In this document: one piece after another, positions 1 to 64,000 of the stretch | Layout: each line of letters opens with the position of its first letter | How positions within the stretch are numbered: the stretch's first letter is position 1 | Assembly: GCA_041665025.1 (NCBI GenBank) | Contig: JBAYJP010000002.1 | Coordinates: 128,691-192,690 of the forward strand | Source of the DNA: Candidatus Magasanikiibacteriota bacterium | GTDB taxonomy: Bacteria > Patescibacteriota > Patescibacteriia > Magasanikbacterales > UBA922 | Length of the DNA stretch: 64,000 nucleotides | Reading direction: 5' to 3' | Position numbers and translations under genes: made by a program | Notes under the pieces: model-generated | What the model was told of the DNA's origin: nothing | Database searches by the model: none | The model's input: the letters and a program-made list of their open reading frames with translations, nothing else

Positions 1-337
1 AAAACATGGTCGAAATATGTTGTGCATAAAAAAAACCGGCGAGTCCGCCAAGCAAACAAATAAGTGAAAAAGTTCGTATACCACCAACAGAACCGGGGCG
101 GTCACCTTGTCCGCCATTTTCTCGTTCAAGTCCGATGACTGCACCCAAAATTACTGACAGTAATAATTGAAATGGGAGCGTTGCAAACATATTTTTAAAA
201 TTAAAATAATTTGTATGGTGATAGTATAACAAAAAAACAGAAAAAATACTAAAAAGATATTGAAAAAATATTACAAAATTACTAACAGATATGTTGTTCT
301 TATGTTACATCAACAAAAATATTTTTGCGGTATTTGT

Positions 338-3300
338 TTAATATTTTTTTATCCTTTTTCTCACAAATAAAATAATTTTATTCCCCCATGTTTTTATCTT
401 CTCTCCTTTCGTTTTTCCCAAAAGTCCTACAAAAATAGCAGTGAGTCCACCAGCTGTTGCCGTCAAATATTTTTCCGCAATATCCGTTGCATTTTCTTTT
501 TGCGTTTCTTCTTGCTTTTGCACAAATGATTCTGCCACGCCAGTCTTCACAATATCTGTCATTGATCGAGGTAGTAGTTCATATCCGCTTTTTGTTTGGT
601 GCACAAGTCCATTTACCGTAACCAGATCTCCTTCCTGCAATGTCTGTTTGCTGATTCCTGCTCCCCGTTTAAAGTAAACTTTTACCTCTTCAGTGCCATC
701 ATCAACATACATATATGAACTTTTTATTTCAGTTATTTCTCCATTAACCTGTACGAGCCAACCCTCATACGGCTCTCCAATATCGGTGATTTCGACAACT
801 TTAGATTGTGGCTCTCCGGCATGTTCTATTTTTACAATATCAGCTTTGGTTGAAGTTTTTATACGAAGGTCCCCGCTGGCTTCTGACAACTCCCCGGTTA
901 CTTCAACCTTGTCTCCAACTACAATCTTGGGAAAATCTTTTTTATACATATATACTTGTATACCTGGGGATCCTACAATATAAAAAAACTGTGAACCCAA
1001 AACTCCAGGCTCCACAGCTACTGTGCCTACCACTTTTACCATATCCCCAATATCATTATCTCTAACTTTTTCAAGAGTTGTTTCAATGACTGATTTAACC
1101 TTAGTACCTTTGACTGATTTTGATGAAGACTTGGTCGTCTTTATCTTTTGCATTACGATATTTTCCTCACCAGGAGTCACCGTGCCGGTCCACACCCACT
1201 GTCCTTCACTATTTTTTACATACGATGAACCTTCTTCTACATCATCATATGGCACTTCACTCATGACCGTATTGTCAAAAGCAAGCAAACGAACTGCGTC
1301 ACTAGTATTATTTAATGATAATTTTGTATCCTGTTTGGCAAATATGCTATATTCATGAGGCAATAAAATAGTATTTTCGGGAAATATATATGCGCGCGAG
1401 CCCCCTTCTTCATCATCCAATTTCATACCAGAAATATCTGTCTCTGTATCACTCGGATTATACAGTTCAATAAACTCTGTTGTATCACTTCCTTCTGGAT
1501 TAGGAAAAATTTCACTAATAATCACTGAGCCAAAGTCTCCAGAACTTCCTCCAACAAATGAGCCGTTTCGTTTTACCGTTATAATAACTTTCTTTTTACT
1601 TTCCTGTTTTCCGTCAGATACCGTGACATTCACCGTGAATGTTCCTTCTTTTTCATAGACATGTTCGATGCTACTCCCTTCGCCGTCTTCGCCATCTCCA
1701 AAGTCCCATTCAAATGCCAATACATCTCCGTCAGGATCAGTTGAATCAGACGCGTCAAATGAAACCGATTCTCCGACAGCAACGTGTGTATCTACATCAA
1801 TTGAAATTAATGGCGCGGCGCTTTTCCCTTCAATTATATTACTACTACCTGATGTAATACTACTCGTCCACGCCCAACCTCCGTCATCCCGCCGTGAATA
1901 GCTTGTGCTCTCTTCGGCGCTTCCCTCAAAACGAACACTGTCTGCCAATGTACTATTTGGCAAAAACAACTTCACTTCTTCTCCACCAGAATTATTCAAA
2001 GCAATACCCGTTTGTGTTCGTTTAAACACGATATAACCAGACGGCGCAATATCACCCTGGGTAATAGTAAATTGTTTCGCAGAAGAATCTCCCAACTTCC
2101 AATCTTTGAGCGATACTGTTTCACTGCCATTATTTTTTAATTCGATAAATTCTTCGTCATTATCTGACCCGGGAGGATTTGGATATATTTCATTGATAAT
2201 AATTTTTCCACCACTAACTATTTGCTCATTATTTTCCAATGTAACAACATTTTTCTTGCCCTTCGTAATTGTTTTGGTAACTGCAAAATCATATAAATCG
2301 TAATCACTGTCTTGTCCGTCAACTTTTCTCGACAAACTCATGGGGTCTTCGGCAATAAGGGCGTTGTCCGAAAGATTCCCATCATTCCACAATCCATACG
2401 AAACACGATCAATTTCTTTTCCGCTTGCATCAAAAAGAATGATAAGATCTCCTGTATTATTCAAGCTCCCTTTTGGTTTTTCAATAACATAATGACCATG
2501 ACTTAAAACAGAACCAGCAATGGCTGTTTTTGTTTCACTTCCATCTTCGACCCACCAGCCAGATACATTTATTGTCTGGCTTGTTTTGTTAAATAATTCA
2601 ACAAATTCATCAGCACCATCTGACGGGTCACTCACGAGTTCGTTAATTACAACATCACCTTTTTGAATCTCTTGTGTTGTTTGAGGTGTGGGCGCGGGAG
2701 TTGAAGAACCACCCCCTCCACCACCTCCGGATGACGGAGGATTTACGACGGGAGCCGTTATACTATTTGCAAATCCTTTAGTTGGTGTTGTTGTTTCTTT
2801 AAAATCTTGAACCGTGTCAGTATCAATGCCGTCAGAAAATCGCGCCAGTGTATTTCCATCTTTGGGTGCGGATACATCCGAACCATAGATAATTTCATCA
2901 AGGATGTTACCTTGCGCATCTTTTAAAATAATAGAATCGCCATCATTATTTAATTTACTTGACGAAAGTTCTATAACCAAAAATCCTAATGGCTCGATAG
3001 TAGAAGATATCGTCGCTATTTTCCCAACTGTGTCATATAGTTCAAACCCGCTGAGATCAAAAGCTGTTGACGTGGGATTATATAATTCAATCCACTCACC
3101 ATCGTCATTTGCTGGGTCCACCATAAATTCATTGATAACCACATTTGAAATAGTAGAAGAGGATGATTCGCCATTACTTTCGTCATCACCTTCTTCTTGT
3201 CCGTCTCCATTGTTATCATCTTCATCATCACCACCAGGTTCTTCATCATCCGTAAACCAATAATTTTGTTCACCGGGTGTTGAGCCGTCGGGATTCATAT

Positions 3301-3892
3301 CCCAATTTGTAATGTCCTCTGGAAGTGTTTCGAAATCCTTACGTTCAAAAGAGTGTTTGTCTACTAATGCTGATGAAATACTATACGAAAAACGCTCGAC
3401 AAAATCATTACTACCAGCACCCCACTTTATTCCAATTTCCTCTCCATCACCGTGCAACGTTCCCCATGTGCTGTCAAAAACAGTTGAAGTAACATTGGGA
3501 TAATCTTGAAAAAAATATAAATCATTTTGGGCAATAATTGCGTATTCTCCCGGTTCAATTATGGTATCTTCTTGGACGCTTGACTCACTTAATGTAATTT
3601 TATGTGCAGTTTCATCTTCCCAGAATCTCCAATCGACGAGATCAACGGGTGCTTCTCCTTTATTAAATAATTCAATCCACTGATGTCCACTACTGCTTCC
3701 ACAGCCCGTGGGACAAATTTCTGAAATAACTACGTCTGAATTTTCACTATGTGCATAGTGAATAAATAAAAAAACACTCCCTATAACTAAGAGTGCTACT
3801 CCAACCAAAAAATTCCTCCTCGTATTCATATCCCCCAAATTAAGATTAAATAAATATAAAAAAGTATAACATATACTAAGAGGAGTTGCCAC
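338..3892 (-). CDS. Giant membrane-anchored surface protein with about 5 lamin-tail-domain (LTD) repeats, a PKD domain and a C-terminal OB-fold module; probable true start is the MNTRRNF codon at about 3829
   Basis: 1184-aa ORF. N-terminal TM helix (LVGVALLVIGSVFLF). Repeated motifs VVINEFMVDP..EWIELYNPT, VVINELVSDP..EFVELFNKT, IIINEIYPNPPG..EFIELKNNG, VIISEIFPNPEG..EFIELYNPSD are typical of LTD. PKD-like DVDTHVAVGESVSFDASDSTDPDGD..FEWDFGDG. Poly-Gly linker. C-terminal OB-fold-like block and a terminal hydrophobic helix. Confidence 0.7.
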   Translation of the reverse strand: MATPLSICYTFLYLFNLNLGDMNTRRNFLVGVALLVIGSVFLFIHYAHSENSDVVISEICPTGCGSSSGHQWIELFNKGEAPVDLVDWRFWEDETAHKITLSESSVQEDTIIEPGEYAIIAQNDLYFFQDYPNVTSTVFDSTWGTLHGDGEEIGIKWGAGSNDFVERFSYSISSALVDKHSFERKDFETLPEDITNWDMNPDGSTPGEQNYWFTDDEEPGGDDEDDNNGDGQEEGDDESNGESSSSTISNVVINEFMVDPANDDGEWIELYNPTSTAFDLSGFELYDTVGKIATISSTIEPLGFLVIELSSSKLNNDGDSIILKDAQGNILDEIIYGSDVSAPKDGNTLARFSDGIDTDTVQDFKETTTPTKGFANSITAPVVNPPSSGGGGGGGSSTPAPTPQTTQEIQKGDVVINELVSDPSDGADEFVELFNKTSQTINVSGWWVEDGSETKTAIAGSVLSHGHYVIEKPKGSLNNTGDLIILFDASGKEIDRVSYGLWNDGNLSDNALIAEDPMSLSRKVDGQDSDYDLYDFAVTKTITKGKKNVVTLENNEQIVSGGKIIINEIYPNPPGSDNDEEFIELKNNGSETVSLKDWKLGDSSAKQFTITQGDIAPSGYIVFKRTQTGIALNNSGGEEVKLFLPNSTLADSVRFEGSAEESTSYSRRDDGGWAWTSSITSGSSNIIEGKSAAPLISIDVDTHVAVGESVSFDASDSTDPDGDVLAFEWDFGDGEDGEGSSIEHVYEKEGTFTVNVTVSDGKQESKKKVIITVKRNGSFVGGSSGDFGSVIISEIFPNPEGSDTTEFIELYNPSDTETDISGMKLDDEEGGSRAYIFPENTILLPHEYSIFAKQDTKLSLNNTSDAVRLLAFDNTVMSEVPYDDVEEGSSYVKNSEGQWVWTGTVTPGEENIVMQKIKTTKSSSKSVKGTKVKSVIETTLEKVRDNDIGDMVKVVGTVAVEPGVLGSQFFYIVGSPGIQVYMYKKDFPKIVVGDKVEVTGELSEASGDLRIKTSTKADIVKIEHAGEPQSKVVEITDIGEPYEGWLVQVNGEITEIKSSYMYVDDGTEEVKVYFKRGAGISKQTLQEGDLVTVNGLVHQTKSGYELLPRSMTDIVKTGVAESFVQKQEETQKENATDIAEKYLTATAGGLTAIFVGLLGKTKGEKIKTWGNKIILFVRKRIKKY

Positions 3893-4002
3893 AGAAAGAA
3901 TGTTGACAATTTCCAGCTTTTCACCTATAATAAACCATACTATTTTCTATATATTTTCACGCCTACCTCTACAAAAGAAAATAAATTTTCTTTTCATCCA
4001 CT

Positions 4003-4077
4003 GCGGGCATCATATAATGGTTATTATCCCAGTTTTCCAAACTGGTGACAGGAGTTCGATTCTCCTTGCCCGCTCCA
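4003..4077 (+). tRNA. tRNA-Gly (anticodon UCC) with encoded CCA
   Basis: Manual cloverleaf. Acceptor GCGGGCA/TGCCCGC. D-arm with GG. Anticodon stem CCAGT/ACTGG with loop TTTCCAA (U33, UCC, A37). T-arm AGGAG-TTCGATT-CTCCT. Discriminator T, then CCA. Confidence 0.75.
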
Positions 4078-5658
4078 AGTTGAAAAAACGGTCTGAAAAT
4101 GACTGTTTTTTCTTTTATCTTCGCACAAAACACTTGGTTCTACTCGGGCAATTTTTAAGATTTCGTTTTCAAGCCCGTTCTTCAAAGTGAGGTACGGTTT
4201 TTGTAGTTCAATACTGAGTTTTCCATCTCTAAAATAAAAGTTCTGACCAATGCATTTCAAAATATGCGTTTTGGTTTCAAAGTCCCCATGTTCAAACCAG
4301 TGCTTTGCATATGTAGCAAAATTAAATGTCTTTTCAGTGAGATCAAGCCAGTCGTCTACTCGCGTCTCGGTTTTCCTAATCTCAAGCTCTATTCGCCCCT
4401 TTTCTGACACCAAAGAACTTTTTTGTCCTCTAAATTCTTCTTCCGTTATCATCTCCTTTTTTGCATTTTCAGGAGAGATATACAAATTTATTAAATTATC
4501 TATGCGCCTAAGACAGGAATTATAATTATCTTGAAGGTTGCTGACGATAATGTTTCGGTCATACTCCTCTACAAGATTTTGGTCTCGCAAGACTTGAATT
4601 GCCCAGTGTAAAAATTCCTCTGGGATAGTAATACTGTCTAAGTAATCAGTTACTTGTTTTAACAATGCACTATGTTCTATAGATTTTTGATGACACTCAA
4701 TATCCCTGCGATTATGTGAGCAGTGGTGGTAAAGATACTGTTTAATTTTTCCGGTTGTTTTATTTTTCTTATGTTTTTCTTCGGCGACGATCATTCCTCC
4801 ACACTCTGCGCATTTAATCACTCCGCTAAATGGTAACCTCTTATTTTTTGGCCGCGGTTTACCCTTTTTACCCAAAATGGTCTGTGCCAAATCAAATTCT
4901 TCTTTTGTTATCATTGGTTTGTGTTTACCTTGATAAATCGTACTCTTGTACATAAATTCGCCACAATAAAACATATTATTAAGCATTTTGTAGGTTCCAT
5001 TAACACTCATCTTTTTGCCTTCTGATGTTCTTAAACCCCATTCTTCTGTGGCTATTCTTTTAATCTGCATTACTGAGTAGTTATCCGTTAGAAGTAAATC
5101 CCACATTTTTCTAACTAAAGAGAAACGCTCTTGATCTACGAATACAACTTTATTCCCTTTTTCTCCGAACTTGTCATTCAAGTAACCAATCGGGGCTTTA
5201 CCTGGCCGCCAACCCTTTTCTACCTTAGACTTCATACCGCGTGTAACATCTTTACTTAGGTCAATAATAAACTGATTTGCCATGCCAAGCTCTACTGCCA
5301 TCATAAGTACATTATCTGTCGGCAAATACTCACGCCCCGGGGTTATAATTGATTTCATCACCTCTTGCTGAAGTAACCACTGTATTTCCCCTCCATCCAC
5401 TGGATTTCGCGACAAACGATTGAGCTTCCAACAGATGATCGCGTCGGCTTGTCCACTCTTCAGCATGGCCATCATTTCGTTATACATCGGTCTTCCGGGC
5501 TGTTTGGCTGATTTTGACTCGCCGAATGTCTTAACAACATTTAGCCCCCTACGGGTAACTTCATATGCCAATTCGCGTCGTTGGTCTTCAATTGATTGAA
5601 CCTGACGATCTTCTGCATCGGTAGATTTTCTCAAATACATGATATATCGTAATTTCAT
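4024..5658 (-). CDS. Large serine recombinase (resolvase-type N-terminal catalytic domain, recombinase domain, zinc ribbon, coiled coil). Its 3' end overlaps the tRNA-Gly 3' half.
   Basis: N-terminal MYLRKSTDAEDRQ is the serine-recombinase catalytic Ser motif. Cys cluster CAECGG..HHCSH. 544 aa, typical size of large serine integrases. The ORF reads through tRNA positions 4024-4077. Confidence 0.85.
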   Translation of the reverse strand: MKLRYIMYLRKSTDAEDRQVQSIEDQRRELAYEVTRRGLNVVKTFGESKSAKQPGRPMYNEMMAMLKSGQADAIICWKLNRLSRNPVDGGEIQWLLQQEVMKSIITPGREYLPTDNVLMMAVELGMANQFIIDLSKDVTRGMKSKVEKGWRPGKAPIGYLNDKFGEKGNKVVFVDQERFSLVRKMWDLLLTDNYSVMQIKRIATEEWGLRTSEGKKMSVNGTYKMLNNMFYCGEFMYKSTIYQGKHKPMITKEEFDLAQTILGKKGKPRPKNKRLPFSGVIKCAECGGMIVAEEKHKKNKTTGKIKQYLYHHCSHNRRDIECHQKSIEHSALLKQVTDYLDSITIPEEFLHWAIQVLRDQNLVEEYDRNIIVSNLQDNYNSCLRRIDNLINLYISPENAKKEMITEEEFRGQKSSLVSEKGRIELEIRKTETRVDDWLDLTEKTFNFATYAKHWFEHGDFETKTHILKCIGQNFYFRDGKLSIELQKPYLTLKNGLENEILKIARVEPSVLCEDKRKNSHFQTVFSTWSGQGESNSCHQFGKLG

Positions 5659-5679
5659 ATAATTTTAATTAGGTAAATT

Positions 5680-5797
5680 AAAAGGGACGGCTAAGGTTGA
5701 CCCAAATCCGCTACCCCGAAGGATTGCCTCATTGGCATAGCCGCCCCTTTTAAGGGACGAGACAAAAAAACGGGGTTTTGATGGATTTTGGGTCAAC
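5680..5797. repeat. Nested inverted repeats immediately upstream of the recombinase start (candidate recombinase binding / att or res-like site)
   Basis: Inner IR: AAAAGGGACGGCTA (5680-5693) versus ATAGCCGCCCCTTTT (5737-5751). Outer IR: GGTTGACCCAAATCC (5695-5709) versus GGATTTTGGGTCAAC (5783-5797). Confidence 0.5.
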
Positions 5798-5825
5798 GAT
5801 TACATTATACCATAAGCAAATATTT

Positions 5826-6194
5826 TTAGAATGACTTAAAATTTTTGTTAAGGGTCTCCTCAATTTTTGAGACTCTTTCTCCTAAATCAGAGACTTCCAT
5901 GGCCTTAATCAAATGTCCAGATAGGTATCCCAAGCAATTTGCGATCTTTAATTCTATCAAGCCGCTGCGCACTTCATTGATTGTGGTTGCAAGTAGTACA
6001 ACCACATCTTTTGGTTTGTTGATAATAACTGGTGGGAGCCTGCTCCGGTTCTTCTTGGACATTCTTCCACCCCTAAGGATCGCCTCTCTTCTTTCTTTTT
6101 TTGTCTCTGGATTATGGATAAAGCAGAACCTGCTATTTTTCATTGCGCTGGCAAGACATTGTTTATTGTTAAATTTAATATAATTACATCTCAT
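5826..6194 (-). CDS. Hypothetical small protein (Cys/His-containing N-terminus), cargo of the putative element
   Basis: 122-aa ORF. Start overlaps the upstream ORF by 4 nt (operon-like). No recognisable family. Confidence 0.45.
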   Translation of the reverse strand: MRCNYIKFNNKQCLASAMKNSRFCFIHNPETKKERREAILRGGRMSKKNRSRLPPVIINKPKDVVVLLATTINEVRSGLIELKIANCLGYLSGHLIKAMEVSDLGERVSKIEETLNKNFKSF

Positions 6195-6544
6195 ACTTTT
6201 TTGAAAAATCTATAGGCCTTTACCATCTGTTCATATTCTTCTAATAATTTTTCTTTTATATCTTGCCTTTCTTCATGTTTTATTTCCCAGTCTCTTTGTT
6301 TAGCCAATAAACCAAGCATTTCATCATTCGTCTTTTCAGTCTGTCTAAGCATTTCAAATATCGTTGGATTATCTAAAAATAACTCTCTATATTCATTCGC
6401 TTCATCTTCATTTTTTATCCTCTGATAAATTGAGCGGCGCAATCGTAAAGATAACTCCACAAGTTGTGCTTCGGATAGGTTCCTAAATGGCCTATTATTC
6501 ACGGGAATGCTTTTTTCTATCTTTTTAATTCTTGATTCCATCAT
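6191..6544 (-). CDS. Hypothetical coiled-coil protein
   Basis: 117-aa ORF rich in charged residues, co-directional with and overlapping the next gene. Confidence 0.45.
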   Translation of the reverse strand: MMESRIKKIEKSIPVNNRPFRNLSEAQLVELSLRLRRSIYQRIKNEDEANEYRELFLDNPTIFEMLRQTEKTNDEMLGLLAKQRDWEIKHEERQDIKEKLLEEYEQMVKAYRFFKKV

Positions 6545-7081
6545 AAGCGTAGCTTATGGGGTATACCCCCACATATTTCTACTAAGTATTTATCGGATAT
6601 GGACAAGAGGGATTAAAAGCCCACTATTATACAGTAGCTTCTATTTCGGCCGTATTTCTCCGTTGTTTCTCGGTACGGCCTATGGCTCACTCTCCGTGGG
6701 GTCAGTACTCTGCCCGTTGGGTAACTCTATATCGCCAAGCCAATTCAATTTAACGATACAGACGGTCTTGGTTTATCGGCGTAAGGAGTTCCGATTGCTG
6801 TCGGAACCGCATCAGGATTACCAAGTCCTATGATTTGATGGCGTCCACGGGGTGGCTCATAGGTTCGCCCACCGTCCCCCGCAGTATTTAATCCCTCACC
6901 CAATTTCCGATATTATTCTTGAAACTGAGCATCTTCTTTTTTGATTGGTTTATAAATTAACCCAACAAGCTGGACGAGCTTTATTGCTTGTTCTCGTGCG
7001 TCTTCAAGACCGATCTCTTTACCAAAGAGGTTCTTGTAGAGTGTTTGAAATTTTGCAACTTGCTCATCCGATACCATACAA

Positions 7082-7363
7082 CTATGATTTACTGCTATAA
7101 ATTCTATTTTTTAGCATTTTGATATTATCAAAGTAAGCTCTTGCTCCCACATTCATTTTGTCACAAAAATAAGCACCAAACGCCTCCTCAACCTCAACTC
7201 CTTCCCTAAACCCAAAGAGCACCCTACGCGAGTTGGTCTTATCTAAAGATACGAGCTCCAAACCCACAGTTACAAGAGCTGCAGCACAACCCAGATCAGA
7301 TGTTGTGAAAATTTTTGGTTGTTCTTCTAACAATTGTTTATTTAATTCTAATCCAGTTTTCAT
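7082..7363 (-). CDS. Hypothetical protein
   Basis: 93-aa ORF, no recognised motif. Confidence 0.4.
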   Translation of the reverse strand: MKTGLELNKQLLEEQPKIFTTSDLGCAAALVTVGLELVSLDKTNSRRVLFGFREGVEVEEAFGAYFCDKMNVGARAYFDNIKMLKNRIYSSKS

Positions 7364-7510
7364 ATTTGCTATTGAATGTATTGCTTGTATTATGATGGGA
7401 AATCATTCTTTTTTTGATAGGTTTTTACTCTACCTCAAAAAATAAAAAAATGGCTTATATTAGCCATTTGATTTGACAAAATTAACACCCAGTTAAGGGA
7501 TAGTGTTACC

Positions 7511-8338
7511 TTAGTGGAAGCTTATGTCATATTCTTCTTTGTTTAGAGCATAGCCCCCAGTAGGCAGACTGATAATCAATTTTCTTTTTTTGTCTTGAGA
7601 TTTTTCTATTTGCATTTTTTTCAAAAAAATTTTATTAATATTTGATATCTCCTTTCCTATAAATTCAGCGTTCTTTTTTCTTAATAGTAATTCTGAAAGT
7701 TCTTTGCCGCTTAATTTTTTATTGCTAAGGAAGTCAATTATTTTTCGTCGGTTTCCTTTTATAGAATACTGTAATTTTTTTCCTCGTTCTATTCTCCAAA
7801 TTCCTGAATCAGAAGTAATATGGATAGTAAGTTTATTATCATCAAAACTATCATTGATCAAATCAACCTTTTTCTTTTCTTCTTTAAGATAATCAACAAA
7901 TTTCTTATTGCTGTGTTTCTTATTTTCACGCCGTTTTTTAAGTAGATTATTAATATAGTCAAAAATTTCTTTATCGTCCTCTGACAGACTAAATTTTGGC
8001 GACCCTACAAGGATATACTCCTTTTCAATTTGTGCAAGACATTTTTCAACTAAAATACGATCATGTTCCCAAACAATGTTCTTCTCTTGCAAGTCACTAA
8101 TAAGATCGTCTGGCAGCAGGAGCAGTAAATCGCGTTTAACACTATCAAATTCAGGGAAATCTAACATTGATTGGAGGTAACTTTTAATGAGCATGTAAAT
8201 ACCATTTAGTTCTCTATCCCCAATTGCCAAATAGCCTGTTAATACCAAATCTGTCATGTCTAATAATTTGTCCAAATATAGCTGGCTTAGGAAGAGACGC
8301 TGCCCAAAGTTTGTATAGGTTTTTCTTTTCATATTCAT
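7511..8338 (-). CDS. Hypothetical protein (Lys-rich, possible C-terminal winged-helix)
   Basis: 275-aa ORF with no overlapping alternative. Followed by a hairpin/T-run at 7455-7480. Confidence 0.5.
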   Translation of the reverse strand: MNMKRKTYTNFGQRLFLSQLYLDKLLDMTDLVLTGYLAIGDRELNGIYMLIKSYLQSMLDFPEFDSVKRDLLLLLPDDLISDLQEKNIVWEHDRILVEKCLAQIEKEYILVGSPKFSLSEDDKEIFDYINNLLKKRRENKKHSNKKFVDYLKEEKKKVDLINDSFDDNKLTIHITSDSGIWRIERGKKLQYSIKGNRRKIIDFLSNKKLSGKELSELLLRKKNAEFIGKEISNINKIFLKKMQIEKSQDKKRKLIISLPTGGYALNKEEYDISFH

Positions 8339-8516
8339 AATAATTTTACTTATATATTACGCCTTTACATTGTAAGTTACAATGTTTTAATCATTATAAC
8401 AATTGTCTAATTACAACCACTGAAAAATTACGCTTGGAACTTGATTTCTGGCCCAAAATGATATAGTATTAAGTGGACAACTTAAGACCTAAACCCGTCT
8501 CGGGCATGGTCAAAAA

Positions 8517-8635
8517 CACTGCACAAACATAGAGATGGCTATTCCGTCTCTGGCATTGTTTGTGCAGTCAGTAGCCGAAAGGTTACTGGGTTCCGAAAGG
8601 GACCGCCAGTGTACGGGTAGCCTTTTTTGTTTTCC
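8517..8635 (+). promoter_or_regulatory. Structured leader with an intrinsic-terminator-like T-run directly upstream of a secreted-protein gene (candidate attenuator / cis-regulatory RNA)
   Basis: Perfect 12-bp inverted repeat ACTGCACAAACA...TGTTTGTGCAGT (8517-8568) enclosing a second stem. Two CCGAAAGG motifs. GGGTAGCC followed by TTTTTTGTTTT (8621-8635). The gene starts at 8652/8661. Confidence 0.4.
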
Positions 8636-8651
8636 GAATATCAATAACACA

Positions 8652-9350
8652 ATGTGTAATATGGATAGATATAAAATTAAAAAAGGAATTTTCAATAAAT
8701 CCACAATAACAATTGTCGTTACTTTTTTGATTTTAGGGTCTGTATATTCTGGTGTTGTGCTGTATAGAAAATCTCTGGCTAACAAAACACAAGCGGAATT
8801 ATTGCACGTCACTGGAGCACAAGAAGAACCCACAGAAATTACAGGAGAGAAATTCTATCAAATTACCCTAAGTTCATCACCATATAGAAGATCAGATGAT
8901 GACCGTCTGGGCGATATAATGCTGGAGGTCAATTTGAAGAATTTGAACATTACTCCTTTTATTACCAATTTAGGTACTGACAAATGCATTCTTTCTGACA
9001 AGTTAGGCAGACAATACCAAGCGGACCTCATAAGCGAAGTCCCACTTAAAAAAGCACTTCTTACGGGGGAGGAAGTATCTGTAAAAATTGACGGGGCATT
9101 ATACATAAATGTTCTTCAAGAAGGAGAAACATCTTGCCAAAAAGAAGGGTCTGGAGTGATTGACTGGGTTCATAACAATGATTGGGTCAAAAACGCTGTT
9201 AAATGCGTCTACAGCCCTTCTGGAGAGTGTACATGTGAGGACATTGGTCCACTCTCAGTGAATGAATGCACTTTCCGCGTTACTTCGGATGGAAAACAGG
9301 CGTCTAACGGCTGGGGTCAATATCCATTAGTTGTACCTATCCAGAATTAA
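8652..9350 (+). CDS. Secreted/membrane-anchored Cys-rich hypothetical protein. The ORF-track start at 8535 lies inside the leader hairpin and is probably not used.
   Basis: MCNMDRYKIKK followed by a TM segment STITIVVTFLILGSVYSGVVLY. Multiple Cys in the C-terminal third. Confidence 0.55.
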   Translation: MCNMDRYKIKKGIFNKSTITIVVTFLILGSVYSGVVLYRKSLANKTQAELLHVTGAQEEPTEITGEKFYQITLSSSPYRRSDDDRLGDIMLEVNLKNLNITPFITNLGTDKCILSDKLGRQYQADLISEVPLKKALLTGEEVSVKIDGALYINVLQEGETSCQKEGSGVIDWVHNNDWVKNAVKCVYSPSGECTCEDIGPLSVNECTFRVTSDGKQASNGWGQYPLVVPIQN

Positions 9351-9361
9351 ACCTGAAATAT

Positions 9362-9790
9362 ATGAACAAGAAAATTATTATTTTTAGCATAATTATCATT
9401 ATCGTTACCATTCTTGCTGGTGGTATCTACAAGGTCGTATCATTAAACCAAAAAATCTCTTATTACAAAAACAAGGAAGCCGAGGATTACTTCAAAAAGA
9501 AATTAGAGTGCGGTGAAATGGCCGCCCCAATTAAAGAGGAACTTCAAAAATATAACTCGGGCCCTCTTTCTCTATTTGTAGAAAATTTTGAGATGGTTTT
9601 TTATAGCCCTAAAGAAAATAGCTGTATTTATTCCATAGAGAGACTTTACACGGGGGACCAACCCGAACGGGAATACGTTGTCTATAATGCCCTCACAAAA
9701 CACAAGATTACTTCTTTTCAATTTCCATCCCAGTGGGAAAATTACAAATCATTTTTATTAGAGTATTCAAACGGAGAGATTAGATTGTAA
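9362..9790 (+). CDS. Membrane-anchored hypothetical protein
   Basis: N-terminal hydrophobic helix IIIFSIIIIIVTILAGGIY. 142 aa. Confidence 0.5.
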   Translation: MNKKIIIFSIIIIIVTILAGGIYKVVSLNQKISYYKNKEAEDYFKKKLECGEMAAPIKEELQKYNSGPLSLFVENFEMVFYSPKENSCIYSIERLYTGDQPEREYVVYNALTKHKITSFQFPSQWENYKSFLLEYSNGEIRL

Positions 9791-9791
9791 A

Positions 9792-10211
9792 TTGATTACT
9801 GTGGCCATCATATCAACATTTTATAGCATCTTGATACCCATTGAAAACCTAAGAAGGGTTTTATCAAAAGAACAACTACAAGAAATTCTCCCTAAAAGAA
9901 CTTGCTATGGAGGAATTTGGTTTGATGATTATTTGTATTGTGAGATATCTATGGGACCAGCGGATAATGAGGCTATTGTTGAGTTTTGGAAAGAAAAGGG
10001 GTTAGTGCCATTTGAGACCAGAGACGGCAAACAATACTGGAACGAATTGTGTTTGATCCCATCTCCGGATAATCAGCCAACTTTGCCTTGTGATTGGGTA
10101 GAAATTAGATATGAAGATAAGCATGGATACTGCTATAATTTAAGGGGCAAACCACAAGGTGAAATTGTGAGAGGACCGAAACCAGTAAAAAATTTCTTTG
10201 ATCTCAACTAA
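9792..10211 (+). CDS. Hypothetical protein
   Basis: 139-aa ORF starting 2 nt after the previous stop (operon). Confidence 0.5.
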   Translation: MITVAIISTFYSILIPIENLRRVLSKEQLQEILPKRTCYGGIWFDDYLYCEISMGPADNEAIVEFWKEKGLVPFETRDGKQYWNELCLIPSPDNQPTLPCDWVEIRYEDKHGYCYNLRGKPQGEIVRGPKPVKNFFDLN

Positions 10212-10245
10212 TTATTTAACAATCCTTATAATAAAGCGTATAAAC

Positions 10246-10278
10246 AAAAAAGCGGGCGAAGCCCGCGTTCTTGTTTTT
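10246..10278 (+). terminator. Rho-independent terminator
   Basis: GCGGGC-GAA-GCCCGC stem followed by GTTCTTGTTTTT. Confidence 0.7.
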
Positions 10279-10712
10279 AAGTTTTTAGTTCTCTAATCGT
10301 TTACAACGTTCACATAGTCTACGTCCATCAGTACCTTGTCTAAGATTTTCTTTTTCTATATTATTACCCTCTGTACATTTATTAGAATTATGATAAACTT
10401 TTATCCATGTTAACTTTGAATGATAAGGTTGTACTTTCATATAGTAATAGTAATAGTAATAGTAATATTAAAATTAATTATTTATAAGTTGTTAATTTTT
10501 TGAAGACCTGCTATAATTAATTTGTTAGGGTAATTATAACTTGCAGGAAGACGCGATTAATTAACGATTGTTGCGTCTTTTTTATTGGGTATTTTGATTG
10601 ACATATATCTACTGTTAGATAATAATATTTTAACCTATGCGGTAAGTCTTGTCAATAGCTACTTATACCCACCGCTTGACTTTCTTATTACTATCAGATA
10701 AAATCAAAATAT

Positions 10713-11048
10713 ATGGATAACAATACCAAACAAATAATTGGAGGCAACATCCGCGCAAAACGGGAGGCCTTGGGTTTATCCCAAGAAGAACTCGCCCAAA
10801 AAGTAGGAAAGCAAACTGCTACTTATATAGCTTTTATTGAAAAAGGTGAAAGAAATATAACCACAGTAGATTTAATGGCGATAGCTAAACAGCTTGGCAC
10901 TACTGTTGCGGTTCTTATTGGTGAAGATAAAAAGGCAAAAACACCTTCTGTCGTTGATGTTTTAAGGTCTGCAAAAGAACTCAGTAAAGCTGACCGCGAA
11001 AAAATTGAAGCTATTTATAACTTTGCTAAAAACAAAAAAGATGAGTAA
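10713..11048 (+). CDS. XRE-family helix-turn-helix transcriptional regulator
   Basis: GNIRAKREALGLSQEELAQKVG..TYIAFIEKGERN is the Cro/C1 HTH signature. Confidence 0.85.
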   Translation: MDNNTKQIIGGNIRAKREALGLSQEELAQKVGKQTATYIAFIEKGERNITTVDLMAIAKQLGTTVAVLIGEDKKAKTPSVVDVLRSAKELSKADREKIEAIYNFAKNKKDE

Positions 11049-11556
11049 TGACTACGAAAGTGTATCTGATGATTTGTTGACCCCCAACTTAAAGGGAGCC
11101 AGACTTAGAGCTAAGAATATTTGGAATGAATTTTGTGGAGCAAAAATACCGGTAAAACTTAATGACATAATCCAAAAAATGGGGATTGATATTCGGGGAG
11201 AGGATCTAAATTCTGCCGATGCCATCACAAGAATGGATAGCAACGGCGTTTGCTGTATGGTTTATGACCAAAATAGTTCCGTTGTGAGGAAAAGATTCAC
11301 AATAGCACACGAAATAGGACACTTAGCAATGGAACACACATCATCGTGGGGAGGGTGTAATCAGTTTTCAAAAAAATCTCAGGAAAAGGAGGCTGATGCT
11401 TTTGCTGGTGAACTGTTAGTGCCATCTGAAGACTTGAAGGAATTTACTAAACAAAAACGCACAATTCAAGAAATAATGAGTAGATACTGGATAAGTAATC
11501 CTGCGGCCTTTGTGGCAGTGCAAAATAATCGTTTATTAGATAGGATTAAAATATAA
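11041..11556 (+). CDS. ImmA/IrrE-family zinc metallopeptidase (partner of the XRE regulator)
   Basis: HEIGHLAMEH (HEXXH). Start overlaps the XRE stop by 8 nt. The XRE+ImmA pairing is typical of phage/ICE immunity modules. Confidence 0.8.
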   Translation: MSNDYESVSDDLLTPNLKGARLRAKNIWNEFCGAKIPVKLNDIIQKMGIDIRGEDLNSADAITRMDSNGVCCMVYDQNSSVVRKRFTIAHEIGHLAMEHTSSWGGCNQFSKKSQEKEADAFAGELLVPSEDLKEFTKQKRTIQEIMSRYWISNPAAFVAVQNNRLLDRIKI

Positions 11557-11689
11557 TTTTACTGTGTATTTCCCACATAAAAAATTTGGCAGTTGGTTAT
11601 ATCATGTTTAATCTATTAGGTATTTGGAAAAGACAAAATAATACTTTTTAACTTTACTGCTGTGATACCAGCGTCGTATCTTTTATCAA

Positions 11690-11770
11690 AATAGTTCTGA
11701 CGTCTTTCACTAATTAAGCTCTCGTTAAAACTTCGCTTAACAAGCGTAGTTTTTTGTTTACCCTTACGTG
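11690..11770 (+). repeat. Copy 1 of a repeated sRNA-3'/terminator module
   Basis: GTTCTGACGTCTTTCACTAATTAAGCTCTCGTTAAAACTTCGCTTAACAAGCGTAGTTTTTTGTTTACC matches 14660-14735 and 16446-16490. Confidence 0.5.
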
Positions 11771-11795
11771 TGAGTAGAACAAGGCAGTAAAACTA

Positions 11796-11824
11796 TTGAC
11801 AAAAAGGAGATTTTATGCTATACT
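11796..11824 (+). promoter_or_regulatory. Consensus sigma70-type promoter reading into the GC-rich cassette
   Basis: TTGACA-N17-TATACT in AT-rich DNA. A structured leader (inverted repeats) follows, then the GGAGAGG RBS of the first GC-rich ORF. Confidence 0.6.
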
Positions 11825-11989
11825 TTTCGGTTCGATTATAATTCGAACTGTGCTCTTTTTAGCAAAAAATTAGATTAAAAAGACTTGGGTCACAAGAGAA
11901 CTAAATTATTTTAGTTTTGTTTTGACCCAGGTCTCGTTTGCTTGGTTGCGACGAGACTCCGAGACGGATAACACGGAGAGGTGATACCG

Positions 11990-13045
11990 ATGGACCGCAC
12001 CGAACTGACCACCCTCGCCACCCGCCTGCTCAACCCCATCGCCGGCCTGCACAAGCAGGTGATCGCCAGCTTCGACACCCCCCAGGTGGGCCCGTACCAC
12101 CAGGAGGGGAACTACCTGGTCGACCACCTCATCCGAATGTTCAACGAGTGGAGACGCCTCGCCGGCAGACCCGAGATGTCCGAGGTCCTCGAGGTCGCCC
12201 TCAACCAGGTCGAGTACCACATCGAAAACGGTGAGGACCTCATCGCCCTCTACATCGTCCTCCACGACGCGTGGAAGGGTGACGAGGTGATGCAGGTGAA
12301 GCTCGACGGTCTGCCCGAGATGACCATGACGCGCAAGTCCTGGGCCAAGTGGGTCAAGACCATGGGCTCGCAGGACAAGGACCCCGTCGACATCGCCAAG
12401 GCCAAGGGCATGCTGCAGGTCTCCTACGAAGACCACGCGGAAGTCGCTGCCGTACAGCTTGAGTGCTTCACCGAAACCCTCAAGCTGCCGGAGTGGTTCG
12501 TGCGCGTAGTTCTGCTGCACATGGTGGCCATCCAGCTCGCTCAGGTGAACGTCCCGCTCTACGAGCGGTCGTTCGCCAACCTGCCCGAGGAGGCCTGGCA
12601 GTTCCTGACGGTCGTGACCTGGCTCGACGCTCAGGGTGCGGTCGGGGAAGACGGCAACTGCAACATCTCCGGCTGGAACAACCTCATCTCGTCCAAGTGG
12701 GCCGCCGAGAGCTACAGGCGCGTCGAGCGCGCCATCAGGAAGGCGGACCGACTGGACGGGCAGAAGATGGAGCGCGCTCTGTCCGATCTGCGCAATTCGC
12801 ACGACATCTTCCACAACGAGACGCCGGATGAGTCCATCGACCGCCTGAAGCGCGAGTGCGCGCTGCCCAAGGTCACGGAGGCTGACGTCCGCAACGCGCT
12901 GGCCAACATCGAGGGCCTGGGCGAAGCGCTCATCGCGACCATCGCGGCCGAGATGGCCACGGACGGCAAGCTGAGCCCGGACACGGGCAGGGCGCTCGGC
13001 CGGTTCAACAAGCCGGTCCGCGACGCGCTCAAGAGCCTCGGCTGA
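11990..13045 (+). CDS. HD-motif (LHDxxK) putative metal-dependent phosphohydrolase encoded in very GC-rich foreign DNA. ATG at 11990 is preferred to the GTG at 11981.
   Basis: GPYHQEG...YIVLHDAWKGDE resembles HD-domain His / His-Asp motifs. Strong codon bias. RBS GGAGAGG 7 nt upstream. Confidence 0.6.
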   Translation: MDRTELTTLATRLLNPIAGLHKQVIASFDTPQVGPYHQEGNYLVDHLIRMFNEWRRLAGRPEMSEVLEVALNQVEYHIENGEDLIALYIVLHDAWKGDEVMQVKLDGLPEMTMTRKSWAKWVKTMGSQDKDPVDIAKAKGMLQVSYEDHAEVAAVQLECFTETLKLPEWFVRVVLLHMVAIQLAQVNVPLYERSFANLPEEAWQFLTVVTWLDAQGAVGEDGNCNISGWNNLISSKWAAESYRRVERAIRKADRLDGQKMERALSDLRNSHDIFHNETPDESIDRLKRECALPKVTEADVRNALANIEGLGEALIATIAAEMATDGKLSPDTGRALGRFNKPVRDALKSLG

Positions 13046-13187
13046 CGACCACAACCCCGAACCCCGGGCGAAAGGGGTGACAGTTCGGAAAGACGGACAA
13101 CTCTCGTGTGTCGCGTACGTTCGTACGTAGTGCGATAGTCGAGGAAATACGCGCGGGGAGCTGGATGCAAAAGCGTTCAGCACCCCG

Positions 13188-13255
13188 TGGATTTTCCGGT
13201 GAGACCGGAACTGATGAGTCCTTTAACGATAGAATACGACAGGACGAAATCCAAA
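13188..13255 (+). ncRNA. Type III hammerhead ribozyme (HH1)
   Basis: GGAU-U|UUCCGG-UGAGA-CCGGAA-CUGAUGA-GUCC-(20 nt loop)-GGAC-GAAA-UCC. Full conserved core. Predicted cleavage after 13194. Confidence 0.8.
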
Positions 13256-13407
13256 AACTGTTCTTTACAATTCGACATGGTTCTTAAATAAAAAAACGGA
13301 CGTGGGTCAACACATGGCCAGGAGTTCTCCTGGACAGATGGACCCCACGTCCGGAGGTTTTGGTCAACCACCGGATGAACTTCGAACGCACACACGGAGG
13401 TGCACTC

Positions 13408-14373
13408 ATGACCCAGTTCACGAATGCGGTGACGCACAGCGGCGACATGCACCCGGACGACGTCATGGCGGGTGGCTTCCTCAAGGAGACCAACCCCGGC
13501 ATCCGCTTCGTCCGCACCCGCGACAAGACCGTGCTCGAGGCGGCGATGTCCGACGACGACACCGTCGTCTACGACGTCGGCTTCGTGTACGACGAGTCGC
13601 GGAACTGCTACGACCACCACCAGCGGCAGAACGCCCCCAACCCCCGCCCGAACGGCGTGCCGTTCTCGAGCTTCGGGCTCCTGTGGCAGCGCTTCGGCCT
13701 GTCCTACTGCGAGCGCCTCGTGGCCAAGTACGGCAAGGACATCGACCCCGCCCAACTCCACGAGCTCATCGACCACGAGCTGGTCCAGGGCATCGACGTC
13801 ATCGACACCGGCGCGGTGGACAACCCCCGCTTCCAGCCGAAGGTCGGCGAGGTGTCCGTCGAGGTCAAGACCTTCGCGCTGGCCCTGTTCGAGCTCGCCC
13901 CCCAGCCGCTCCTGTTCGAGATCCCGCCTTACGACGAGGCCTACAACCAGGCCACCGACATCGCCGCGGTCTTCCTGAACCGCTTCGCCGAGGCCTGCCT
14001 GGCCAAGCTCTGCGGGCGTCAGCTTCTCGTGACCGGCCGCCGGGTCGAGGAGTGCGTCGTCGTGTCGCCCAAGGTCATCCCGGACTGGAGCGACGTCGTC
14101 AGCGCGGAGTTCCCCGAGACCCTCTACTACCTCGAGCCGGACACCAACGACCAGACGGGCAAGGCCTACATGCTGTGGCAGGTGCCCGTCGAGCCGCGGG
14201 GCTTCGTCGGCCGCAAGTCGCTCCCGGAGAGCTGGGCCGGCAAGCGCGGCACGGACCTCGTGGCCGTGACCGGCATCGAGGGCTCGGGCTTCTGCCACGT
14301 CGGGTGCTTCGTGGGCGGCGGCGAGACCCTCGAGGCGACGCTCGCGATGGCGAAGGCGGCCATCGCGGCGTAG
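13408..14373 (+). CDS. MYG1/UPF0160-family metal-dependent hydrolase homologue (GC-rich foreign gene)
   Basis: N-terminal THSGDMHPDDVMAGGFL and YDHHQ motifs recalled as the MYG1 signature. Start taken at MTQFTNAV (13408). Confidence 0.7.
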   Translation: MTQFTNAVTHSGDMHPDDVMAGGFLKETNPGIRFVRTRDKTVLEAAMSDDDTVVYDVGFVYDESRNCYDHHQRQNAPNPRPNGVPFSSFGLLWQRFGLSYCERLVAKYGKDIDPAQLHELIDHELVQGIDVIDTGAVDNPRFQPKVGEVSVEVKTFALALFELAPQPLLFEIPPYDEAYNQATDIAAVFLNRFAEACLAKLCGRQLLVTGRRVEECVVVSPKVIPDWSDVVSAEFPETLYYLEPDTNDQTGKAYMLWQVPVEPRGFVGRKSLPESWAGKRGTDLVAVTGIEGSGFCHVGCFVGGGETLEATLAMAKAAIAA

Positions 14374-14477
14374 CGCGGATCAAATCCGCGCAGAGGACCA
14401 TGTCGGCTACTGATTCAGTCGGCGGCGCAAGCTGCTGAAGGAGTCGTAGACGTCGGGGTGTGTATTTCACGCACCCC

Positions 14478-14538
14478 GGTCCTCTACTGATAATGTCAGT
14501 ACTGATGAGCCCATTTGTTTATGCAGGGCGAAAGGACA
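14478..14538 (+). ncRNA. Type III hammerhead ribozyme (HH2)
   Basis: GGUCCU-C|UACUGA-UAAUG-UCAGUA-CUGAUGA-GCCC-(13 nt loop)-GGGC-GAAA-GGAC. Full conserved core. Predicted cleavage after 14484. Confidence 0.8.
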
Positions 14539-14542
14539 AATT

Positions 14543-14575
14543 AAAAACCACTTATAGTAATATGAGTGGTTTTTA
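14543..14575 (+). terminator. Bidirectional intrinsic terminator (start of repeated module copy 2)
   Basis: AAAAACCACT-TATAGTAATAT-GAGTGGTTTTT. Confidence 0.65.
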
Positions 14576-14611
14576 ATTAGAAATAAGATTTATTATTGTG
14601 AATTTGCAGAG

Positions 14612-14640
14612 TTGACCAAAACTAAATTATGCGTTATACT
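14612..14640 (+). promoter_or_regulatory. Consensus promoter inside the repeated module
   Basis: TTGACC-N17-TATACT. The homologous copy at 16197-16225 reads TTGGCC-N17-TATATT. Confidence 0.5.
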
Positions 14641-14646
14641 CATCGG

Positions 14647-14724
14647 CAGTTTCAATACTTCGGTTCTAACCTCCTTTACTAAGGAGCTCTCAATAAAACT
14701 TCGCTCAAACAGCGTAGTTTTTTG
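14647..14724 (+). ncRNA. Candidate small RNA (about 80 nt) ending in an intrinsic terminator. A paralogous copy lies at about 16232-16316 and a 3' fragment at 11690-11750.
   Basis: Promoter about 7 nt upstream. Internal hairpin CCTCC-TTTACTAA-GGAG. Terminator CTTCGCT-CAAAC-AGCGTAG plus TTTTTT. Homologous 5' part (TCGGCAGTTT..GTTCTAA) in copy 2. Confidence 0.35.
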
Positions 14725-14759
14725 TTTACCCGCAAGTGTGAGTAGAACCGAGCTGCAGA

Positions 14760-15548
14760 CTATTTCAAACTATTCCATAGCATTTCCCATACAAACCGTT
14801 GGTTGTCTGCATTTGCTTGGTCTTCAATAATTACTAAGATCATACTGTCCCACGACACGGTCATGACGCGATCACCATAAATGATGGTATGACTTTTGAA
14901 AAATTTCCCATCTGGTAAAAATTTTACATCGCGCAATTCTTCTTTTGCCCGCTTAGCTTCCTGTAAGCCAAATTTAGATTTTTCTACAATTATCCTGGCT
15001 TTTATCCCACGTCTAATTCTTTCCTTAGTAAATTTCTTGTATTCTTCAGGAAAAATCGTTAGAAGTTCGGTTGATGTCCCATAGACCAAATTTTCTTTTT
15101 GGGTCATGTCGTGCCTTATCCTGTCCAAATAGGCCTGCCATACATTTTCTTTACCCTCATAATACAAGACCTTTGGTTTTTTATTTGTTTTATTTTGAAT
15201 GGCACGAAGCTCCGGTAAAAGATTAATAAAAGAAATTTCTTTATCATGTAACGATTGATAAATTTTGTCCGGATCAACTGCTTCCAGCAGTCTTTTTTTA
15301 CCACTCGGCGTTTGTTGAACAAGACCTTTGCTAATAAGATCATCCAAAACATCGTATGTAGACACACGGTGTAGGGATGCTACCTTAGCAATATTTTGTA
15401 CAGGCGCAGGCCCTAATTGTAGACAAGCCAAATAAACCTTAGCTTCTTTTATGCTTAGCCCAAATTCTTGAAGTTGCGTTGGAGTAATCATAGATGTTGT
15501 AGAGAAAATACTACATTTTAGTATATAACAATACCAACAATTAATCAA
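14760..15548 (-). CDS. TrmB-like winged-helix transcriptional regulator (paralogue 1 of 3)
   Basis: N-terminus LQEFGLSIKEAKVYLACLQLGPAPVQNIAKVASLHRVSTYDVLDDLISKGLV is the TrmB HTH signature. Confidence 0.7.
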   Translation of the reverse strand: MINCWYCYILKCSIFSTTSMITPTQLQEFGLSIKEAKVYLACLQLGPAPVQNIAKVASLHRVSTYDVLDDLISKGLVQQTPSGKKRLLEAVDPDKIYQSLHDKEISFINLLPELRAIQNKTNKKPKVLYYEGKENVWQAYLDRIRHDMTQKENLVYGTSTELLTIFPEEYKKFTKERIRRGIKARIIVEKSKFGLQEAKRAKEELRDVKFLPDGKFFKSHTIIYGDRVMTVSWDSMILVIIEDQANADNQRFVWEMLWNSLK

Positions 15549-15669
15549 TTTAGCTAAAATTAAATAAAAAATAGCTATTTTATAACAGTCTATACGTAGA
15601 ACTTTATTGACAGAATAAAAAAATATTATAAGGTTAGTTAAGATCCATCAACCGGTATGGAGGGACCAC

Positions 15670-16020
15670 ATGGAGTGGCACAATTGGGGTAAACGCCCGA
15701 ACTCTCAAACCATGAGGCATATGGTAGAGTGGGAGGAGTGCCCTTATTGCGGGCATAGAGAAAAAGATTTTCTTAACTTCATTGTTGGTTTCTCAAATAG
15801 TGAAGATATTTTTACCAAAAGCACTTGGGGAGAAAATATCTTGTGGGGCGCAGAAGCCTTGGAGTGCCCAGTATGCTTTGAAAATTCTTGGAGACATACA
15901 AAATATCGGAACCCGGACACTTTTTCCTGCCTTGTGGGTGAGGGTAAAATAGTGCTTCGCGTGCCAGGGGCAGACGAGGCCTTTCACACCATGCTCGAGA
16001 TGCACAAACAGAAAGAATAG
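15670..16020 (+). CDS. Zinc-ribbon hypothetical protein (two CxxC pairs)
   Basis: CPYCGH ... CPVCFEN. Moderately GC-enriched. Followed by GC hairpins at 16040-16110. Confidence 0.5.
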   Translation: MEWHNWGKRPNSQTMRHMVEWEECPYCGHREKDFLNFIVGFSNSEDIFTKSTWGENILWGAEALECPVCFENSWRHTKYRNPDTFSCLVGEGKIVLRVPGADEAFHTMLEMHKQKE

Positions 16021-16126
16021 TCCCGTGTATCTCGTCCGACTGGCTGGGTGCGACCACAAGTCAGCCCAGCCTCCTTGAGTGGTAATATTTATTACCTCTT
16101 GAGGAGGACTGACTTGTGTAAAAATA

Positions 16127-16260
16127 TAAAACCACTTATAGCAATATGAGTGGTTTTTGATTAAAGAGAATTATTTACTGTTGTGAATTTACCGAGTTGG
16201 CCAAAACTAAATTATGCGTTATATTCGTCGGCAGTTTGAGCACCTCAGTTCTAATGTTAA
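16127..16260 (+). repeat. Copy 3 of the terminator-promoter-sRNA module (about 85% identical to 14543-14675)
   Basis: AAAACCACTTATAGCAATATGAGTGGTTTTT ... TTGGCC-N17-TATATT ... TCGGCAGTTTGAGCACCTCAGTTCTAA. Confidence 0.55.
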
Positions 16261-16426
16261 GTACTAATGAGCTCAAATAAAATCACTCCAATTTGTTGGG
16301 GTGATTTTATTTTGTACTGTAAAGGGGAACCGAACGGGAAAGGGAGAAAACGGTAGTTTTCTCTTGCCGAGGAAAGTTCACGAAAACCCGAAGGTTTTCG
16401 TGGGAGGAGCCTAGGGCGACGAATGA

Positions 16427-16449
16427 GATTTCTCCTTGCCCGCTCACCA
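16427..16449 (+). repeat. Degenerate direct repeat of the tRNA-Gly 3' end (candidate distal att site of the integrated element)
   Basis: GATTTCTCCTTGCCCGCTCACCA versus tRNA 4058-4077 GATTCTCCTTGCCCGCTCCA. A 15-mer is identical and the rest differs by two 1-nt indels. Confidence 0.5.
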
Positions 16450-16542
16450 TAAAACTTCGCTCAAACAGCGTAGTTTTTGTTTACCGGTAAGGAGAAAACA
16501 ATCGCGGTCGAAGCGACTTGTGATTGTTTAAAAGAGGACTAA

Positions 16543-17403
16543 ATGATAAAATATAGAACAATTACTAATATGCAAAAATTTAATAAAGAAAATTCTTTTT
16601 GGTATATTTTTTTTCTAGGGTTTCTAGTTCTAATCGCCACCAGCATAGGACAAATGTTTAGTTTGCCTTTTTTTAATAATTTAATTTTTTCCATAATTAT
16701 TCCAATAATAATTCCTATGGGGTTAATGGGTTATCATGCTTTTTTTACATTAAATATACGTCGCGGTTTATTTTTAATTGTCTTTGCTGGATTGGTAGGA
16801 TGGTTCTTTGAGATTATCGGCTTAAAATATAGAACATTTTTTGGTGGTCAATATATTTATAATACAACTATACCTCTTATTTTAGATGTCCCATATGCAG
16901 TAGTTATTTTTTGGTCATTTTTTATCTATTTTGGCTATACTTTCACAACATCATTTCTCTACTGGTCTCATAAAGACAAACCCAACAAAGATAATCATAA
17001 ATTATTTCTACTTTTCGTACTTATATTAATGGATGGCCTAACAGTAACTGCCATAGATTTGTTTATGGATCCAATACAAGCCAAAGCAGGTACATGGACA
17101 TGGTTACAAGGCGGAGCTTATTTTGGAGTACCAATAGGAAATTTTGTTGGCTGGTTTACAGTTACCGTTATTGTAACTTCTATATTTAGAATATTTGAAT
17201 ATTTTTTTCCTCAAAAATCAACAGGTGCAAACAAAAAATTTTTTTTAATACCTGTAATTGGATATATTATACTGGCTTTTTATTACACGGCGAATGCTAT
17301 CTATTTTGAATTGTATGGCTTAATAGTCGTTGGTTTATTTTTAATGCTTTCTATGGTTACAGCAAATTTGTTTTATTATTTTAATTCATCAAAACCGTCC
17401 TAA
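16543..17403 (+). CDS. Polytopic integral membrane protein (8+ TM helices), function unknown
   Basis: 286 aa, highly hydrophobic, Phe/Ile-rich helices. Confidence 0.6.
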   Translation: MIKYRTITNMQKFNKENSFWYIFFLGFLVLIATSIGQMFSLPFFNNLIFSIIIPIIIPMGLMGYHAFFTLNIRRGLFLIVFAGLVGWFFEIIGLKYRTFFGGQYIYNTTIPLILDVPYAVVIFWSFFIYFGYTFTTSFLYWSHKDKPNKDNHKLFLLFVLILMDGLTVTAIDLFMDPIQAKAGTWTWLQGGAYFGVPIGNFVGWFTVTVIVTSIFRIFEYFFPQKSTGANKKFFLIPVIGYIILAFYYTANAIYFELYGLIVVGLFLMLSMVTANLFYYFNSSKPS

Positions 17404-17423
17404 CATCCCTACCAGGGAGTTCA

Positions 17424-17459
17424 AAATAAAATCCACCTCTTTGGTGGATTTTATTTTTT
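17424..17459 (+). terminator. Bidirectional intrinsic terminator
   Basis: AAAATCCACC-TCTTT-GGTGGATTTT flanked by A-run and T-run. Confidence 0.7.
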
Positions 17460-17474
17460 GAAGGCAGAAATTAT

Positions 17475-17660
17475 TTATTCCTTCTTATCGTCTTCTTTGG
17501 CATCTTTTTCACCCATTTTTTTTCCTATTTCATGTAGTTCTTCTCTCTCTTTTTTGTCTTCTTCTTTTTTGTTTTTATCGTCATCCATATAATTTTTGTT
17601 ATGTGTGTTTATATTTTTCAATCCTCTCTTGGTGATTTTTTTGGTTTGCCCCGAGGACAA
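17475..17660 (-). CDS. Small Lys/Glu/Asp-rich protein (paralogue A; motif HEIGKKMGEKDAKE)
   Basis: 61-aa ORF. Shares its C-terminal motif with ORFs at 18356-18478 and 19235-19345. Confidence 0.45.
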   Translation of the reverse strand: MSSGQTKKITKRGLKNINTHNKNYMDDDKNKKEEDKKEREELHEIGKKMGEKDAKEDDKKE

Positions 17661-17767
17661 TCCATTCTACCAATCATTATCCCAGCTGCCCTGAGAACAA
17701 AAAGTAGAATTTAAAACTAAACAAGATCAGGTTTAATCGGTGGAAAAATTTGTGGTAACATACCCCA

Positions 17768-18112
17768 CTAGTTAAGCTTACTTGCGGCCTCAGATGTTGA
17801 AACGGTTTTACTCATGAAAAAAAGTCTAACAATACCCCAACCAATAAAAAAATAAACAAGCATTGCCAAAAGTGTTGTCCATTCAAAGAGACTACCTTCC
17901 ACGCTACGTGTGCGAAATACACTCGTAAACGGTGTGGTTAGAGGCATTGAGGCTGTATAAATAAAATTCGTGAATCCAGCTTCAGCATTGGCGCCAAACA
18001 TCTTCAGAAATAAACGAAACGCAAGCAAAATCTCAAGTAGACCTACCAGGTACCAAATAATTTGGGTACCATAGTACAGAGGTTTAGTGCTCGGTGAATT
18101 ATAAGAGTCCAT
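17768..18112 (-). CDS. YggT-family small membrane protein
   Basis: 114 aa, 2-3 TM helices, with the Trp/Tyr-rich loop typical of YggT. Confidence 0.55.
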   Translation of the reverse strand: MDSYNSPSTKPLYYGTQIIWYLVGLLEILLAFRLFLKMFGANAEAGFTNFIYTASMPLTTPFTSVFRTRSVEGSLFEWTTLLAMLVYFFIGWGIVRLFFMSKTVSTSEAASKLN

Positions 18113-18148
18113 ATAATTTGTATGTATTAATAAATAAATATTCTTGGT

Positions 18149-18307
18149 TTATACTATTTTCTGGCCTTTAATCAATCTCACAAGTACTATGATAACTGCT
18201 ATTACAAGCAAAACATGGATAAAACCTCCGAGCGTGTAGGAAGTCACAAGTCCGAGTACCCAGAGAATGATTAGAATAATCGCAATAGTCCACAACATAT
18301 AATACAT
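18149..18307 (-). CDS. Small hydrophobic membrane peptide (52 aa)
   Basis: MYYMLWTIAIILIILWVLGLVTSYTLGGFIHVLLVIAVIIVLVRLIKG. Not in the ORF track (under 60 aa). Confidence 0.4.
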   Translation of the reverse strand: MYYMLWTIAIILIILWVLGLVTSYTLGGFIHVLLVIAVIIVLVRLIKGQKIV

Positions 18308-18355
18308 TTAATTAATTACACTATAAGTTACAAAAAAATAATTTTACATTTTACC

Positions 18356-18478
18356 TCAATCTTTAGCAGAATTTTCATTGTCAATTTCTTTTTCTTCCCC
18401 ATCTTTAGACAGTGCCATTCCTATCTCATAATATTCATCAAATAATTTATTAATGCTTATATTTGTATTATCGTCCAT
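18356..18478 (-). CDS. Small acidic protein (paralogue B; YEIGMALSKDGEEK)
   Basis: 40-aa ORF MDDNTNISINKLFDEYYEIGMALSKDGEEKEIDNENSAKD. Confidence 0.35.
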   Translation of the reverse strand: MDDNTNISINKLFDEYYEIGMALSKDGEEKEIDNENSAKD

Positions 18479-18718
18479 ATAATCAATTTTATTTATTTTA
18501 AAAAAATATTAAATATCTTTCTTCTATTCCTTTTGTCTACTGGTTATTACCTAGGCTGTTTCCCGATAAGGAGTAGAATTTTTAATAATTAAACAAGAAA
18601 GCATCACTATGGTAGTTATCCAATATTAGCTATCAGACTTCCCCCGTATATCTTCAGTAGACACGATGGGCAGTTGGGGTTTCTTTTTCATATACATATA
18701 ATTATTTGTTTTTATTTT

Positions 18719-19057
18719 TTATTTCATTAATTTTAGAGTTTCTTGAATTGTCTTAACAACTGCCTGGACAAACGGATTTCCATGTTCAAGTTTTGGAAAA
18801 ATCTTTTTCCCTTCTTTCTCTTTTTGCAATAAGTTGGCGTGCATTAAAATTTTGATGTGTTGTGATGTTAAAGGTAAAGAAATATCCAGGATCCGCGCTA
18901 TGTTGCTTACTGATATTCTTGGTTGTTGGGCGAGAATGCGAAAAATTCGGTAACGATTAACATCACTCAATACTTTAAACGAAGCCGCCATACTCTTGTC
19001 AGTTTCGCTAAATATTTTACGATTTTCTTTAATTTCCTTTTTGCTCAACATATACAT
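18719..19057 (-). CDS. ArsR/SmtB-family HTH transcriptional regulator
   Basis: FKVLSDVNRYRIFRILAQQPRISVSNIARILDISLPLTSQHIKIL. Confidence 0.75.
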   Translation of the reverse strand: MYMLSKKEIKENRKIFSETDKSMAASFKVLSDVNRYRIFRILAQQPRISVSNIARILDISLPLTSQHIKILMHANLLQKEKEGKKIFPKLEHGNPFVQAVVKTIQETLKLMK

Positions 19058-19234
19058 TAGTTAAATAGTTGTTTAATTGTTTAATAATTGTATTATATAT
19101 CATACTAAATCATATGTAAATAGTAAAGTATATGCTCAGGTGTATAAGCCGTGCATAAAGAGTGCATAACTATTACCTAAAATATCAAAAACAGCCCTTG
19201 TAGGCTGTCTTATTTTTTCTCACCTTGCCCCTCT

Positions 19235-19345
19235 CTACTCATCGTTGTCCTTGTCTTCTTTCTTGGCGTCTTTTTCGCCCATCTCTTTTCCTATATCATG
19301 ATATTCTTTTTTTTCATCTTTATTTTTGTCGTCATCGTTGTTCAT
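19235..19345 (-). CDS. Small acidic protein (paralogue C; HDIGKEMGEKDAKK)
   Basis: 36-aa ORF MNNDDDKNKDEKKEYHDIGKEMGEKDAKKEDKDNDE. Confidence 0.35.
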   Translation of the reverse strand: MNNDDDKNKDEKKEYHDIGKEMGEKDAKKEDKDNDE

Positions 19346-19607
19346 ATATTTTTGTTAGTTATGAATTAAATATACTTTGTTGTGCATGAGTAATAACATA
19401 AATCCCTATATAACCCGCAAACAAATTATTTGTCTCCATAGATTAGCCATATTTCGAGCTACCTACCTTTTTTAGTATAATATATAAATACGATATATAA
19501 ACTATCCAACATGTCAAGAGTAATGGATTAAACCCTTTACATAGCAATTCTGACCTAGGCTTGATTTATTATTACTTTTCCATTATACTACTCACCACAA
19601 AAGATCG

Positions 19608-19715
19608 CGGGGTAGAGCCACATAAAATGGACTTCGTCCATCACGTGGCTAGATAATAAGCTTTTTGAAGTATAGTTATCTAGCGGCGTGATACTACGAA
19701 GTTAGTATTTTACGC
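19608..19715 (+). other. Duplicated 13-nt tRNA-fMet 5' fragment followed by three consecutive strong hairpins (leader of tRNA-fMet)
   Basis: CGCGGGGTAGAGC at 19608-19620 is identical to the tRNA 5' end at 19716-19728. Hairpins GCCAC..ATGGAC-TTC-GTCCAT..GTGGC, CTAGATAA..TTATCTAG and CGGCGT..ACGCCG. Confidence 0.5.
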
Positions 19716-19789
19716 CGCGGGGTAGAGCAGCCAGGCAGCTCGTCGGGCCCATAACCCGAAGGTCGCCGGTTCAAATCCGGCCCCCGCAA
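19716..19789 (+). tRNA. Initiator tRNA-fMet (CAU)
   Basis: Near-identical to the E. coli tRNA-fMet sequence (CGCGGGG..CTCGTCGGGCCCATAACCCGAAGGTCGCCGGTTCAAATCCGGCCCCCGCAA), including the C1-A72 mismatch. Confidence 0.85.
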
Positions 19790-19849
19790 CTAAATTTTGC
19801 ATGTGCAATTATTCTGTGATAATATATGTTGCACATCCAAAAATGGCAT

Positions 19850-19876
19850 GCGGTAGTAGTTCAGTTGGCTAGAACG
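19850..19876 (+). pseudogene. Truncated/degenerate copy of the tRNA-Gly(GCC) 5' portion
   Basis: The first 27 nt GCGGTAGTAGTTCAGTTGGCTAGAACG are identical to 19932-19958. The downstream sequence lacks a foldable anticodon arm. Confidence 0.5.
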
Positions 19877-19931
19877 CCCGGCCGGGAGGTCGCCGTTCGG
19901 CTCTGATTCTACATTCGAATTTGATAAACAT

Positions 19932-20005
19932 GCGGTAGTAGTTCAGTTGGCTAGAACGTCTCCTTGCCAAGGAGAAGGTCGCCGGTTCGAATCCGGTCTG
20001 CCGCT
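19932..20005 (+). tRNA. tRNA-Gly (anticodon GCC)
   Basis: Acceptor GCGGTAG/CTGCCGC. Anticodon arm TCTCC-TTGCCAA-GGAGA. T-arm GCCGG-TTCGAAT-CCGGT. Confidence 0.8.
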
Positions 20006-20146
20006 CACCCTGTACCCTTGTGATATGGGGTCACAGTTGAGAAATCAACTGTAACAATAAGGGTTTAGTAATTCATAGGCCCTTACTGTATGGCAACGCA
20101 AAAATCCCCGAAAGGGGATTTTTGTATTATTACCACATCATTTTTA

Positions 20147-21016
20147 CTAGGCAGTTATAAGCGAATTCCAATCACTCACAAATTTACTAAGCCCTGCATC
20201 AGTGAGTTCATGCTGAATATTATAATTACTAAAATCCTTTTCCAAACCTATTTCTTGATAAGGAATCTCTTTCAAATTTTGTACAGGATACACATAATTT
20301 TCCTTTGGCAACTCCATGTTCTTGTGTGCCCACTGTTCCAAAATTTTCAATGGTGCCGTGATAATATCCACACCAAGCGCGAGACAATATAGAAAATGAT
20401 CATACGTTCGGACGCTTGCAGCCAAAACCTCTACATGGTGATCACTCGATTCAAACATGCACATAACATTTTTTATAAATTGCATACCATTTTCTCCCCT
20501 ATCATCAAACCGTCCGATAAAAGGTGACAAATAAACTTGTCCTGGCATTGAGCCAGATGTGGCTGTATACACTGCCCCGGCCTGTTCTTGGGAAAAACAT
20601 AACGTCATATTTACTCGTATTCCCTCTTGGGTTAATTGACGTGCGGTTTCCAGGCCTGCTGATGTAATGGGAAGTTTGATATGAGCATTAGGGATCCACG
20701 CATTCATTTCATGAGCCTGTTCAATCATTGCTTCTGCTAGCGTGGAACTGTCTGCATAGACTTCTACAGAGACCGACCCTTTTGGAACAAGAGAAGAAAT
20801 TTCACTCACAACTTTTTTATAAAATTCATTTATCTGATCCGAGCTCAAGCGCTCACCTGCCCCAAGTTTTTCTTTAAGCTGAGGGTTTTTCGCAATAAGT
20901 GATGGATTGGTTGTCTGCCCATCCAAAAATCCAAGCAGAGCTAGTGCTATTTTCGTTTCACCAGGGTCACCACTATCGAGAAATATCTTGGTTTTTAAAT
21001 TGGTTGGTTTTTCCAT
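20147..21016 (-). CDS. tal: Transaldolase-family protein
   Basis: FLDSGDPGE...TTNPSLIAK motif. Confidence 0.75.
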   Translation of the reverse strand: MEKPTNLKTKIFLDSGDPGETKIALALLGFLDGQTTNPSLIAKNPQLKEKLGAGERLSSDQINEFYKKVVSEISSLVPKGSVSVEVYADSSTLAEAMIEQAHEMNAWIPNAHIKLPITSAGLETARQLTQEGIRVNMTLCFSQEQAGAVYTATSGSMPGQVYLSPFIGRFDDRGENGMQFIKNVMCMFESSDHHVEVLAASVRTYDHFLYCLALGVDIITAPLKILEQWAHKNMELPKENYVYPVQNLKEIPYQEIGLEKDFSNYNIQHELTDAGLSKFVSDWNSLITA

Positions 21017-21142
21017 AGGTCTAGCAATTTTAAATTATAAAAATTTCTCAAATAAACAATACCAAAAAAACATACAGCTTTCAAGACTACATCCGTATCC
21101 AAAAATATGATATACTGATTCTATCAATACTAATAACATTTT

Positions 21143-22873
21143 ATGTTGCCTCAAACGACATTGGAGTTTTTGCTTAAAAAAGAATTCAAAATAGCCCCGG
21201 GAGCCCTCAAAATATACCGGGAAGAAGCAGAAAAAAAGAAAAAGGAGTTGGAAGAATATTTGATAAGCCAAGATGCAATTGACGAAACAAAGCTATACAC
21301 GGCTGCCGCAAAAAAGCTCAGTGTGCCCTATATTGAACTCAAGGGAAAGGAGATAAAAAAAGAAGTCCTGAACCTGGTCCCGGCACAGTTTGCCTCTATT
21401 CACAATGTCATTGCTTTTGATAAAACTTCAAATGAACTGCATCTCGCCATGTGTGATTCAGACGATATCCAGACGATCGAATTTTTGCGCCGGAAAACAG
21501 GCCTTACGCCCAAAGTATTTCTTACTTCACCAAGCGACATGAAAGAGGCCTTGCGTAGATATCACGCTGATCTCTCTTCAGACCAGGTTATTGTACAGCT
21601 CAGCGGAGACGCACAATCTGGCGATGTCAAAGATCTCAAAAAAGCCGCGGAAGAGCTTCCTATTATAAACATTGTCAATTCTATACTTGAGCATGCAGTA
21701 TTTGAAGGAGCAAGCGATATTCACATAGAACCGACAGAAAAAGAAGTGTCTGTACGATACCGAGTAGATGGTATGCTCCAACAAGTCATGACCTTGCCCA
21801 AGCAAGTCCAAAATGGAATCATGGCCCGCGTCAAAATATTGGCTCGTTTAAAAATTGATGAACACATGATTCCGCAAGACGGAAGGTTCAAAATACAGGT
21901 ACAAGATGAAAAACTCTCTTTCCGTGTTTCTATAATACCGGTATACGATGGAGAAAAAATTGTTATGCGCCTTTTGCATGAAGGCCAGAAGCCGCTCACA
22001 CTCGAAGAACTTGGGTTCTCTCAAAATATACGAGAAGAGGTTGAAGATTCTCTCAAAAAACCACACGGCATGATACTTGTTACTGGGCCAACAGGAAGTG
22101 GAAAGACGACGACGCTATACTCGGTCCTGGGGATGCTCAACCAGCCAAATGTTAATATTTGTACCATAGAAGACCCTATTGAGTACCACGTTCAAGGAAT
22201 TAACCAAAGTCAGATAAATCCCAAAGCAGGATTCACGTTTGCGTCCGGGTTGCGCGCATTTTTACGCCAAGATCCAGACATTATTATGGTCGGAGAAATC
22301 CGCGACAAAGAGACAGCAGAAATTGCGATTCATGCCGCCATGACCGGGCACCTCGTCCTTTCCACGCTCCATACCAACGATGCTCCTACGACGCTTCCTC
22401 GTCTTATTGATATGGACATCCCGCCATTTTTGGTTGCATTCACGGCAAACATTATCATTGCACAGCGTCTTGTACGAAAAATTTGTCCGTACTGCAAAAA
22501 ACCGTACACTCTTTCTGCTTCAGAGATAAAACAGCTGGGGAAACTTATTGATATGAAGAAAACGCTTGGATTATTTAAAAAAGAAAATATAAAACTTGAT
22601 GCAAAAGAAAAAAATCTCCAAGCCATGACATTTTACCGCGGAGAAGGATGCGCACGCTGTCACAAGAGTGGCTACAAAGGACGCATGGGTATTTATGAAG
22701 TACTTACCATCACCGAAGAACTAATAAAACGCATCAATGAACGCGCAACTGCCCAAGACATCAAAGATTATGCGCAAGAACACGGCATGGTTACATTATT
22801 TCAAGATGGTCTTGTCAAAGCCAAACAAGGCATTACCACTATTGAAGAAATTTTACGCGTCACCAAAGAATAA
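21143..22873 (+). CDS. pilB: Type IV pilus assembly ATPase PilB (GspE family)
   Basis: Walker A GPTGSGKTTTLYS, Asp/His boxes and a tetracysteine CPYC..CARC motif. Confidence 0.9.
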   Translation: MLPQTTLEFLLKKEFKIAPGALKIYREEAEKKKKELEEYLISQDAIDETKLYTAAAKKLSVPYIELKGKEIKKEVLNLVPAQFASIHNVIAFDKTSNELHLAMCDSDDIQTIEFLRRKTGLTPKVFLTSPSDMKEALRRYHADLSSDQVIVQLSGDAQSGDVKDLKKAAEELPIINIVNSILEHAVFEGASDIHIEPTEKEVSVRYRVDGMLQQVMTLPKQVQNGIMARVKILARLKIDEHMIPQDGRFKIQVQDEKLSFRVSIIPVYDGEKIVMRLLHEGQKPLTLEELGFSQNIREEVEDSLKKPHGMILVTGPTGSGKTTTLYSVLGMLNQPNVNICTIEDPIEYHVQGINQSQINPKAGFTFASGLRAFLRQDPDIIMVGEIRDKETAEIAIHAAMTGHLVLSTLHTNDAPTTLPRLIDMDIPPFLVAFTANIIIAQRLVRKICPYCKKPYTLSASEIKQLGKLIDMKKTLGLFKKENIKLDAKEKNLQAMTFYRGEGCARCHKSGYKGRMGIYEVLTITEELIKRINERATAQDIKDYAQEHGMVTLFQDGLVKAKQGITTIEEILRVTKE

Positions 22874-22882
22874 TAATACGAC

Positions 22883-23995
22883 ATGACTAAAGTTGAAAAA
22901 CAACTATCGCCTCTCGAACAAAAACTCAATAGTATTGCGATACGTCTAACACGCATCAAGGCGATTCAGAAAACTTTTTTTCTAGACCACCTCAGAACCA
23001 TGCTACACGCAGGGCTTTCTCTTGTGGAAGCGCTTCATGTACTGAGTAAAGAAACTGAAAACAAAAAACTCAAAGATATCATCGGCCATATTACTGAAGA
23101 TGTTGAAAAAGGCCAGCAATTGAGCGAAACACTAAATAAATATCCCAAAGTGTTTCCCTCTATGTATGTGAAGATGATTGAATCTGGCGAAGTAGCGGGA
23201 AAACTCGAGGAATCACTTGAACAAATTGTGATCCAAATGAAAAAAAGCAATGCGCTCAAAAGCAGCATACGCGGCGCCATGATTTATCCCGCAGTCATTA
23301 TCATAGCTATCAGCATAGTTGCAATACTTATGGTTACCGTAGTCTTGCCAAAAATCATGACGCTATTTGACGAATTTGAAACTGAGTTGCCTCTTGCAAC
23401 CCGTGTGTTAATAGCAATTACTTCATTTCTCAGCAGCCCCGTCAATCTCGTTTTAACGCTAGGAACTATAATCGGCCTTATCATTCTGTTTGTTGTGGGA
23501 TTAAAAAAATCTGTGCCATTCAAAGATGTCGTACACCGTGTAAATTTGAAGTTGCCTATTGCAGGACATGTTATAAAACAAATCAATCTTGCACGTTTTT
23601 CATTGACCCTTTCATCCCTTTTAAAAAGTACCATACCTATTACCGAAGCAGTCGAAATTACCGGACAGACATGCAGCAACGTGCAATACCAAAAAGCCCT
23701 CCACGCGGCAACTGACAAAATCCAAAAAGGCATCCCCTTATCAGAAATTCTTGTTGAGCATGAAAAATTATTTCCCCCACTTGTCACCGAGATGATCATG
23801 GTAGGTGAACGAACCGGTGAAATAGATCGATTGCTCAGTGAACTTGCGAATTTTTATTCTGACGAGGTAGACAAAACAATGAAAAACTTTTCTACCATCA
23901 TTGAACCTGCTATCATTATTCTGCTTGGACTTGCCGTAGCTGGAATTGCTGTCGCGGTTATCGCACCAATGTTTAGTTTGATGCAGAATTTTTAA
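22883..23995 (+). CDS. pilC: Type IV pilus platform protein PilC (GspF family)
   Basis: Polytopic protein with duplicated GspF-like cytoplasmic domains. Directly downstream of pilB. Confidence 0.8.
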   Translation: MTKVEKQLSPLEQKLNSIAIRLTRIKAIQKTFFLDHLRTMLHAGLSLVEALHVLSKETENKKLKDIIGHITEDVEKGQQLSETLNKYPKVFPSMYVKMIESGEVAGKLEESLEQIVIQMKKSNALKSSIRGAMIYPAVIIIAISIVAILMVTVVLPKIMTLFDEFETELPLATRVLIAITSFLSSPVNLVLTLGTIIGLIILFVVGLKKSVPFKDVVHRVNLKLPIAGHVIKQINLARFSLTLSSLLKSTIPITEAVEITGQTCSNVQYQKALHAATDKIQKGIPLSEILVEHEKLFPPLVTEMIMVGERTGEIDRLLSELANFYSDEVDKTMKNFSTIIEPAIIILLGLAVAGIAVAVIAPMFSLMQNF

Positions 23996-24048
23996 AAAAC
24001 AACAACTTAGATAACTTAGGTACTTAGCAAACTTAGCCACTTATCATA

Positions 24049-25155
24049 ATGTTCACCAACCCTTTCCCCAATGCATTTGGCCTGGATATCGGAGACCTGT
24101 CTATCAAACTGGTCCAATTATCTAATGTTTCAAATTATTTCAAAGGTTCTCACTATGAATATGCGTCAGCACGTTCTATTTCTTTACCTCCAGGACTGGT
24201 AGTCAATGGTGAACTCACACAGCCAGAAGAAATCAGACACTACATACAAAAACTTTTAGGACACAGATCAAAAACCGAAAAACCTATAAAAAGTCCATGG
24301 GTTGTCGCTTCATTGCCTGAACCGCAGGGTTTTACCAAGCTCATAACCATTCCAAAATCACCTCAAGAATTGATAGAAGATGATATTATCATAGAAGCTA
24401 AAAAGAATATACCATTTACCGAAGATGACCACTATTATATTGATTGGCAAGTATTAACTCCATCAAGTGAAAAAGATGTGATGGTGCGTGCCCTCATCAC
24501 TGCGATCCCCAAATTTACTGCGGACAGCTATACCTATTTGCTTGAGAGTCTTGGTCTTGGAGTAATTGCACTTGAGCTAGAAGCTCTCTCAACCACTCGG
24601 TCTATGGTGACTTCAAAAAAGGAATATACTGGGCAAGCACGAGCACTTTTGGATATTGGCTCGACCCGGTCAAATCTTGTTATTTATGATGATAATACCA
24701 TTCAATTTACAACTTCCCTCCCATATTCAGGGGAACTTCTCACAACCGCACTCTCTCAAAAACTCCATGTCTCATATGAAGAAGCTACCCGAATCAAAAA
24801 AGAATACGGACTCGAATATAAAAAAGATAAGCAAGCGTGGACGGCACTGATACATGAGACAAAATTATTTGCTGATGACATAAGAAAAAATATTTTGTTT
24901 TACTACAGTCACTTCAAAAACACGAACCGCATCACACATATTACCATGTGTGGCAGTGGAAGCAATCTAAAGCATTTGGAACGTTTCTTATCTCTTGAGC
25001 TTAAAATAGAATGCAGGCCGGGTCATGTGTGGAAAAATCTTTCAGCAAAAAAACAAATACCTATCTCAGACGAGGAATCATTGGGTTATGCAACTGCCAT
25101 TGGTCTTGCATTGCGTGCCGCCGACAACCCATTTTTTAAGCATGACACCATATAA
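24049..25155 (+). CDS. pilM: Type IV pilus assembly protein PilM (actin-like ATPase)
   Basis: N-terminal GLDIGDLSIKLVQL actin-fold phosphate-1 motif. Operon position. Confidence 0.75.
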   Translation: MFTNPFPNAFGLDIGDLSIKLVQLSNVSNYFKGSHYEYASARSISLPPGLVVNGELTQPEEIRHYIQKLLGHRSKTEKPIKSPWVVASLPEPQGFTKLITIPKSPQELIEDDIIIEAKKNIPFTEDDHYYIDWQVLTPSSEKDVMVRALITAIPKFTADSYTYLLESLGLGVIALELEALSTTRSMVTSKKEYTGQARALLDIGSTRSNLVIYDDNTIQFTTSLPYSGELLTTALSQKLHVSYEEATRIKKEYGLEYKKDKQAWTALIHETKLFADDIRKNILFYYSHFKNTNRITHITMCGSGSNLKHLERFLSLELKIECRPGHVWKNLSAKKQIPISDEESLGYATAIGLALRAADNPFFKHDTI

Positions 25156-25158
25156 CGT

Positions 25159-25701
25159 ATGCACCCTTTACGACTCAATTTGCTATCTCCGCAAAAAAAA
25201 TCTTATCTGACACAAATGACTCATTTTCAGTTTATAAAAAATATTTGTGAGATACTCCTCATTATTGCCAGCCTTATTGGTATAGCTTTACTCGGATCCC
25301 AGCTTATCCTACAAACATACTTTGGAAATCTCATGGAGAGCATCGTGCAAATAGACAACCAACATACCGAGGAAATTCGTACAATAATACAAATTAATAA
25401 GGCCCTCGACCACACCCGAGAAATCCAAAAAGAATTTGTGGTATGGACGCCAAAACTCGAAAAAATAACGTCTGCTATTCCTGAAGGAATCACTATTTAC
25501 TCACAATCAATATCATATCCAGACAAAATGCTCACTCTAACAGGTCTTGCATCCACGCGTGACAACCTCATTACATTTCACGAAAATCTTAAGAAAATCC
25601 CCTTTGTGCAAGGCGTCAACACCCCACTCTCAGAACTTACACAGCCTGAAAATATTTCATTTACCATAACCGCAAGCCTTGTAAACCAAGATTCTTTGTA
25701 A
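25159..25701 (+). CDS. pilN: PilN-like bitopic protein
   Basis: Single TM helix after a short cytoplasmic N-terminus. Follows pilM by 3 nt. Confidence 0.55.
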   Translation: MHPLRLNLLSPQKKSYLTQMTHFQFIKNICEILLIIASLIGIALLGSQLILQTYFGNLMESIVQIDNQHTEEIRTIIQINKALDHTREIQKEFVVWTPKLEKITSAIPEGITIYSQSISYPDKMLTLTGLASTRDNLITFHENLKKIPFVQGVNTPLSELTQPENISFTITASLVNQDSL

Positions 25702-25703
25702 GT

Positions 25704-26273
25704 ATGAAGACCCTTCCGCTAAAATATAGAATTATAAGTGTCACGGGAATTATTTTTCTTGGTGTTCTTGCGATTGGCCTTGGCATTATATACCCTACTA
25801 CCCGCCATATCGTTGTCACAAGAAAGAGCATTGAAAAAACAGAGTCTCAATTGGAGGAACAATACCAAAAAGCAAAATTATTGAGACGTTCTATTGTGGA
25901 ATTAGACACAATCAAACAAAAAATGTCACAGTTAAATAAAATCACACTCAATAAAGGCGATGAACTGGTAACGATACGAGAATTTGAACAGCTAGCTGCT
26001 CGCCACTCCTTAAAGCAAAAGCTCGACGTAGTATATAATGATGGAAAAAATATAGACTCCAAACCAAAAAAAGAAAAAGTAATAAAAAGACCTCATTATA
26101 TCTTTTCATTCTCCCTTGAAGGTTCATACAAAAACCTTATGTCTTATATCCAAGATCTAGAACGCACGCCATACTATATTATCATTGAACAATTGTCATG
26201 GACCAGGCCATCCAAAAGCGAACAACAAACCGTTATCTTGGAATTTGACGGACGCGTATATAGTAAAGAATAA
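25704..26273 (+). CDS. pilO: PilO-like bitopic protein
   Basis: Single TM helix plus coiled coil. Operon position. Confidence 0.5.
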   Translation: MKTLPLKYRIISVTGIIFLGVLAIGLGIIYPTTRHIVVTRKSIEKTESQLEEQYQKAKLLRRSIVELDTIKQKMSQLNKITLNKGDELVTIREFEQLAARHSLKQKLDVVYNDGKNIDSKPKKEKVIKRPHYIFSFSLEGSYKNLMSYIQDLERTPYYIIIEQLSWTRPSKSEQQTVILEFDGRVYSKE

Positions 26274-26276
26274 CGT

Positions 26277-26672
26277 ATGAATATTAATTTTTTTCCGCAC
26301 AAAAAAAGATTTTCTCTCGATGAACCGCACGAATACCGTTCAGCTCAATCATTGCGCATTATTAATTTTTTGGTTATTGGTGCGACGATTGCCATACTTG
26401 GAGTTAGTGCCTGGTTTATTTATTCATACATATATCTTACTATTGGAAAAGTCGAAAATATTATGCTCATAAATACTGCACCACACTTTGAACCTATCAA
26501 TTTCAAATCATACGACGATGCCATGGATGCATGGAATAACAAAAATGAATTACCTGTGCAAGAAATCATTGTAGATCCATTTTATCCTCAGACGTCAACT
26601 ACTACCAGTACAGCGACTACAACCCCAGATATACCGCCTATTCTTCCAACTGGCACAGCTATTTCGTTATGA
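26277..26672 (+). CDS. Hypothetical bitopic membrane protein in the pilus operon
   Basis: 131 aa, one TM helix, Thr-rich C-terminus. Overlaps the next gene by 4 nt. Confidence 0.45.
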   Translation: MNINFFPHKKRFSLDEPHEYRSAQSLRIINFLVIGATIAILGVSAWFIYSYIYLTIGKVENIMLINTAPHFEPINFKSYDDAMDAWNNKNELPVQEIIVDPFYPQTSTTTSTATTTPDIPPILPTGTAISL

Positions 26673-27814
26673 AATATCTATTTCAACTTGGCCATCAACC
26701 ACACATCTCTACTGCTGAACTCGATGCAGTTTTTTTGCATAAGCACATACGCACGTCGGCACATACGCACGTCGGCACATACTTGATCCTAGAGAGCAAT
26801 GACTTAAGAGATTCTCAAAAACTTTTAGAACAGCTCGGGGGAACAATTAAAATAGGAAAAGAAATTGACTTACACAAGTCTGCAGAACAGTCCATTTCTG
26901 ATTTTTTACATGAAAAAACTGAAGGAAAAATTCATTTCTCTATCTCGGGTGATAATGCAAAGACAGCTGCTCTTGCAGTAAAGAAAAACCTAAAATCATT
27001 GGGAAAATCAGTGCGCTTTATTGAGCCAAAAAACACAGCCACCATCCTACACAATAATTTAATTGAGAAAAAAGGAGATTTTACCATTGTGGGCAAGGAT
27101 GTTTTTGTCACCGTGGCAATTCAGGATATAGAAGAATTTACTAAGCGTGATTTTGACCGTCCCGGCAGTGATAGTTTTTCTGGTATGATTCCACCAAAAC
27201 TTGCACGCATCATGATAAATCTCGCACAAGTAGATCACAACTCAATAATTTTAGATCCATTTTGTGGTTCAGGTACTGTTCTCACCGAAGCGCTATCAAT
27301 GGGATACACGAATCTCATTGGTTCTGACATTTCCGAAAAAGCCATCGCAGATACCAAAAAAAATATTGAGTGGCTACAAAGTAATTTCAAATCCTTAGAC
27401 CCGGACTTAGGGTTTCAAATTTCAAATTTCAAGTTATTTATCTCACCGGCCCAGTCCATCAACAAAATTATCTCCAAGCCTGGTATCGAGGCTATCATTA
27501 CAGAGCCCTACCTCGGCAAACCCCTCAAAGGTAATGAAACTCGATCTCAACTTGAAAAACAAGCAGAGGAGCTTAAACAGCTTTATATAGACTCTTTTAA
27601 AAGCTTTAAACAGGCTCTCAAACTAAAAGGCGTAATAGTATTTATTTTCCCTAAATTTAAATACAAAGACGAATGGATATCTACATTTCCCCGTGAGCAA
27701 TTAAAACAAGAAGGCTTTAGTATACAACCACTCAATAAAGACAACGAATCACTCCTATATCACCGGCCCAAACAGCACCTAGGAAGAGAGATACATAGAC
27801 TAATAAAAAAATAG
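26669..27814 (+). CDS. Class I SAM-dependent methyltransferase (RlmL/Trm11-like N-methyltransferase)
   Basis: Motif I ILDPFCGSGTVLTEA. IITEPYLGK resembles the (D/N)PPY motif IV. Contains a 16-nt x2 tandem repeat at 26741-26776. Confidence 0.65.
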   Translation: MKYLFQLGHQPHISTAELDAVFLHKHIRTSAHTHVGTYLILESNDLRDSQKLLEQLGGTIKIGKEIDLHKSAEQSISDFLHEKTEGKIHFSISGDNAKTAALAVKKNLKSLGKSVRFIEPKNTATILHNNLIEKKGDFTIVGKDVFVTVAIQDIEEFTKRDFDRPGSDSFSGMIPPKLARIMINLAQVDHNSIILDPFCGSGTVLTEALSMGYTNLIGSDISEKAIADTKKNIEWLQSNFKSLDPDLGFQISNFKLFISPAQSINKIISKPGIEAIITEPYLGKPLKGNETRSQLEKQAEELKQLYIDSFKSFKQALKLKGVIVFIFPKFKYKDEWISTFPREQLKQEGFSIQPLNKDNESLLYHRPKQHLGREIHRLIKK

Positions 27815-27848
27815 CACTTTACCTAGTGCTATTTTTTATCCCAGAGTT

Positions 27849-28616
27849 CTATTCAATGGGCAAAGAATCCTCCCATACCGAATCCCACATTGCTTTCATA
27901 CTTTGACTAAAGGATTTATTATGCACCAAAAAACCAAACATCTCCGGTAAAAAATTAATAAAGATAACCATATCATCGACAATGGTAATCATGACACTAT
28001 TTTTTCCTCTCAACTTTTCTGGCGCTAGACGTACGTTCCATAACATCTTTTTAAATTCAGAAATTGTCTTATCTGCAGGTTTATCGTGCAATATACTATA
28101 ATTCACAATTCCCTTTCTTACTCTTTTTTTTAAGAAATTTCTGATATACACATTCTCTTCTGTTTCCATGTACTTAAATAGAACCCCAAAAGTATAAATA
28201 ACTTTCGACGTGGACAAAAATATCTTCTCCATTAAGTTTTTTAGATTTTCCAAACCATAATAGTACTCTATATATGGCGCATGTTGTATATCATCAAAAA
28301 CCGATGGGAAAGAGGAAATAGACTCCTGAATTTTTTCTTTCAAACCAACAATCTCTTCTTGTTTTCTTTCGAGTATTGAAACAAGCTGTTGTGGGGGTTG
28401 CGACTTAAACTTTTCCACCTTAGAGCCTGCAGAAATCATTAGCCCTTTATCAACGAGCAACCTAAGAGTGTGATAGACGCTTGAACGTTTTAACCCTGCC
28501 GCTTGAGCTACCTGTCCTGCGGTCAAATAATTCTTTTGCATTGCCTTTAAATATACCTTTGTCTCAACCTCTGATAAACCAAAAGATTGTAGTAATTGTG
28601 TAATTTCCATATACAA
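27849..28616 (-). CDS. TrmB-like transcriptional regulator (paralogue 2 of 3)
   Basis: LQSFGLSEVETKVYLKAMQKNYLTAGQVAQAAGLKRSSVYHTLRLLVDKGLM. Confidence 0.7.
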   Translation of the reverse strand: MYMEITQLLQSFGLSEVETKVYLKAMQKNYLTAGQVAQAAGLKRSSVYHTLRLLVDKGLMISAGSKVEKFKSQPPQQLVSILERKQEEIVGLKEKIQESISSFPSVFDDIQHAPYIEYYYGLENLKNLMEKIFLSTSKVIYTFGVLFKYMETEENVYIRNFLKKRVRKGIVNYSILHDKPADKTISEFKKMLWNVRLAPEKLRGKNSVMITIVDDMVIFINFLPEMFGFLVHNKSFSQSMKAMWDSVWEDSLPIE

Positions 28617-28812
28617 CCATATTATAAACTAATCATATATTTGTCAACTATCATCAACAAATATTTTTTTATTTTAAAATAATACCAAATAATTTATACA
28701 AAAAATGAATAGCACACAACTAGACATAAAATTCAAAAAGGCTAATATATAAAATGAAAATCCTGGCTCTGACCTAATCGATGAGACATGCGCGGCACAA
28801 AAAAGGAGAAAA

Positions 28813-29165
28813 TGATGATCGGATTTCCCGAGGAAGACTTCTCAGAGAGAGCTACTCGAAGTTCGATAACACTCCGAGACAAAGAGATGTGGGAAAGGGT
28901 AATCAAACGGAACTCAAGCGACTTCTTCTCTGCGACCGTTGTCTGTTTTGCAGCTGTCTGGGCGGAACAGATGGAAGCGTGTATCGCTATAGGAGAAAAT
29001 GTTGAACAGTGCGCCCGCAAAGCCAAAGAAATAGCTATGGAAATGAGTCCTTTTTTCTCTGGTATGACTGGGCAGATGGTCGGGTATGCAGCAAATATTC
29101 TGGTAGGCGTCTGGATTCACGGGCAGGAGCTTAGGTCTTGGTACAAGGGTGAATACCAGGTCTGA
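28813..29165 (+). CDS. Hypothetical protein (moderately GC-enriched)
   Basis: RBS AAGGAGAAA then ATGATG. 117 aa. No recognised family. Confidence 0.4.
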
Positions 29166-29316
29166 GATGAGCCATAAAAAGGAGGAAAGGAGGGGATCAA
29201 CTCTCGTACGAGTGAGAACAAAAAATCATGCCATATTGGCTGGTTTTTTGTTTATAAATTGTTATGTGATACGTGCGCTATGATACGTATAAAATTGTAT
29301 ACACTATCCTACACAT

Positions 29317-29362
29317 GTGGATAACCTTGTGGAAAATAGACTATTACTGTGGATATCTTTGA
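29317..29362. promoter_or_regulatory. Cluster of three DnaA-box-like 9-mers
   Basis: TGTGGATAA (perfect reverse complement of TTATCCACA), TGTGGAAAA and TGTGGATAT within 45 bp. Confidence 0.45.
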
Positions 29363-29452
29363 CCTTACAGATGTATAAACTAATCTATACAAATATACTT
29401 TTTGGCTTAAATTAGCCAATTTTAAATTAAAAAATAACAAAAAACCTTACAG

Positions 29453-29481
29453 TTGACACGTTTTTCAAATCATGCTATAAT
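29453..29481 (+). promoter_or_regulatory. Perfect consensus sigma70 promoter of the ncRNA candidate
   Basis: TTGACA-N17-TATAAT. Confidence 0.65.
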
Positions 29482-29487
29482 GAATAT

Positions 29488-29823
29488 GTGATCATTTCAT
29501 TGTCCCGATACTATCGGGACCTACACCCTTCTTAACTGCTCTCCATATAATGTAGCTTCGGCTACATTCAAAAACAAACATCAAACGAACATAGGTGACC
29601 TCACCCATTACAGATTCGCAGTACCCCTGCTGATCTGCCCGAGGCTTCCACCATTGAGCGGTAGAGGGTTTTGATCCCAGGTTTTCCTGGCCTTTCTCAA
29701 GCATTTGAGTACTATAGTATATACTTCTATAGTATTGAAACGCTTGAGGAAAACCGGACTCTGGGATTAATAAGAGGCTTCCAGCCACCTTATTACCCAG
29801 GGCGAACGGACGCCTCTTTTTTT
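29488..29823 (+). ncRNA. Candidate approximately 335-nt highly structured non-coding RNA (family unassigned)
   Basis: Bounded by the consensus promoter and a GAGGC..GCCTC hairpin plus T7 run. Hairpins include GTCCCGA-TACTA-TCGGGAC, AATGTAGC-UUCG-GCTACATT (UUCG tetraloop), CCAGG-TTTT-CCTGG, CTCAAGC..GCTTGAG and CTGGGATTAATAAG..CTTATTACCCAG. Repeated GAGGCTTCCA motif. The only ORF is antisense and has no RBS. Confidence 0.5.
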
Positions 29824-30005
29824 ATTCTCCAAACTTACGGGTAATCCTGATTTACTGATGAAAATGCCCAAAATCCGTAAATTACGGATAACCTGTAAGA
29901 TGTTATTAACAACATTATTCACACATAGCCCCTCTGAGCTTGATAAAATGATTCAATTCACATATACTTACTGTGTTTTTTATGAATTTGAGGCTAAATA
30001 ATTGT

Positions 30006-30401
30006 ATGACTAAACAAGTAATACATCTCAGTCAGGAATTTCTCGACAAAGTAAAAACGATCTTGTTGGAAGAAAAAACCAAACTTGAGAACGAATTAAA
30101 CAAATTTACAGAAAAAAATCCTCATACTACAGAGGAGGATTTTGATGCAGTCTATCCTGACTATGGAGACAAAAGCGATGAAAACGCCCAAGAAATTACT
30201 GATTTCCTGGCAAACAAACCGCTTGAAATGAATTTGGAAAAGACGTTACGAGATATTAACAAAGCTCTTGAGAGTATCCAAAAGGGCACATATGGTACTT
30301 GCAAGTATTGCAAAGAGCCAATTGATGAGAAACGCTTAATTGCCCGACCAACTTCAAGTGCATGCATTAGTTGCAAAAAAACACTCACTCAAGAAGCTTA
30401 A
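30006..30401 (+). CDS. DksA/TraR-family C4 zinc-finger protein
   Basis: CKYCKEPIDEKRLIARPTSSACISCKK. Confidence 0.75.
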   Translation: MTKQVIHLSQEFLDKVKTILLEEKTKLENELNKFTEKNPHTTEEDFDAVYPDYGDKSDENAQEITDFLANKPLEMNLEKTLRDINKALESIQKGTYGTCKYCKEPIDEKRLIARPTSSACISCKKTLTQEA

Positions 30402-30429
30402 ACCAAGTTTTCTAAATAGAAAACTTATT

Positions 30430-30897
30430 ATGAACATATCAAAAACCCACATTATAACAGCTATTGTTACCAGTGGGTTTTTTTTAGTATGTGACCAATA
30501 TCTAAAATTTATTGCAAGCCGCGATCCGATGCGTTCCTATTACATATGGAAATCCTGGCTTGGATGGGAATATTTCGAGAATCCTGGGATTGCATTTGGC
30601 ATTCCTGTTCCTTCGTCTATTGTAATTAGTATAACCCCTATTATTATCGCCGGAATTTTATGGTGGCTGTATTTTAAAAATAAATGCACGATCTCAATGT
30701 ATGGAGGAATTTGTATAATTGCAGGCGCTTTTTCCAATTTTATTGATAGGATATTTTATTCTATTACTATTGATTACATACGAATATTGACCTCTCTGAT
30801 AAACTTGGCAGATGTTCTTATTATTGTTGGCGCGGGACTTATTGTGATAGATCATTGGGAAAGTGAGGCGACGAAGATTAAAAGATTAAAAGATTAA
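30430..30897 (+). CDS. lspA: Lipoprotein signal peptidase II
   Basis: Conserved ENPGIAFGI and FSNFIDR motifs, 4 TM helices. Confidence 0.8.
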   Translation: MNISKTHIITAIVTSGFFLVCDQYLKFIASRDPMRSYYIWKSWLGWEYFENPGIAFGIPVPSSIVISITPIIIAGILWWLYFKNKCTISMYGGICIIAGAFSNFIDRIFYSITIDYIRILTSLINLADVLIIVGAGLIVIDHWESEATKIKRLKD

Positions 30898-31038
30898 AAG
30901 ATTACGACGTTTTGAATCTCGCGTACAAATCTTTCAATCTTTTAATCTTGAATTTTTCTTCCAAGTGGCTCGGATATACGTTTAAGCTCGTTCGAAATAA
31001 AACAATAAAACTTACATTTAACAACCACCCGCCTGTCT

Positions 31039-32562
31039 ATGTTCTCCAAAATTAACTCCGCCGCAATGGTGGGTCTTGATTGTACGCCTATTACAGTGGA
31101 GGTGGATGTATCTCCGCGCTGGCCTGGATACCAAATTGTTGGGCTTCCAGATACTGCCATACAAGAAGCAAAACAACGTATTCGTACAGCCTGGAAAAAT
31201 ACAGATCTCCAATTTCCTCACAATGCAGGCATTGTCATAAACTTAGCTCCGGCTGACGTACGTAAAGAAGGTTCTGCCTATGACCTGCCTATTGCGGTTG
31301 GTATGTATATGGCAACCGAAGGAAAAGAGTTTTCTCTTCTCACCCATGCAATGTTTGTTGGTGAATTAGCATTGGATGGTAGCCTACGCCACACAAACGG
31401 CATACTCCCACTTGCCATATTTGCTTCACAACACGGGTATACTGAATTATTTGTGCCAGCCGTTAATGCAAAAGAGGCATCTATTATCCCCCATGTCACG
31501 GTATACCCAGCAGAATCTTTCAAATCTATTATCAACCACATAAATGGTACAGAACTCATACTAGCCATGAAGCCTGTTTCTGTAGCTGATTTTTTTGAGG
31601 CCACGACTTATGAAATGGATATGGCATATGTCAAAGGACAAGAATTTGTAAAGCGTGCTCTAGAAATTGCGGCAAGCGGAGCACACAATGTGTTATTGTC
31701 TGGTCCCCCTGGATCAGGAAAGACACTCCTTGCACGCACATTGCCGTCCATACTTCCACAAATGACTACGGAAGAATCAATTGAGGTAACCAAAATATAT
31801 TCTGTGGCAGGCTTGCTCCCCACAGAATTGCCCCTCGTAACCGAACGGCCCTTTAGATCACCTCACCATAGCGCTTCAGGAGTTGCACTTGTCGGAGGCG
31901 GAGCATTCCCCAAGCCAGGTGAAATATCTCTTGCACACAGAGGTGTGTTATTTCTTGATGAATTCCCTGAATTTCCACGCCAAGTGCTTGAAAATCTTCG
32001 GCAACCTCTCGAAGATGGCATAGTGACAATATCGCGTGCACAAGGAACAATCACCTTCCCTGCCCGCTTCACACTTATCGCAAGTCAAAATCCATGTCCC
32101 TGTGGGTATGCAAGCGACCCAGAGCGAACATGTTCATGCTCTCAGATGATGATTGAACGATACAAGAAAAAAATTAGTGGTCCCCTGCTTGACCGTATTG
32201 ATTTGCATGTGGAAGTGCCCCGTGTTCAATTTGAAAAACTTTCCCAGTCAGAGCTTGCTGAAAGTTCACAAAATATCCGTGCTCGAGTTGAACAAGCGCG
32301 CGAACGCCAGCAACAACGATTCAAAAATTCTCCGTACACGACAAATAGCGAAATGAAAAATAAAGATATACGCGAATTTTGCAAACTGCGCGACGATTCA
32401 GTTGACTTATTGCGTCAAGCAGTTACACATATGCACTTGTCAGCACGTGCATATCACCGCATTTTAAAATTAGCGCGAACCATCGCAGATCTTGCCTCAA
32501 AAGATGATATTGCGACTGAACATATTGCTGAAGCATTACAATACAGAGCAAAAAGTGAATAA
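31039..32562 (+). CDS. comM: ComM/YifB Mg-chelatase-like AAA+ protein
   Basis: N-terminal Lon-like domain, Walker A GPPGSGKT, and the C-terminal YifB-specific region. Confidence 0.85.
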   Translation: MFSKINSAAMVGLDCTPITVEVDVSPRWPGYQIVGLPDTAIQEAKQRIRTAWKNTDLQFPHNAGIVINLAPADVRKEGSAYDLPIAVGMYMATEGKEFSLLTHAMFVGELALDGSLRHTNGILPLAIFASQHGYTELFVPAVNAKEASIIPHVTVYPAESFKSIINHINGTELILAMKPVSVADFFEATTYEMDMAYVKGQEFVKRALEIAASGAHNVLLSGPPGSGKTLLARTLPSILPQMTTEESIEVTKIYSVAGLLPTELPLVTERPFRSPHHSASGVALVGGGAFPKPGEISLAHRGVLFLDEFPEFPRQVLENLRQPLEDGIVTISRAQGTITFPARFTLIASQNPCPCGYASDPERTCSCSQMMIERYKKKISGPLLDRIDLHVEVPRVQFEKLSQSELAESSQNIRARVEQARERQQQRFKNSPYTTNSEMKNKDIREFCKLRDDSVDLLRQAVTHMHLSARAYHRILKLARTIADLASKDDIATEHIAEALQYRAKSE

Positions 32563-32641
32563 ATAAAAAGACAAAATTTCCATTTCTTCCCACGCGACAA
32601 ACTAGAATATTTTTTAATGATTATTTTTTAATATAAATATT

Positions 32642-33832
32642 ATGAGTTTACCAAAAAATGTTTGGCGCTGGTCTTTCTACGACTTTGCCAATTCTAGTTA
32701 TGTTTTGATATTTCAAGCATTTTTGCTCCCCGCGTTCTTTTCAACTGTTTTATTCACAAAAGGATACAGTTTAAGTGCTTGGGGTATTGCAAATGGCATT
32801 TCCACAGCCATTGGAATACTGCTGGCAATTATACTGGGGAAATATGCCGATAAACATAGCCGTTTAAAGATTTTTAAGTGGGTTATATTAACTTGTTTTG
32901 CAGGAATGGCGACCCTGTCCTTATTTGTTGGAATATTCGCCAGTGGTGTATTTTATCTTTTTATTTTTACTAACTGTTTGTTTATTGCTTCCTTGTCACT
33001 ATCGGATTCAATTTTGCCCTATGTCTCAAATAAAAATAATTCCTACGAATATAGCGGTTTCGCATGGGGTTTTGGGTATTTAGGTGGAATTGCAAGTTTA
33101 GTCATAGCCGTGATACTACAAAAATTATTTTCAGAATATTCTCCAATAGTTTTTTTGAGTGTAGCAATTTTTTATTTATGTTTTTCGCTTTATGCACTAA
33201 ATGGGCTAAAAGATACACCGCTAAATGACCCAAAAGATAAAAATAAAAAAGATATTATCTCCAAAAAACAAAAAATATTTTTATTGATCGGGTACTGGTT
33301 AATCAGTGAAAGCATTACAGTAATTATATTGTTCTTTTCTATTTTTGCTGCCAAAGAATTAGGTTTTTCCACTTTCAAAATTGGAATCAGCCTATTGTTC
33401 GTGCAATTAATCGGCTTTCCCGCAACTTGGCTCGGCGGTAAATTGACTAAACGATTTAACAACGTCTCATTGTTAGGATTATCTATTTTGTTGTGGGGGA
33501 TAGTTATTGCCTTGATGATTACTAACCCAAGTTTAGTAACATTTGCCTTCGTTGTATTTTTTACTGGCTTAACAATCGGTAACAGTCAATCCTTTCTGCG
33601 TGCACAATATTCTACTGTTATAAATAAAAGTGAATCTGGATACCAATTTGGAATTTATGCCTTTATTTCTCAGGCTGCCGCTTCTATTGGTCCAATTATT
33701 TATGGACTTGCTAGTGACTCTCTTGGCAGTCAAAAAGTGCCTATGTTATTTCTTTTTGCATTAATGGTTATCGGATTTGTAATTATATGGAAAATAATGA
33801 ATAAAGTTAAACCAAAAATAGAAATGATATAA
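32642..33832 (+). CDS. MFS-type transporter
   Basis: 12 predicted TM helices with a GKYADK loop motif. Confidence 0.65.
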   Translation: MSLPKNVWRWSFYDFANSSYVLIFQAFLLPAFFSTVLFTKGYSLSAWGIANGISTAIGILLAIILGKYADKHSRLKIFKWVILTCFAGMATLSLFVGIFASGVFYLFIFTNCLFIASLSLSDSILPYVSNKNNSYEYSGFAWGFGYLGGIASLVIAVILQKLFSEYSPIVFLSVAIFYLCFSLYALNGLKDTPLNDPKDKNKKDIISKKQKIFLLIGYWLISESITVIILFFSIFAAKELGFSTFKIGISLLFVQLIGFPATWLGGKLTKRFNNVSLLGLSILLWGIVIALMITNPSLVTFAFVVFFTGLTIGNSQSFLRAQYSTVINKSESGYQFGIYAFISQAAASIGPIIYGLASDSLGSQKVPMLFLFALMVIGFVIIWKIMNKVKPKIEMI

Positions 33833-33981
33833 AAATACAATAAAATCTTGACTACAAGAGATCGACTCTCAAATTTTGAGATTAAACTTAAGATAAAATT
33901 TATTTAATATAAAGTTGAAAACAAAAAAAACATCCTAATTCCTCTGGATGTTTTTTAGTTGACATGTGTTACGTGAAAACA

Positions 33982-35424
33982 TTATTTCCTTATATACGCA
34001 AGCGGATTTTGCCTTTTGCCATTTACCTGAATTTCAAAGTGCAGATGCGGACCAGTCGAGCGTCCCGTAGACCCCATAAGCGCGATTGATTGACCTTGCT
34101 CTACCGCATCACCCACAGAAACCAACAGCTGAGATGCATGCGCATAAATAGTACTAACCCCTGCTCCGTTATTAAGTTGTACATAACATCCATACCCAAT
34201 CGCATTATTACACTCAGACTTTACTACCGTACCACTCTTGGTCGCATATATGGCAGTACCTTTGGGTCCGGCAATATCCAGACCACCATGTCTCCAGCTA
34301 AAATACTGCGTAATATGAGATGCTGCTGTTGGCCATAAATAACCAGAACCAGCCGGAGCGGAAACAGATGGGGGCGGAGCCGAAACTTTATCAAATGAAG
34401 TTGGTTTTTGTGCAATATATTGAGGCACTACCACTGGCTGTGGTTTTACACCGCCAGGAATAATTAGTTCTTCACCCATGACAATATCGGCTCCATCTTC
34501 TTGTAATTTATTATATGAAATAATTTCTTCTGATTTTGCATCATACTTCCGTGCTATCTTTGTAATAGTGTCTCCTTTTGCTATGGTGTGTACGAGTCCA
34601 TCCACGGGTAAAATCTTTAGTTTATCTCCTGGGCGTATGTATGATCTCACCGTCAAATTATTGGCCCACAAAATTGTTTCTATACTTACGCCATAATTAT
34701 TTGCAATTTGACCTATCACATCTCCAGACTGTACTTCATAATATTCAACTTCAGTTCTTTGTGTATGAGTCAATGAATCCCCTTCTGTTGCCACACCTAC
34801 ATCAATATTTGACATGATCATTGGTTTTTCCAAAGCAGTGCCGCCCATACTAACCCCCACAAGTTCAGTGGATAATCCTGTGCCCCTTTCTTTTCCTTGT
34901 TGTATATTTGTAGAAACAGATCCTTCTTTCCAAAGCGAAATAGAAACATCACTTTGAGAAACATTTTGAACGGTTTCTTCTTCCAAAACAAAATCTTGAT
35001 TCCCCGGACCAACAATGGAATATAAAAGCGTGTTTCTCCCAGGTACATCCTCATACGATTTTGAATATAATCTGCTGTGGGGAAACATGATAACCAATAC
35101 CAGAATAAAAAGAACTACCTGCAATGTAGCTCTGCGTCCAAAAAATTCCAGCTTGCTTTCTTTACGAGAAAAAAATATATGTTTTGAGATAAACTTTTTA
35201 GTATAAAAAAAGAACTTATATAAAATAAAACCTACTGATCTCTGATATCCATCATTTACCCTTAAAATCCCCTGCCATACAAATTTAAAAAACCAAAAAA
35301 GGCCACGTTTAGCATAGATTAGGCCTTTCAATAGATGAAGGAGGACTTGGTACTTATTTACTGACATAATATGGGGTCTGTAAAAGCCATTATATCCCAA
35401 ATCTAATCTTTTTTCAACTACCAA
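33982..35424 (-). CDS. LysM-domain M23 family metallopeptidase (peptidoglycan hydrolase)
   Basis: Two LysM repeats (YEVQSGDVIGQIANNYGVS; VHTIAKGDTITKIARKYD). M23 motifs HxxxD and HLHFEI. Confidence 0.8.
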   Translation of the reverse strand: MVVEKRLDLGYNGFYRPHIMSVNKYQVLLHLLKGLIYAKRGLFWFFKFVWQGILRVNDGYQRSVGFILYKFFFYTKKFISKHIFFSRKESKLEFFGRRATLQVVLFILVLVIMFPHSRLYSKSYEDVPGRNTLLYSIVGPGNQDFVLEEETVQNVSQSDVSISLWKEGSVSTNIQQGKERGTGLSTELVGVSMGGTALEKPMIMSNIDVGVATEGDSLTHTQRTEVEYYEVQSGDVIGQIANNYGVSIETILWANNLTVRSYIRPGDKLKILPVDGLVHTIAKGDTITKIARKYDAKSEEIISYNKLQEDGADIVMGEELIIPGGVKPQPVVVPQYIAQKPTSFDKVSAPPPSVSAPAGSGYLWPTAASHITQYFSWRHGGLDIAGPKGTAIYATKSGTVVKSECNNAIGYGCYVQLNNGAGVSTIYAHASQLLVSVGDAVEQGQSIALMGSTGRSTGPHLHFEIQVNGKRQNPLAYIRK

Positions 35425-35478
35425 TTACATCTTGAAAACAAAGAATGTATGTGATATCATGTGTGTATTCTGTTGTCC

Positions 35479-35553
35479 TGGTACGGTAGCCAAGTGGTAA
35501 GGCAGGAGTCTGCAAAACTCCCATCGCGGGTTCGATTCCCACCCGTACCTCCC
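35479..35553 (+). tRNA. tRNA-Cys (GCA)
   Basis: Acceptor GGTACGG/CCGTACC. Anticodon arm GGAGT-CTGCAAA-ACTCC. T-loop TTCGATT. Confidence 0.8.
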
Positions 35554-35599
35554 AGGCTTTGCTCAGCTGTCTGTCGGCAGGCAGACGCCGGGCAGGTAT

Positions 35600-35637
35600 A
35601 AAAAACTCCCCACAATACATGTAAGGGAGTTTTTTTA
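35600..35637 (+). terminator. Bidirectional intrinsic terminator
   Basis: AAAAAACTCCC-CACAATACATGTAA-GGGAGTTTTTTT. Confidence 0.7.
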
Positions 35638-35648
35638 TAAACGTTATA

Positions 35649-36197
35649 TTATCTGTAGAAGATTTCCATTTTTACCTTTTTAACGCCAAATTGCTTTGCT
35701 TCAGGATACGAAGGCATCCAAATATCCCCTCTGGCATATCCATAACGGGCATTCATGCGATCACGAACCGTAAATACCTTGTCCCCATAGAGTTCTGGAA
35801 ACTTAACCTTTGTCCCAAGAGGCAAGAAATTAGCAGCAATCGTATCTTGCAAACCTAATTCTTCATAATTTACACATAAATTGAAAGAAGAGTCAGCAGG
35901 AATACAAGGTGTTGAGTCTGTTTGAGCAACGTCACTTGAATAAGCAGTCATAACAGCCCAAATAACCATACGAGGGCTTTCCTCATTTTCTGGGAAAGAA
36001 AGTGAGACGTCAGTAACGGCATTGACTTCTTCGGTGTTTCTGCCAAGCAAAAAATCAATAGAATTAGACAAGAAATTGCCTTTGGCCTCTACTGTCTGAG
36101 GAACCATATTAGAGGTAATAAAAACACCAATAAGCACAAGCGAAGAAATCCCCTTAAACAAGCTATAGTGTATATATTTTTTGATAGAAAATGACAT
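35649..36197 (-). CDS. Secreted 3D-domain (MltA-like) protein
   Basis: Signal/TM N-terminus. C-terminal FTVRDRMNARYG..GDIWMP is the 3D domain signature. Confidence 0.65.
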   Translation of the reverse strand: MSFSIKKYIHYSLFKGISSLVLIGVFITSNMVPQTVEAKGNFLSNSIDFLLGRNTEEVNAVTDVSLSFPENEESPRMVIWAVMTAYSSDVAQTDSTPCIPADSSFNLCVNYEELGLQDTIAANFLPLGTKVKFPELYGDKVFTVRDRMNARYGYARGDIWMPSYPEAKQFGVKKVKMEIFYR

Positions 36198-36331
36198 ATT
36201 TTACCTTAAGTTAGCCAAATTTATTATTTTTTACCTTTTTTAGCCAACTTAAAAGATACCCTATAAGGTATCCATATCAGTTGACGCAGAAGTGTATCAC
36301 AAAATGGCAATTTTGTCAATAGTTTGATACA

Positions 36332-39223
36332 ATGTATCCAATTACATATATGCCAATTCCACACCTACAAAAACGAATATATGGGTATGTGAGACGTTCG
36401 ACAGGCAGAGAGCCCAAACAAGGACGTCCGCCAAGAAGCCCGAAACGACGCTTTAAAGGCCTCAAAAAGCGCCTTGTCCTTGGCCTCATAATCGCAGGTG
36501 TCCTTGGATTCTTGTTTTTAACAGTACTTGTGGCCTGGACAAGCAAAGACTTACCCAATCCTGACCGGCTCCTGGACAGCTCTATAGCCCAAAGCACTAA
36601 AATCTATGATAGAACAGGTGAACATCTCTTGTACGAAATTTTTGCCCAAGAAAAACGCACCATTATCGAATTCGAGGAGGTACCAAAAGATTTGGTGAAC
36701 GGCGTAATTGCAACTGAAGATACAAAATTTTATGAACATAAAGGCATCCGTCCATTAAGCATTTTGCGCGCTTTTGTATATGGCGTATTTACAAATAAAC
36801 GCATAAGTGGTACATCCACGCTCACTCAACAATTGGTAAAAAATGCAATTTTGACAAATGAACGATCACTGACTCGAAAAATAAAAGAAGCCATTTTGTC
36901 TATACGTCTTGAACAAAAATATACCAAAGACCAAATTCTTAAAATCTATTTTAATGAGATCCCCTATGGATCTACCAACTACGGCGTAGAAGCTGCTGCT
37001 CAAAGTTATTTTGGCAAACATGTGTCTGATTTAACGCTTGCAGAAAGTGCAACGCTTGCTGGATTCCCCAAAGCACCTTCAAAATACTTGAATGATCCTG
37101 ACAGTTTGAAACAGCGCAGGGATTTTGTATTACGCAGGATGTTTGAAGAGGGATACATCACAGAAGAGCAAAAAAATACCGCGCAAGCGGAAGCTTTGAC
37201 TCTTACTCAACATTATGGAGAAATCAAAGCTCCTCACTTTGTCTTGCACGTAAAACAATTGCTTATCGAACAATACGGACTGGAAGAATCCAAAGTTGAA
37301 AAAGGTGGATTAAAAGTTATTACCACACTTGACTGGGACAAACAACAAATTGCAGAAAAAGTTATTTCTGAAGATAGTTTGCCTATACTTGAAAAAGCTG
37401 AGGCGGATAATGCTGCACTGGTCGCCCTTGATCCAAAGACTGGACAAATACTTGCACTCGTTGGATCGCGAGATTTTAATAATGATGAAATAAAAGGAAA
37501 ATTTAATGTGGTCACCCAAGGAAAACGACAGCCGGGTTCGTCATTTAAACCCATTATTTATTCCGCTGCATTTGAAAAAGGATATACGCCAGATACCATT
37601 CTTTTTGATGTAACCACAAACTTTGCCATGTCTGGAAAACCATACACTCCACAAAATTATGACGGCAAAGAATATGGGCCACTTACTATGCGCCAAGCAT
37701 TGCAAGGTTCACTCAATATTCCTGCGGTGCAAACATTGTATTTGGTTGGACCAAAAAAAGGCGTGGAGTTTGCACAACGACTCGGATACACCACACTAAA
37801 CGAGGGAGAATTTGGTCTCACACTGGTTCTGGGAGGTGGCGAGGTCAAGCTTCTTGAACACACCAATGCATATGCAACATTTGCAAATAACGGTTTGCAA
37901 CACACACCAACTGCGGTACTTAAAATTGAAGATCCGACAGGAAAAACATTGTATGAGTGGAAAAAAGATAATGGCAAACGCGTGATAGAACCTGAAATTG
38001 CCGCGACTATAAGTAATGTGCTCAGTGACGACGGTGCACGCTCATACATATTTGGTGCAAATGGAATACTCACACTACCCGGCAGACCGGTGGCAGTAAA
38101 AACGGGTACTACAAACAATTATGTTGATACGTGGACAGTTGGATTTACTCCAAGTCTTGTTACGGGCATCTGGGTTGGCAATACTGACAACACTCCAATG
38201 AAATTCGGAAATAGCAGTGCAGCTGTAGCAGCTCCGCTGTGGAATTCTTTTATGAAACAGTCACTTGAGGGCACACCCGTAGAACAATTTCCAACTCCTC
38301 CGGCAAATGATGCAGACAAACCAATTTTACGAGGTTCACTCGGCGGATCAATAAAATTATTAGTGGACAAGGCAACAGGAAAACGCGCATCAAGTTCAAC
38401 ACCAGAAAATTTAATTGAAGAAAAGACATTTATTCCACCGCACTCTGTTCTTCATTATGTACAAAAAGAAGATCCGCGCGGAGATCCTCCCACAAATCCT
38501 GCAGACGACCCACAATATGAACGATGGGAAGCCTCTATACAAGATTGGATCAAACGAAAAAAAGAACAAGACCCCAATTGGAATGTTTCATTTGAAGAAC
38601 CTCCAACTGAATATGATGATGAACATTCCCTTGAGCTTATTCCCATGGTCGAAATTCTCTCGCCTACCGAAGGGCAAATTCTCACTGACCGACGTATTAT
38701 CACAAGCATTATCGCAAGCGCACCACGAGGCGTAACACAAGTTACATACAAGATTGATGGCGTATATGTTGGAGTTATAACGCAACACCCATTTAATCTC
38801 GATTATACTGCTGAAAATCTTGATTCAGGAGAGCATACGCTTACGGTCATTGTGGAGGATGACATCCGTAATCGCGCTGAAAAAGATATTAAGTTTTTAT
38901 TAAACACAGACCCGCTAGCTCCTGGAGTTACATTTAGTAAATCTCTTGGAACTATGTCTGTAAATTCATTCCCCCAAACACTATATTTAGATTATCACAA
39001 ACTCAATGAAATCGAAGAAACACGATTATATATTAAAAAAGATGGCAGTAATGACAAACAACTTGTAACAAAAACGGATGACTTCTCAAACATGTTCAAT
39101 AGCCAGCTCGTGCTTAATTGGAATACTGCACCAGATAAAGGCTCATACGATGTAATACTTGAAGTAGTGGCGCAAGGTGGGGACACAAGAGAAAGTGACA
39201 AACAAAAAATTATTATTAACTAG
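36332..39223 (+). CDS. Class A penicillin-binding protein (transglycosylase + transpeptidase) with a long C-terminal extension
   Basis: GT51 motifs EDTKFYEHKGI, RKxxE. TPase SSFKP, SLN, KTGT. Confidence 0.9.
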   Translation: MYPITYMPIPHLQKRIYGYVRRSTGREPKQGRPPRSPKRRFKGLKKRLVLGLIIAGVLGFLFLTVLVAWTSKDLPNPDRLLDSSIAQSTKIYDRTGEHLLYEIFAQEKRTIIEFEEVPKDLVNGVIATEDTKFYEHKGIRPLSILRAFVYGVFTNKRISGTSTLTQQLVKNAILTNERSLTRKIKEAILSIRLEQKYTKDQILKIYFNEIPYGSTNYGVEAAAQSYFGKHVSDLTLAESATLAGFPKAPSKYLNDPDSLKQRRDFVLRRMFEEGYITEEQKNTAQAEALTLTQHYGEIKAPHFVLHVKQLLIEQYGLEESKVEKGGLKVITTLDWDKQQIAEKVISEDSLPILEKAEADNAALVALDPKTGQILALVGSRDFNNDEIKGKFNVVTQGKRQPGSSFKPIIYSAAFEKGYTPDTILFDVTTNFAMSGKPYTPQNYDGKEYGPLTMRQALQGSLNIPAVQTLYLVGPKKGVEFAQRLGYTTLNEGEFGLTLVLGGGEVKLLEHTNAYATFANNGLQHTPTAVLKIEDPTGKTLYEWKKDNGKRVIEPEIAATISNVLSDDGARSYIFGANGILTLPGRPVAVKTGTTNNYVDTWTVGFTPSLVTGIWVGNTDNTPMKFGNSSAAVAAPLWNSFMKQSLEGTPVEQFPTPPANDADKPILRGSLGGSIKLLVDKATGKRASSSTPENLIEEKTFIPPHSVLHYVQKEDPRGDPPTNPADDPQYERWEASIQDWIKRKKEQDPNWNVSFEEPPTEYDDEHSLELIPMVEILSPTEGQILTDRRIITSIIASAPRGVTQVTYKIDGVYVGVITQHPFNLDYTAENLDSGEHTLTVIVEDDIRNRAEKDIKFLLNTDPLAPGVTFSKSLGTMSVNSFPQTLYLDYHKLNEIEETRLYIKKDGSNDKQLVTKTDDFSNMFNSQLVLNWNTAPDKGSYDVILEVVAQGGDTRESDKQKIIIN

Positions 39224-39350
39224 TATCTCCCAATTTCGGTTTATAATGAATAATACATAGAACGCGAATGTAACAAATTAAACGAATACAAACGAATTCG
39301 TCTTAATTTGTTAGATTCGTTCAATTCGTGTTACATTATCTTACTATTCT

Positions 39351-40532
39351 ATGCAGCTTAAAAATAAAGTTTTGCTTATTGCTTTGTTCACCTTGGGCAT
39401 ATTTTTATTCACCACCCAAAAAGCACATGCCGGTGGCTGCACAATACTCTCCGAGGGTGACCTATTCAAAACAACAAACAATCCAGCCGTATTCCTTGTC
39501 AAAAAAGTAAATGGCACACTCAAACGCCAAAGCTTTTTTTCTGATCAAATATACAAGACTTGGTACAATGATTTTTCTACGGTAAAAACGATCGACCCTC
39601 TCTGTGTAGACAATTATCCGAATGGTGGTGCAGTTCCGCTTCGTTCGGGTGTATATATGGTAAAATCCGTTATTAGTCCACGTGTATACGCCGTGCTTCC
39701 TAGCGGAGTGCTGGGACGAATCAACAACGAAATAGAGGCCACAAAACTATACGGGGCAAACTGGAGCTCGTGGCTCATCGATATCCCAGATTCTTACTTT
39801 GATACATTTTCTGTACAAACAGAACCGCTCAATACAAACACTCCTCACAACGGACAAGTCATTCGCGTAGAAGGAAGAAACACATTATATTATGTTGACG
39901 ACGGAAAAGTGTACAAAATGGATGGCACAACGACCGTAATCGCACGACATACAATTACCATTAATGATTCAACATTTGATCTTCTTAACCAAGTGGGACA
40001 AACCATTACTCAAGATGAAATTATAGATCGTCAGTTTGGTTTTAACATCACACCTCTTAGCACTCCAGACACAACTCCCCTTACAACACCTATTACCATA
40101 AACCCCGAAGTGCCTATCACACCAGATCCTGTGCCTGAAACAGTTACCCCAGACAACACAAATATAAACGACACAATACTACTAAGTAAACTTGAACAAG
40201 ATACTATAGATGAATTAAATAATTATAGAAAAGCAAATAACCTAAACATTGTTACGCACGACGACGCACTCTACACTCTCGCACGAGAACACAGCCAATT
40301 TATGCAAGATAATAATATTTTTGAACATGTCGGGTTTGATGAACGGTTTGAGCGCGCCAATCGCATGCTCTGTGTAGAAAATCTTGCGTGGAATTATCAA
40401 AGCGCGTACAGCGTGGTGTGGCAAGGATGGAAAAATTCTCCTGGTCACAATGTGAATATGCTTCAACCAGAAATAACAATAGTTGGCATGGCGTGGGTGG
40501 GGCCGTATGTAACCATGTTTGCGTGTAAGTAA
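39351..40532 (+). CDS. Secreted protein with a C-terminal CAP/SCP (PR-1-like) domain
   Basis: Signal peptide. The C-terminal block NNYRKANNL...HSQFM..GHNVNML matches the CAP-domain HxxxM/GHY-type motifs. Confidence 0.7.
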   Translation: MQLKNKVLLIALFTLGIFLFTTQKAHAGGCTILSEGDLFKTTNNPAVFLVKKVNGTLKRQSFFSDQIYKTWYNDFSTVKTIDPLCVDNYPNGGAVPLRSGVYMVKSVISPRVYAVLPSGVLGRINNEIEATKLYGANWSSWLIDIPDSYFDTFSVQTEPLNTNTPHNGQVIRVEGRNTLYYVDDGKVYKMDGTTTVIARHTITINDSTFDLLNQVGQTITQDEIIDRQFGFNITPLSTPDTTPLTTPITINPEVPITPDPVPETVTPDNTNINDTILLSKLEQDTIDELNNYRKANNLNIVTHDDALYTLAREHSQFMQDNNIFEHVGFDERFERANRMLCVENLAWNYQSAYSVVWQGWKNSPGHNVNMLQPEITIVGMAWVGPYVTMFACK

Positions 40533-40600
40533 ATATAAAGAATAAAACACTCGAATTTAATCGGGTGTTTTTTTATTGAAAAAGTCTCAATTTTTTTAAT

Positions 40601-41737
40601 CTATTGTCGTATCGGCATCACAATATACAAATATTCTTTTTTATTTTTTGGTCTAAAGATACATGGTGCATCAGCGCTATTTACCCCAAACTCGATTTCT
40701 TCTGTTTCCATATGTTGCAAACCATCAAGTACATACCTATGATTGAGTAGTATTGAATTTTCTTCTCCATTTATCTCTACATCGACATCAGACGTGTGTT
40801 CACCTGTTTGGGTACTTGTAGAAGATACACCAATGTTTCCTTGTGAAACATTGAGATCAAATGAAACCGCGTTGACGCCTGTGGTGGTAAACAAACTTGC
40901 GGCCTTTATTTTATTTACCATGATATCGCGACTAAATACCGCGGTTGTCTTAAATTTTTCTGGAATAATCTGGGTGTAATCTGGATATTTTCCGTCTACG
41001 AGCCGACTTACCATTTCAAAATTATCGTAGCGTATTCCAATTTGATTTTCGCTTATCCAAAGCCTCACGCTTTCTTCCCCTTCTTGATTTTTTCCAAGCT
41101 GGAGCAAACGACTTATTTCATATGCAACTTTTGCCGGTATAATACATCGGACGTCTTTATCTTTGCCTTGTTTAAGCGGTACACGTGATTCTGCCAGACG
41201 ATATGAATCTGTGGCTGCCATGATTACACCCTCAAAACGATCACTTAAAAATTGAAAACAGATACCTGAAAGCTCGGGACGTATTTCGTTTTTTGCAACA
41301 GCGATAACTGTTTTACTTATTCCATTTCTAAATTCTTCAGCACCTACGGTGTATGCATGCTCTTCTTCAAGGGCGGGAATGAGAGGATATTCTTCGGCAG
41401 AAGATCCTTTTATTTTGGTACTAGAACTTCCACACACTAGATGAAGTTCATTTTCTTGCAACTCTATTTCAACTTGTTCATTGTTGAGCAGATGTACATA
41501 GTCTGCCAAAGTCTTTGCTGGAACAGTAAACGAGCCTCCCTGTTCTACTTTTGCGCGAAGTTGAGCCCGGATACCAATTTCAAGATTTGTCGCGCTTACC
41601 TCCACGCCCGAGTCTTGTGCTTTGAGTAAAATATTACCCAGGATTGGCAAGTTTGCGTGCTTGCTCGCAAGAGGACTTACCAAATCAAGTATATAAACTA
41701 GATTCTCCCTTGTGCATGTGAACTTCATATGCGCCAC
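40601..41737 (-). CDS. dnaN: DNA polymerase III beta sliding clamp
   Basis: Three-domain 378-aa protein immediately downstream of dnaA. Confidence 0.85.
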   Translation of the reverse strand: MAHMKFTCTRENLVYILDLVSPLASKHANLPILGNILLKAQDSGVEVSATNLEIGIRAQLRAKVEQGGSFTVPAKTLADYVHLLNNEQVEIELQENELHLVCGSSSTKIKGSSAEEYPLIPALEEEHAYTVGAEEFRNGISKTVIAVAKNEIRPELSGICFQFLSDRFEGVIMAATDSYRLAESRVPLKQGKDKDVRCIIPAKVAYEISRLLQLGKNQEGEESVRLWISENQIGIRYDNFEMVSRLVDGKYPDYTQIIPEKFKTTAVFSRDIMVNKIKAASLFTTTGVNAVSFDLNVSQGNIGVSSTSTQTGEHTSDVDVEINGEENSILLNHRYVLDGLQHMETEEIEFGVNSADAPCIFRPKNKKEYLYIVMPIRQ

Positions 41738-42098
41738 GCATTAATAATTATTTATAATCAAAATGGATAAACACAAATTATATCGAGGGTGATTTATTTT
41801 TTCAGTGTGTACAAGTCTCGCGTCGTTGTTCGATTACGTTATATTAAATATTTTAAACTTGTTGTAATAGTAAAGGCTGTGGACAGGGTTAACAAGTGTA
41901 TTTTGTGTGTATGTTTAGCTATTATTTTTTAATTTTGCTGTTGATAGTTTTTGATTGTTTTGGTGTCAGTTTGTGTGTAAGTTTAGTTTTGCATTTTTAG
42001 TTGTTGATATCTATTTTTTTGTTAACACTAATTGCACTGTTTGTTAAAAATTTTTGTTAGGTTATTTTTTAGCCTGTTGATATGTGTCTGGTAAATTT
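41738..42098. other. dnaA-dnaN intergenic AT-rich region (candidate origin unwinding element)
   Basis: Very AT-rich, with repeated TGTTGATA(T) 8-9-mers (x3) and TTTTTAG repeats, plus DnaA-box-like TGGATAAAC / TGTGGACAG. Confidence 0.5.
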
Positions 42099-43496
42099 TT
42101 AGATTTTATTTGCGTATAATCTTTGTTTTATAAGTTCTATATCTTGTTTTAGTTTTAGGTCATTTTCAATTTCCAAAGAAATTTTTGTGTGTGCGTGCAT
42201 TGCTGTTGTGTGGTCTCGTCCGCCAAGTTCGTCTCCAATAGAGGGATACGAAAGTTTTAGTTCTTCACGCAACAGGTACATGATAATTTGTCTGGGGAAC
42301 GCGAGTCTCTTTTCTCTGCTTTTTCCAAGTACGTCGGGAGTTTGGATGTCATAAAACGTGGAAATTTCTTGTATGAGTTCGCGCGGTGTGAGCGAACGTC
42401 GCATATGTTGTTCTTCAAAACTGGTAAGCAGTTGGCGTAAGGATTCTTCGGTTGGTTGAACATTTTTTAGATCATGGTACGCAATAATTTTATTAAGAGC
42501 TCCTTCAAGTTCACGAATATTATTTTGCACATGTGTTGCGATATATTGCAACATGTCGCGTGATATAGAAAATTGGTGTTCCTGAGCTTTCTTTTCGAGA
42601 ATTGCGATGCGAGTTTCAAGATCTGGCGCTGAAATATCAGCAATCATTCCCCACTCCAGTCTGCTGCGCAAGCGATCCTCGAGGGCTGGAATTGCTTTTG
42701 GTGGACGGTCGCTCGTTAATACAATTTGTTTTCCTTGCTGGTGTAATTCGTTGAATGTGTGAAAAAATTCTTCCTGAGTTTGTTCTTTTCCGCCGATGAA
42801 TTGGATGTCATCAATAAGCAACAAATCAACATTGCGGTAGCGGTCTTTGAATTCTTTTGCGCGCCCTTCTTTTACTGATGACACAAACTCATTGGTAAAT
42901 TTTTCTGATGAAACGTATAATATTTTAGTTTGTGGATTGGCTTCAAGCATGGCGTGGCCAATTCCTTGAATAAGGTGTGTTTTGCCCAAACCAACACCAC
43001 CATATATAAATAATGGGTTGTAAGCTTCTCCGGGACGAGAGGCGACTGCTTGAGCGGCGGCATGTGCGAGTTCATTTCCTTTGCCGACCACAAATGTACT
43101 AAATGTATATTTTGGGTTGAGGCCAAACTGTTGTGCGAGTGTTTGTTTCCGCTGAGGAGTGTAAAGGGGTGTGTTGATCGTAGAGATTTTTGGTTGCTCA
43201 GTAGAAGGAGTACATTCTTGTTCTTTGATATTTTTGAGATTATCAACCATGTAATCAATTTTGCGAATTGGTTTGCCGGTGACGCGTTCGAGAATCTGTA
43301 CAATTTTTGCGTGATATTTTTTTTCAAGCCAGCTTTTGGTAAATGCATTGGGTACACATACTGCTACTTGTCCGTTATCGTATTTTGCAATTCCTGTGCT
43401 TTTGAACCATGTAGTAAAGTTTGCTTTGGATAATGAGAGTTCAAATTCTGCCAAAACAGCCTGCCAGATTTCGTAATTAGTCATATTTTGAAACAC
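42099..43496 (-). CDS. dnaA: Chromosomal replication initiator DnaA
   Basis: AAA+ Walker A GGVGLGKTHL, sensor motifs, and a C-terminal DnaA-box-binding domain. Confidence 0.95.
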   Translation of the reverse strand: MFQNMTNYEIWQAVLAEFELSLSKANFTTWFKSTGIAKYDNGQVAVCVPNAFTKSWLEKKYHAKIVQILERVTGKPIRKIDYMVDNLKNIKEQECTPSTEQPKISTINTPLYTPQRKQTLAQQFGLNPKYTFSTFVVGKGNELAHAAAQAVASRPGEAYNPLFIYGGVGLGKTHLIQGIGHAMLEANPQTKILYVSSEKFTNEFVSSVKEGRAKEFKDRYRNVDLLLIDDIQFIGGKEQTQEEFFHTFNELHQQGKQIVLTSDRPPKAIPALEDRLRSRLEWGMIADISAPDLETRIAILEKKAQEHQFSISRDMLQYIATHVQNNIRELEGALNKIIAYHDLKNVQPTEESLRQLLTSFEEQHMRRSLTPRELIQEISTFYDIQTPDVLGKSREKRLAFPRQIIMYLLREELKLSYPSIGDELGGRDHTTAMHAHTKISLEIENDLKLKQDIELIKQRLYANKI

Positions 43497-43778
43497 AGAT
43501 TAGGGACAGATAACACAGATTCTTTTGTTTTTCATTAGTTAATACATTCTATCATATATTAATAATTTAAAAAATCCTCTAAATTAAGGCAAAAGTGCAT
43601 AGAGTGTGGAAAAGCTGTGGATGGTGGGGATAACGTTGACACTTAAGCACGGCAGCACTTAAACTCTTGAGCACCTATATTGACATTTTACAAAAGTTTA
43701 GGTATACTTGTTTCATTCTTATTTATTTTTAAAGTTTGTGCTTAAGTGCTATTGTGCTTAAGTGCTATTGTGAAATGT
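43497..43778. promoter_or_regulatory. Divergent dnaA/rpmH promoter region with a DnaA-box cluster and a palindromic 12-mer repeat
   Basis: AGATAACAC, TGTGGAAAA, TGTGGATGG, GGGATAACG. GCACTTAAGCAC (x2, one orientation) and GTGCTTAAGTGCTATTG x2 direct (43737-43768). Confidence 0.55.
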
Positions 43779-43958
43779 ATGGCAACAAAACGAACATACC
43801 AGCCAAAAAAGCGTAAGAGAGCAAAAACTCATGGTTTTCGATCACGCATGAAGACCAAAGATGGACGTGATGTACTCAAAAGACGCCGAAATAAAGGGAG
43901 AAAGAAGCTTACGGTCAGCGACGAGAAAAAAGGAAAACGAACACGAAAAACACGATAA
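43779..43958 (+). CDS. rpmH: Ribosomal protein L34 with a basic C-terminal extension
   Basis: [46 protein letters not shown]. Confidence 0.85.
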
Positions 43959-44168
43959 AACCTTATAAATAAGCCAAAACTCTCGCCAAAACGGGGGTTT
44001 TGTGTTATTATATTAATAACCAAGGTACAAGAAACCCTAGACCCGGGCCTGAGGGCAAATAAATCTCAAACAATAATCACCAAGATTTTGAATTTGATTA
44101 TTGGAAATTATTTGGAAATTGTATCTTGTGTCCTAGTTTATATGCTTCAACAAATCAACCGGTTAACA

Positions 44169-44519
44169 AGGATGAAGGACTGGGAAATACTCTTTAGAGA
44201 GGGTAAATTTTGTGGTGGGAGGTTTTTGACCGTAAAATACTGGAAAGTACAGCCGGAAAAGTATCCAAAGAGAGATTATACCCAAGATGATTTGAAGATT
44301 GGCTTTGCTGTTGGGTTGAAAATTAGTAAAAGTGCAGTAAAACGCAATAGAGTGAAGCGACAAATGAGAGAAGTTGTTCGGCTTTTGCTAAAAGATGGTA
44401 AGATACATAAAGGGTTTATGGTTGGTGTGCTCGCGAAACCGGAAATTTTGGAGAAAGAATATGAAGATATTGGAAAAGATGTGGTTGAAGTTTTTAGTAG
44501 AGCGCGATTATTAATGTGA
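44169..44519 (+). CDS. rnpA: RNase P protein component
   Basis: Basic RnpA motif region KISKSAVKRNRVKRQMRE. Conserved rpmH-rnpA-yidD synteny. Confidence 0.85.
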   Translation, partial: RMKDWEILFREGKFCGGRFLTVKYWKVQPEKYPKRDYTQDDLKIGFAVGLKISKSAVKRNRVKRQMREVVRLLLKDGKIHKGFMVGVLAKPEILEKEYEDIGKDVVEVFSRARLLM

Positions 44520-44733
44520 TTTTTTGGCTAAGTTTACTGTCATTCCGAGGAGTCGGGCGACGAGGAATCTTTCTTGTTGAAGATTTTGGAAAAACAAAAT
44601 ATATTGATTCAAAAAATTTTATGACAATAAAGATTATTCATCCTGCTGTGGTGGGATTCAAGATGACATATTATTAATCGCAAAAAATAGCTGTATGAAG
44701 CTAATTTTTAAAAAGATAGTTATTATACCGCGC

Positions 44734-44961
44734 ATGCCGGTTCTTTTTTTAATAAAAATATACCAAAAAACTATTTCTCCTGATCACGGGTGGTTTAAAT
44801 CGCGTTTTCCGCATGGATATTGTCGTTTTCACCCTACATGCAGCCAATATGGGTATGAAGTAATAAAAAAAAGAGGACTCCTGGTAGGAGTGCCTAAAGC
44901 TGTATGGAGAGTAATGAGGTGTAATCCGTGGAGTAAGGGAGGAATAGATTTACCTAGGTAA
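44734..44961 (+). CDS. yidD: Membrane protein insertion efficiency factor YidD
   Basis: YQKTISP...CRFHPTCSQYG motif. Confidence 0.85.
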   Translation: MPVLFLIKIYQKTISPDHGWFKSRFPHGYCRFHPTCSQYGYEVIKKRGLLVGVPKAVWRVMRCNPWSKGGIDLPR

Positions 44962-45004
44962 TTTTGAATTTCAAATTTGAAATTTTAAAACAATTTTGAA
45001 TGAT

Positions 45005-45235
45005 TTAATTTTCCATTTGAATTATCTTATTCTTACTCGTCAGTCCCCTGACGATTTTTATTTTAGATTTGGGAAGATTAAAGTGTTCTGATAGCAATTC
45101 AATCAATGCTTCGTTTGCTTTTCCATCTACTGGCGGCGCAGTAAGTTTTACTTTGAGTGTTCCGTCTGCCATTTCTCCCACAACTTCGTTGCGAGAAGAA
45201 CGAGGTAATACTTTTATATGAAGCGTGCGGGGCAT
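45005..45235 (-). CDS. DUF167/YggU-family protein
   Basis: LKVKLTAPPVDGKANEALIELLSEHF. Confidence 0.7.
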   Translation of the reverse strand: MPRTLHIKVLPRSSRNEVVGEMADGTLKVKLTAPPVDGKANEALIELLSEHFNLPKSKIKIVRGLTSKNKIIQMEN

Positions 45236-45360
45236 AGTGGTGAGGTTACATGGAACATTGATTTGACTGATTGAACAAATTATAACAGATTATAATGCAT
45301 ATATAAAACAATCACCCATTTAAGGCGATTGTTTTTGTAATCTGTTAGTCTTTTGATCTT

Positions 45361-46680
45361 TTATTTTTCGTCATGCTCATGTTCATGCACATGCGACTCC
45401 CCTTCCATCACTTTTCCTTTCAAAAATGCAAGTACTTTTTTATTGAGCAACATGGAACGGATACTATCGTGGACTTCTGGCCTGTTGATGTTATCCATGT
45501 ATTCTTTGTTATCTTTATAAACTTTTTTCATCATTTCGATTTCTTTGTTCAATTCATCATCAGATATAGAAAGTTCATGTTCTTTTGCCACTTGGCGTGA
45601 GATAAGGGCGGCTTTGGCACGTTTGGTAGCTTGCTCTTTGAACCCTTCAAAAATTTCTTTTTCAGTCTTTTTTATATCTTGCAGGTATTGTTCAATACTA
45701 ACTCCGTTGCGGTCCAAATCATGTTTGAGTTCATAAAACATTTTCTGGCGTTCTGCGTTGATAAGAACTTCTGGGATTTCATCGAATCCAGATTTTTCAA
45801 TAAGCGTATCAAAGATTTCAATTTCAGCACGCTCTTCTGCTTTGTGTTCTTCCTCGTGTGACAAGTTGTGCTGTAGTAATTCGCGAAGTTTTGCTGTGCT
45901 CTCTTGTCCCAGTGTTTTGGCAAATTCATCAGTTACTTCTGGAAATTGGCGCTGATATACTCCTTTCACTTTTACTTTAAATGTTCCGGTATTTCCTGCA
46001 AGCATTTTGTTGTAATAGTCTTTTGGAAATGGCAAATCAAATTCTTTTTCCTCGCCTTCTTCTACGCCAACCAAAGCGTCATTGAATCCTGGAATATGCT
46101 GGTTTTCGGATAAATATACGTGGTAATCTTTTGCTTGGCCACCCTCAACTGGTACGCCATTCAAATGCAAATCCATGTCTATGGTAACTTTATCTTCTTT
46201 GGTTGATTTTTCTTTTTTCAATACTTCTTTTGCTTGCATTTTGGTTAAATTTTCCAAAACCTCATCAACTTCTTTATCAGTAATTGGTTTTGCTGTTCTT
46301 TTTACTTTTATGGTAGAAAGATCTGCAAGTTTTACTTTTGGTAAGAGTGCGACTTTGGCTTTGTATACGACATCGTTACCCGGTGCGCTTTTTTCAATCG
46401 TAATTTCTGGCATGCCTATGGTATCGAGTTTTTCTTTTTGTATTGTCTGATAAAAACTTTCTTGAACAATTTTTTCAAGGGCTTCTTGTAAAATTTTCAT
46501 TTCACCAACCTCAAGTTTTACCATGTCATAGGGCGCTTTACCAGGACGAAATCCTTTTATTGCGACGCGATCTGAAATGCGGGTAGCTGCACTTTTAAGA
46601 TGTTTTTCATACTCCCCCGGGGTGACGGTAATGGAGAGTTCGACTTGGGATTGTTCGAGTTTTTTGAGTTCGTGTTTCAT
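45361..46680 (-). CDS. tig: Trigger factor
   Basis: N-terminal ribosome-binding GFRPGKAP motif, a central PPIase-like region, and a His/Glu-rich tail. Confidence 0.85.
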   Translation of the reverse strand: MKHELKKLEQSQVELSITVTPGEYEKHLKSAATRISDRVAIKGFRPGKAPYDMVKLEVGEMKILQEALEKIVQESFYQTIQKEKLDTIGMPEITIEKSAPGNDVVYKAKVALLPKVKLADLSTIKVKRTAKPITDKEVDEVLENLTKMQAKEVLKKEKSTKEDKVTIDMDLHLNGVPVEGGQAKDYHVYLSENQHIPGFNDALVGVEEGEEKEFDLPFPKDYYNKMLAGNTGTFKVKVKGVYQRQFPEVTDEFAKTLGQESTAKLRELLQHNLSHEEEHKAEERAEIEIFDTLIEKSGFDEIPEVLINAERQKMFYELKHDLDRNGVSIEQYLQDIKKTEKEIFEGFKEQATKRAKAALISRQVAKEHELSISDDELNKEIEMMKKVYKDNKEYMDNINRPEVHDSIRSMLLNKKVLAFLKGKVMEGESHVHEHEHDEK

Positions 46681-46818
46681 AATTCGAAAGAATTAAGATT
46701 AAGGTTGGCGTAATATAAGGTATTTGGAGGGAAAAGTCAATGGTATATAACAAAACACCCTCCATTTGGAGAGTGTTTTTACTGTATATTCTGTGAACTA
46801 AGGACTATGAACTCCGAA

Positions 46819-48804
46819 CTACTTGAGCAATCCAATTATGAGCAACGCCACAATATTCGCCACTTTAATCATCGGATTAATAGCAGGACCAGCGGTATCT
46901 TTGTATGGGTCGCCCACGGTGTCTCCTGTTACTGCGGCCTGGTGAGCAAAAGAGCCCTTACCGCCGTAATTGCCATCTTCAATGTATTTCTTTGCATTGT
47001 CCCATGCTCCACCTCCTGTGGTCATGGAAATGGCTACAAACAGTCCTGTTACAATCGTACCAACAAGCAAACCACCAAGAGCTGCCGGTCCAAGAAGCCA
47101 TCCAACAAGAATGGGCACTACAACAGGGATCATGGCAGGGAGAACCATTTGTCCTATAGCGCCTTTGGTAACAATATCAACGCAAGCGGCATAATCTGGC
47201 TTTGCTTGACCTTCCATAATGCCTTTGATTTCTTTAAATTGTCTGCGAACTTCTTCCACTACTTTTCCTGCAACTTTTCCAACTGATTGCATGAGCATTG
47301 AACCAAATAAATATGGAAGTAATCCCCCAATGAAAAGACCAGTTAATATTTTTGGATCATTGATTTGAAACACGGTATCAATTCCTTTTTCTGCAAGTTT
47401 GTGTGTAAAATCTCCAAATAACACGAGGGCAGCGAGACCAGCAGACGCAATAGCATATCCTTTGGTAACTGCTTTGGTTGTGTTTCCAACCGCGTCAAGA
47501 GGATCTGTCGTATTGCGGATTTCGTCTCCGAGTTCAGCCATTTCTGCAATGCCACCTGCGTTGTCTGTGATTGGTCCGTATGCGTCAATCGTAACGACGA
47601 TGCCCGTCAATGACAACATTGCCATGGCAGCAATTGCAATGCCGTAGAGCCCTGCCAAATTGTTTGCAATAAGCATACCAGCAACAATTGCAAGTACAGG
47701 CAAAGCAGTAGATTTCATCGAAACAGCAAGGCCAGTGATAACGTTTGTACCGTGTCCTGTTTCACTTGCTTTTGCAATTTGTTTCACGGCACTGTACCGT
47801 TTGGAAGTATAAAATTCAGTAATCCAAAACATCGCTCCAGTGAGAAGTACGCCAACAACGGCACTCCAGAATAAATCACCTGTTCCCATTTTCAAACTTT
47901 TTGCGTAGTAAGCACTTGCGAAATAGAATCCAACAAGTGAGAGAGCTGCGCTTACGGCAAGTCCTTTGTACAGAGCGCCCATGATATTTTTGCCTTTGCC
48001 AAGTTTGATAAAGAATGTACCAACAATTGAAGCGATAATTGAAATAGCTCCAAGCATGAGAGGATAGATAATTCCTGCATCAGTGCCTTTGAATGTGAGA
48101 GATCCAAGTACGATAGCAGCGACAGCCGTAACAGCGTATGTTTCAAACAGATCTGCAGCCATACCTGCACAGTCTCCCACGTTGTCTCCCACGTTGTCTG
48201 CAATAACAGCCGGGTTGCGTGGATCATCTTCTGGAATTCCTTTTTCTACTTTACCTACGAGGTCAGCACCAACGTCCGCTGCTTTGGTAAATATACCGCC
48301 ACCTATACGTGCAAATATAGAAATAAGACTGCCTCCAAATGCAAGGCCGATAAGAGCATTTACATCTTTGGTGAGAAGATAAAATCCTGCAACACCGAGA
48401 AGTCCAAGTCCCACGACAAGTAAACCAGTAATAGATCCTCCTTTTACCGCAACATCAAGCGCCGCAGCTAAACCATTTTTTGCCGCTTCAGTTGTACGGA
48501 CATTTGCACGTACAGATATAGTCATGCCAACAAATCCGGCAATTCCAGAAAATACAGCTCCGATAACAAATCCCAAAGAAGTCATGAAACCAAGAAAAAT
48601 CCACAAAAGTGCAAAAACGACGACTGCTACCATGCCAATTGTCTTGTATTGGCGGCTTAGATAGGCTTTTGCGCCTTCTTGGATAGCGCGTGCGATAGTT
48701 TGCATCCGGTCTGAGCCAGATGGTTTCTTGTTGATCCATTGGATAAGGAAGAGGCCATATCCAATAGCCAATAATGCTGGTACTAGGAGGAGTACGTAGA
48801 GCAT
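46819..48804 (-). CDS. hppA: Membrane-bound proton/sodium-translocating pyrophosphatase
   Basis: 661 aa, about 15 TM helices, with [13 protein letters not shown] and DNVGDNVGD motifs. Confidence 0.9.
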
Positions 48805-48973
48805 ATAGAATGCTAAGTTAAGATTAATACTAAAAGAAATAGACGAGGTGGATTATAGGGAAAAATGAGAGAAAAGTCAACGCCTCTTAAAATAAAATAA
48901 TCCGCAGTTACGGATTATTTTATTTCCTCTATATTTAGTAAACGCTAAACACATAGGGAATGTGCGCCGGCTC

Positions 48974-49231
48974 TCACGAGAGATACCGGCGCTGACAAGC
49001 CGTCCACGAGCAGAGCGATTTCGCAATCGCCCCGACGTAGAGGACGGGGGCCGTCCACGGCGAGAGTGCCCCCAGGACCGGGAACACTGCCAGGAAGGAT
49101 GACACGAACCCGGCCGTTGCAGTGATGAGCGCGAGGCCGACTGTGAAGAGCCAGCCCTGTGCGATGGACAGGATGGCGAGTACCACCCCGATCATCACTG
49201 CGGAACAGCCCACGCACAACATCGCCAACAT
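48974..49231 (-). CDS. Small (85 aa) 2-3 TM membrane protein in a roughly 320-bp GC-rich islet
   Basis: Own RBS AAGGGGGA 3 nt upstream of ATG. Compositionally distinct from the flanking DNA. Preceded (plus-strand side) by the terminator hairpin AATAATCCG-CAGTTA-CGGATTATT. Confidence 0.5.
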   Translation of the reverse strand: MLAMLCVGCSAVMIGVVLAILSIAQGWLFTVGLALITATAGFVSSFLAVFPVLGALSPWTAPVLYVGAIAKSLCSWTACQRRYLS

Positions 49232-49343
49232 GCGTCCCCCTTTCCGTGGAAGTTGACGACGTGGTCAGACTAACGTAAATTTTATTTTTCGTCAATCTTT
49301 TTGTTATAGTTTTTCCTGCAGTCTTGTGTTACAATATTCCCAT

Positions 49344-52037
49344 ATGCCCAATCAAAATAAAAAAACATTTGTTATTATAGATGGTAATGCAATTATCCAT
49401 CGCGCATATCATGCTCTTCCACCTCTTACTGCCAAAGATGGCACTATGGTAAATGCTGTGTATGGGTTTACTTCCATGCTTCTTAAGGTTTTAAATGACT
49501 TGAAGCCAGATTACATGGCAGTGAGTTTTGATGTGGCGGGCGAAACATTCCGTGGCAAAATGTTTGAAGGATACAAAGCAAAACGCGTTAAAGCTGGCCA
49601 GGAATTGTATGATCAAATTCCTCTTGTGTACCAGGTTGTGGAAGCGTTTGAAATACCTATATATATCAAAGAAGGATATGAGGCCGATGACGTAATTGGA
49701 ACCGTTGCTAATTATATAAAAAAAGAGAAATTAGGTATCAAAAGTATTATTGTGACCGGAGACATGGATTTGTTGCAACTGGTTGATGACAATATTACGG
49801 AAGTATATCTTTTGCGAAAAGGTCTTTCTGATTTTCAATTATATAATGAGAAGGCAGTTATCGAACGATTTGGGTTTGGGCCAAAGCATATTGTGGATTA
49901 CAAATCATTGCGTGGTGATAGCTCGGATAATATTCCTGGTGTGAAAGGAATTGGAGAAAAAACTGCAGTCGAGTTGATTACAAAAGTTGGGGGGATTGCT
50001 GATATTTATAAAAAGATTGAATCTTTAAAAGATTATAAGATCAGTGATGGTGTTATCAAAAAATTAATAGATGATAAAGACAACGCACTCATGAGTCAAG
50101 AACTTGCAACGATTTGCGAGGACGTGAAAGGACTGGAATTTGATCTAAAGAAATGCGAGAATGGACCATTTGATCGAGAAAAAGTAGTTAAGCTCATGCA
50201 AAAATTTGAGTTTTATTCCCTTGCTAAACGGATTTCCGGCAATGCAGAGGCAGGTCGCGATTTGTCTGTACGGACAGAGCAAAAAAAGAAATCTCGAAAT
50301 AGTCAAAAATTAATTATTGCGGATAAAAAAAATATTAATGATATTTTGCAGGAATTGAAGAAAGAAGAAGTCGTTGCGTGTAAAGAAATTTTGTCAGGCG
50401 CCGAGGTGCTGACAAGCGATTTGCTTGGTCTTGTGTTTGCAACAAAGAATGGAAGTTACTATATTGAGAAACCAACAAATGATATTTTTAAATTATTTGA
50501 GGATGAAAAGAAAATAACCATCGGCCATGATGTGAAGTCCCTAATAAAAGTGCTCAAGTGCTCAAGTGCTCAAGTGCTCAAGTGTCAATTGTTCGACATC
50601 ATGATCGCCTCGTATCTTCTCAATTCAAGTACACGCGCACATGATTTGCGTTCCATTGCTCTTAGGGAATTAGGAAAAGAGTTGTCAGCTGGCTCAGATC
50701 AAAGTAGTTTGTTTGGGGTTGATGCGCAGGTTGTGGCGAATGAACTTCAGATCATGCTCGAAGTATATGAAATATACAAGAAAAAACTTGAAGATGAAGA
50801 AAATCGAGGACTTTTTGATGATATAGAAATGGCCCTTGTGCCGGTACTTGCAGAAATGGAGTTAAACGGGGTTGCAATAGATGAAAAAATGCTTCACGAA
50901 TCTTCTGTAGAAGTAAATCAAGAGATAAAAACACTTGAAAAGAAAATTTGGCAAGAAGCAGGAGAAGAATTTAATGTTGCCTCTTCAGTTCAATTACGCG
51001 ATATATTATTTGAAAAAATGGGTTTACCACACGAAGGAGTAAAAAAAGGTAAAACAGGTCTTTCAACTGCCGCGTCTGAACTAGAAAAATTGCATGGCAT
51101 TCACCCAATTATTGAATACATAGAGGATTATCGTGAATTAGAAAAATTACGTAACACCTATATTGATGTATTGCCGACCTTGGTTAATAAAAAGACCGGA
51201 CGCATACATTCTTCCTTTAATCAGACAGTTGCCACAACTGGTCGTTTGTCTAGTTCGGATCCAAATTTACAAAATATTCCTATTCGAACTAAGTTGGGAC
51301 GCAAAGTTCGCGAGGCATTTATCGCAGAGCCCGGCAATGTGCTTATTGTTGCTGATTATTCACAAATTGAATTGCGAATTGTCGCCTCACTTGCGCAGGA
51401 TAATACCCTTATCGATATCTTTAAGCGGGGCGAAGACGTCCACACGGCAACCGCGGCAGTCATAAATGGTGTGCCACTTGATAAAGTCACCAGAGAAATG
51501 CGCAGTGCCGCCAAAGGAGTCAATTTTGGTGTGTTGTATGGTATGGGATCGTATGGGTTGTCTTCGCGAACGGGTATTACTCAGTGGGAGGCAAAAGATT
51601 TTATAAAAAAATATTTTGAAAATTTTAAAGATGTTAAAAAATATATTGATGGAACGCTGGCATTTGCGCGTAAAGAGGGATATGTGGAAACATTATTTGG
51701 CCGACGGCGATATATTCCAGAATTGATGTCAGGAAATTATCAATTGAAATCTGCAGGAGAGCGTATGGCAATAAATATGCCCGTGCAGGGTACGGCCGCA
51801 GATCTCATGAAAATGGCAATGATAAAAATAAGAAACAAGATACAAGAAACAAGATATAAATCCGACGAGGTACGAATGATTTTGCAAGTGCATGATGAAT
51901 TGGTGTTTGAGATCAAAAAAGGATTAGAAGATGAGGTCGTTAAAATCGTAAAGTATGAAATGGAGCATGTGGCGCAGTTGCGTGTGCCCATTGATGTGCA
52001 CGTGAGCGTGGGAAAAAGATGGGGGGAGATGAAGTAA
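49344..52037 (+). CDS. polA: DNA polymerase I (5'-3' exonuclease + polymerase domains)
   Basis: N-terminal FEN-like domain. Polymerase motifs A (DYSQIELR), B (RxxAKxxNFGxxYG) and C (QVHDE). Confidence 0.9.
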   Translation: MPNQNKKTFVIIDGNAIIHRAYHALPPLTAKDGTMVNAVYGFTSMLLKVLNDLKPDYMAVSFDVAGETFRGKMFEGYKAKRVKAGQELYDQIPLVYQVVEAFEIPIYIKEGYEADDVIGTVANYIKKEKLGIKSIIVTGDMDLLQLVDDNITEVYLLRKGLSDFQLYNEKAVIERFGFGPKHIVDYKSLRGDSSDNIPGVKGIGEKTAVELITKVGGIADIYKKIESLKDYKISDGVIKKLIDDKDNALMSQELATICEDVKGLEFDLKKCENGPFDREKVVKLMQKFEFYSLAKRISGNAEAGRDLSVRTEQKKKSRNSQKLIIADKKNINDILQELKKEEVVACKEILSGAEVLTSDLLGLVFATKNGSYYIEKPTNDIFKLFEDEKKITIGHDVKSLIKVLKCSSAQVLKCQLFDIMIASYLLNSSTRAHDLRSIALRELGKELSAGSDQSSLFGVDAQVVANELQIMLEVYEIYKKKLEDEENRGLFDDIEMALVPVLAEMELNGVAIDEKMLHESSVEVNQEIKTLEKKIWQEAGEEFNVASSVQLRDILFEKMGLPHEGVKKGKTGLSTAASELEKLHGIHPIIEYIEDYRELEKLRNTYIDVLPTLVNKKTGRIHSSFNQTVATTGRLSSSDPNLQNIPIRTKLGRKVREAFIAEPGNVLIVADYSQIELRIVASLAQDNTLIDIFKRGEDVHTATAAVINGVPLDKVTREMRSAAKGVNFGVLYGMGSYGLSSRTGITQWEAKDFIKKYFENFKDVKKYIDGTLAFARKEGYVETLFGRRRYIPELMSGNYQLKSAGERMAINMPVQGTAADLMKMAMIKIRNKIQETRYKSDEVRMILQVHDELVFEIKKGLEDEVVKIVKYEMEHVAQLRVPIDVHVSVGKRWGEMK
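50550..50588 (+). repeat. 8-nt tandem repeat (GTGCTCAA x4 plus a partial copy) inside polA
   Basis: GTGCTCAAGTGCTCAAGTGCTCAAGTGCTCAAGTGTCAA encodes KVLKCSSAQVLKCQ. Related to the GTGCTTAAGTGC motif at the rpmH promoter. Confidence 0.6.
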
Positions 52038-52109
52038 GGACATTTTAGTACGTTCCCTTCCCTAATAGGGAAGGGACAGGGAAGGGTCTTACAAATATTT
52101 AAGGAGGAT

Positions 52110-52490
52110 ATGCAAAAGCGGGACCGCTATATTGTTGATAAAAAAATAAAAAGACGAAGGAAGTTTTTGCGTTCTTTGCCTACGAAAGCTGAATATGTAT
52201 TGTGGCAAGAGTTAAGAAGAAAATTATTAGGATATAAATTTAGAAGACAGGTGAGCATTGGAAAATTTATTGTAGATTTTTATTGTCACGAGTTAAGATT
52301 GGTAATAGAAGTTGACGGGCCTATTCATGAGGATCAAATTGAATATGACAATCAAAGACAGAAATTTTTAGAATCACGAGGTTATATCGTGATTCGTTTT
52401 TTAAATGATGAAGTATTGTTTGATAGAGATGTTGTATTGCAGTGTATAGAAGATTGGTGTTGCATATTGGACAGAAGTATTTGTTCATAA
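52110..52490 (+). CDS. DUF559 (Vsr/restriction-endonuclease-fold) protein
   Basis: YKFRRQVSIGKFIVDFYCHELRLVIEVDGPIH. Confidence 0.75.
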   Translation: MQKRDRYIVDKKIKRRRKFLRSLPTKAEYVLWQELRRKLLGYKFRRQVSIGKFIVDFYCHELRLVIEVDGPIHEDQIEYDNQRQKFLESRGYIVIRFLNDEVLFDRDVVLQCIEDWCCILDRSICS

Positions 52491-52751
52491 GTTGGCAAGA
52501 CCTCCACCTGTCCTCCTCCTAAAAGGAGAAGGAACGTTTTTAAGAGAGTTTATTTATCAAAAAAACACCCTTTCCAGGTTGTTTTATTTTTTATTTCTCT
52601 GTCTTCGGGGGTGTTCACGTTGAACACCCCCGTCCTCCTAATAAAGAACATGTTGCCCTCACTTTCGCGGGGCACCCCCCGCCCCGGCCGGAGCCAGGGC
52701 GGGGGTCCCGCTCGGCGACTCAGTCACCAGGAGCAGCGCAGGCTCGAAGCG

Positions 52752-53195
52752 CTAGCTCGTGGCGCACTGGGTCGCCGCGTTGAGGCCGGACGCGTCGGCG
52801 AAGGCACCCACGATCATCACGCCGTTGCGCGCGGTGACCTCGGACGGCGCCATCGCCGCGAAGTAGTCGACCTGCGCCGAGTTGGCCTGCGCCGCCGACA
52901 TCGTCGCGGTCGGGGGCGCGTTCGCCGTCGTGTCGTTCGCCTGGTCGACCGCCTGGGTCGTGTTCGCCGTCTCGGCCGGCGCCACCTCGAAGATCAACGC
53001 CACCGCGTCGTTGTTGCGGTTGACGGCGACCTCCATGAGCGTCGCGGACGACTCGGTGAGCGGCTGGTCGGTGTCCTCGGCGAAGGTCGCGGCGACCTGC
53101 TGCACGGCATGCTGCGGGGTCGCGGCGGAGACGGCCGGAGCGGCGATGGCGGCGATGGCGAGCATCGCGGCGAGGAGCCAGAGTCTCTTCGACAT
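52752..53195 (-). CDS. Secreted Ala/Thr-rich protein encoded in a GC-rich islet
   Basis: Signal peptide MSKRLWLLAAMLAIAAIAAPAVSA. SD GGGAGGA before ATG. GC-rich structured 5' leader at 53196-53420. GC-rich hairpin terminator on the minus strand at about 52640-52700. Confidence 0.55.
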   Translation of the reverse strand: MSKRLWLLAAMLAIAAIAAPAVSAATPQHAVQQVAATFAEDTDQPLTESSATLMEVAVNRNNDAVALIFEVAPAETANTTQAVDQANDTTANAPPTATMSAAQANSAQVDYFAAMAPSEVTARNGVMIVGAFADASGLNAATQCATS

Positions 53196-53566
53196 GGAAT
53201 CCTCCCTGCATGCGGGCCGATCACGTCGGCCCGGTAGCGAAGTCCGTCCCGGGACGCGTCAGTCTCCAGCACCATTGGCAATGAATCACAATCTTTCAAC
53301 TTGGCCCCATTGGGTCGATGGCGCGTTATTACCTTTAATGCGCCGGTTGAGTTGAGAAGATTGCGACTGAGAGCCGCGGGCACCAAAGAGCAAAACGCGG
53401 GGACGTTATAGTCTATCCTATCAATCTCTCTCTCTCTTTACAAGACGTACAGGACTGTTTATCCACATGAGCTAAATTATTTTCAAATAAAAAACAACAA
53501 TTCTTTCATTGCTGTTTTTAATATTGTGTATTACAATAGGACTGCTTAAAATGTTATAAATCGCAT

Positions 53567-54349
53567 ATGTATAAAATAATTCTTGTGGTAGTTTCTTTAT
53601 TTATTCTTGGCTTTAGCTGTACTTCCCCTATTCAATATGTGCAAAACGGTAGGCAGGCGCTTAATGATTGGGATTATGTACAACAACATCTCGTCATAAA
53701 AGAACAGACAATAGTTGAAACAAAAGAAGGGTCGTATGATATAGAAATTACATATCCTACTATAACTGAGCCAGCTAAAGAAGGAACTGAAGGATTTAAC
53801 AGATTTATTGAATTTTTGCTTAAAAATAATTTTCTGCCAGAGTTTAAAGTAAGAGTTGGGGAGGCCGGACCTCTATTAGTCGCCGATGTGCCATATTCAC
53901 TTTCTGGTTCATACGAAATACTTGAATCAAAGCTTGATTATATTTCAGTTCGTCTGTTTTTTACTGAATATCTAGGTGGAGCCCATCCAGTGTCATGGAC
54001 CTACACTATTGATTATGAGTTAGATGTTAGACATCTAGTTGATCTTGGTGATATTTTTAATGTCAAAGAAGATGTGTATTTACCACGTTTGTCCGAATTG
54101 TCCCAACCATTGCTTGTATCTCAATTGGATGATATGGCTGACCTGCAATGGATTGAAAAAGGCACAAAGCCAGTAAAGAGCAATTTTAAAAATTTTAATG
54201 TAACCGCAGAAGGGCTCAAATTTGTGTTTGATCCATATCAAGTTGCGCCGTATGCAGCTGGCATGCAGGAAATTACTATTTTTTATAATCAGTTGGAAGA
54301 TCTAATCAATAAAAATGGGCCGGTCAAATATGTTAGAACGGCCAACTAG
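53567..54349 (+). CDS. Lipoprotein (DUF4163/DUF3298-like)
   Basis: Lipobox LGFSC. 260 aa. Confidence 0.55.
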   Translation: MYKIILVVVSLFILGFSCTSPIQYVQNGRQALNDWDYVQQHLVIKEQTIVETKEGSYDIEITYPTITEPAKEGTEGFNRFIEFLLKNNFLPEFKVRVGEAGPLLVADVPYSLSGSYEILESKLDYISVRLFFTEYLGGAHPVSWTYTIDYELDVRHLVDLGDIFNVKEDVYLPRLSELSQPLLVSQLDDMADLQWIEKGTKPVKSNFKNFNVTAEGLKFVFDPYQVAPYAAGMQEITIFYNQLEDLINKNGPVKYVRTAN

Positions 54350-54352
54350 CTT

Positions 54353-55327
54353 ATGCTCATTTATCTACACGGTTCAGACACATTTCGAAGCCGTCAACAA
54401 CTCAAAAAAATGATTGAAAAATTCAAAATAGACCGTGATCCACAAGGATACAATGTGGCTGTTTTAGATTGTGCAAGAGAAGACGCAGGTAAGATAATGG
54501 AACAGCTACTCGCAAGTCCATTTTTGGCAGAAAAGCGCATGGTCGTTCTTGAAAATGTATTATCAGCAACAGGTAAGAAAGATCTTCAAGAAGAAATATT
54601 AAGTCGTATAAAAGAGAAGCGTATTCCCGAAAGTAATGTTGTGTTATTTTGGGAAGGTGAAGGCAAAACAAAGACGGATGTGTCAAAAAAACTCCATGAA
54701 GTGTTATCAAAAGAAAAATTCGCGCAAGAATTTAGGGAGCTTGCAGGAGTTCAACTATCTTCGTGGATAAGACAAGAAATTGAGGCGCGCGGTGGAATTA
54801 TTGACTCTCAAGCACTATCCTATATGTCTACGCATGTTGGAGGTAACATGTGGTCGCTTAATTCTCTGGTTGATCAGCTTACCAACTATACTTCGTCAAA
54901 GATTACCCTCGGCGATGTACAATTATTCTTAGAAGAAAAATTTGACGATAATATTTTTAATCTAGTTGATGCAATTGTAGGAAAACAGCCCAAACAAGTA
55001 TTTCGCATGATACAAGAACAATATAGTAAAGGAGAAGATGCACAATTTATATTTGCCATGATTTTGCGTCAGATACGCATATTGGTTGAACTGCGTGATT
55101 TGTTTGAACGTGAAGATAATTTACAAAGCGATGCAATTGCCAAACGGCTTAATCTCCATCCGTTTGTTGTCAAAAAATCTTTACCTCTTATCAAGCGTTA
55201 TACTCTTTTACAGTTGCAATATATATATCAAAAGCTTCTTGAACTTGATATCAAAACAAAAACCGGCCAAGGTGGCCAGTCTCTGTTGTTGGATGTGTTG
55301 GTGGGGAGAATCTCGATTAACATCTAA
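54353..55327 (+). CDS. holA: DNA polymerase III delta subunit
   Basis: N-terminal MLIYLHGSDTF, length and low-complexity pattern typical of HolA. Confidence 0.7.
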   Translation: MLIYLHGSDTFRSRQQLKKMIEKFKIDRDPQGYNVAVLDCAREDAGKIMEQLLASPFLAEKRMVVLENVLSATGKKDLQEEILSRIKEKRIPESNVVLFWEGEGKTKTDVSKKLHEVLSKEKFAQEFRELAGVQLSSWIRQEIEARGGIIDSQALSYMSTHVGGNMWSLNSLVDQLTNYTSSKITLGDVQLFLEEKFDDNIFNLVDAIVGKQPKQVFRMIQEQYSKGEDAQFIFAMILRQIRILVELRDLFEREDNLQSDAIAKRLNLHPFVVKKSLPLIKRYTLLQLQYIYQKLLELDIKTKTGQGGQSLLLDVLVGRISINI

Positions 55328-55815
55328 AAGTTTCTTAAAAATTTTCCATCTCGCTCTGCCTCTTTAAGACTCTCGTCTTCTAAGTGTTCTCTGTGCATTT
55401 CATCTCGCTCTGGTTGAAAAGTGTCATGTTTTTGAATCTCACGAAATAAGACACGTATCTCATGGATATCTTGTTCTGTTTTGCATTTTTTTAGTAGAGC
55501 TTCAAAACGTTTTCGTTGCCAGTCGGAATACATTATAAGTTTGTGTAAGGATGGATACTTTTTTAGTAGTGAATTGAGTGTTGCAGTTTCGTCGGGGACA
55601 CAGTCTTTGAAATATTGGGAAATAAGATCTGCACCCTGGCCTCCTTCGCCATATGTTTCTTCAAATGTAGGTATCATAAATACGCTTGTGTCTAGTCCAT
55701 CCAGTAAGTCAGCCTCATATAAGTCGATTCCCGCACCGCCAATTTGGTTTCCAAAATAACCATCCCTGATTATTTTTTTGTAAAATATATTATATACTTC
55801 CTGTTCTTTTATCAT
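55324..55815 (-). CDS. Hypothetical protein
   Basis: 163-aa ORF. Its stop overlaps the holA stop region. Confidence 0.45.
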   Translation of the reverse strand: MIKEQEVYNIFYKKIIRDGYFGNQIGGAGIDLYEADLLDGLDTSVFMIPTFEETYGEGGQGADLISQYFKDCVPDETATLNSLLKKYPSLHKLIMYSDWQRKRFEALLKKCKTEQDIHEIRVLFREIQKHDTFQPERDEMHREHLEDESLKEAERDGKFLRNF

Positions 55816-55936
55816 AAAGTAAAATAGAGGTATTGATCCTATAGTTACTCCTCGGCTCGCCCCGAGTACTCGGGGTCTCGCCTGCGTCGTAAATAAAATC
55901 CCGACTTAATTCGTCGGGATTATTGTATCGTGTTTA

Positions 55937-56203
55937 CTATTTCTTTGCAACTTTGTTTTTCTTTATCATGAGGCGGGATAAGTAACGTCCTGCTGCGCCT
56001 GCTTTGATAACACCTTTTTTCGCGGCCTTATCAAGCTTCTTTTGTGCAAGTTTTATTTTGTCTTGTACATCGGCTGTACTTGTATCAATAGCTTGTTTGG
56101 CGTCTTTCAAAGCTTTTTTGTATGCTTTTTTGTAAATAAGATTTTCTGCAGTACGTCGTAAATCTTGGCGCAAAGCTTTCTTTGCATGTTTTTTAATAGG
56201 CAT
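55937..56203 (-). CDS. rpsT: Ribosomal protein S20
   Basis: MPIKKHAKKALRQDLRR... with an intrinsic terminator downstream (55880-55910). Confidence 0.9.
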   Translation of the reverse strand: MPIKKHAKKALRQDLRRTAENLIYKKAYKKALKDAKQAIDTSTADVQDKIKLAQKKLDKAAKKGVIKAGAAGRYLSRLMIKKNKVAKK

Positions 56204-56418
56204 AATAGTTTTGAGATTGGATAATTAGTTAATTTTTATCCGCCGAAGCTTTTGCGTAGGCGGAGAGAGCGTCGTTATAATACGTTATTTATCGCATTTT
56301 GTCAATAGTTTGCTTAAAAGTTAGCTAAGTAACTAAGTCGGCTAAGTTTACTAGGTTTATATTATTGAATATCAGCTTTTTAACTTAGGTACTTAGAAAA
56401 CTTAGCAAACTTAGCTAG

Positions 56419-57504
56419 CTATTCTTCCATCACAGGCTTTTCCAGTGCCAGAGGTTCAACAGTCTTTTCTCCTTCCGTTATCCTCATTACATCCTTATCA
56501 ATCTTCCCAAATTCTTTATACGCGCTATTGTACATGTTTACGGTAGTCGTGAGATTGTTTCCCATCTTCTTGAGATAATCTTCGTAGCTTAATAAGTGTT
56601 TACCCAGCTGTTCCACTTGTTTTCGTATTTCTTTTGCGCTTTCTTCAATTTGTAAAGCGCGTAGTCCCTGCATGACTGTCTGTAAATAAGCAAAAAAGCT
56701 CGTTGGGGAAACAATAATGACATGTTTATCTTTGAACGCATATTCTATCAGGTCTTGCGTATTTATTTGTATGGCCCCAACCTTGTTGATAAGCAAATCA
56801 TAGTAAATCCCCTCTGCTGGAATAAACATGAATGCAAAATCCATAGTATTTTCTTTTGGTTTGATATATTTTGCTGTTTCATCAATTCTATTTTTTAAAT
56901 CCCGTTTAAATTCCTTTTCCAGTTCTGCTTTTCTGTCAGGATCGTTTTCTGCTATTACGCGATTGTAATTTTCCAAACTAAATTTGGAATCAATCGGGAT
57001 AATTTTATCTTTGATAAATATCGCCGCATCTACAATATCGCCATCAGCAAATTTGTATTGCATTTCATATGCTCCTGGTGGCATCACATTTTTTAATACA
57101 TTTTCTAGATAGTATTCACCCAAAACTCCTCTATGTTTGGGATTTTTCAATACATTTTCTAATCCTTGTAATTGTTCTGCAACGCCTACAACCTGCTTGT
57201 TTGTTTCATCAAGCTTGGTTAGTTTTTCAGTTACGTCAGTGATGATTTTTGTGCTTTGTGCAAATTGATTTTGCATGGTCTTATGAATATTTTCTTGTAC
57301 GTCCCCCATTGATTTATAGGTATCAGACATTTTCTGGTCTACGGTTTTGTTGAGTTCTTGGATTTGTTGTTGGAGCATTAGGAACAAGTTTTGATCCCCT
57401 TCTCTGGGTTTGTTTATATTAGACATTTTTTTATACAACAAAAAAAGCGTAACTATAGTTGCGACGAGAAGCATTGATAAAATAATAAGTAGCCAGGTAA
57501 GCAT
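56419..57504 (-). CDS. rmuC: DNA recombination protein RmuC
   Basis: N-terminal TM, long coiled coil, C-terminal RmuC nuclease-like region. Confidence 0.8.
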   Translation of the reverse strand: MLTWLLIILSMLLVATIVTLFLLYKKMSNINKPREGDQNLFLMLQQQIQELNKTVDQKMSDTYKSMGDVQENIHKTMQNQFAQSTKIITDVTEKLTKLDETNKQVVGVAEQLQGLENVLKNPKHRGVLGEYYLENVLKNVMPPGAYEMQYKFADGDIVDAAIFIKDKIIPIDSKFSLENYNRVIAENDPDRKAELEKEFKRDLKNRIDETAKYIKPKENTMDFAFMFIPAEGIYYDLLINKVGAIQINTQDLIEYAFKDKHVIIVSPTSFFAYLQTVMQGLRALQIEESAKEIRKQVEQLGKHLLSYEDYLKKMGNNLTTTVNMYNSAYKEFGKIDKDVMRITEGEKTVEPLALEKPVMEE

Positions 57505-57723
57505 ATGTTTATTTGTTTCTTTTTATAAACATAAAGAAGAACACAGCAATTCCAGCTATTGTCATCGCACCAATCGAAATGATAATACCCAGAAGTCCTT
57601 CCATAGTGCGTGTATTATAGCACAAACAAAAAATCCGCCCAGGGCGGATGATTTGTCCTTTCTTTGGCCAAAAGGTTGGGTGCCAGTTTTACGTGATGGC
57701 GCACGCGAGAGACGAACTCGCTA

Positions 57724-58146
57724 TTATTCGTCATCCTCCTTAAGCCTGAACCAACTGGCAGGCGTCATAAAATCTTCACTGCCCTTGAACCAGACAGCGT
57801 ATCCTCCTCGGCACCCTCCCACCCACCCAGATTTATCGACAACGAGCTGGCGGTCTGGCCCCGCATTTGTCAGTTGACTCACTCTGACTATGAAGTCGAC
57901 CGTGGCTTGATCAGGGTGGTGTTCGTTTGTGACCAGACATTCACCTACTCTGAAAGGTGCGAAGAAGTTGGCTACCAGTTGGAAAATGCGTTTTCGTTCC
58001 ACAGCAAGTGTCGCAAGAGCCAAGATCGCTATTCCCAATCCGATGGCTCGCGGCAGTGGAAGCATCAGTCCCAGGAACGAGCCGATAAATGTCCAGAAGC
58101 ACACCATGAACAAGTGAACCACAAAACGTTTTTCCGACTTCTTCAT
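57724..58146 (-). CDS. Membrane protein (2 TM + soluble domain) in a moderately GC-enriched islet
   Basis: RBS AGGGGG before ATG at 58146. Intrinsic terminator ATCCGCCC-TGG-GGCGGAT plus T-run at 57640-57665. Composition differs from the neighbours. Confidence 0.5.
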   Translation of the reverse strand: MKKSEKRFVVHLFMVCFWTFIGSFLGLMLPLPRAIGLGIAILALATLAVERKRIFQLVANFFAPFRVGECLVTNEHHPDQATVDFIVRVSQLTNAGPDRQLVVDKSGWVGGCRGGYAVWFKGSEDFMTPASWFRLKEDDE

Positions 58147-58359
58147 GGTACCCCCTATGGTTTGGGTGATCCGCATACTTCGTAGGAAATTACTTTTCCT
58201 CGAAGTGGGTTATGATCTTCTTTTTATATATATTTGTCAATATGTATTCATAATTAATTTATATATATTTATTTAAATTTAGATATTTTTTTAATAAATT
58301 TATAAATATGTAAACATATATTGACATAATTTACTTATTATTATATACTGATTTTTAGT

Positions 58360-59160
58360 ATGATTGAACAACTAAAAAATTTAGGTTTGGAAGAAAGCGA
58401 GGTTCAAGTTTATTTAGCCTTGCTTGAGCTTGGGCCCTCCAATGTGAGTGAAATTACTAAAAAGGCCGGTGTCACCCGAACTCTTGGCTATCATGTGCTT
58501 GAAAAATTAGGATGGTATGGACTCGTGGATCAAACCTCAAGCAAAGGAAAGAAAAAAATTTATTCTGCTCAACATCCGCATCGTTTACTTCAATTTGTTA
58601 AAAATAAAAAAAATGTATGGGATAGGAAAGTCAAGGATATAGAAAGCTACTTGCCAAATTTGGTTTCTTTATATAAAATTGCTGACAAGCCAACAGTCCG
58701 GTATCAAATGGGAGACGAAGGGCTAAAAAATATTTATATTGAAAATTTGGAATCAAAAACAGAGATATTATCTATCCTGGATGTTGACGGATGGGACGTG
58801 CCAGAATTTAGACAATTTGGAAAATGGTATATTAGAGAACGTGTTAAGAGAAAGATCCCAGAGAGAATTTTGATGCTCGAACGTGAGTCTGTTCATGAAT
58901 ATTACAATGATCCTTCCAAACTTACTGACTACAAGTGGATTAAATTTTCGCAATTACCTGGGATTTTAGATTTGGGTGGAGAAATTAATATATTTGAGAA
59001 TAAAGTGCTCATTGCAATAACAAAAAAGCCTAATAGGATGGGAATTTTGATTGAAAGTGAAGTTTTGGCGAATTTAATCAGAGCAATGTTCGAACTTGCT
59101 TGGCAAGTTGGTATTCCTGCAGACAGGAAAAGAAAAAAAGTTTTACGTAAAACAAAGTAA
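58360..59160 (+). CDS. TrmB-like transcriptional regulator (paralogue 3 of 3)
   Basis: LKNLGLEESEVQVYLALLELGPSNVSEITKKAGVTRTLGYHVLEKLGWYGLV. Confidence 0.7.
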   Translation: MIEQLKNLGLEESEVQVYLALLELGPSNVSEITKKAGVTRTLGYHVLEKLGWYGLVDQTSSKGKKKIYSAQHPHRLLQFVKNKKNVWDRKVKDIESYLPNLVSLYKIADKPTVRYQMGDEGLKNIYIENLESKTEILSILDVDGWDVPEFRQFGKWYIRERVKRKIPERILMLERESVHEYYNDPSKLTDYKWIKFSQLPGILDLGGEINIFENKVLIAITKKPNRMGILIESEVLANLIRAMFELAWQVGIPADRKRKKVLRKTK

Positions 59161-59161
59161 T

Positions 59162-59396
59162 GCCTCCATAGTTCAACGGATAGAACAGGCCCGTCCTACC
59201 TGCCCGCCATGGCCAGAGCCCCCGTAGTTCAACGGATAGAACAGATCCGTCCTAAGGATAAAATATATGTTCAATTCATATCGGGGGTACTGGCGATGGC
59301 AGGCGGGAGGACAAAATGTATGTTCAATTCATATCGGGGGTACTGGCGATGGCAGGCGGGAGGACAAAATGTATGTTCAATTCATACTGGGGGTAC
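59162..59396 (+). repeat. tRNA-derived repeat array: a partial 5' tRNA copy, one candidate intact tRNA, and 52-bp tandem repeats of its 3' end
   Basis: GCCTCCATAGTTCAACGGATAGAACAGG.. (partial). Then a full cloverleaf at 59218-59289. Then ATGTTCAATTCATATCGGGGGTAC + CTGGCGATGGCAGGCGGGAGGACAAAATGT repeated at 59267, 59319 and 59371. Confidence 0.55.
59218..59289 (+). tRNA. Candidate tRNA-Arg (CCU)
   Basis: Acceptor GCCCCCG/CGGGGGT (G1-U72). D-arm GTTC-AACGGATA-GAAC. Anticodon arm (G)ATCC-GTCCTAA-GGAT(A). T-arm ATATG-TTCAATT-CATAT. Weak 27-43 pair. Confidence 0.45.
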
Positions 59397-59901
59397 CAGT
59401 CTTCGCCTTCGTTCCTCAGGCTACGCCTGGCAAACTAAATTTATATTTGTGTAGACAGAAGTTGAAACTATCTAAAAGTACACAATATCGTATACAAAAT
59501 CCGGGCTTCGCTAAGCTACGCCGGACAAGCTAATATCTAATATAGATCGACTTGTCTGGTGTAATAAAGTGTAGCCGGGATTTTTTGTATAGAAATGTTC
59601 TACGTGGAACAGGCGAAGTTGAAAGTTGTAAAGTAAAAAGTTATAAAGTTTTAAAGTACCAATTTTTGAAGATCTTTATTTAATAGTGTGTTTTAATAAA
59701 AAGGAAAAGCATCAAAAGAGATTAAAATTTATCATTTTATAACTTTAAAACTACGGACTTTGTTTCACGGGGAACATATATTGATATTTTTATGTTGCAA
59801 ATATATGTATTTATAATAAAATAGCTAATTTATATATAAATATGATGTCGTACAATATATAGAATGGGAAAATAAGGTCTTTAAAATAAAATACTATAAT
59901 T

Positions 59902-59930
59902 TTGACATATCCCAAAGGAGTTGTTATAAT
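59902..59930 (+). promoter_or_regulatory. Consensus promoter of tRNA-Ala
   Basis: TTGACA-N17-TATAAT. Confidence 0.6.
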
Positions 59931-59951
59931 TTGGCTCGATAACATAAAATA

Positions 59952-60025
59952 GGGCCGTTAGCTCAGCTGGCTAGAGCGTCGCGATGGCATCGCGAAGGTC
60001 GCTGGTTCAAGCCCAGTACGGTCCA
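59952..60025 (+). tRNA. tRNA-Ala (GGC)
   Basis: Acceptor GGGCCGT/ACGGTCC with the G3-U70 Ala identity pair. Anticodon arm TCGCG-ATGGCAT-CGCGA. T-loop TTCAAGC. Confidence 0.85.
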
Positions 60026-60056
60026 CAAAAGGATTCCCTAAGCGTGGGGTCCTTTA

Positions 60057-60767
60057 TTGTATATTGCGCATGTAGAATGTCTGTGGTACAATTTACCACA
60101 TATGGATAGCTCTACAAAAAATCAAATTATAGAAATGAGGGAGAATGGAAATACATATTCTGAAATTAAAATGAAACTTGGCATACATATACCCAAAGGC
60201 ACTATTTCTTATATCTGTAAAAATGTCCAATTACCTAAAGGATATAAAGAAAAAGTTAAATTAATTAATGAAAAAAATTTATCAATCGCCCGAAGAAAGG
60301 CTTTGCAAGTAAATCAGGAAAAACAGAGAGAACTGTTACAAAATTTTTATATAAAAAATATAGGATTGAAAAAATTAATTGATAAAGATATTTCTAAATT
60401 GTTGCTCGCCTGTCTTTATTTAGCTGAAGGGGGTAAAACCCAAAAAGGATCAATAATGTTTGGAAATTCTGATAAACATATAATTAGTTTTTTTTTAAAA
60501 CTCTTGAGGGAGGCCTATTCGATTGATGAGAAAAAGTTTCGGTGTACTCTCCAATGTAGAGGAGACCAGGATATCAGGGTGTTGGAAAATTTTTGGTCGG
60601 CAGTTACTCAAATTCCCTTGAAACAATTTTATAAAGCACAGATTGACAGCAGAACCCTTGGAAAAAAGACAAATAAAGTAGAATATAAAGGCGTATGTAG
60701 GATAGATTATTTTTCTGCCAATATATTTCATGAATTGAATATAATCGGGAAAATAATTACTGAATAA
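60057..60767 (+). CDS. LAGLIDADG-family (single-motif) homing-endonuclease-like protein with an N-terminal HTH
   Basis: LLLACLYLAEGGK matches the LAGLIDADG motif. The gene starts 32 nt after tRNA-Ala. Likely start MDSSTKNQ (60102). Confidence 0.65.
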   Translation: MYIAHVECLWYNLPHMDSSTKNQIIEMRENGNTYSEIKMKLGIHIPKGTISYICKNVQLPKGYKEKVKLINEKNLSIARRKALQVNQEKQRELLQNFYIKNIGLKKLIDKDISKLLLACLYLAEGGKTQKGSIMFGNSDKHIISFFLKLLREAYSIDEKKFRCTLQCRGDQDIRVLENFWSAVTQIPLKQFYKAQIDSRTLGKKTNKVEYKGVCRIDYFSANIFHELNIIGKIITE

Positions 60768-60778
60768 AAAGTTTATTT

Positions 60779-61732
60779 ATGAAATTTACACAAAAATATT
60801 TTGGTTTGATTATCATTTTTTCTTTAGTTATCGGGCTTCTGTGTAAAAGCCCCGGTTTATTCTTTAAAGAACATCTAATTCTTATACTTGGCGTCATGAT
60901 GGCCTTGAGTAGTTTGAAAATTGACATGCGAGAATTAAAACATGTTCGGAGTGAGTGGTGGAAATATGTTGTAGTGCTTGTGTGTGTCTTTGGTTTATTC
61001 CCTTTGCTCTCGTTATTGGTCCGTCCATTTTTAAATGATCAATACTATATAGGTTTGCTGCTAGTTGTTGCAGTTCCTTGTGCGGTCTCTGTCGTTTTTC
61101 TATCTGATTTTCTGGGAGGAGACCCTTCCAAAGCTTTGGTTTCAACAACACTTGCACATTTGTTCAGTCCATTTGTTATGCCATTTATTATATGGATGCT
61201 TGCGCATAAGGATATTGGAGTAGACGTTATTGGAATGATGTGGTTTATTGCAAAAATAATTATTATTCCATTTGTTATTGCCCAGATAATTCGTACTCAG
61301 AAAAAATGGCATGACACGTTAGTTCCTTTTTCGAATTCGGTAAATACCTATCTATTGTTCATACTTATCTGGGGTATGACGGCGCCAGTGTCTCATTTGT
61401 TATTTACCAATGCAAAACAAGTGTTGATAATGCTTGTCATTAGTATTTTCATTGTATGTATTGCGGTATGTGTTGCTTTTGTGTTTGGTAGAAATAAAAA
61501 AGAACGTATTACCTGGGCAATATGTATGATGTATCGAAATTTGGGATTGTCTTCAGCTATTGCATTTACTATGTTTAATTCAACGGTCGCACTTGTGCCA
61601 GTGGTGTATACGTTTGTAGGAAATGCGGCGATTGCTATAATGCAATGGAAAACGGGAAAAAACGTCGAAGGCGGGTCTTTAAAATTTCAGAAAATTTTTA
61701 AATTTGTACATTCAAAATTGTTTAAAAATTAA
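60779..61732 (+). CDS. Bile acid:sodium symporter (BASS/ACR3-like) family membrane protein
   Basis: About 9 TM helices, arrangement typical of the BASS fold. Confidence 0.55.
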   Translation: MKFTQKYFGLIIIFSLVIGLLCKSPGLFFKEHLILILGVMMALSSLKIDMRELKHVRSEWWKYVVVLVCVFGLFPLLSLLVRPFLNDQYYIGLLLVVAVPCAVSVVFLSDFLGGDPSKALVSTTLAHLFSPFVMPFIIWMLAHKDIGVDVIGMMWFIAKIIIIPFVIAQIIRTQKKWHDTLVPFSNSVNTYLLFILIWGMTAPVSHLLFTNAKQVLIMLVISIFIVCIAVCVAFVFGRNKKERITWAICMMYRNLGLSSAIAFTMFNSTVALVPVVYTFVGNAAIAIMQWKTGKNVEGGSLKFQKIFKFVHSKLFKN

Positions 61733-61758
61733 AAATTCTAAATTTAAAATTAATCTTT

Positions 61759-62862
61759 ATGTTATCTATTGGAATAGTTGGGCTGCCAAACGTAGGGAAG
61801 TCAACATTGTTTAATGCGTTAACGCGTAGTAAGCAAGCCGATGCACAGAATTATCCTTTTTGTACCATTGAGCCAAATGTGGGTGTTGTTGAGGTGCCTG
61901 ACGATAGATTACAAAAATTATCTGATGTCTCTAACTCAAAAAAAATAATTCCAACCGCGATTCAGTTTGTTGACATCGCTGGTCTTGTTAAGGGTGCATC
62001 TGAGGGGCAAGGCTTGGGGAATCAATTTTTGTCTCACATACGCGAATGCGATGCCGTAGTACAGGTGGTGCGTTCATTTGAAGATGGAAATATTATTCAC
62101 GTAAACAATCGCGTGAATCCAAAAGAGGACGCAGACGTGATTAATTTAGAATTAATTCTTGCTGATTTGCAAACTGTTAGTAAGCGACATGACAACGCAA
62201 AACGAAATGCAAAGGGCGTTATTGAAAAAAAGACTAAGATTGAAATTGAAGTTTTGGAAAAAATAAAAATTCAGTTGGAAACTGAAAAACCAGCGCGTCT
62301 GTTGGAATTTAGTGAAGATGAGATTGAGGTTGTGCGTGATTTGCATTTGATAACCATGAAACCCATGCTTTATGTTTTGAATGTTGATGAACGAATAACG
62401 AACAATGAACAACTAACAACGAGCAGCGAATTTGAAAATAAATTGGAGTTGGCTGATGGTCGTTCGTTGATTGTTGTCAGTGCGAAGCTAGAATCAGAAT
62501 TGGCCGAGCTAAGTCCCGATGATGCGAAGGAATATATGAAAGAATTGGGTATGACAGAGACAGGATTGGATAAATTAATCGTAGCAGGGTACAAGCTGTT
62601 GGATTTGGTAACATATTTTACATCTGGCGAACCAGAGACGCGTGCGTGGACAGTAAAACAGGGGACGTGCGGACCTGACGCAGCTGGTGTCATTCATACA
62701 GATTTTATAAAAGGATATATAAAGGCAGATGTGGTGAATTGGAAAGATTTTGTTGAGGCCGGCGGGTGGAATAAGATAAAGGAAACAGGCAAAATGAAAT
62801 TGGTGGGAAAGGATTATGTCGTGGAGGATGGAGATGTGTGTTACTTTCATATAAGTACGTAA
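61759..62862 (+). CDS. ychF: Ribosome-binding ATPase YchF
   Basis: GIVGLPNVGKSTLFNALT P-loop, a coiled-coil insertion, and a C-terminal TGS domain. Confidence 0.9.
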   Translation: MLSIGIVGLPNVGKSTLFNALTRSKQADAQNYPFCTIEPNVGVVEVPDDRLQKLSDVSNSKKIIPTAIQFVDIAGLVKGASEGQGLGNQFLSHIRECDAVVQVVRSFEDGNIIHVNNRVNPKEDADVINLELILADLQTVSKRHDNAKRNAKGVIEKKTKIEIEVLEKIKIQLETEKPARLLEFSEDEIEVVRDLHLITMKPMLYVLNVDERITNNEQLTTSSEFENKLELADGRSLIVVSAKLESELAELSPDDAKEYMKELGMTETGLDKLIVAGYKLLDLVTYFTSGEPETRAWTVKQGTCGPDAAGVIHTDFIKGYIKADVVNWKDFVEAGGWNKIKETGKMKLVGKDYVVEDGDVCYFHIST

Positions 62863-62946
62863 CACGTATCACATAGCACATAACATTTACAAATTTTATA
62901 ATCTTCTAGTCTTACAATCTTTTAATCTTTCAATCCTCGTCAAGAT

Positions 62947-63960
62947 ATGAACCAAGTCGTGCATATTGCGAATAAAAAAGATTTTTTAAAAATGCGTTTT
63001 TTAATTACGCAGTATATTCGTGAGTTTTTTTGGTCAGAAGGTTTTCTCGAGGTGGAGACGCCAAGTATTTTGAAAACATCTGGGCAAGAACCAAACATAC
63101 AAGCAATGAAAGTTGTCGCGCATAATGAACGGCACGAATCTTTTCAAGGGTATTTGGCAACATATCCCGAATATACCATGAAAAAAATGATTGTGGCTGG
63201 GTTTGATAAGATATTTACGATTTGCAAAGCATTTCGAGATCATGAAAGTTTTGGTGGCACACATAATCCAGAGTTTACGATTATTGAATGGTATCGTAAC
63301 GGCAAAGATTTTTTTGCACTTATGGATGACATGGAGCACATGTTTCACTTTATTGCGAGACGTTTGGAAGAACAAGGATATCCTGTGCCGGCAAATTTAA
63401 AACAATCGTGGAAACGAAGTCCTATACCAGGATTATGGAAACAATATGCTGAAGTAAATCTTGATAATTATTTAGATAAAGATTCAATGTATCAATTGTG
63501 TGTAGAAAAGGGTTACAAGCCAGAAGCAGGCGAGAGCTATGAGGAATTATTTTATCGAATATTTTTAAATCATATTGAAAAGCACTTGGGGAATGACGGC
63601 CCAGAAATTATTTATCATTATCCTGCGCTCATGGCATCTCTGTCAAAACGATCAACTCGAGCCCCAGGGTATGCAGAGCGTTTTGAAGCATATTATAATA
63701 ATATCGAAATTGCGAATGGTTTTACCGAGCTTACGGACGCCGATGAACAGTTGAAACGTCTTGAAGCGGATAAAACAGAGCGTGCCCGGCTCAAATTAGA
63801 TGACTATGAAATTGACAATGAGTTCATCGATGCCGTGCACCAGCTTCCTGAATGCACGGGAAACTCTATGGGAATTGATCGTATTGTGCAGGTATTCACG
63901 GGTTGCAAAAATATAGATAATGTGATAGCATTGCCGATGTCTAGGATCTTTAATTCCTAA
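62947..63960 (+). CDS. epmA: Elongation factor P lysyl-transferase (truncated class II LysRS-like)
   Basis: 337 aa. Class II aaRS motifs FLEVETP, TIIEWY, GIDRI without an anticodon-binding domain. Confidence 0.7.
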   Translation: MNQVVHIANKKDFLKMRFLITQYIREFFWSEGFLEVETPSILKTSGQEPNIQAMKVVAHNERHESFQGYLATYPEYTMKKMIVAGFDKIFTICKAFRDHESFGGTHNPEFTIIEWYRNGKDFFALMDDMEHMFHFIARRLEEQGYPVPANLKQSWKRSPIPGLWKQYAEVNLDNYLDKDSMYQLCVEKGYKPEAGESYEELFYRIFLNHIEKHLGNDGPEIIYHYPALMASLSKRSTRAPGYAERFEAYYNNIEIANGFTELTDADEQLKRLEADKTERARLKLDDYEIDNEFIDAVHQLPECTGNSMGIDRIVQVFTGCKNIDNVIALPMSRIFNS

Positions 63961-64000
63961 ACTCGAAACCCTAAATTCTAAACAAATTCGAATTACCAAA

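Follow-up and report, generated by a model that had tools for sequence, protein, structure and literature searches.

A composite island at the 3' end of a tRNA-Gly gene in a Magasanikiibacteriota genome, most probably placed there by a large serine recombinase and distinct from a neighboring tRNA-like element

Where does a genomic island end when its recombinase gene reads into a tRNA and a second copy of that tRNA's 3' end lies some 12 kb away? The question is raised by a 64,000-nt stretch of contig JBAYJP010000002.1 from Candidatus Magasanikiibacteriota bacterium (hereafter, the window), in which the tRNA-Gly(TCC) gene (4003–4077, plus strand; ARAGORN; Rfam, 59.8 bits) shares the 16-mer TTCTCCTTGCCCGCTC of its 3' end (4060–4075) with an identical copy at 16430–16445. 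These are the only two copies in the window, even with two mismatches allowed, and 0 are expected (100 shuffles). The first-pass annotation had taken this repeat, counted there as 15 nt, for the boundary of an integrated element; the repeat itself is real, and the two single-base indels reported around it are seen on sequence comparison, the flanks of the two copies differing by one additional T (GATT-T-CTCC) and one additional A (GCTC-A-CCA). It had also pointed to a tension between so long a repeat and the adjacent gene for a large serine recombinase (LSR). The landing sites of serine integrases are known mostly from protein-coding genes, and we found no description in the literature of tRNA-targeting LSRs in Patescibacteria.

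The LSR (4024–5658, minus strand; 544 aa) contains all three domains by which its classification had been proposed, namely, the N-terminal resolvase catalytic domain (PF00239, E=6.9e-17), PF07508, and PF13408. The residues Y8, R10, and the nucleophilic S12, as well as the zinc-ribbon cysteines C283, C286, C313, and C322, are invariant among 26 homologs, and the combination of resolvase, recombinase, and four-Cys zinc-ribbon domains with short-core junctions places the protein among the serine integrases. The final 17 codons of the gene are antisense to tRNA-Gly, such that the coding region of the conserved C-terminus (..VFSTWS) spans the crossover; judging from the reconstructed att sites, the circular form would encode an alternative C-terminus. 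Upstream of the recombinase start, the sequence contains two inverted repeats (5681–5694/5739–5752 and 5696–5710/5783–5797), which were described previously as nested and are indeed present within 5681–5797, but are interleaved. Among the 3668 homologs detected at E≤1e-20, mostly from Patescibacteria, five (P0003, P0005, P0008, P0048, and P0105; 50–68% identity, 10 loci) each terminate antisense within a tRNA-Gly 3' end, in gene neighborhoods that differ from one another, which demonstrates that the association of this LSR with tRNA-Gly extends across genomes. No close relatives were found in viral contigs, where the profile search yielded one relative with 40% identity and no adjacent tRNA, and no candidate for a recombination directionality factor was recognized.

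The edges of the island were delineated by comparison with the metagenome contig L038, which comes from a related organism (~88–91% identity in the non-coding DNA common to both) of a population other than the source of the window. In blastn alignments, L038 positions 16–122 match window 3973–4075 (90.7%) and positions 119–342 match window 16271–16485 (88.4%), so that the empty site that the first-pass annotation had suggested looking for is found here, and the 12,199 bp at 4076–16274 are missing from L038. At this empty site, the tRNA-Gly 3' end runs directly into a terminator hairpin, T1 (16275–16312, plus strand; an inverted repeat), the first sequence past the tRNA, followed by a small element, E, and a trailer. 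The sole duplication at the island edges is the 4-bp GCTC, at 4072–4075 on the left (the attL crossover zone according to the L038 alignment, comprising the last 4 nt of the tRNA before CCA) and at 16271–16274 on the right. At the level of sequence, this comparison demonstrates the insertion and its exact edges: an integrated element with an LSR at tRNA-Gly is indeed present, its right edge being 16274 rather than 16449, with the 16-mer starting 156 nt beyond that edge. The 16-mer belongs to E and is kept at the L038 empty site, as anticipated in the alternative that the repeat stems from a different, older event. Thus, the tension dissolves: the LSR leaves a short core, and the tRNA-like repeat derives from another insertion, probably an older one.

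We conclude that, most probably, a composite island (4076–16274) was put by the LSR exactly where tRNA-Gly(TCC) ends, the 16-mer being part of E, a separate insertion. The LSR encoded at the island edge is the likely catalyst. Strand exchange would take place inside GCTC, the final four tRNA bases ahead of CCA, and the island would provide the next bases (CAAG...), leaving the tRNA intact with CCA now encoded; in the window, the CCA at 4075–4077 is completed from island DNA. The reconstructed sites are GAGCTC/CAAG for attP and CCCGCTC/AAAT for attB. Neither junction reads nor a circularized island were observed, and a scan of viral contigs with the predicted attP junction gave no match. The junction of an island circle lacking E would read GAGCTC/CAAGTTG, and an empty site with E kept would read CCCGCTC/AAATAAAATC. 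The wider gene order was considered as well. In five of six genomes of related Magasanikbacteria/Parcubacteria, tRNA-Met and tRNA-Gly(GCC) come within 52–1815 nt after tRNA-Gly(TCC), whereas in the window this spacing is 15.6 kb; the compact trio is presumably the ancestral order and is counted in support of the island insertion. The hammerhead/GC-rich module described below is part of the island in the window, but L038 has it to the right of E, indicating that a single simple insertion does not account for all the differences between the two loci, and no single clean series of events leading from the L038 arrangement to the three modules of the window could be derived.

Element E (16313–16449, plus strand; nhmmer E=1.9e-35 against a 65-member profile) consists of a 5' arm (16321–16335), a conserved core (16336–16426), and a 3' arm (16427–16449) that contains the tRNA-like 16-mer. 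The element is ~170 bp in size, and the family numbers ~70 copies in the loci fetched, with a same-strand tRNA located 48–108 nt upstream in 58 of the 71 testable copies; 21 anticodon types are represented among the associated tRNAs. Compared with L008 and L006, L018 carries a 171-nt insertion in tRNA-Gly that has displaced the native trailer past E, the sequence following E in L018 matching the trailer of the uninterrupted tRNA in L008. Thus, E is an insertion polymorphism in its own right and forms a large family. In the window, E is followed by the T2-type trailer terminator ACCATAAAACTTCGCTCAAACAGCGTAGTTTTT (16446–16485, plus strand), and L038 and L016 have the same trailer past E, as do L007 and L030 past their island ends; this is probably the tRNA-Gly gene's original trailer, displaced upon E insertion. 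We infer that E, on entering the tRNA gene, brought a replacement tRNA 3' end together with T1, shifting the native 3' end and its trailer downstream. The E-bearing loci yielded no LSR, E is absent from six LSR loci (L110–L115), and no conserved protein gene adjoins E, the neighbors being assorted housekeeping genes. The core pattern had no match in scans of viral contigs, and Rfam searches over 16273–16430 returned chance-level hits (snR64, E=0.66; ylbH, E=3.5).

E is a structured element with a helix maintained by compensatory changes. In hairpin P3, 100% of the cells are paired and 27 cells are changed on both sides, a result reached in 0 of 500 shuffles, with five G-U cells on the tRNA-sense strand; the fold of the window copy has z=−3.1. 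Helix P2 was set by the search pattern and is hence uninformative, and RNAalifold recovered two hairpins only for the family. The arm-to-arm pairing P1 is moderately specific (−16.3 kcal/mol for cognate versus −12.4 for non-cognate arms) and weak in some copies, including that of the window, and is not claimed as a conserved helix. We found no description of E in the literature, and the family is apparently undescribed. Two other interpretations of E were rejected: a part of a group I intron, given that an intact tRNA precedes E and that the published tRNA introns of Patescibacteria lie elsewhere, at anticodon position 35/36; and a companion of the GC-rich hammerhead cassette, given that the two occur together in L038 alone.

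The right edge of the island coincides with a conserved 27-nt motif, GTTCTAAC...GAGCTC (GTTCTAA...GAGCTC), which occurs in the window at 14663–14689 and 16248–16274 (0.01 expected by chance), with a degenerate version, AGTTCTGACGTCTTTCACTAATTAAGCTC, at the end of module I (11695–11722, plus strand), assigned to this repeat family by comparison with the other ends. The motif is also present in L043, L062 (twice), L007, and L030, and on the tRNA strand ~9.6 and ~10.9 kb from the LSR in L110 and L112, respectively, showing that predicted island ends carry it across genomes. Its T-loop-like GTTC lies 27 nt from the crossover (9 copies), as opposed to 22 nt in the tRNA, that is, 5 bp farther out. 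In serine-integrase attP sites, the motif for the zinc-ribbon domain is likewise 5 bp farther out than in attB (PMC3783163). The 22/27-nt spacing of the predicted sites fits this published geometry, and the far end of the island is taken as a putative P half-site of attP that would imitate the tRNA from the T-loop to the 3' end with 5 additional bases. The B' and P' half-sites have no clear symmetry or motif matching B and P. Five of the 10 island right ends abut E (in the window, in L043, in L062, and two in L044), which is higher than the general frequency of E suggests, so that E and the islands may be functionally linked; the ends in L110, L112, L007, and L030 run into plain trailers.

The island looks composite, with the same motif closing each of its three modules. 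To the left of module II, the LSR gene is followed by five small ORFs without known function (5826–8338, minus strand; Pfam; no PHROG matches), one of which encodes DUF5659 (7082–7363, minus strand), a domain that also adjoins the recombinase in L112 and L117; a LOOT RNA motif (RF03000; 8486–8604, plus strand; 81.3 bits versus a gathering score of 46.4); and XRE-type HTH (PF01381; 10713–11048) and ImmA/IrrE metallopeptidase (PF06114; 11005–11556) genes on the plus strand. Module II (11723–14689, plus strand), delineated from composition, sequence, Pfam, and sub-threshold Rfam matches, opens with a T2-type terminator and a promoter (TTGACA-17-TATACT; 11796–11824), followed by two GC-rich ORFs, at 11990–13045 and, for MYG1, at 13408–14373, each trailed by a hammerhead-like motif (13187–13254 and 14477–14539, respectively), a terminator (14539–14578), an outward promoter (14612–14640), and the end motif. 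Module III (14690–16274) likewise opens with a T2-type terminator and encodes a TrmB regulator (14760–15548, minus strand; Pfam) and a 116-aa protein (15670–16020, plus strand), ending in a terminator (16123–16162), an outward promoter (16197–16225), and the end motif, here the putative attR P half-site. A repeat family with three copies in the window, at 11717, 14685, and 16441, includes the segment 16441–16504.

Much of the cargo had been recognized in the first-pass annotation: Pfam bears out the XRE, ImmA/IrrE, and TrmB assignments, whereas all matches of the 116-aa protein, read there as a Zn-ribbon protein, are below threshold. Of the GC-rich hammerhead cassette, the ORFs and the CUGAUGAG..CGAAA core are present, and both motifs are kept in L038, but the two type III hammerhead matches score 22.3 and 27.4 bits, below the Rfam gathering score of 48.5; we found no description of hammerheads in the candidate phyla radiation (CPR), to which the window's bacterium belongs. 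Pfam scans of 17 island ORFs detected no tyrosine integrase domain, and no phage structural, packaging, or lysis genes were identified by comparing the 10 unannotated proteins with PHROG and the island ORFs with Pfam. Cargo varies between genomes, as in window modules II and III, L007, and L044, and in related islands includes a small terminase (L110), a primase (L113), and CBASS and restriction genes (L117 and L119).

The model of the first-pass annotation, a single element extending from the tRNA to 16449 with E as its right arm and the tRNA 3'-end repeat as an att duplication, finds some support in other loci. L044 contains an array of tRNA-Gln, T1-E, cargo with end motif, T1-E, cargo with end motif, and T1-E, so that each cargo block can be read as an E-ended unit flanked by tRNA-like repeats, and in L043 and L062, the end motif is immediately followed by T1-E. 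However, T1-E persists at the L038 empty site, four island ends (L110, L112, L007, and L030) lack E, E stands alone without cargo after 58 tRNA genes, and a 16-bp repeat is neither needed nor made by a serine recombinase, making this model unlikely.

Far less probable is that nothing was inserted and the 12.2 kb are ancestral and were deleted in the L038 lineage. A comparison of two genomes is by itself blind to the direction of the change, but a deletion would have had to rejoin tRNA and trailer perfectly by way of a 4-bp repeat, six independent LSR lineages have the recombinase gene at this very junction, and the tRNA trio is compact in 5 of the 6 other relatives; moreover, so precise a deletion would amount to recombinase excision, the same biology. 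Least credible of all is an assembly chimera in which the island or its 60–69% GC block was mis-joined to the contig. The GC content does jump sharply at 11.9–14.5 kb, and breaks in the Logan contigs fall at 16338 and on either border of the GC-rich ORF. Yet, an independent assembly from another run agrees exactly with the window in E, its flank, and the MYG1 ORF, the Logan contigs L003 and L121 match the window at every position, and an identical MYG1 protein is found in an NCBI Magasanikbacteria MAG; furthermore, the same scaffold carries other GC-rich ORFs in L038, and MYG1 homologs are GC-rich in other CPR contigs too (68% within genomes of 38–44% GC).

Under the preferred reading, insertion of the island by the LSR and of E separately, we infer that E entered the tRNA-Gly gene first and that the island later landed between the tRNA and T1. 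A bolder and rather doubtful extension is that E represents a class of small structured mobile elements with arms copying the adjacent tRNA 3' end, each insertion creating a new tRNA-like landing site, and that, together with tRNA-Gly/Gln-specific serine recombinases, it builds integron-like arrays of integrase-less cassettes on CPR tRNA genes. A large clade of CPR LSRs tied to tRNA-Gly gene ends, with a putative attP half-site that mimics the tRNA, offers a natural, testable case for site reading as well as a source of new integrases whose targets are defined. With its strongly conserved, covarying core and at least 21 tRNA anticodon types, E may represent a novel type of mobile DNA or RNA. 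In these genomes, tRNA-like repeats next to tRNA genes should not be called island boundaries without an empty-site check.

Serine-integrase prophages and islands include phiC31, Bxb1, A118/LI, and SCCmec CcrAB. The window LSR shares with these integrases the resolvase, recombinase, and zinc-ribbon architecture, the position of its gene at one island edge, and a very short common core; the putative attP, with its motif 5 bp farther from the crossover than in attB, would also fit their site geometry (PMC3783163). Unlike in phiC31-type systems, integration is aimed at the very 3' terminus of a tRNA gene and leaves the tRNA intact, the putative P half-site imitates the T-loop and 3' end of that tRNA, the LSR clade is large and Patescibacteria-specific, and integrase-less modules within the island end in the same site. 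Unlike serine-integrase prophages, the island has no phage domains by Pfam and no phage structural genes, and its 10 unannotated ORFs lack PHROG matches, so that it does not qualify as a prophage.

The tRNA-targeting islands with tyrosine integrases (P4-like), reportedly treated by Williams in 2002, resemble the window island in integrating into the 3' part of a tRNA, which is restored, and in having the integrase gene adjoin the tRNA. However, the window island has no tyrosine integrase domain, its edges share 4 bp rather than 15–60 bp, and the long tRNA-like repeat nearby, which lies beyond the island edge at 16274, belongs to another element. As in integron arrays, tandem integrase-less modules, each ending in a conserved recombination-type site, lie beside one recombinase gene, but the enzyme is a serine rather than a tyrosine recombinase of the IntI kind, a tRNA gene serves as the anchor of the array, its repeated ends correspond to tRNA-like 27-mers and not to attC, and the modules are known from sequence alone. 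For E, leads come from integron attC, the CTX-phage attP hairpin, MITEs, and IS110-type guide RNAs, although we know of no enzyme associated with E. Like these, E is small, hairpin-rich, and without a recombinase of its own, its arms repeat the target in inverted and direct orientation, and its insertion duplicates target sequence. Unlike them, E belongs to no Rfam family, has arms that are copies of the adjacent tRNA rather than fixed terminal repeats, and comes with a terminator of its own as well as a replacement tRNA 3' end.

The first-pass annotation had placed an integrated element between tRNA-Gly and a degenerate copy of its 3' end (4003-16449), and the observations behind it stand. 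An exact 16-mer, TTCTCCTTGCCCGCTC, is present in tRNA-Gly(TCC) (4003-4077, forward strand) at 4060-4075 and again at 16430-16445, with no other occurrence in the window and 0 expected by chance, and the ORF at 4024-5658 on the reverse strand encodes a large serine recombinase (LSR): the three Pfam domains are all present, and the last 17 codons are antisense to the tRNA. That the repeat could be something other than a simple attachment-site scar was first suggested by a terminator-containing repeat with three copies in the window (at 11717, 14685, and 16441), the third of which (16441-16504) overlaps the tRNA-like repeat. A scan of one genome per species with the initial 43 nt of this tRNA recovered six Magasanikbacteria/Parcubacteria loci, and in five of these tRNA-Gly(TCC) is followed by tRNA-Met and tRNA-Gly(GCC) within 52-1815 nt; in the window these three genes are also present, but separated by 15.6 kb. 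A metagenome scan yielded a closer relative than these six, L038, from a different, related species, which aligns to window positions 3973-4075 (90.7%) and then continues unbroken into 16271-16485 (88.4%). The empty site looked for at tRNA-Gly is thus present in a related species, with the tRNA 3' end running straight into window position 16271: CCTTGCCCGCTC is joined to AGATAAAATCGCTCC in L038, to CAAGTTGAAAAAAC at the left edge in the window, and ACTAATGAGCTC is joined to AAATAAAATCACTCC at the right edge. Given these junctions, and judged against the empty site of a related species, window 4076-16274 is an insertion of 12,199 bp. The sole sequence common to both edges is GCTC, which is what a serine recombinase leaves, and the previously noted tension between a serine integrase and a long tRNA repeat therefore disappears. 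The integrated element at tRNA-Gly is accordingly real, with its edge at 16274, whereas the right-hand repeat belongs to another element.

The window derives from a 440-kb MEGAHIT metagenome contig (ENA ERZ27249449 k141_138385), and the flanking genes, encoding a 1184-aa lamin-tail/PKD protein and type IV pilus components, together with a GC content of about 38%, point to a candidate phyla radiation (CPR) bacterium as the host. A protein identical to that of the GC-rich ORF MYG1 (13408-14373) is labelled Candidatus Magasanikbacteria by NCBI. About 100 nt upstream of tRNA-Met lies a 13-nt copy of its 5' end, followed by hairpin-rich filler (19606-19715), and a truncated pseudo-tRNA-Gly(GCC) at 19847-19928 opens with 30 nt that exactly duplicate the start of the real gene, so that the tRNA cluster has been hit repeatedly.

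Homologues of the LSR at E<=1e-20 number 3668, every named one from Patescibacteria. Contig lookup for five of them, chosen at 50-68% identity, gave ten loci, and in every one of them the LSR ORF enters the 3' end of a tRNA-Gly (TCC or GCC) in antisense orientation, with different host neighbor genes. The conserved C-terminus, ..VFSxWSG, stops at the crossover, where TGGAGC, antisense to GCTCCA, codes for Trp-Ser; the terminal part of the recombinase gene would therefore contain the P' half of attP. Two interleaved inverted repeats with a pseudoknot-like layout (5681-5797) lie in the gap that separates the recombinase start from its neighbor gene. The cargo of related islands includes small terminase, primase, CBASS, and restriction genes; the ten unannotated ORFs tested from the window island had no PHROG match, and we call the element an island, not a prophage.

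The right edge of the island is formed by a 27-nt motif, GTTCTAATGTTAAGTACTAATGAGCTC (16248-16274), for which 0.01 occurrences are expected by chance in the window. A second copy is found at 14663-14689 and a degenerate one at 11695-11722, and the motif recurs in contigs L043, L062 (twice), L007, and L030, as well as in two LSR loci, L110 and L112, on the same strand as the tRNA and at distances of about 9.6 and 10.9 kb from the recombinase. The T-loop-like GTTC that opens the motif is 27 nt from the crossover, and the T-loop GTTC of the tRNA is 22 nt from it. According to a structural study of serine integrases, the zinc-ribbon-domain motif lies 5 bp nearer the center in attB than in attP (PMC3783163); by this offset, we infer a putative P half-site in the end motif and a putative B half-site in the tRNA 3' end. 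Two cargo blocks in L044 close with the tRNA-Gln form of this motif (GTTCCAACATCGTCCCAGACTGCGAAC, likewise 27 against 22). The mechanism proposed here is, as a whole, a reading of the sequence. Each of two island-end modules has an outward promoter (TTGACC/TTGGCC-17-TATACT/TATATT; 14612-14689 and 16197-16274), and the predicted RNA, about 60-90 nt across attR, would include the end motif, with its 3' end at the trailer terminator.

The repeat behind the original finding belongs to a separate and probably undescribed element, E (16313-16449), of which the window contains one copy. Its homologue in contig L005, a 116-nt unit, is flanked by two perfect 63-nt repeats comprising the tRNA-Gly 3' end and its trailer. 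Scanning metagenomes for 20 specified bases from the first hairpin of E returned 100 loci, in which about 70 copies form a single family. In each copy, the 5' arm repeats the adjacent tRNA in inverted orientation (T-loop, T-stem 3' strand, and 0-8 acceptor nt), and a conserved core follows, about 95 nt long; the 3' arm repeats the T-stem 3' strand, the acceptor 3' strand, and the discriminator in direct orientation; and a terminator lies on either side. Of 71 testable copies, 58 have a tRNA on the same strand whose end lies 48-108 nt upstream, with 21 anticodon types among them, and the copies without one include tandem copies and those behind the island end motif, as in the window. E matched no Rfam family, no recurring protein family adjoins it and no LSR was found among the E-bearing loci, and it is absent from the six LSR loci L110-L115.

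Within tRNA-Gly(TCC), contig L018 has 171 extra nt compared with L008 and L006, with a new terminator after the upstream tRNA 3' end and the native trailer and tRNA-Met after the downstream copy. E is thus an insertion that brings its own terminator and a replacement 3' end for the tRNA, in the manner of a miniature integrative element. It folds as a single strand: pairing in its hairpin P3 reaches 100%, and there are 27 double changes, a number that 0 of 500 shuffles attained, with G-U pairs on the tRNA-sense strand. Arm-to-arm pairing is only moderately specific. A long hairpin, P4, common to two copies in contig L062 and missing from other copies, suggests within-genome spread with re-targeting. 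Between the orthologous loci of L038 and the window, the tRNA T-stem differs by a compensatory pair, GGGG/CCCC to GGAG/CTCC (window 4060-4075 and 16430-16445; L038 105-122 and 283-301), and the 3' arm of E follows it (window, CTCC; L038, CCCC), while the 5' arm is not changed in step. Such tracking suggests either that E and the tRNA exchange sequence or that identity between them is selected.

E also occurs in other arrangements. An array in L044 (240-8560) consists of tRNA-Gln, a terminator hairpin with E, a 918-aa surface protein gene with the end motif, a second hairpin-E unit, peroxiredoxin and 1169-aa FG-GAP protein genes with the end motif, and a third such unit; the arms of all three copies are alike (CCTAG), unlike the resident tRNA (CCCTG). 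In L098 (3000-3190), tRNA-Ser and a copy of E are separated by a structured insert of another type, which terminates in a tRNA-Ser T-arm and 3' end of its own (GTGAGTTCGAATCTCACCCTCACCGC); this insert may represent a second family of tRNA-trailing elements.

The island itself comprises three modules, each closing in the end motif followed by a terminator-type trailer. Module I (4076-11722) contains the LSR, small ORFs, a LOOT RNA, and XRE/ImmA; module II (11723-14689), a promoter and two GC-rich ORFs with a hammerhead-like motif after each (13187-13254 and 14477-14539); and module III (14690-16274), TrmB and a 116-aa ORF. The LOOT RNA motif (RF03000, 81.3 bits; 8486-8604) begins just upstream of ORF 8535-9350 and overlaps its start. 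The AT-rich scaffold of module II has a homologue in L038, to the right of E, at 82-90% identity with unrelated GC-rich ORFs, and in L007 an integrase-less 2.6-kb block (Bro-N, TrmB) lies between tRNA-Gly and the end motif. Within the region 11796-14539, the two module II ORFs have 63-69% GC in a 38% GC genome, and their promoter is a consensus TTGACA-17-TATACT. The L038 counterpart (380-3350) keeps the AT-rich scaffold and both hammerheads but has three unrelated GC-rich ORFs, and MYG1 homologues on other CPR contigs (e.g., L122, 7700-9110) also have 68% GC and a common leader, GGTTTTGGTCAACC..GGAGGTGC-ATG. The cassette thus looks like a conserved RNA scaffold with exchangeable GC-rich genes. 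A single clean history of the modules was sought and could not be reconstructed.

Overall, the integrated element is ordinary in kind, an LSR island, with an unusual target, tRNA-mimicking end, and modular build. As a composite, it resembles a cassette array, in which the movement of modules as units would be hypothetical.

What the first reader, a model, noticed from the sequence alone, without database searches (positions are those of the whole stretch)
11690..16500. Family of repeated terminator-promoter-small-RNA modules at the boundaries of the foreign cassettes
There are three copies.

- **Copy 1 (11690-11770):** 3' part only.
- **Copy 2 (14543-14745):** complete.
- **Copy 3 (16127-16316, plus 16446-16490):** complete, with an extra structured insert.

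A complete unit has four parts:
1. A bidirectional terminator, AAAACCACTTATAG(T/C)AATATGAGTGGTTTTT.
2. About 40 nt further, a near-consensus promoter, TTG(A/G)CC-N17-TATA(C/T)T.
3. A transcribed segment of about 80 nt with conserved 5' part TCGGCAGTTT...GTTCTAA.
4. A conserved 3' terminator, AAAACTTCGCTCAAACAGCGTAGTTTTTT.

Copies 2 and 3 are about 85% identical over about 125 nt. The modules sit exactly at the edges of the GC-rich cassette and of the TrmB/Zn-ribbon segment. They resemble recombination-site or cassette-boundary elements, or a family of small regulatory RNAs. Promoter plus terminator with no ORF strongly suggests expressed sRNAs.
Basis: seen in the sequence. Interest (0 to 1): 0.6.

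Follow-up and report, generated by a model that had tools for sequence, protein, structure and literature searches.

The report
Integration-site scars downstream of tRNA-Gly
The repeated "terminator-promoter-small-RNA" modules are most likely the junction sites left when mobile DNA inserted repeatedly, one piece after another, at the end of a glycine tRNA gene using a serine recombinase; this is a known kind of genome architecture, and evidence for a small-RNA gene family is weak.

Summary
The repeats are real: T2 occurs three times, T1 and the promoter-like segment twice, and there are no other copies in the window.

They are not free-standing sRNA genes. T2 plus its tail is the sequence that directly follows tRNA-Gly(TCC) in two other Patescibacteria-type genomes. 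Copy 3's "insert" ends in a 16-nt copy of the window's own tRNA-Gly 3' end.

That tRNA-Gly (4003-4077) abuts a large serine recombinase (LSR, 4024-5658). All six LSR loci inspected, including the window, sit the same way on a tRNA-Gly.

The conserved heart of the "sRNA" is a 27-nt block, B (GTTCTAAC-N6-TACTAAGGAGCTC). B marks the far end of LSR elements in L021 and L023. In metagenomes it separates small recombinase-less gene cassettes downstream of tRNA-Gly.

Best reading: the modules are hybrid attachment sites, made of an element-borne arm (B) joined to a tRNA-Gly-type terminator. Serial integration stacked a 7.6-kb LSR element, the GC-rich cassette and the TrmB/Zn-ribbon cassette.

The promoter-like segment exists only in two window copies, and nothing comparative supports an sRNA.

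Side findings:
- Two type III hammerhead-like ribozymes follow the two GC-rich genes.
- LOOT RNA is carried by this LSR element family.

The parts
4003..4077 (+). tRNA-Gly(TCC), the integration target. Its 3' end (..GCCCGCTC|CA) is the left half of attL.
   Evidence: ARAGORN and Rfam; sequence.
4078..4110 (+). Term_w, the terminator hairpin supplied by the LSR element (the P' arm). It now terminates the tRNA.
   Evidence: The same motif, CA(A/T)..GAAAAA.C.G..CTGTTTTTT, follows tRNA-Gly next to LSR homologues in L021, L023 and L024. It follows block B in L009 and L010.
4024..5658 (-). Large serine recombinase gene. Its 3' end overlaps the tRNA 3' end, convergently.
   Evidence: Pfam Resolvase + Recombinase + Zn_ribbon_recom. 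More than 3600 homologues.
8486..8604 (+). LOOT RNA, carried inside the LSR element.
   Evidence: Rfam RF03000, 81 bits. Also found inside the related LSR elements L021, L023 and L024.
10713..11556 (+). XRE-type HTH regulator plus ImmA/M78 metalloprotease pair. These are the last genes of the LSR element.
   Evidence: Pfam annotations on the contig; PHROGs.
11694..11721 (+). B1, a degenerate block B (GTTCTGACGTCTTTCACTAATTAAGCTC). Proposed element-borne arm of the LSR element's attR.
   Evidence: Alignment. B1 joined to Term_w reconstructs the contiguous B-Term_w of L009 and L010 at 73-75% identity.
11727..11780 (+). T2a terminator plus tail (copy 1). This is tRNA-Gly-downstream-type sequence.
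   Evidence: 52/60 identical to the sequence after tRNA-Gly in L007.
11796..11824 (+). Promoter-like site TTGACA-17-TATACT heading the GC-rich cassette.
   Evidence: 11/12 match.
11990..13045 (+). GC-rich ORF1 (351 aa, no family match). Cargo of cassette A.
13187..13254 (+). Type III hammerhead-like ribozyme after ORF1.
   Evidence: RF00008, 22.3 bits, below the gathering score, with a full CUGAUGA..GAAA core; motif scan.
13408..14373 (+). GC-rich ORF2, MYG1-family protein. Cargo of cassette A.
   Evidence: Pfam PF03690, E = 1e-47.
14477..14539 (+). Type III hammerhead-like ribozyme after ORF2, directly abutting T1.
   Evidence: RF00008, 27.4 bits, E = 0.012; motif scan.
14544..14574 (+). T1, a bidirectional terminator-like hairpin at the right end of cassette A.
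14612..14640 (+). Promoter-like site P (copy 2).
   Evidence: 10/12 match.
14663..14689 (+). B2, block B (GTTCTAACCTCCTTTACTAAGGAGCTC).
   Evidence: Identical 27-mer in L004/L007. Family of 17 instances.
14695..14748 (+). T2b terminator plus tail (copy 2).
14760..16020 (.). Cargo of cassette B: TrmB-family regulator (14760-15491, minus strand) and a Zn-ribbon protein (15670-16020, plus strand).
16128..16225 (+). T1' and promoter-like site P' (copy 3).
16248..16312 (+). B3 (GTTCTAATGTTAAGTACTAATGAGCTC) followed by terminator T3. The junction resembles the B-T3 junction of L007.
   Evidence: (inverted repeat I10).
16313..16429 (+). X, a structured 50% GC segment of unknown nature.
   Evidence: Fold z = -2.8. 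No credible Rfam match (only a chance-level snoRNA hit, E = 0.78).
16430..16499 (+). 16-nt copy of the tRNA-Gly 3' end (16430-16445), then ACCA, T2c (16451-16478) and a tail. Read as the displaced native 3' end and terminator of tRNA-Gly, the outermost att remnant.
   Evidence: Exact 16-mer match to 4060-4075. Same arrangement as the uninterrupted tRNA-Gly-T2 in L003 and L007.

Best explanation
The modules are hybrid attachment sites (attR-type junctions) left by site-specific integration at the 3' end of tRNA-Gly. The responsible elements belong to a Patescibacteria-wide family that uses a large serine recombinase (LSR).

**What each integration does**
1. The recombinase joins the tRNA's 3' end (…GCTC|) to the incoming element's own terminator. 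The tRNA stays intact and terminated.
2. The element's other arm, the conserved 27-nt block B (GTTCTAAC-N6-TACTAAGGAGCTC|), is left joined to whatever terminator previously followed the tRNA.

**How repetition gives the window's order**
- tRNA-Gly | Term_w
- 7.6-kb LSR element, then B1 | T2a-tail
- GC-rich cassette A, then T1-P-B2 | T2b-tail
- TrmB/Zn-ribbon cassette B, then T1-P-B3 | T3
- X, then the tRNA 3' fragment | T2c, which is the native terminator

So T2 is a tRNA-Gly terminator, B is a recombinase-recognition arm, and T1 is the terminator at the end of each cargo.

**Shown**
- The repeats themselves.
- The tRNA-Gly-T2 arrangement in other genomes.
- The LSR and its constant association with tRNA-Gly.
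- B at the distal ends of LSR elements and between cassettes.

**Inferred**
- The crossover position near GCTC.
- The order of integration events.
- That the LSR, rather than some other recombinase, made all the junctions.
- How the recombinase-less cassettes A and B entered: mobilisation in trans or in cis, decay of larger elements, or homologous exchange between modules.
For: 1. The T2 pattern hits only two places among 185,579 species genomes. Both lie immediately after a tRNA-Gly(TCC) gene (L003, L004), and in L004 the tail GTTTACCC..GTGTGAGCAGAAC matches as well.
2. Window 16430-16445 is identical to the last 16 nt of the tRNA body (4060-4075) and is followed by T2c. This matches the uninterrupted site in L003 and L007.
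3. The ORF at 4024-5658 is an LSR. It converges on and overlaps tRNA-Gly.
4. The same arrangement holds in 6 of 6 distinct LSR loci, with LSRs 51-100% identical to the window's. The post-tRNA arm is conserved in four of them: the window, L021, L023 and L024.
5. Block B was found, independently of the pattern search, at the far end of the LSR elements in L021 (9.5 kb from the tRNA) and L023 (10.9 kb). In L021 a second B, 1.1 kb further on, is followed by a T2-like terminator and tail.
6. Five distinct metagenome or genome loci have B 0.6-2.5 kb downstream of a tRNA-Gly on the same strand (L005, L004/L007, L008, L009, L021). L009 shows the array tRNA - cassette - B - cassette - B.
7. B followed directly by Term_w, the predicted attP configuration, exists contiguously in L009 and L010. 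It aligns at 73-75% to the window's B1 joined to Term_w.
8. tRNA and B share only GCTC(CA) at the junction. Short identity like this is typical of serine-integrase sites (the typicality is my own knowledge).
9. There is a published precedent with the same architecture: the Dehalococcoides ssrA islands (PMC3146451).
Against: - No free circular form, empty site in a sister strain, or junction read was observed. Integration is therefore inferred, not seen.
- Canonical serine integrases recombine only attP with attB. Repeated insertion at a tRNA whose right arm has been replaced, and entry of cassettes whose own site is 'B + T2-like', do not follow the textbook rule. The rule can be satisfied only if T2-like arms act as attB arms.
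- Cassettes A and B carry no recombinase.
- The 4 nt between GCTC and TAAAAC differ among the T2 copies (TCGT, TCAA, ACCA), so the exact crossover is unresolved.
- The conserved tail GTTTACC..GAAC lies outside a normal ~40-bp attB and is unexplained.
- B's similarity to the tRNA body is not statistically significant.
- B was not found with my pattern in three LSR loci (L024, L026, L027).
Confidence: 0.75

Rival explanations
1. The modules are genes for a family of small regulatory RNAs of about 85 nt. Each has its own sigma-70 promoter and intrinsic terminator, and they were duplicated next to acquired genes.
For: - Promoter-like sites score 10/12 and 9/12, with a 23-nt perfectly conserved stretch, upstream of copies 2 and 3.
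- There is no ORF of note.
- Terminators follow the segment.
- Fold z-scores are -4.2 and -3.6.
Against: - The low z-scores may largely reflect the terminator hairpins, which are the longest helices in both predicted folds.
- Copy 1 lacks the promoter segment.
- None of the 15 other B occurrences (13 loci) has the promoter or the 5' part. B there abuts the stop codon or terminator of varied genes.
- The 5' hairpin predicted for copy 2 does not appear in the predicted fold of copy 3.
- In B, the right arm of the only hairpin is invariant while the left arm varies freely, from 2 to 6 pairs, so there is no covariation.
- There is no credible Rfam match to the modules.
- T2 is demonstrably the tRNA-Gly terminator elsewhere.
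Confidence: 0.12
2. The modules are attC-like sites of an integron-like cassette platform. Single-gene cassettes would be captured one by one at a fixed site next to tRNA-Gly, with the module folding as the recombination substrate.
For: - Arrays of one- or two-gene, recombinase-less cassettes are separated by ~100-nt modules downstream of a fixed anchor (window; L009; L021).
- Modules are bounded by short inverted sequences, GTTCTA…TAGAAC.
- In some loci the module is followed by a cargo promoter.
Against: - No integron-type tyrosine integrase was seen among the neighbours examined. The recombinase actually linked to B and to tRNA-Gly is a serine recombinase.
- The module ends do not match the R''/R' (RYYYAAC/GTTRRRY) arrangement.
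- In the larger family, conservation extends about 20 nt upstream of GTTCTAAC (CCTTCTCTTCCATCACAATA). The inverted 6-mers are therefore not the module boundaries.
- No 'empty' tail-B junction was found.
Confidence: 0.1
3. The modules are passive REP-like or terminator repeats. They would have spread by duplication or homologous recombination, with no role in mobility.
For: - Much of each module's length is terminator hairpin.
- Copies 2 and 3 could be a recent segmental duplication, at 87% identity.
Against: - The repeats are tied specifically to tRNA-Gly and to the ends of LSR elements in unrelated samples.
- Block B is conserved although it lies outside the terminator hairpins.
- A 16-nt fragment of the tRNA 3' end sits at the outermost copy.
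Confidence: 0.05

Closest known systems
Dehalococcoides ssrA-specific genomic islands (ssrA-GIs; McMurdie et al. 2011, PMC3146451)
   Same: - Tandem islands lie downstream of a small stable-RNA gene, bounded by repeats of its 3' end.
- A ~540-aa CcrB-like serine recombinase sits on the reverse strand right next to attL.
- An extra conserved motif lies upstream of each repeat and does not align with the RNA gene. This is analogous to block B.
- Many islands lack an integration module and are interpreted as cis-mobilizable elements gained by accretion.
   Different: - The target here is tRNA-Gly (TCC or GCC), not tmRNA.
- The shared tRNA/B identity is only about 4-6 nt, against a 20-bp repeat.
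- No second small recombinase (DsiA/CcrA-like) was noticed.
- The cassettes are much smaller, 0.45-2.9 kb.
- The host phylum is Patescibacteria.
SCCmec and composite SCC islands at rlmH (orfX) in staphylococci (my own knowledge, not checked here)
   Same: - Large serine recombinases insert elements at the 3' end of a conserved gene.
- Successive insertions give tandem arrays separated by repeated integration-site sequences.
- The arrays include recombinase-less pseudo-SCC cassettes.
   Different: - The target is a protein-coding gene.
- There are two recombinases, or CcrC.
- The elements are tens of kb.
- There are no terminator-bearing modules.
Accretion of ICEs with cis-mobilizable elements (CIMEs), e.g. 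ICESt1/ICESt3 of Streptococcus thermophilus (my own knowledge; the concept is cited in PMC3146451)
   Same: - Units bounded by att sites but lacking recombination genes lie in tandem with a recombinase-bearing element at the same locus.
   Different: - Those systems use tyrosine integrases with long identical cores.
- They are conjugative, and no conjugation genes were seen here.
Integron cassette arrays (attI, attC)
   Same: - Arrays of promoter-poor, mostly single-gene cassettes are separated by ~60-140-nt imperfectly symmetric sites next to a fixed anchor.
   Different: - No IntI-type tyrosine recombinase was seen.
- The module lacks the attC box arrangement.
- The anchor is a tRNA gene, and the associated recombinase is a serine enzyme.

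Membership tests
Serine-integrase attachment sites (attL/attR of an LSR element) | A large serine recombinase gene lies at one end of the element, next to an att site. | tested here: met
   ORF 4024-5658 has Resolvase + Recombinase + Zn_ribbon_recom domains. It overlaps the tRNA-Gly 3' end.
Serine-integrase attachment sites (attL/attR of an LSR element) | Related recombinases sit at the same kind of target in other genomes. | tested here: met
   6 of 6 distinct LSR loci (51-100% identity) converge on a tRNA-Gly 3' end. The element-side arm is conserved in four of them.
Serine-integrase attachment sites (attL/attR of an LSR element) | Joining the outer halves of attL and attR reconstructs an uninterrupted attB that is seen elsewhere. 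| tested here: met
   The tRNA 3' end joined to T2a, T2b or T2c is 77-81 of 95-97 positions identical to the uninterrupted tRNA-Gly-T2 of L007.
Serine-integrase attachment sites (attL/attR of an LSR element) | Joining the inner halves reconstructs attP, as seen on the free element. | tested here: inconclusive
   B1 + Term_w aligns at 73-75% to the contiguous B-Term_w in L009 and L010. Those are short chromosomal contigs, not shown to be circular elements. No hit in viral contigs.
Serine-integrase attachment sites (attL/attR of an LSR element) | Only a short identity lies at the crossover, with no long direct repeat. | tested here: met
   tRNA and B share only GCTC(CA). The 16-nt tRNA fragment at 16430 belongs to the outermost junction only.
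Serine-integrase attachment sites (attL/attR of an LSR element) | Recombination between the sites is catalysed by the recombinase. | not testable with these tools
   Needs an in vitro or in vivo assay, or junction-spanning reads.
Tandem accretion with cis-mobilizable (recombinase-less) units | Several att-type repeats lie in direct orientation downstream of one target gene, with units between them that lack a recombinase. | tested here: met
   Window: B1, B2, B3 and the tRNA fragment all lie on the + strand. Cassettes A and B carry no recombinase. L009, L021, L007 and L008 are similar.
Small regulatory RNA gene family | The whole promoter-to-terminator unit is conserved in other genomes. | tested here: not met
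   The promoter and 5' part are absent from copy 1 and from all 15 other B occurrences in 13 loci. No hit in viral contigs.
Small regulatory RNA gene family | A conserved secondary structure is supported by covariation. | tested here: not met
   B folds weakly and inconsistently. One hairpin arm is invariant while the other varies. The 5' hairpin of copy 2 is absent from the predicted fold of copy 3.
Small regulatory RNA gene family | A discrete transcript is present. | not testable with these tools
   No expression data are available.
Integron attC site | R''/R' core sites (RYYYAAC … GTTRRRY) lie at the two ends, paired through L''/L'. | tested here: not met
   By inspection the ends read GTTCTAAC … TAGAAC, which is the opposite arrangement. 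Conservation also extends beyond them.
Integron attC site | An IntI-type tyrosine recombinase lies next to the array. | not tested
   Only ten neighbouring ORFs of the window were scanned and none is a tyrosine recombinase. The whole contig was not surveyed.
Hammerhead ribozyme type III (side finding, 13187-13254 and 14477-14539) | The catalytic core CUGANGA…GAAA is present, with closed stems I and II, an open stem III and an NUH cleavage site. | tested here: met
   The Rfam alignment shows the full core and all three stems. These are the only two core + stem II matches on either strand of the window.
Hammerhead ribozyme type III (side finding, 13187-13254 and 14477-14539) | The score reaches the Rfam gathering threshold. 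| tested here: not met
   22.3 and 27.4 bits against a threshold of 48.5. Long stem II loops and a short stem III are the likely cause, though I did not test this.

The most novel reading that the evidence does not exclude
Downstream of tRNA-Gly, Patescibacteria maintain a serine-recombinase-driven gene-capture platform that works like an integron.

- Single-gene, recombinase-less cassettes each carry a B-terminator module.
- The cassettes are inserted and shuffled in trans by resident LSR elements, which also carry LOOT RNA.
- This lets reduced genomes sample foreign genes.
- Those genes include 65% GC cross-phylum acquisitions that arrive with their own hammerhead ribozymes for transcript processing.
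Probability: 0.2. Interest if true: 0.7.

Novelty: new member of a known kind. Interest (0 to 1): 0.35.

Why it matters
- **It explains a puzzling repeat.** The repeat becomes the footprint of a specific, widespread mobile-element family in Patescibacteria (CPR). Mobile DNA and gene flow in this group are, to my knowledge, poorly charted.
- **It gives usable sites.** There is a concrete attB (the tRNA-Gly 3' end plus its terminator) and a 27-nt element arm. These can delimit islands in CPR genomes and can serve to test these LSRs as integration tools.
- **It places LOOT RNA.** This orphan RNA motif sits on a mobile element, which narrows its possible roles.
- **It flags an unusual acquisition.** Hammerhead-punctuated, high-GC genes lie inside a 37% GC genome.
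- **For the scan itself:** "promoter + terminator without an ORF" next to foreign DNA should first be checked against tRNA ends.

Tried and rejected
1. **Is B a decayed 3' half of tRNA-Gly?** MAFFT suggests collinear blocks. Local alignment against shuffles is not significant (p = 0.18-0.97), so I do not claim it.
2. **Does copy 1 have a diverged T1-promoter?** Not significant (p = 0.79 and 0.06).
3. **Is there an "empty" palindromic site TAGAAC|GTTCTA into which cassettes insert?** No locus shows tail and B adjacent, and conservation extends upstream of GTTCTAAC.
4. **Is attP dyad-symmetric around GCTC?** By inspection of the B-Term_w sequences, the outer motifs GTTCTAAC and GAAAGAAC are symmetric about a point 4-5 nt to the left. 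I left the crossover unresolved. The 5-nt offset of GTTC between B and the tRNA T-loop recalls the attP/attB geometry of serine integrases, but this is only a lead from memory.
5. **Viral contig scans** for T2, the promoter core, B and the LSR gave nothing useful.
6. **The donor of the GC-rich genes** was not found: phage and plasmid searches, viral loci, and only two ~34% identical homologues of ORF1.
7. **Chimeric assembly of the GC-rich segment** is unlikely. The identical ORF1 is also on a 278-kb NCBI Magasanikbacteria contig, and AT-rich linkers of host-like composition separate the two genes.
8. **Rfam at permissive thresholds** gives no credible match to the modules or to X.

Full report
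**1. Observation**

The repeats exist as described.
- T2 (AAAACTTCGCTCAAACAGCGTAGTTTTT, up to 3 mismatches) occurs at 11727, 14695 and 16451. T1 occurs at 14544 and 16128. Shuffled sequence gave no matches to either.
- Copies 2 and 3 share 87% identity over 110 nt. The shared stretch covers T1, a promoter-like TTGRCC-17-TATAYT and the start of the putative transcript.
- No other copy exists in the 64-kb window.

Four details differ from the first description.
- Conservation continues past T2 into a tail, GTTTACCC-N5-GTGTGAGTAGAAC.
- Copy 1 retains a degenerate version of the central block, but its upstream region is not related to T1-promoter.
- Copy 3's putative transcript ends in a different terminator, at 16275-16312.
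- The last 16 nt of the copy 3 "insert" (16430-16445) are identical to the 3' end of the window's tRNA-Gly(TCC).

**2. Source of the window**

The window is part of a 440-kb metagenomic contig. An identical ORF1 is annotated in an NCBI Candidatus Magasanikbacteria MAG. Base composition is about 37% GC, except for 11.9-14.5 kb at 62-65%.

**3. The key lead: T2 is a tRNA-Gly terminator**

A scan of one genome per species found the T2 pattern in only two places. In both, T2 immediately follows a tRNA-Gly(TCC) gene. One of them, a Patescibacteria MAG (L004, which is the same locus as L007), also has the same tail. T2 plus tail is therefore the native terminator region of tRNA-Gly in this lineage.

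In the window, the arrangement "tRNA 3' end - ACCA - T2" survives only as the 16-nt fragment at 16430. The intact tRNA-Gly lies 12.4 kb upstream, at 4003-4077, and is followed by a different terminator, Term_w.

**4. The recombinase**

The ORF converging on and overlapping that tRNA (4024-5658) is a large serine recombinase (LSR). It has thousands of homologues, mostly unnamed; the few that carry names are from Patescibacteria groups.

I inspected five further distinct homologue loci, with LSRs 51-68% identical.
- Every one converges on the 3' end of a tRNA-Gly (TCC or GCC).
- In L021, L023 and L024 the sequence just after the tRNA is conserved with the window's Term_w: GCTC|CA(A/T)..GAAAAA.C.G..CTGTTTTTT.

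Term_w therefore belongs to the element, not to the host.

**5. Block B**

The part of the "sRNA" conserved in all three window copies is a 27-nt block, GTTCTAAC-N6-TACTAAGGAGCTC.

A metagenome scan found it in 11 loci. It always lies at the 3' side of varied genes and is followed by a terminator hairpin of variable sequence. In about half of these loci a GTTT(T)ACC tail follows the terminator.
- Wherever a tRNA-Gly lies within the upstream flank (four of these loci: L005, L007, L008, L009), it sits 0.6-2.5 kb upstream of B on the same strand.
- L009 shows an array: tRNA-Gly - terminator - cassette - B - terminator - cassette - B.

Independently of that pattern search, B turned up at the far ends of LSR elements.
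- In L021 it lies 9.5 kb from the tRNA. A 1.1-kb cassette follows, then a second B joined to a T2-like terminator and tail.
- In L023 it lies 10.9 kb from the tRNA.

B followed directly by Term_w, the configuration expected for the element's unintegrated site, is contiguous in L009 and L010. It aligns at 73-75% with the window's B1 joined to Term_w. The tRNA 3' end joined to any of the three T2 copies matches the uninterrupted site of L007 at about 80-85%.

**6. Model**

attP (B|Term_x) recombines with attB (tRNA-Gly|Term_y) near the shared GCTC. The products are attL (tRNA|Term_x) and attR (B|Term_y). Repeated events at the regenerated tRNA stack units, with the newest next to the tRNA.

Reading the window this way gives:
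- the LSR element, 4078-11721, carrying the LSR, small ORFs, LOOT RNA and an XRE/ImmA pair;
- B1|T2a;
- cassette A: a promoter-like site at 11796, two GC-rich ORFs, T1 and P;
- B2|T2b;
- cassette B: TrmB, a Zn-ribbon protein, T1 and P;
- B3|T3;
- X;
- the tRNA fragment|T2c, followed by core genes.

- T1 is the cargo terminator.
- B is the element arm.
- T2 is the tRNA-type terminator.
- The modules sit at cassette edges because they are the junctions.

**7. What is not shown**
- No circular form, junction read or empty site was observed.
- The exact crossover is unresolved. The 4 nt after GCTC differ among copies.
- Textbook serine integrases do not recombine attP with hybrid sites. Serial insertion therefore requires that T2-like arms behave as attB arms, or that the enzyme is promiscuous, as is reported for Ccr recombinases (my own knowledge).
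- How the recombinase-less cassettes A and B entered is open. Options are mobilisation in trans or in cis, decay of larger elements, or homologous exchange.
- The conserved tail and the structured X segment (z = -2.8) are unexplained.

**8. The sRNA reading**

In its favour are two promoter-like sites, the terminators, and fold z-scores of -4.2 and -3.6.

Against it:
- The z-scores may largely reflect the terminator hairpins, which are the longest helices in both predicted folds.
- The promoter and 5' part are confined to two window copies that look like a shared cassette backbone.
- They are absent from copy 1 and from every other B occurrence.
- The predicted 5' hairpin of copy 2 does not appear in the predicted fold of copy 3.
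- B has two invariant sequence blocks around a fixed-length variable spacer, with no covariation. That pattern fits protein recognition of DNA better than RNA structure.

A local transcript is possible, but it is not what defines the repeat.

**9. Comparison with known systems**

The closest described system is the Dehalococcoides ssrA genomic islands (PMC3146451).
- Islands lie in tandem downstream of tmRNA, bounded by repeats of its 3' end.
- A CcrB-like LSR sits on the reverse strand next to attL.
- An extra conserved motif lies beside each repeat.
- Many islands lack an integrase and are interpreted as cis-mobilizable units gained by accretion.

Composite SCCmec islands are a second analogue (my own knowledge). 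Differences here are the target (tRNA-Gly), the very short shared core, the small size of the cassettes and the phylum. I file this as a new member of a known kind.

**10. Side findings**
- Each GC-rich ORF is followed by a type III hammerhead-like ribozyme with a complete core, at 13187-13254 and 14477-14539. Both score below the Rfam threshold. They are the only such motifs in the window.
- Each GC-rich ORF is also preceded by a long hairpin and the same ACACGGAGG ribosome-binding context. The donor was not found.
- LOOT RNA lies inside the LSR element in the window and in three related elements. It therefore looks like a component of this mobile-element family.

Noticed in passing
window 13187-13254 and 14477-14539 (+): Two type III hammerhead-like ribozymes with complete CUGAUGA…GAAA cores. 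One follows each 62-65% GC ORF, and each is preceded by CACCCCG. They score 22-27 bits, below the Rfam gathering score, and are the only such motifs in the window. They would cut the transcript into single-gene units.
   Followed up: partly
window 11880-14540: Two 62-65% GC genes (one unknown 351-aa protein and a MYG1-family protein) sit in a 37% GC genome. They share a UTR layout: a long GGGTCA…TGACCC hairpin, an ACACGGAGG RBS, the ORF, a structured 3' UTR and a hammerhead. The donor lineage was not found. The identical ORF1 is in an NCBI Magasanikbacteria MAG.
   Followed up: partly
window 8486-8604; L021 7370-7513; L023 5958-6085; L024 4615-4739: LOOT RNA (RF03000), to my knowledge an orphan motif, lies inside the tRNA-Gly-specific LSR element in the window and in three related elements. 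It appears to be cargo or a functional part of this mobile-element family.
   Followed up: partly
window 16313-16429: Segment X is 50% GC and well folded (z = -2.8). Its closing helix uses the 16-nt tRNA-Gly 3' fragment. It has no credible Rfam match and no counterpart in the other loci. Its nature is unknown.
   Followed up: partly
window 11756-11780 and 14724-14748; L003, L005, L007, L009, L014, L015: A tail motif, GTTT(T)ACC(C)-N10-14-GAAC, follows the terminators that come after tRNA-Gly or block B in several of the unrelated loci. It lies outside a normal serine-integrase site, and its function is unknown.
   Followed up: no
window 4024-4077 (also L021, L023, L024, L026, L027): The LSR reading frame runs through the element's terminator and into the tRNA gene. 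The last ~18 residues of the protein would therefore differ between the integrated form and the predicted excised form (545 against 562 codons in the window).
   Followed up: partly
window 11828-11850: A terminator-like hairpin lies within a few bases of the strong promoter-like site at 11796-11824 that heads the GC-rich cassette. It may be an attenuator.
   Followed up: no
L018, L002, L017 (Logan SRR6484324): Independent short contigs from another read set are 100% identical to the window but break at 11900, 13212, 13304 and 14507. These are the edges of the GC-rich ORF units, inside the hairpins and hammerhead cores. The cause could be coverage or population variation and was not resolved.
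   Followed up: no
L007 11211-11439: A group I intron match (90.6 bits) lies between tRNA-Ala and tRNA-Pro in a related Patescibacteria locus. It is unrelated to the finding.
   Followed up: no

Follow-up and report, generated by a model that had tools for sequence, protein, structure and literature searches.

Gene-flanking hammerheads in mobile elements are already a known phenomenon: in prophage-type regions, hammerhead ribozymes located on either side of single genes have been found to cleave both in vitro and in vivo (PMC3088659). MYG1 is described as a 3'-5' RNA exonuclease (PMC6582341), and many defence operons are regulated by CapH/CapP-type pairs (10.1101/2022.04.27.489752; PMC13228613). 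The cassette described here lies in a 64-kb window (the whole stretch of DNA that was analysed) from a Candidatus Magasanikbacteria contig with 38% GC. Most likely, both of its genes are carried by one transcript whose self-cleavage yields two mRNAs, each with one gene and with structured ends. We consider it fairly probable that the cassette is an expressed two-gene operon of a CPR genome, located in a variable region resembling a mobile element, and that its GC-richness is a long-standing property of the MYG1 lineage and of other single genes in these genomes, maintained despite the host's AT bias. This estimate applies jointly to the operon, the self-cleavage mechanism and the old GC-richness. 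The following features were located by computation (window coordinates, strand in parentheses):

10713..11048 (+): XRE-type HTH gene (Pfam HTH_3, E 4.5e-14), overlapping the peptidase gene
11005..11556 (+): IrrE/ImmA/CapP-like M78 metallopeptidase gene (Peptidase_M78, E 2e-17; PADLOC capP, E 7e-23)
11717..11780 (+): direct repeat of 64 nt (family D1), left-hand copy, terminator-like hairpin plus TTTACCC..GTGTGAGTAGAAC
11796..11824 (+): putative promoter of the sigma-70 type in AT-rich DNA, TTGACA-N17-TATACT (11/12 matches), its -10 box extended by TG
11825..11989 (+): structured 5' leader of four hairpins, then the ribosome-binding site GGAGAGGTGA at 11975-11984
11831..11847 (no strand): perfect palindrome TTCGATTATAATTCGAA, read from the sequence, just 3' of the -10 box
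11990..13045 (+): ORF1 (351 aa; GC 0.65, GC3 0.92), divergent metal-dependent phosphohydrolase of the HD superfamily, extended by helices at the C-terminus
13046..13187 (+): GC-rich 3' UTR of ORF1; its last element, a strong hairpin (core 13155-13186), lies directly against hammerhead 1
13188..13253 (+): hammerhead 1, type III, full descriptor match, predicted cleavage U13193/U13194
13254..13296 (+): AT-rich spacer between the GC-rich units (GC 0.37 in 13200-13299)
13297..13353 (+): long nested hairpin of the ORF2 leader with one bulged C, then the ribosome-binding site GGAGGTG at 13396-13402
13408..14373 (+): ORF2, 321 aa, MYG1/UPF0160 protein (DHH family), predicted 3'-5' exonuclease; GC 0.69, GC3 0.98
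14374..14478 (+): GC-rich, structured 3' UTR of ORF2 (14374-14490 folds at -66.3 kcal/mol, z -7.3)
14479..14537 (+): hammerhead 2, type III, laid out as hammerhead 1, full descriptor match, predicted cleavage C14484/U14485
14543..14575 (+): hairpin resembling an intrinsic terminator, with a U run (AAAAACCACTTATAGTAATATGAGTGGTTTTT); first occurrence of a repeated module
14685..14748 (+): direct repeat of 64 nt (family D1), right-hand copy, 88% identity with the left-hand one

The GC content reaches 62-72% in 11930-14540, with 0.62-0.65 over 12001-14000 compared to about 0.38 in the remaining window. In 100-nt bins, it climbs at 11900-11950, drops at 14450-14550 and dips to 0.37 at 13200-13299. 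Beyond each ORF, high GC extends only about 50-150 nt into the UTR on either side. The GC3 of both ORFs contrasts with that of the neighbouring genes (0.21-0.50), and amino-acid usage is shifted to GC-rich codons too (GARP 0.26-0.28 in the cassette proteins versus about 0.19; FYMINK 0.20-0.22 versus about 0.30). Antisense ORFs of 425 and 373 aa lie opposite the GC-rich genes. The sequence observations of the earlier note thus hold, including the sharp switches near 11930 and 14540, the long antisense ORFs, the GGAG-type ribosome-binding sites, the motifs LHDAWKG, THSGDMHPDD and DHHQ and the 362-nt gap between the ORFs, while its interpretation is only partly supported, since transfer from a high-GC donor fits poorly with the comparisons given below. 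The window also contains two additional GC-rich single-gene islands with unrelated small genes.

The products of both ORFs are supported as metal-dependent phosphoesterase-type proteins, and their enzymatic activities would follow from these assignments. ORF2, labelled MYG1 family protein by NCBI and called MYG1-like in the earlier note, matches PF03690 over residues 8-319 of 321 (E 1.1e-47), and the alignment of the family shows little or no variation at residues H10, H15, D17-D18, D56 and D69-H70-H71. It therefore shares with the MYG1/UPF0160 family both a full-length profile match and conserved H/D residues, but its clade is set apart by an identity of at most 36% to other bacterial MYG1 proteins. 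The HD assignment proposed for ORF1 stood in a different form: the profile search gave no Pfam HD match, but H92-D93, H149 and D213 are invariant in its family and the best matches of its AlphaFold model (pLDDT 92) are HD folds. This family is small (about 100 representatives among 1.84 billion proteins) and carries no name in the sources checked. The pairing of ORF1 with MYG1 was not found outside the window.

A host-type sigma-70 promoter (11796-11824) would drive one transcript through both genes to the terminator. Related MYG1 genes in L091 and L094 share an upstream TTGACA-N17-TATxxT with TG. The leader hairpins lie at 11828-11850, 11854-11883, 11886-11929 and 11930-11958, and the switch from AT-rich to GC-rich DNA is located between the third and the fourth. 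The minimum free energy of 11825-11960 is -50.1 kcal/mol (z -7.4; 0/200 shuffles equally stable), and no Rfam family matches this leader. The palindrome, which has no second exact match anywhere in the window, is a candidate operator or may instead be the paired part of leader hairpin 1. The search for promoter-like sites gave none in the gap between the two ORFs, including 13254-13296; hence, a single transcript from the 11796 promoter is plausible. A second copy of the terminator module lies at 16122-16170 (86% identity, repeat family D5). The near-consensus promoter, the structured leader behind it, co-transcription and the end of the cassette at the first copy of a repeated terminator, all put forward in the earlier note, are consistent with these data.

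Both hammerheads are on the coding strand, one 3' of each ORF, and a GC hairpin ending in GCACCCCG precedes each of them. The full type III descriptor has only these two matches in the 64-kb window, compared to 0.01 expected from first-order Markov simulations, and the simple core pattern has 2 matches versus 0.04 expected. Hammerhead 1 has a stem III of 5 bp, a stem I of 6-7 bp with a short loop, a stem II of 5 bp with a long loop and the core CUGAUGA...GAAA, and it satisfies the core rules of PMC3088659. The minimum free energy structure is a three-way junction for both, although their Rfam Hammerhead_3 scores (22.3 bits for hammerhead 1; 27.4 bits, E 0.007, for hammerhead 2) are below the gathering score of 48.5. 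That the second gene is bracketed by ribozymes, as had been suggested, thus agrees with both descriptor and fold. None of the cassette relatives examined has hammerheads, and the ribozymes are therefore without comparative support. The gap between the ORFs holds hammerhead 1 and the nested hairpin, as claimed, but the latter starts with CGGACG rather than CCGGACG and includes a bulged C.

If transcription starts at the 11796 promoter and the ribozymes are active, as we infer, the transcript would carry in order the structured leader, the divergent HD-fold phosphohydrolase, the MYG1/DHH-type 3'-5' exonuclease and the intrinsic terminator. Self-cleavage after U13193 and C14484 would split the two messages apart and remove the AU-rich terminator. 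The HD mRNA would be left with a GC hairpin end bearing a 2',3'-cyclic phosphate (folding energy of 13140-13200, -34.9 kcal/mol; z -5.9). A length of 1291 nt (13194-14484) is predicted for the MYG1 mRNA, with a 5'-OH and two hairpins from the hammerhead at its 5' side (the folding energy of 13290-13415, further downstream, is -48.5 kcal/mol; z -3.1). Its 3' end would be base-paired, since GAGGACC (14393-14399) pairs with GGUCCUC (14478-14484), which includes the end predicted to be left by the cut of hammerhead 2. Given these structured ends, the ribozymes may be viewed as built-in mRNA-processing and insulating elements.

The composition might have other origins. A contig of a high-GC organism wrongly joined into an AT-rich genome bin would account for the abrupt switch on both sides, and the Logan assembly does break the region into short contigs (those from SRR6484324 match 11900-13212 and 13304-14507). 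However, Logan contig L002 leads from 11900, in AT-rich DNA, across the left junction, which it passes by about 30 nt, and on into the GC-rich gene, the NCBI contig of 278,561 bp spans both sides, and similar islands occur in independent NCBI, JGI, ENA and Logan assemblies. The elements framing the segment also argue against such a chimera, namely a host-type promoter, leader hairpins where the composition switches and a terminator with another copy elsewhere in the window. We regard a chimera as extremely improbable. Recent import of a 2.6-kb segment from a high-GC organism (a host or neighbour of the symbiont), with a composition that has not yet drifted towards AT, would likewise explain the abrupt boundaries and the amino-acid usage. 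It would also suit the serine recombinase and XRE/ImmA pair of the surrounding region, the two further GC islands and the bracketing of the cassette by the first two copies of the 64-nt repeat. These repeats are, however, only 88% identical; the three modules align with one another, the third being at 16441-16504 (identities of 88% and 63% to the reference copy in family D1). Import into Patescibacteria is common, with up to 13% of genome length attributed to horizontal transfer (PMC12455944), contrary to the earlier view that it would be unusual in a reduced genome. Nevertheless, the 10 MYG1 clade members are all GC islands in AT-rich genomes (gene GC 0.54-0.72 versus 0.34-0.47 in the flanks), a small set of phylogenetically related loci in which the L013 organism carries the label Gammaproteobacteria. 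Across 185,579 species representatives, no high-GC genome had a member of this clade, and the nearest homologues beyond the clade, at most 36% identical, do not provide the high-GC donor that had been proposed. Four genomes with the gene order of a Uhrbacteria MAG (L005, L006, L009 and L010) retain MYG1 in the common neighbourhood PriA-Def-HlyIII...MYG1. Its identity across these loci (60-81%) tracks that of the neighbours, whose 4-fold sites are saturated (0.31-0.42 identity), and its GC3 is still 0.90-0.93 in L005, L006 and L009 and 0.67 in L010. Since MYG1 is GC-rich in every related genome having the gene, recent import from a GC-rich donor fails to explain its composition. The GC1/GC2 of the window copy (0.66/0.41) are lower than those of actinobacterial MYG1 (0.79/0.49) at an equal GC3 of 0.98, the opposite of what amelioration predicts. 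Moreover, the host-type promoter, the boundary hairpins and the terminator indicate a well-integrated segment. A one-off transfer from such a donor therefore appears unlikely, and the long-standing GC-richness of the lineage is preferred. Compared with the Uhrbacteria-type copies, which group together in the MYG1 tree with the window copy outside them, the latter has an identity of 0.53 at 4-fold sites, about the calculated saturation when only C and G are used. Its context looks mobile, unlike theirs (a tRNA-Gly beside a large serine recombinase gene, plus the XRE and M78 pair); hence, it may come from another CPR genome. RNAalifold detected no conserved structure in the coding region. What keeps these genes GC-rich is the interesting part of the finding.

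The fate and function of the products can also be read differently. With one gene between two hammerheads of the same orientation, the ribozymes might excise the 1291-nt MYG1 RNA, which is GC-rich and highly structured, and ligation of its ends would then give a circular molecule like those of retrozymes or viroid-like elements. The excised molecule would bear a 5'-OH and a 2',3'-cyclic phosphate, which are the ends used by RtcB-type ligase. However, the joined ends rebuild no hammerhead (the stem III strands are GUGGAUU versus GGUCCUC, and the chimera is mispaired at position 15.2-16.2), the flanks are not repeats of one another outside the ribozyme core, and no reverse transcriptase or ligase gene was seen close to the cassette. 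Furthermore, Perreault et al. detected no circular or spliced products from gene-flanking hammerheads (PMC3088659), and we hold circularization to be very improbable. The effector reading concerns function only and is compatible with the operon anatomy described above: an XRE repressor and a CapP/ImmA-like peptidase, possibly a regulator pair directly upstream on the same strand (10713..11556), would keep the promoter silent as long as no DNA damage is sensed. Once induced by stress or phage, the HD and MYG1 nucleases would serve as toxic or defensive effectors. The peptidase matches capP and several RmrA models, the HTH gene overlaps its start, the palindrome lies right behind the -10 box and ORF1 has weak Cas3-HD matches. 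Apart from the latter, neither ORF matched a PADLOC effector, and MYG1 has no PADLOC or PHROG match. The CapH/CapP pairs described so far are encoded opposite to their operon, and the two have a common promoter region. Here, the pair has the orientation of the operon and is separated from it by about 240 nt, which include a terminator-like repeat. The palindrome has no second copy, and the same pair also fits the control of a mobile element (ImmR/ImmA). In L005, L006, L009 and L010, MYG1 lies among housekeeping genes, with no XRE/M78-type pair among the Pfam matches of its neighbours. An effector module is thus a doubtful explanation, and the toxin or anti-phage role is a lead only.

Compared with known HD-domain phosphohydrolases (the YhaM 3'-5' exoribonuclease, Cas3-HD and PhnZ/TmpB/MIOX, as well as chain 3wfo_A, labelled poly A polymerase / tRNA processing enzyme), ORF1 lacks a Pfam HD match and has about 140 additional C-terminal helical residues. 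The upstream genes resemble CapH/CapP, ImmR/ImmA and DdrO/IrrE in that an HTH gene is followed by a capP-matching M78 peptidase adjoining a nuclease-like operon, but the putative pair is oriented like the operon without sharing its promoter, unlike the described arrangement. As in transferred compositional islands, GC and codon usage break sharply in a variable region with direct repeats at the edges. Unlike in such ameliorating islands, donor-like relatives were not found and high GC is restricted to the ORFs and short UTRs; since all members of a deep clade, including syntenic copies, are islands, this state persists rather than decays. A close parallel is provided by the clustered hammerheads of PMC3088659, which in bacterial prophage-type regions border one gene or a short block of genes: several ribozymes in one orientation within one transcription unit bracket individual genes, follow the same rules for core nucleotides and closing base pairs, lie in a region holding integrase/recombinase and regulator genes and are expected (here, predicted) to convert a long transcript into gene-length mRNAs. 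The cassette differs from these systems by its CPR host, by its bracketed genes, two phosphoesterases whose GC3 is 0.92-0.98 where the genome has 38% GC, and by ribozymes that are predictions and absent from related loci. It also differs by the GC hairpin directly 5' of each ribozyme and the terminator directly 3' of the second. Hence, by this layout, each predicted ribozyme looks like a 3'-end-forming element.

The two-gene cassette, consisting of ORF1 (11990-13045) and ORF2 (13408-14373), both on the plus strand, differs strongly in composition from the rest of the window, with a GC content of 0.62-0.65 across 12001-14000 vs about 0.38 elsewhere. In 100-nt bins, the climb in GC lies between 11900 and 11950 and the drop between 14450 and 14550; inside the cassette, GC sinks to 0.37 at 13200-13299. 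GC3 reaches 0.92 in ORF1 and 0.98 in ORF2, against 0.21-0.50 in the adjoining genes. These values bear out the GC-rich segment with abrupt switches described in an earlier note made from the sequence alone. The note also listed long antisense ORFs, two ORFs on the plus strand with motifs and ribosome-binding sites and a 362-nt gap between them, all of which are present. The nested hairpin that it placed in this gap also exists, at corrected positions (13297-13353, starting with CGGACG and including one bulged C). The contig that holds the window (278,561 bp) belongs to a Candidatus Magasanikbacteria MAG, and both ORFs are identical to NCBI proteins from it. An artificial junction created during assembly could also yield such a segment. 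Logan contigs (run SRR6484324) cover 11900-13212 and 13304-14507, the first of them spanning the left composition junction. Because of this match, of the host-type signals framing the segment and of the occurrence of islands, i.e. GC-rich genes inside AT-rich flanks, in four assembly sources, a chimera is very unlikely. The features of the cassette and its surroundings are:

4003-4077: tRNA-Gly(UCC), overlapping the 3' end of the serine recombinase gene
4024-5658, minus strand: large serine recombinase gene
8486-8604, plus strand: LOOT RNA (RF03000), 81 bits vs a gathering score of 46.4
10713-11556, plus strand: XRE HTH gene and M78 peptidase gene, immediately 5' of the cassette
11717-11780 and 14685-14748: 64-nt direct repeats, 88% identical, flanking the cassette on both sides
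11796-11824: promoter TTGACA-N17-TATACT, 11/12 consensus positions, with an extended -10 TG
11831-11847: perfect palindrome TTCGATTATAATTCGAA, 3' of the -10 box
13188-13253, plus strand: HH1, predicted type III hammerhead 3' of ORF1, predicted cut after U13193
14479-14537, plus strand: HH2, predicted type III hammerhead 3' of ORF2, predicted cut after C14484
14543-14575: terminator (hairpin and U run) at the end of the unit, with a second copy at 16122-16170
downstream of the cassette: TrmB-type regulator gene

The palindrome, which has no second exact copy in the window, could be an operator or merely the first hairpin of the leader. This leader (11825-11960) is predicted to form four hairpins (z -7.4), and AT-rich DNA gives way to GC-rich DNA between the third and the fourth. 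No promoter-like site was reported between ORF1 and ORF2. The 64-nt direct repeats belong to a module present three times (14538-14748, 11650-11780 and 16122-16504). It combines a terminator hairpin and a second terminator with a TTGACC/TTGGCC-N17-TATAxT promoter and an approximately 80-nt RNA; an insert of 170 nt (16275-16440) is present in the third copy. The repeated module may represent a small RNA gene family with variable genes in between. No credible ribozyme or RNA family was found in the leader, the other GC islands, the repeated module or the comparison loci L012 and L013.

ORF2 (321 aa) matches PF03690 over its full length (residues 8-319; 163.6 bits vs a cut-off of 22.1; E 1.1e-47). 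All its DHH-type residues (H10, H15, D17, D18, D56, D69, H70 and H71) are present, and these eight positions are invariant or nearly so in a 15-member alignment of the MYG1 family. This profile match and the conserved His/Asp motifs confirm the MYG1 assignment proposed in the earlier note. Judging from its sequence, ORF2 is a MYG1/UPF0160 protein and a predicted exonuclease; mammalian MYG1 is described in PMC6582341 as a 3'-5' RNA exonuclease. ORF1 (351 aa) has no match in Pfam or NCBIfam, and no Pfam family was retrieved at E values up to 1. A word-indexed search yielded two relatives (33-34% identity) and an exhaustive HMMER search about 100 distant ones. In an alignment of 54 family members, H92, D93, Y146, H149 and D213 are invariant and H37, H46 and H177 are kept in at least 90%. 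ORF1 thus displays the H...HD...D metal-binding residues of the HD superfamily, and its AlphaFold model (pLDDT 92.4) has an HD fold. Seven of the 54 relatives weakly match PF01966 (best E 3.3e-4). Hence, the suggestion that ORF1 is an HD protein holds for residue conservation and predicted fold but not for the PF01966 profile, to which ORF1 itself has no match; its identification as a probable HD-fold phosphohydrolase is supported.

ORF1 was found neither in phages (tblastn) nor in viral contigs. For MYG1, the search of phages (tblastn) returned one weak partial match, and relatives in viral contigs share 27-31% identity only. A phage origin of the cassette is therefore unsupported. In other loci, the GC-rich genes adjoining MYG1 are unrelated to ORF1 and mutually unrelated, so that the HD-MYG1 pairing is not conserved; it is unique to the window genome.

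The window contains the core pattern CUGAUGAG...CGAAA at two places, vs 0.04 expected. A full hammerhead descriptor, which demands the core, H17, the A15.1-U16.1 pair and three stems, retrieves exactly HH1 and HH2, with 0.01 match expected per 64 kb. Both possess the conserved type III core (CUGAUGA...GAAA) with its A15.1-U16.1 pair and a residue other than G at position 17 (U13193 in HH1, C14484 in HH2). Stems I/II/III measure 7/5/5 bp in HH1 and 7/4/5 bp in HH2, and the minimum free energy fold of each is a three-way junction. Standard pairs (1.1-2.1 and 10.1-11.1) adjoin the core, and stem III is open-ended. The core and closing-pair rules that we applied were taken from Perreault et al. 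(PMC3088659), and both hammerheads conform to them. Their scores (22.3 bits for HH1, 27.4 bits for HH2) lie below the gathering threshold of Rfam RF00008 (48.5 bits), which we ascribe to the brevity of stem III and the length of the stem II loop; the core of both aligns to RF00008 without mismatch. Each is located 3' of one ORF and abuts a GC hairpin ending in GCACCCCG. HH1 is followed by an AT-rich spacer and HH2, at a distance of five nucleotides, by the terminator. Hammerheads were absent from a first set of comparison loci, and in about 1.04 Mb of comparison loci the descriptor gave one match only, at chance level, in L084. Among the loci compared, they are thus confined to the window.

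This arrangement suggests that a single transcript, initiated at the 11796 promoter, would cut itself twice. The HD mRNA would then end in a GC hairpin and a cyclic phosphate. The MYG1 mRNA would be 1291 nt long (13194-14484), with a 5'-OH and two hammerhead hairpins at its 5' side and a base-paired 3' end, the cut at HH2 stripping the AU-rich terminator from it. The 3' end left by this cut (GGUCCUC) is predicted to pair with 14393-14399, which closes a very stable 3' UTR of ORF2 (z -7.3). The order GC hairpin, ribozyme, next element points to a testable role of the ribozymes as makers of defined and protected mRNA ends. The excised MYG1 RNA could alternatively circularize, as do retrozyme-like or viroid-like RNAs, in which the joined ends restore a hammerhead. 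However, HH1 and HH2 have stem III strands that cannot replace one another, so that joining the ends would not rebuild a functional hammerhead; a circular MYG1 RNA is therefore unlikely.

The MYG1 relatives sharing 47-62% identity with ORF2 originate from Uhrbacteria, other Patescibacteria MAGs and metagenome contigs. They are islands without exception (gene GC 0.54-0.72, GC3 0.67-0.97, flanks 0.34-0.47). All relatives with at least 47% identity belong to genomes of 34-47% GC, and high-GC genomes harbor relatives of about 30-33% identity only. More distant MYG1 genes mostly have the composition of their own genome. In a neighbour-joining tree, the ten island genes form one clade from which high-GC genomes are absent; the Uhrbacteria-type copies cluster together and the window copy lies outside them. 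A metagenome scan for the close clade returned two loci only, L102 and L103, which are the same as L005 and L006. These two loci, L009 and L010 have a common PriA-Def-HlyIII...MYG1 neighbourhood. Their MYG1 identity (60-81%) goes in step with that of the neighbours, and L006 and L009 are the closest pair by both MYG1 and HlyIII. In the more distant pairs, the 4-fold sites of the neighbours are 0.31-0.42 identical, i.e. near saturation, and MYG1 GC3 is 0.90-0.93 in L005, L006 and L009 and 0.67 in L010. The 4-fold identity between the window and Uhrbacteria-type MYG1 genes (0.53) is about the saturation value calculated with only C and G. Furthermore, GC1/GC2 is 0.66/0.41 vs 0.79/0.49 in actinobacterial MYG1 at equal GC3, the reverse of the pattern left by amelioration, and the high GC is limited to the ORF and about 50-150 nt on each side.

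The main rival to a long persistence of this composition is that GC-rich copies were imported repeatedly and recently from a high-GC donor absent from the sampled genomes. The atypical composition, the sharp edges and the mobility genes nearby, with the serine recombinase gene (4024-5658) next to tRNA-Gly, speak for such import, and the earlier note had proposed transfer of the cassette from a high-GC organism. However, MYG1 relatives are closer in AT-rich than in high-GC genomes, and we consider repeated import improbable; for the cassette itself, recent transfer is poorly supported, since the members of its MYG1 clade are all islands in AT-rich genomes. On the basis of this all-island clade, the synteny, the saturated neighbours beside MYG1 genes of high GC3, the GC1/GC2 values and the sharp confinement, we conclude that the clade has probably maintained its GC composition for a long time in AT-rich genomes.

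If GC served RNA structure, the coding regions would be expected to form more stable folds than their synonymous-codon shuffles. This is the case for all ten island MYG1 genes (z -1.5 to -4.7), compared with a mean z of about -0.9 for seven housekeeping controls (range +1.6 to -2.1) and values of -0.8 to +0.6 for MYG1 from three higher-GC genomes. A consistent excess is missing from the other GC-island genes (three at +0.4 to +1.8, one at -1.85). RNAalifold detected no common structure in the island MYG1 coding regions (covariation term +1.36; -49 kcal/mol over 1035 columns), so that a conserved RNA fold lacks support. What is observed is a generic excess of structure in the MYG1 mRNAs.

Other GC-rich genes were observed in the window and in the comparison loci. 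A second island (52640-53390, GC up to 0.72), with a DUF559-like gene on one side and AT-rich DNA on the other, contains a minus-strand ORF (53195..52752; 147 aa, GC3 0.97) with a signal-peptide-like N-terminus and a GGAGG ribosome-binding site; it has neither a hammerhead nor an Rfam match. A third (48945-49295, GC 0.59), placed between a membrane pyrophosphatase gene and polA, contains a minus-strand ORF for a hydrophobic protein (49231..48974; 85 aa, GC3 0.81). In L012, a GC-rich gene of 205 aa is followed in tandem by MYG1, and both carry the same conserved elements, a leader on the 5' side and a trailer of about 150 nt on the 3' side (at 4640-4815, 5560-5780, 5850-6003 and 7010-7150). The trailer (CCAGCGGACCCACAAGyATGCTGGATGAAAGTT...GCATCCCCCTCC) has no Rfam match and occupies the same position as the window hammerheads. 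L013 (1-2100 and 5850-7560) carries several small GC-rich genes together with MYG1 as an array, in flanks of 0.33-0.41 GC, with an IS-type integrase gene adjoining the array. These genes have in common a leader (CATGAGCCT..AACTTAGAAAGGAGCAAATCATGTCC), first codons included, and a terminator (GCTCCCATCCTTTTTT). GC-rich genes thus appear to be wrapped in their own repeated flanks, genome by genome. In L091 (1-489) and L092 (1-449), long MYG1 leaders contain a common motif (GAAAGGCCG...AAATAGyACCnGTTTTGGA), absent from the window leader, that may be a conserved regulatory RNA. In L006, a 587-aa gene (329-2092; GC 0.63, GC3 0.81) lies in an Uhrbacteria-type genome of 0.44 GC. It is missing at the same position in L005 and L010, indicating that GC-rich genes also exist as variable insertions. 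In addition, the distant MYG1 genes of L046, L073, L077 and L088, which belong to two Saccharibacteria subclades, exceed their flanks by 0.11-0.17 in GC; the other CPR (Candidate Phyla Radiation) MYG1 genes have no such rise.

We tentatively propose that the CPR genomes of Uhrbacteria and Magasanikbacteria might hold a class of 'GC-locked' genes, in which the MYG1 clade recurs, GC3 is kept at 0.8-0.98 and the flanks are genome-specific. Segments of the size of a mature mRNA would be kept at this GC3, whether through selection or through a biased process of local scope, against genomic AT pressure and over a time in which the synonymous sites of the neighbours become saturated. In each genome, they would carry a repeated 5' leader and a 3' processing element peculiar to that genome, such as the hammerheads in the window, the trailer of about 150 nt in L012 and the leader and terminator in L013. 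The outcome would be either a new way to set apart a small regulon, for instance mRNAs resistant to A/U-preferring RNases or toxic nucleases with throttled translation, or a new gene-cassette system. In the literature searched, we found no description of a persistent gene-specific GC-richness in the CPR MYG1 clade and its companion genes, and this property is unusual. GC3 above 0.9 in genomes of 38-47% GC, where other synonymous sites are saturated, contradicts the expected decay of a foreign composition and points to gene-specific selection or, in these very small genomes, to a bias of mutation or recombination that acts locally. Should the pattern be confirmed, compositional islands in CPR organisms would cease to be straightforward evidence of recent transfer, and there would be a handle on the regulation of potentially toxic nucleases in CPR symbionts. 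The pattern merits a systematic survey.

At tRNA-Gly and the recombinase gene, an integrated element with the cassette inside may have its edge. The serine recombinase is the sole recombinase seen in the annotated part of the window. The LOOT RNA overlaps the start of a putative ORF (8535-9350). Repeats and tRNA fragments were noted at 59162-59413 and 19847-19958. A tandem array of three 53-nt repeats (59255-59413) starts within tRNA-Arg(CCU), and there are two partial tRNA copies, one resembling the 5' half of tRNA-Arg (59162-59198) and one identical to the start of tRNA-Gly(GCC) (19847-19876). The M78 peptidase matches capP in PADLOC (E 7e-23), and an HTH repressor and a CapP-type peptidase thus adjoin the operon, as in CapH/CapP systems. 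However, described CapH/CapP pairs are located upstream on the opposite strand and have a promoter region in common with the operon (10.1101/2022.04.27.489752), whereas the window pair is on the same strand and ends about 240 nt from the promoter. PADLOC identified no known defence effector for MYG1 and gave ORF1 nothing beyond Cas3-HD matches at E 0.006. A damage-induced effector role of the cassette is no more than a lead.

The genome-specific repeated flanks that GC-rich genes carry in L012, in L013 and in the window prompted a comparison with integrons. These are characterized by an attC site after each ORF and by the tyrosine recombinase IntI at the head of the array; the one recombinase seen in the annotated part of the window is of the serine type. 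Hammerheads flanking genes are already known as such: Perreault et al. (PMC3088659) described them around single genes in prophage-type regions, with cleavage in vitro and in vivo. The cassette, for which we infer cleavage, has the same layout, and its anatomy, as read from the sequence, is a fresh instance of this known arrangement of predicted gene-flanking hammerheads in a mobile-looking region.
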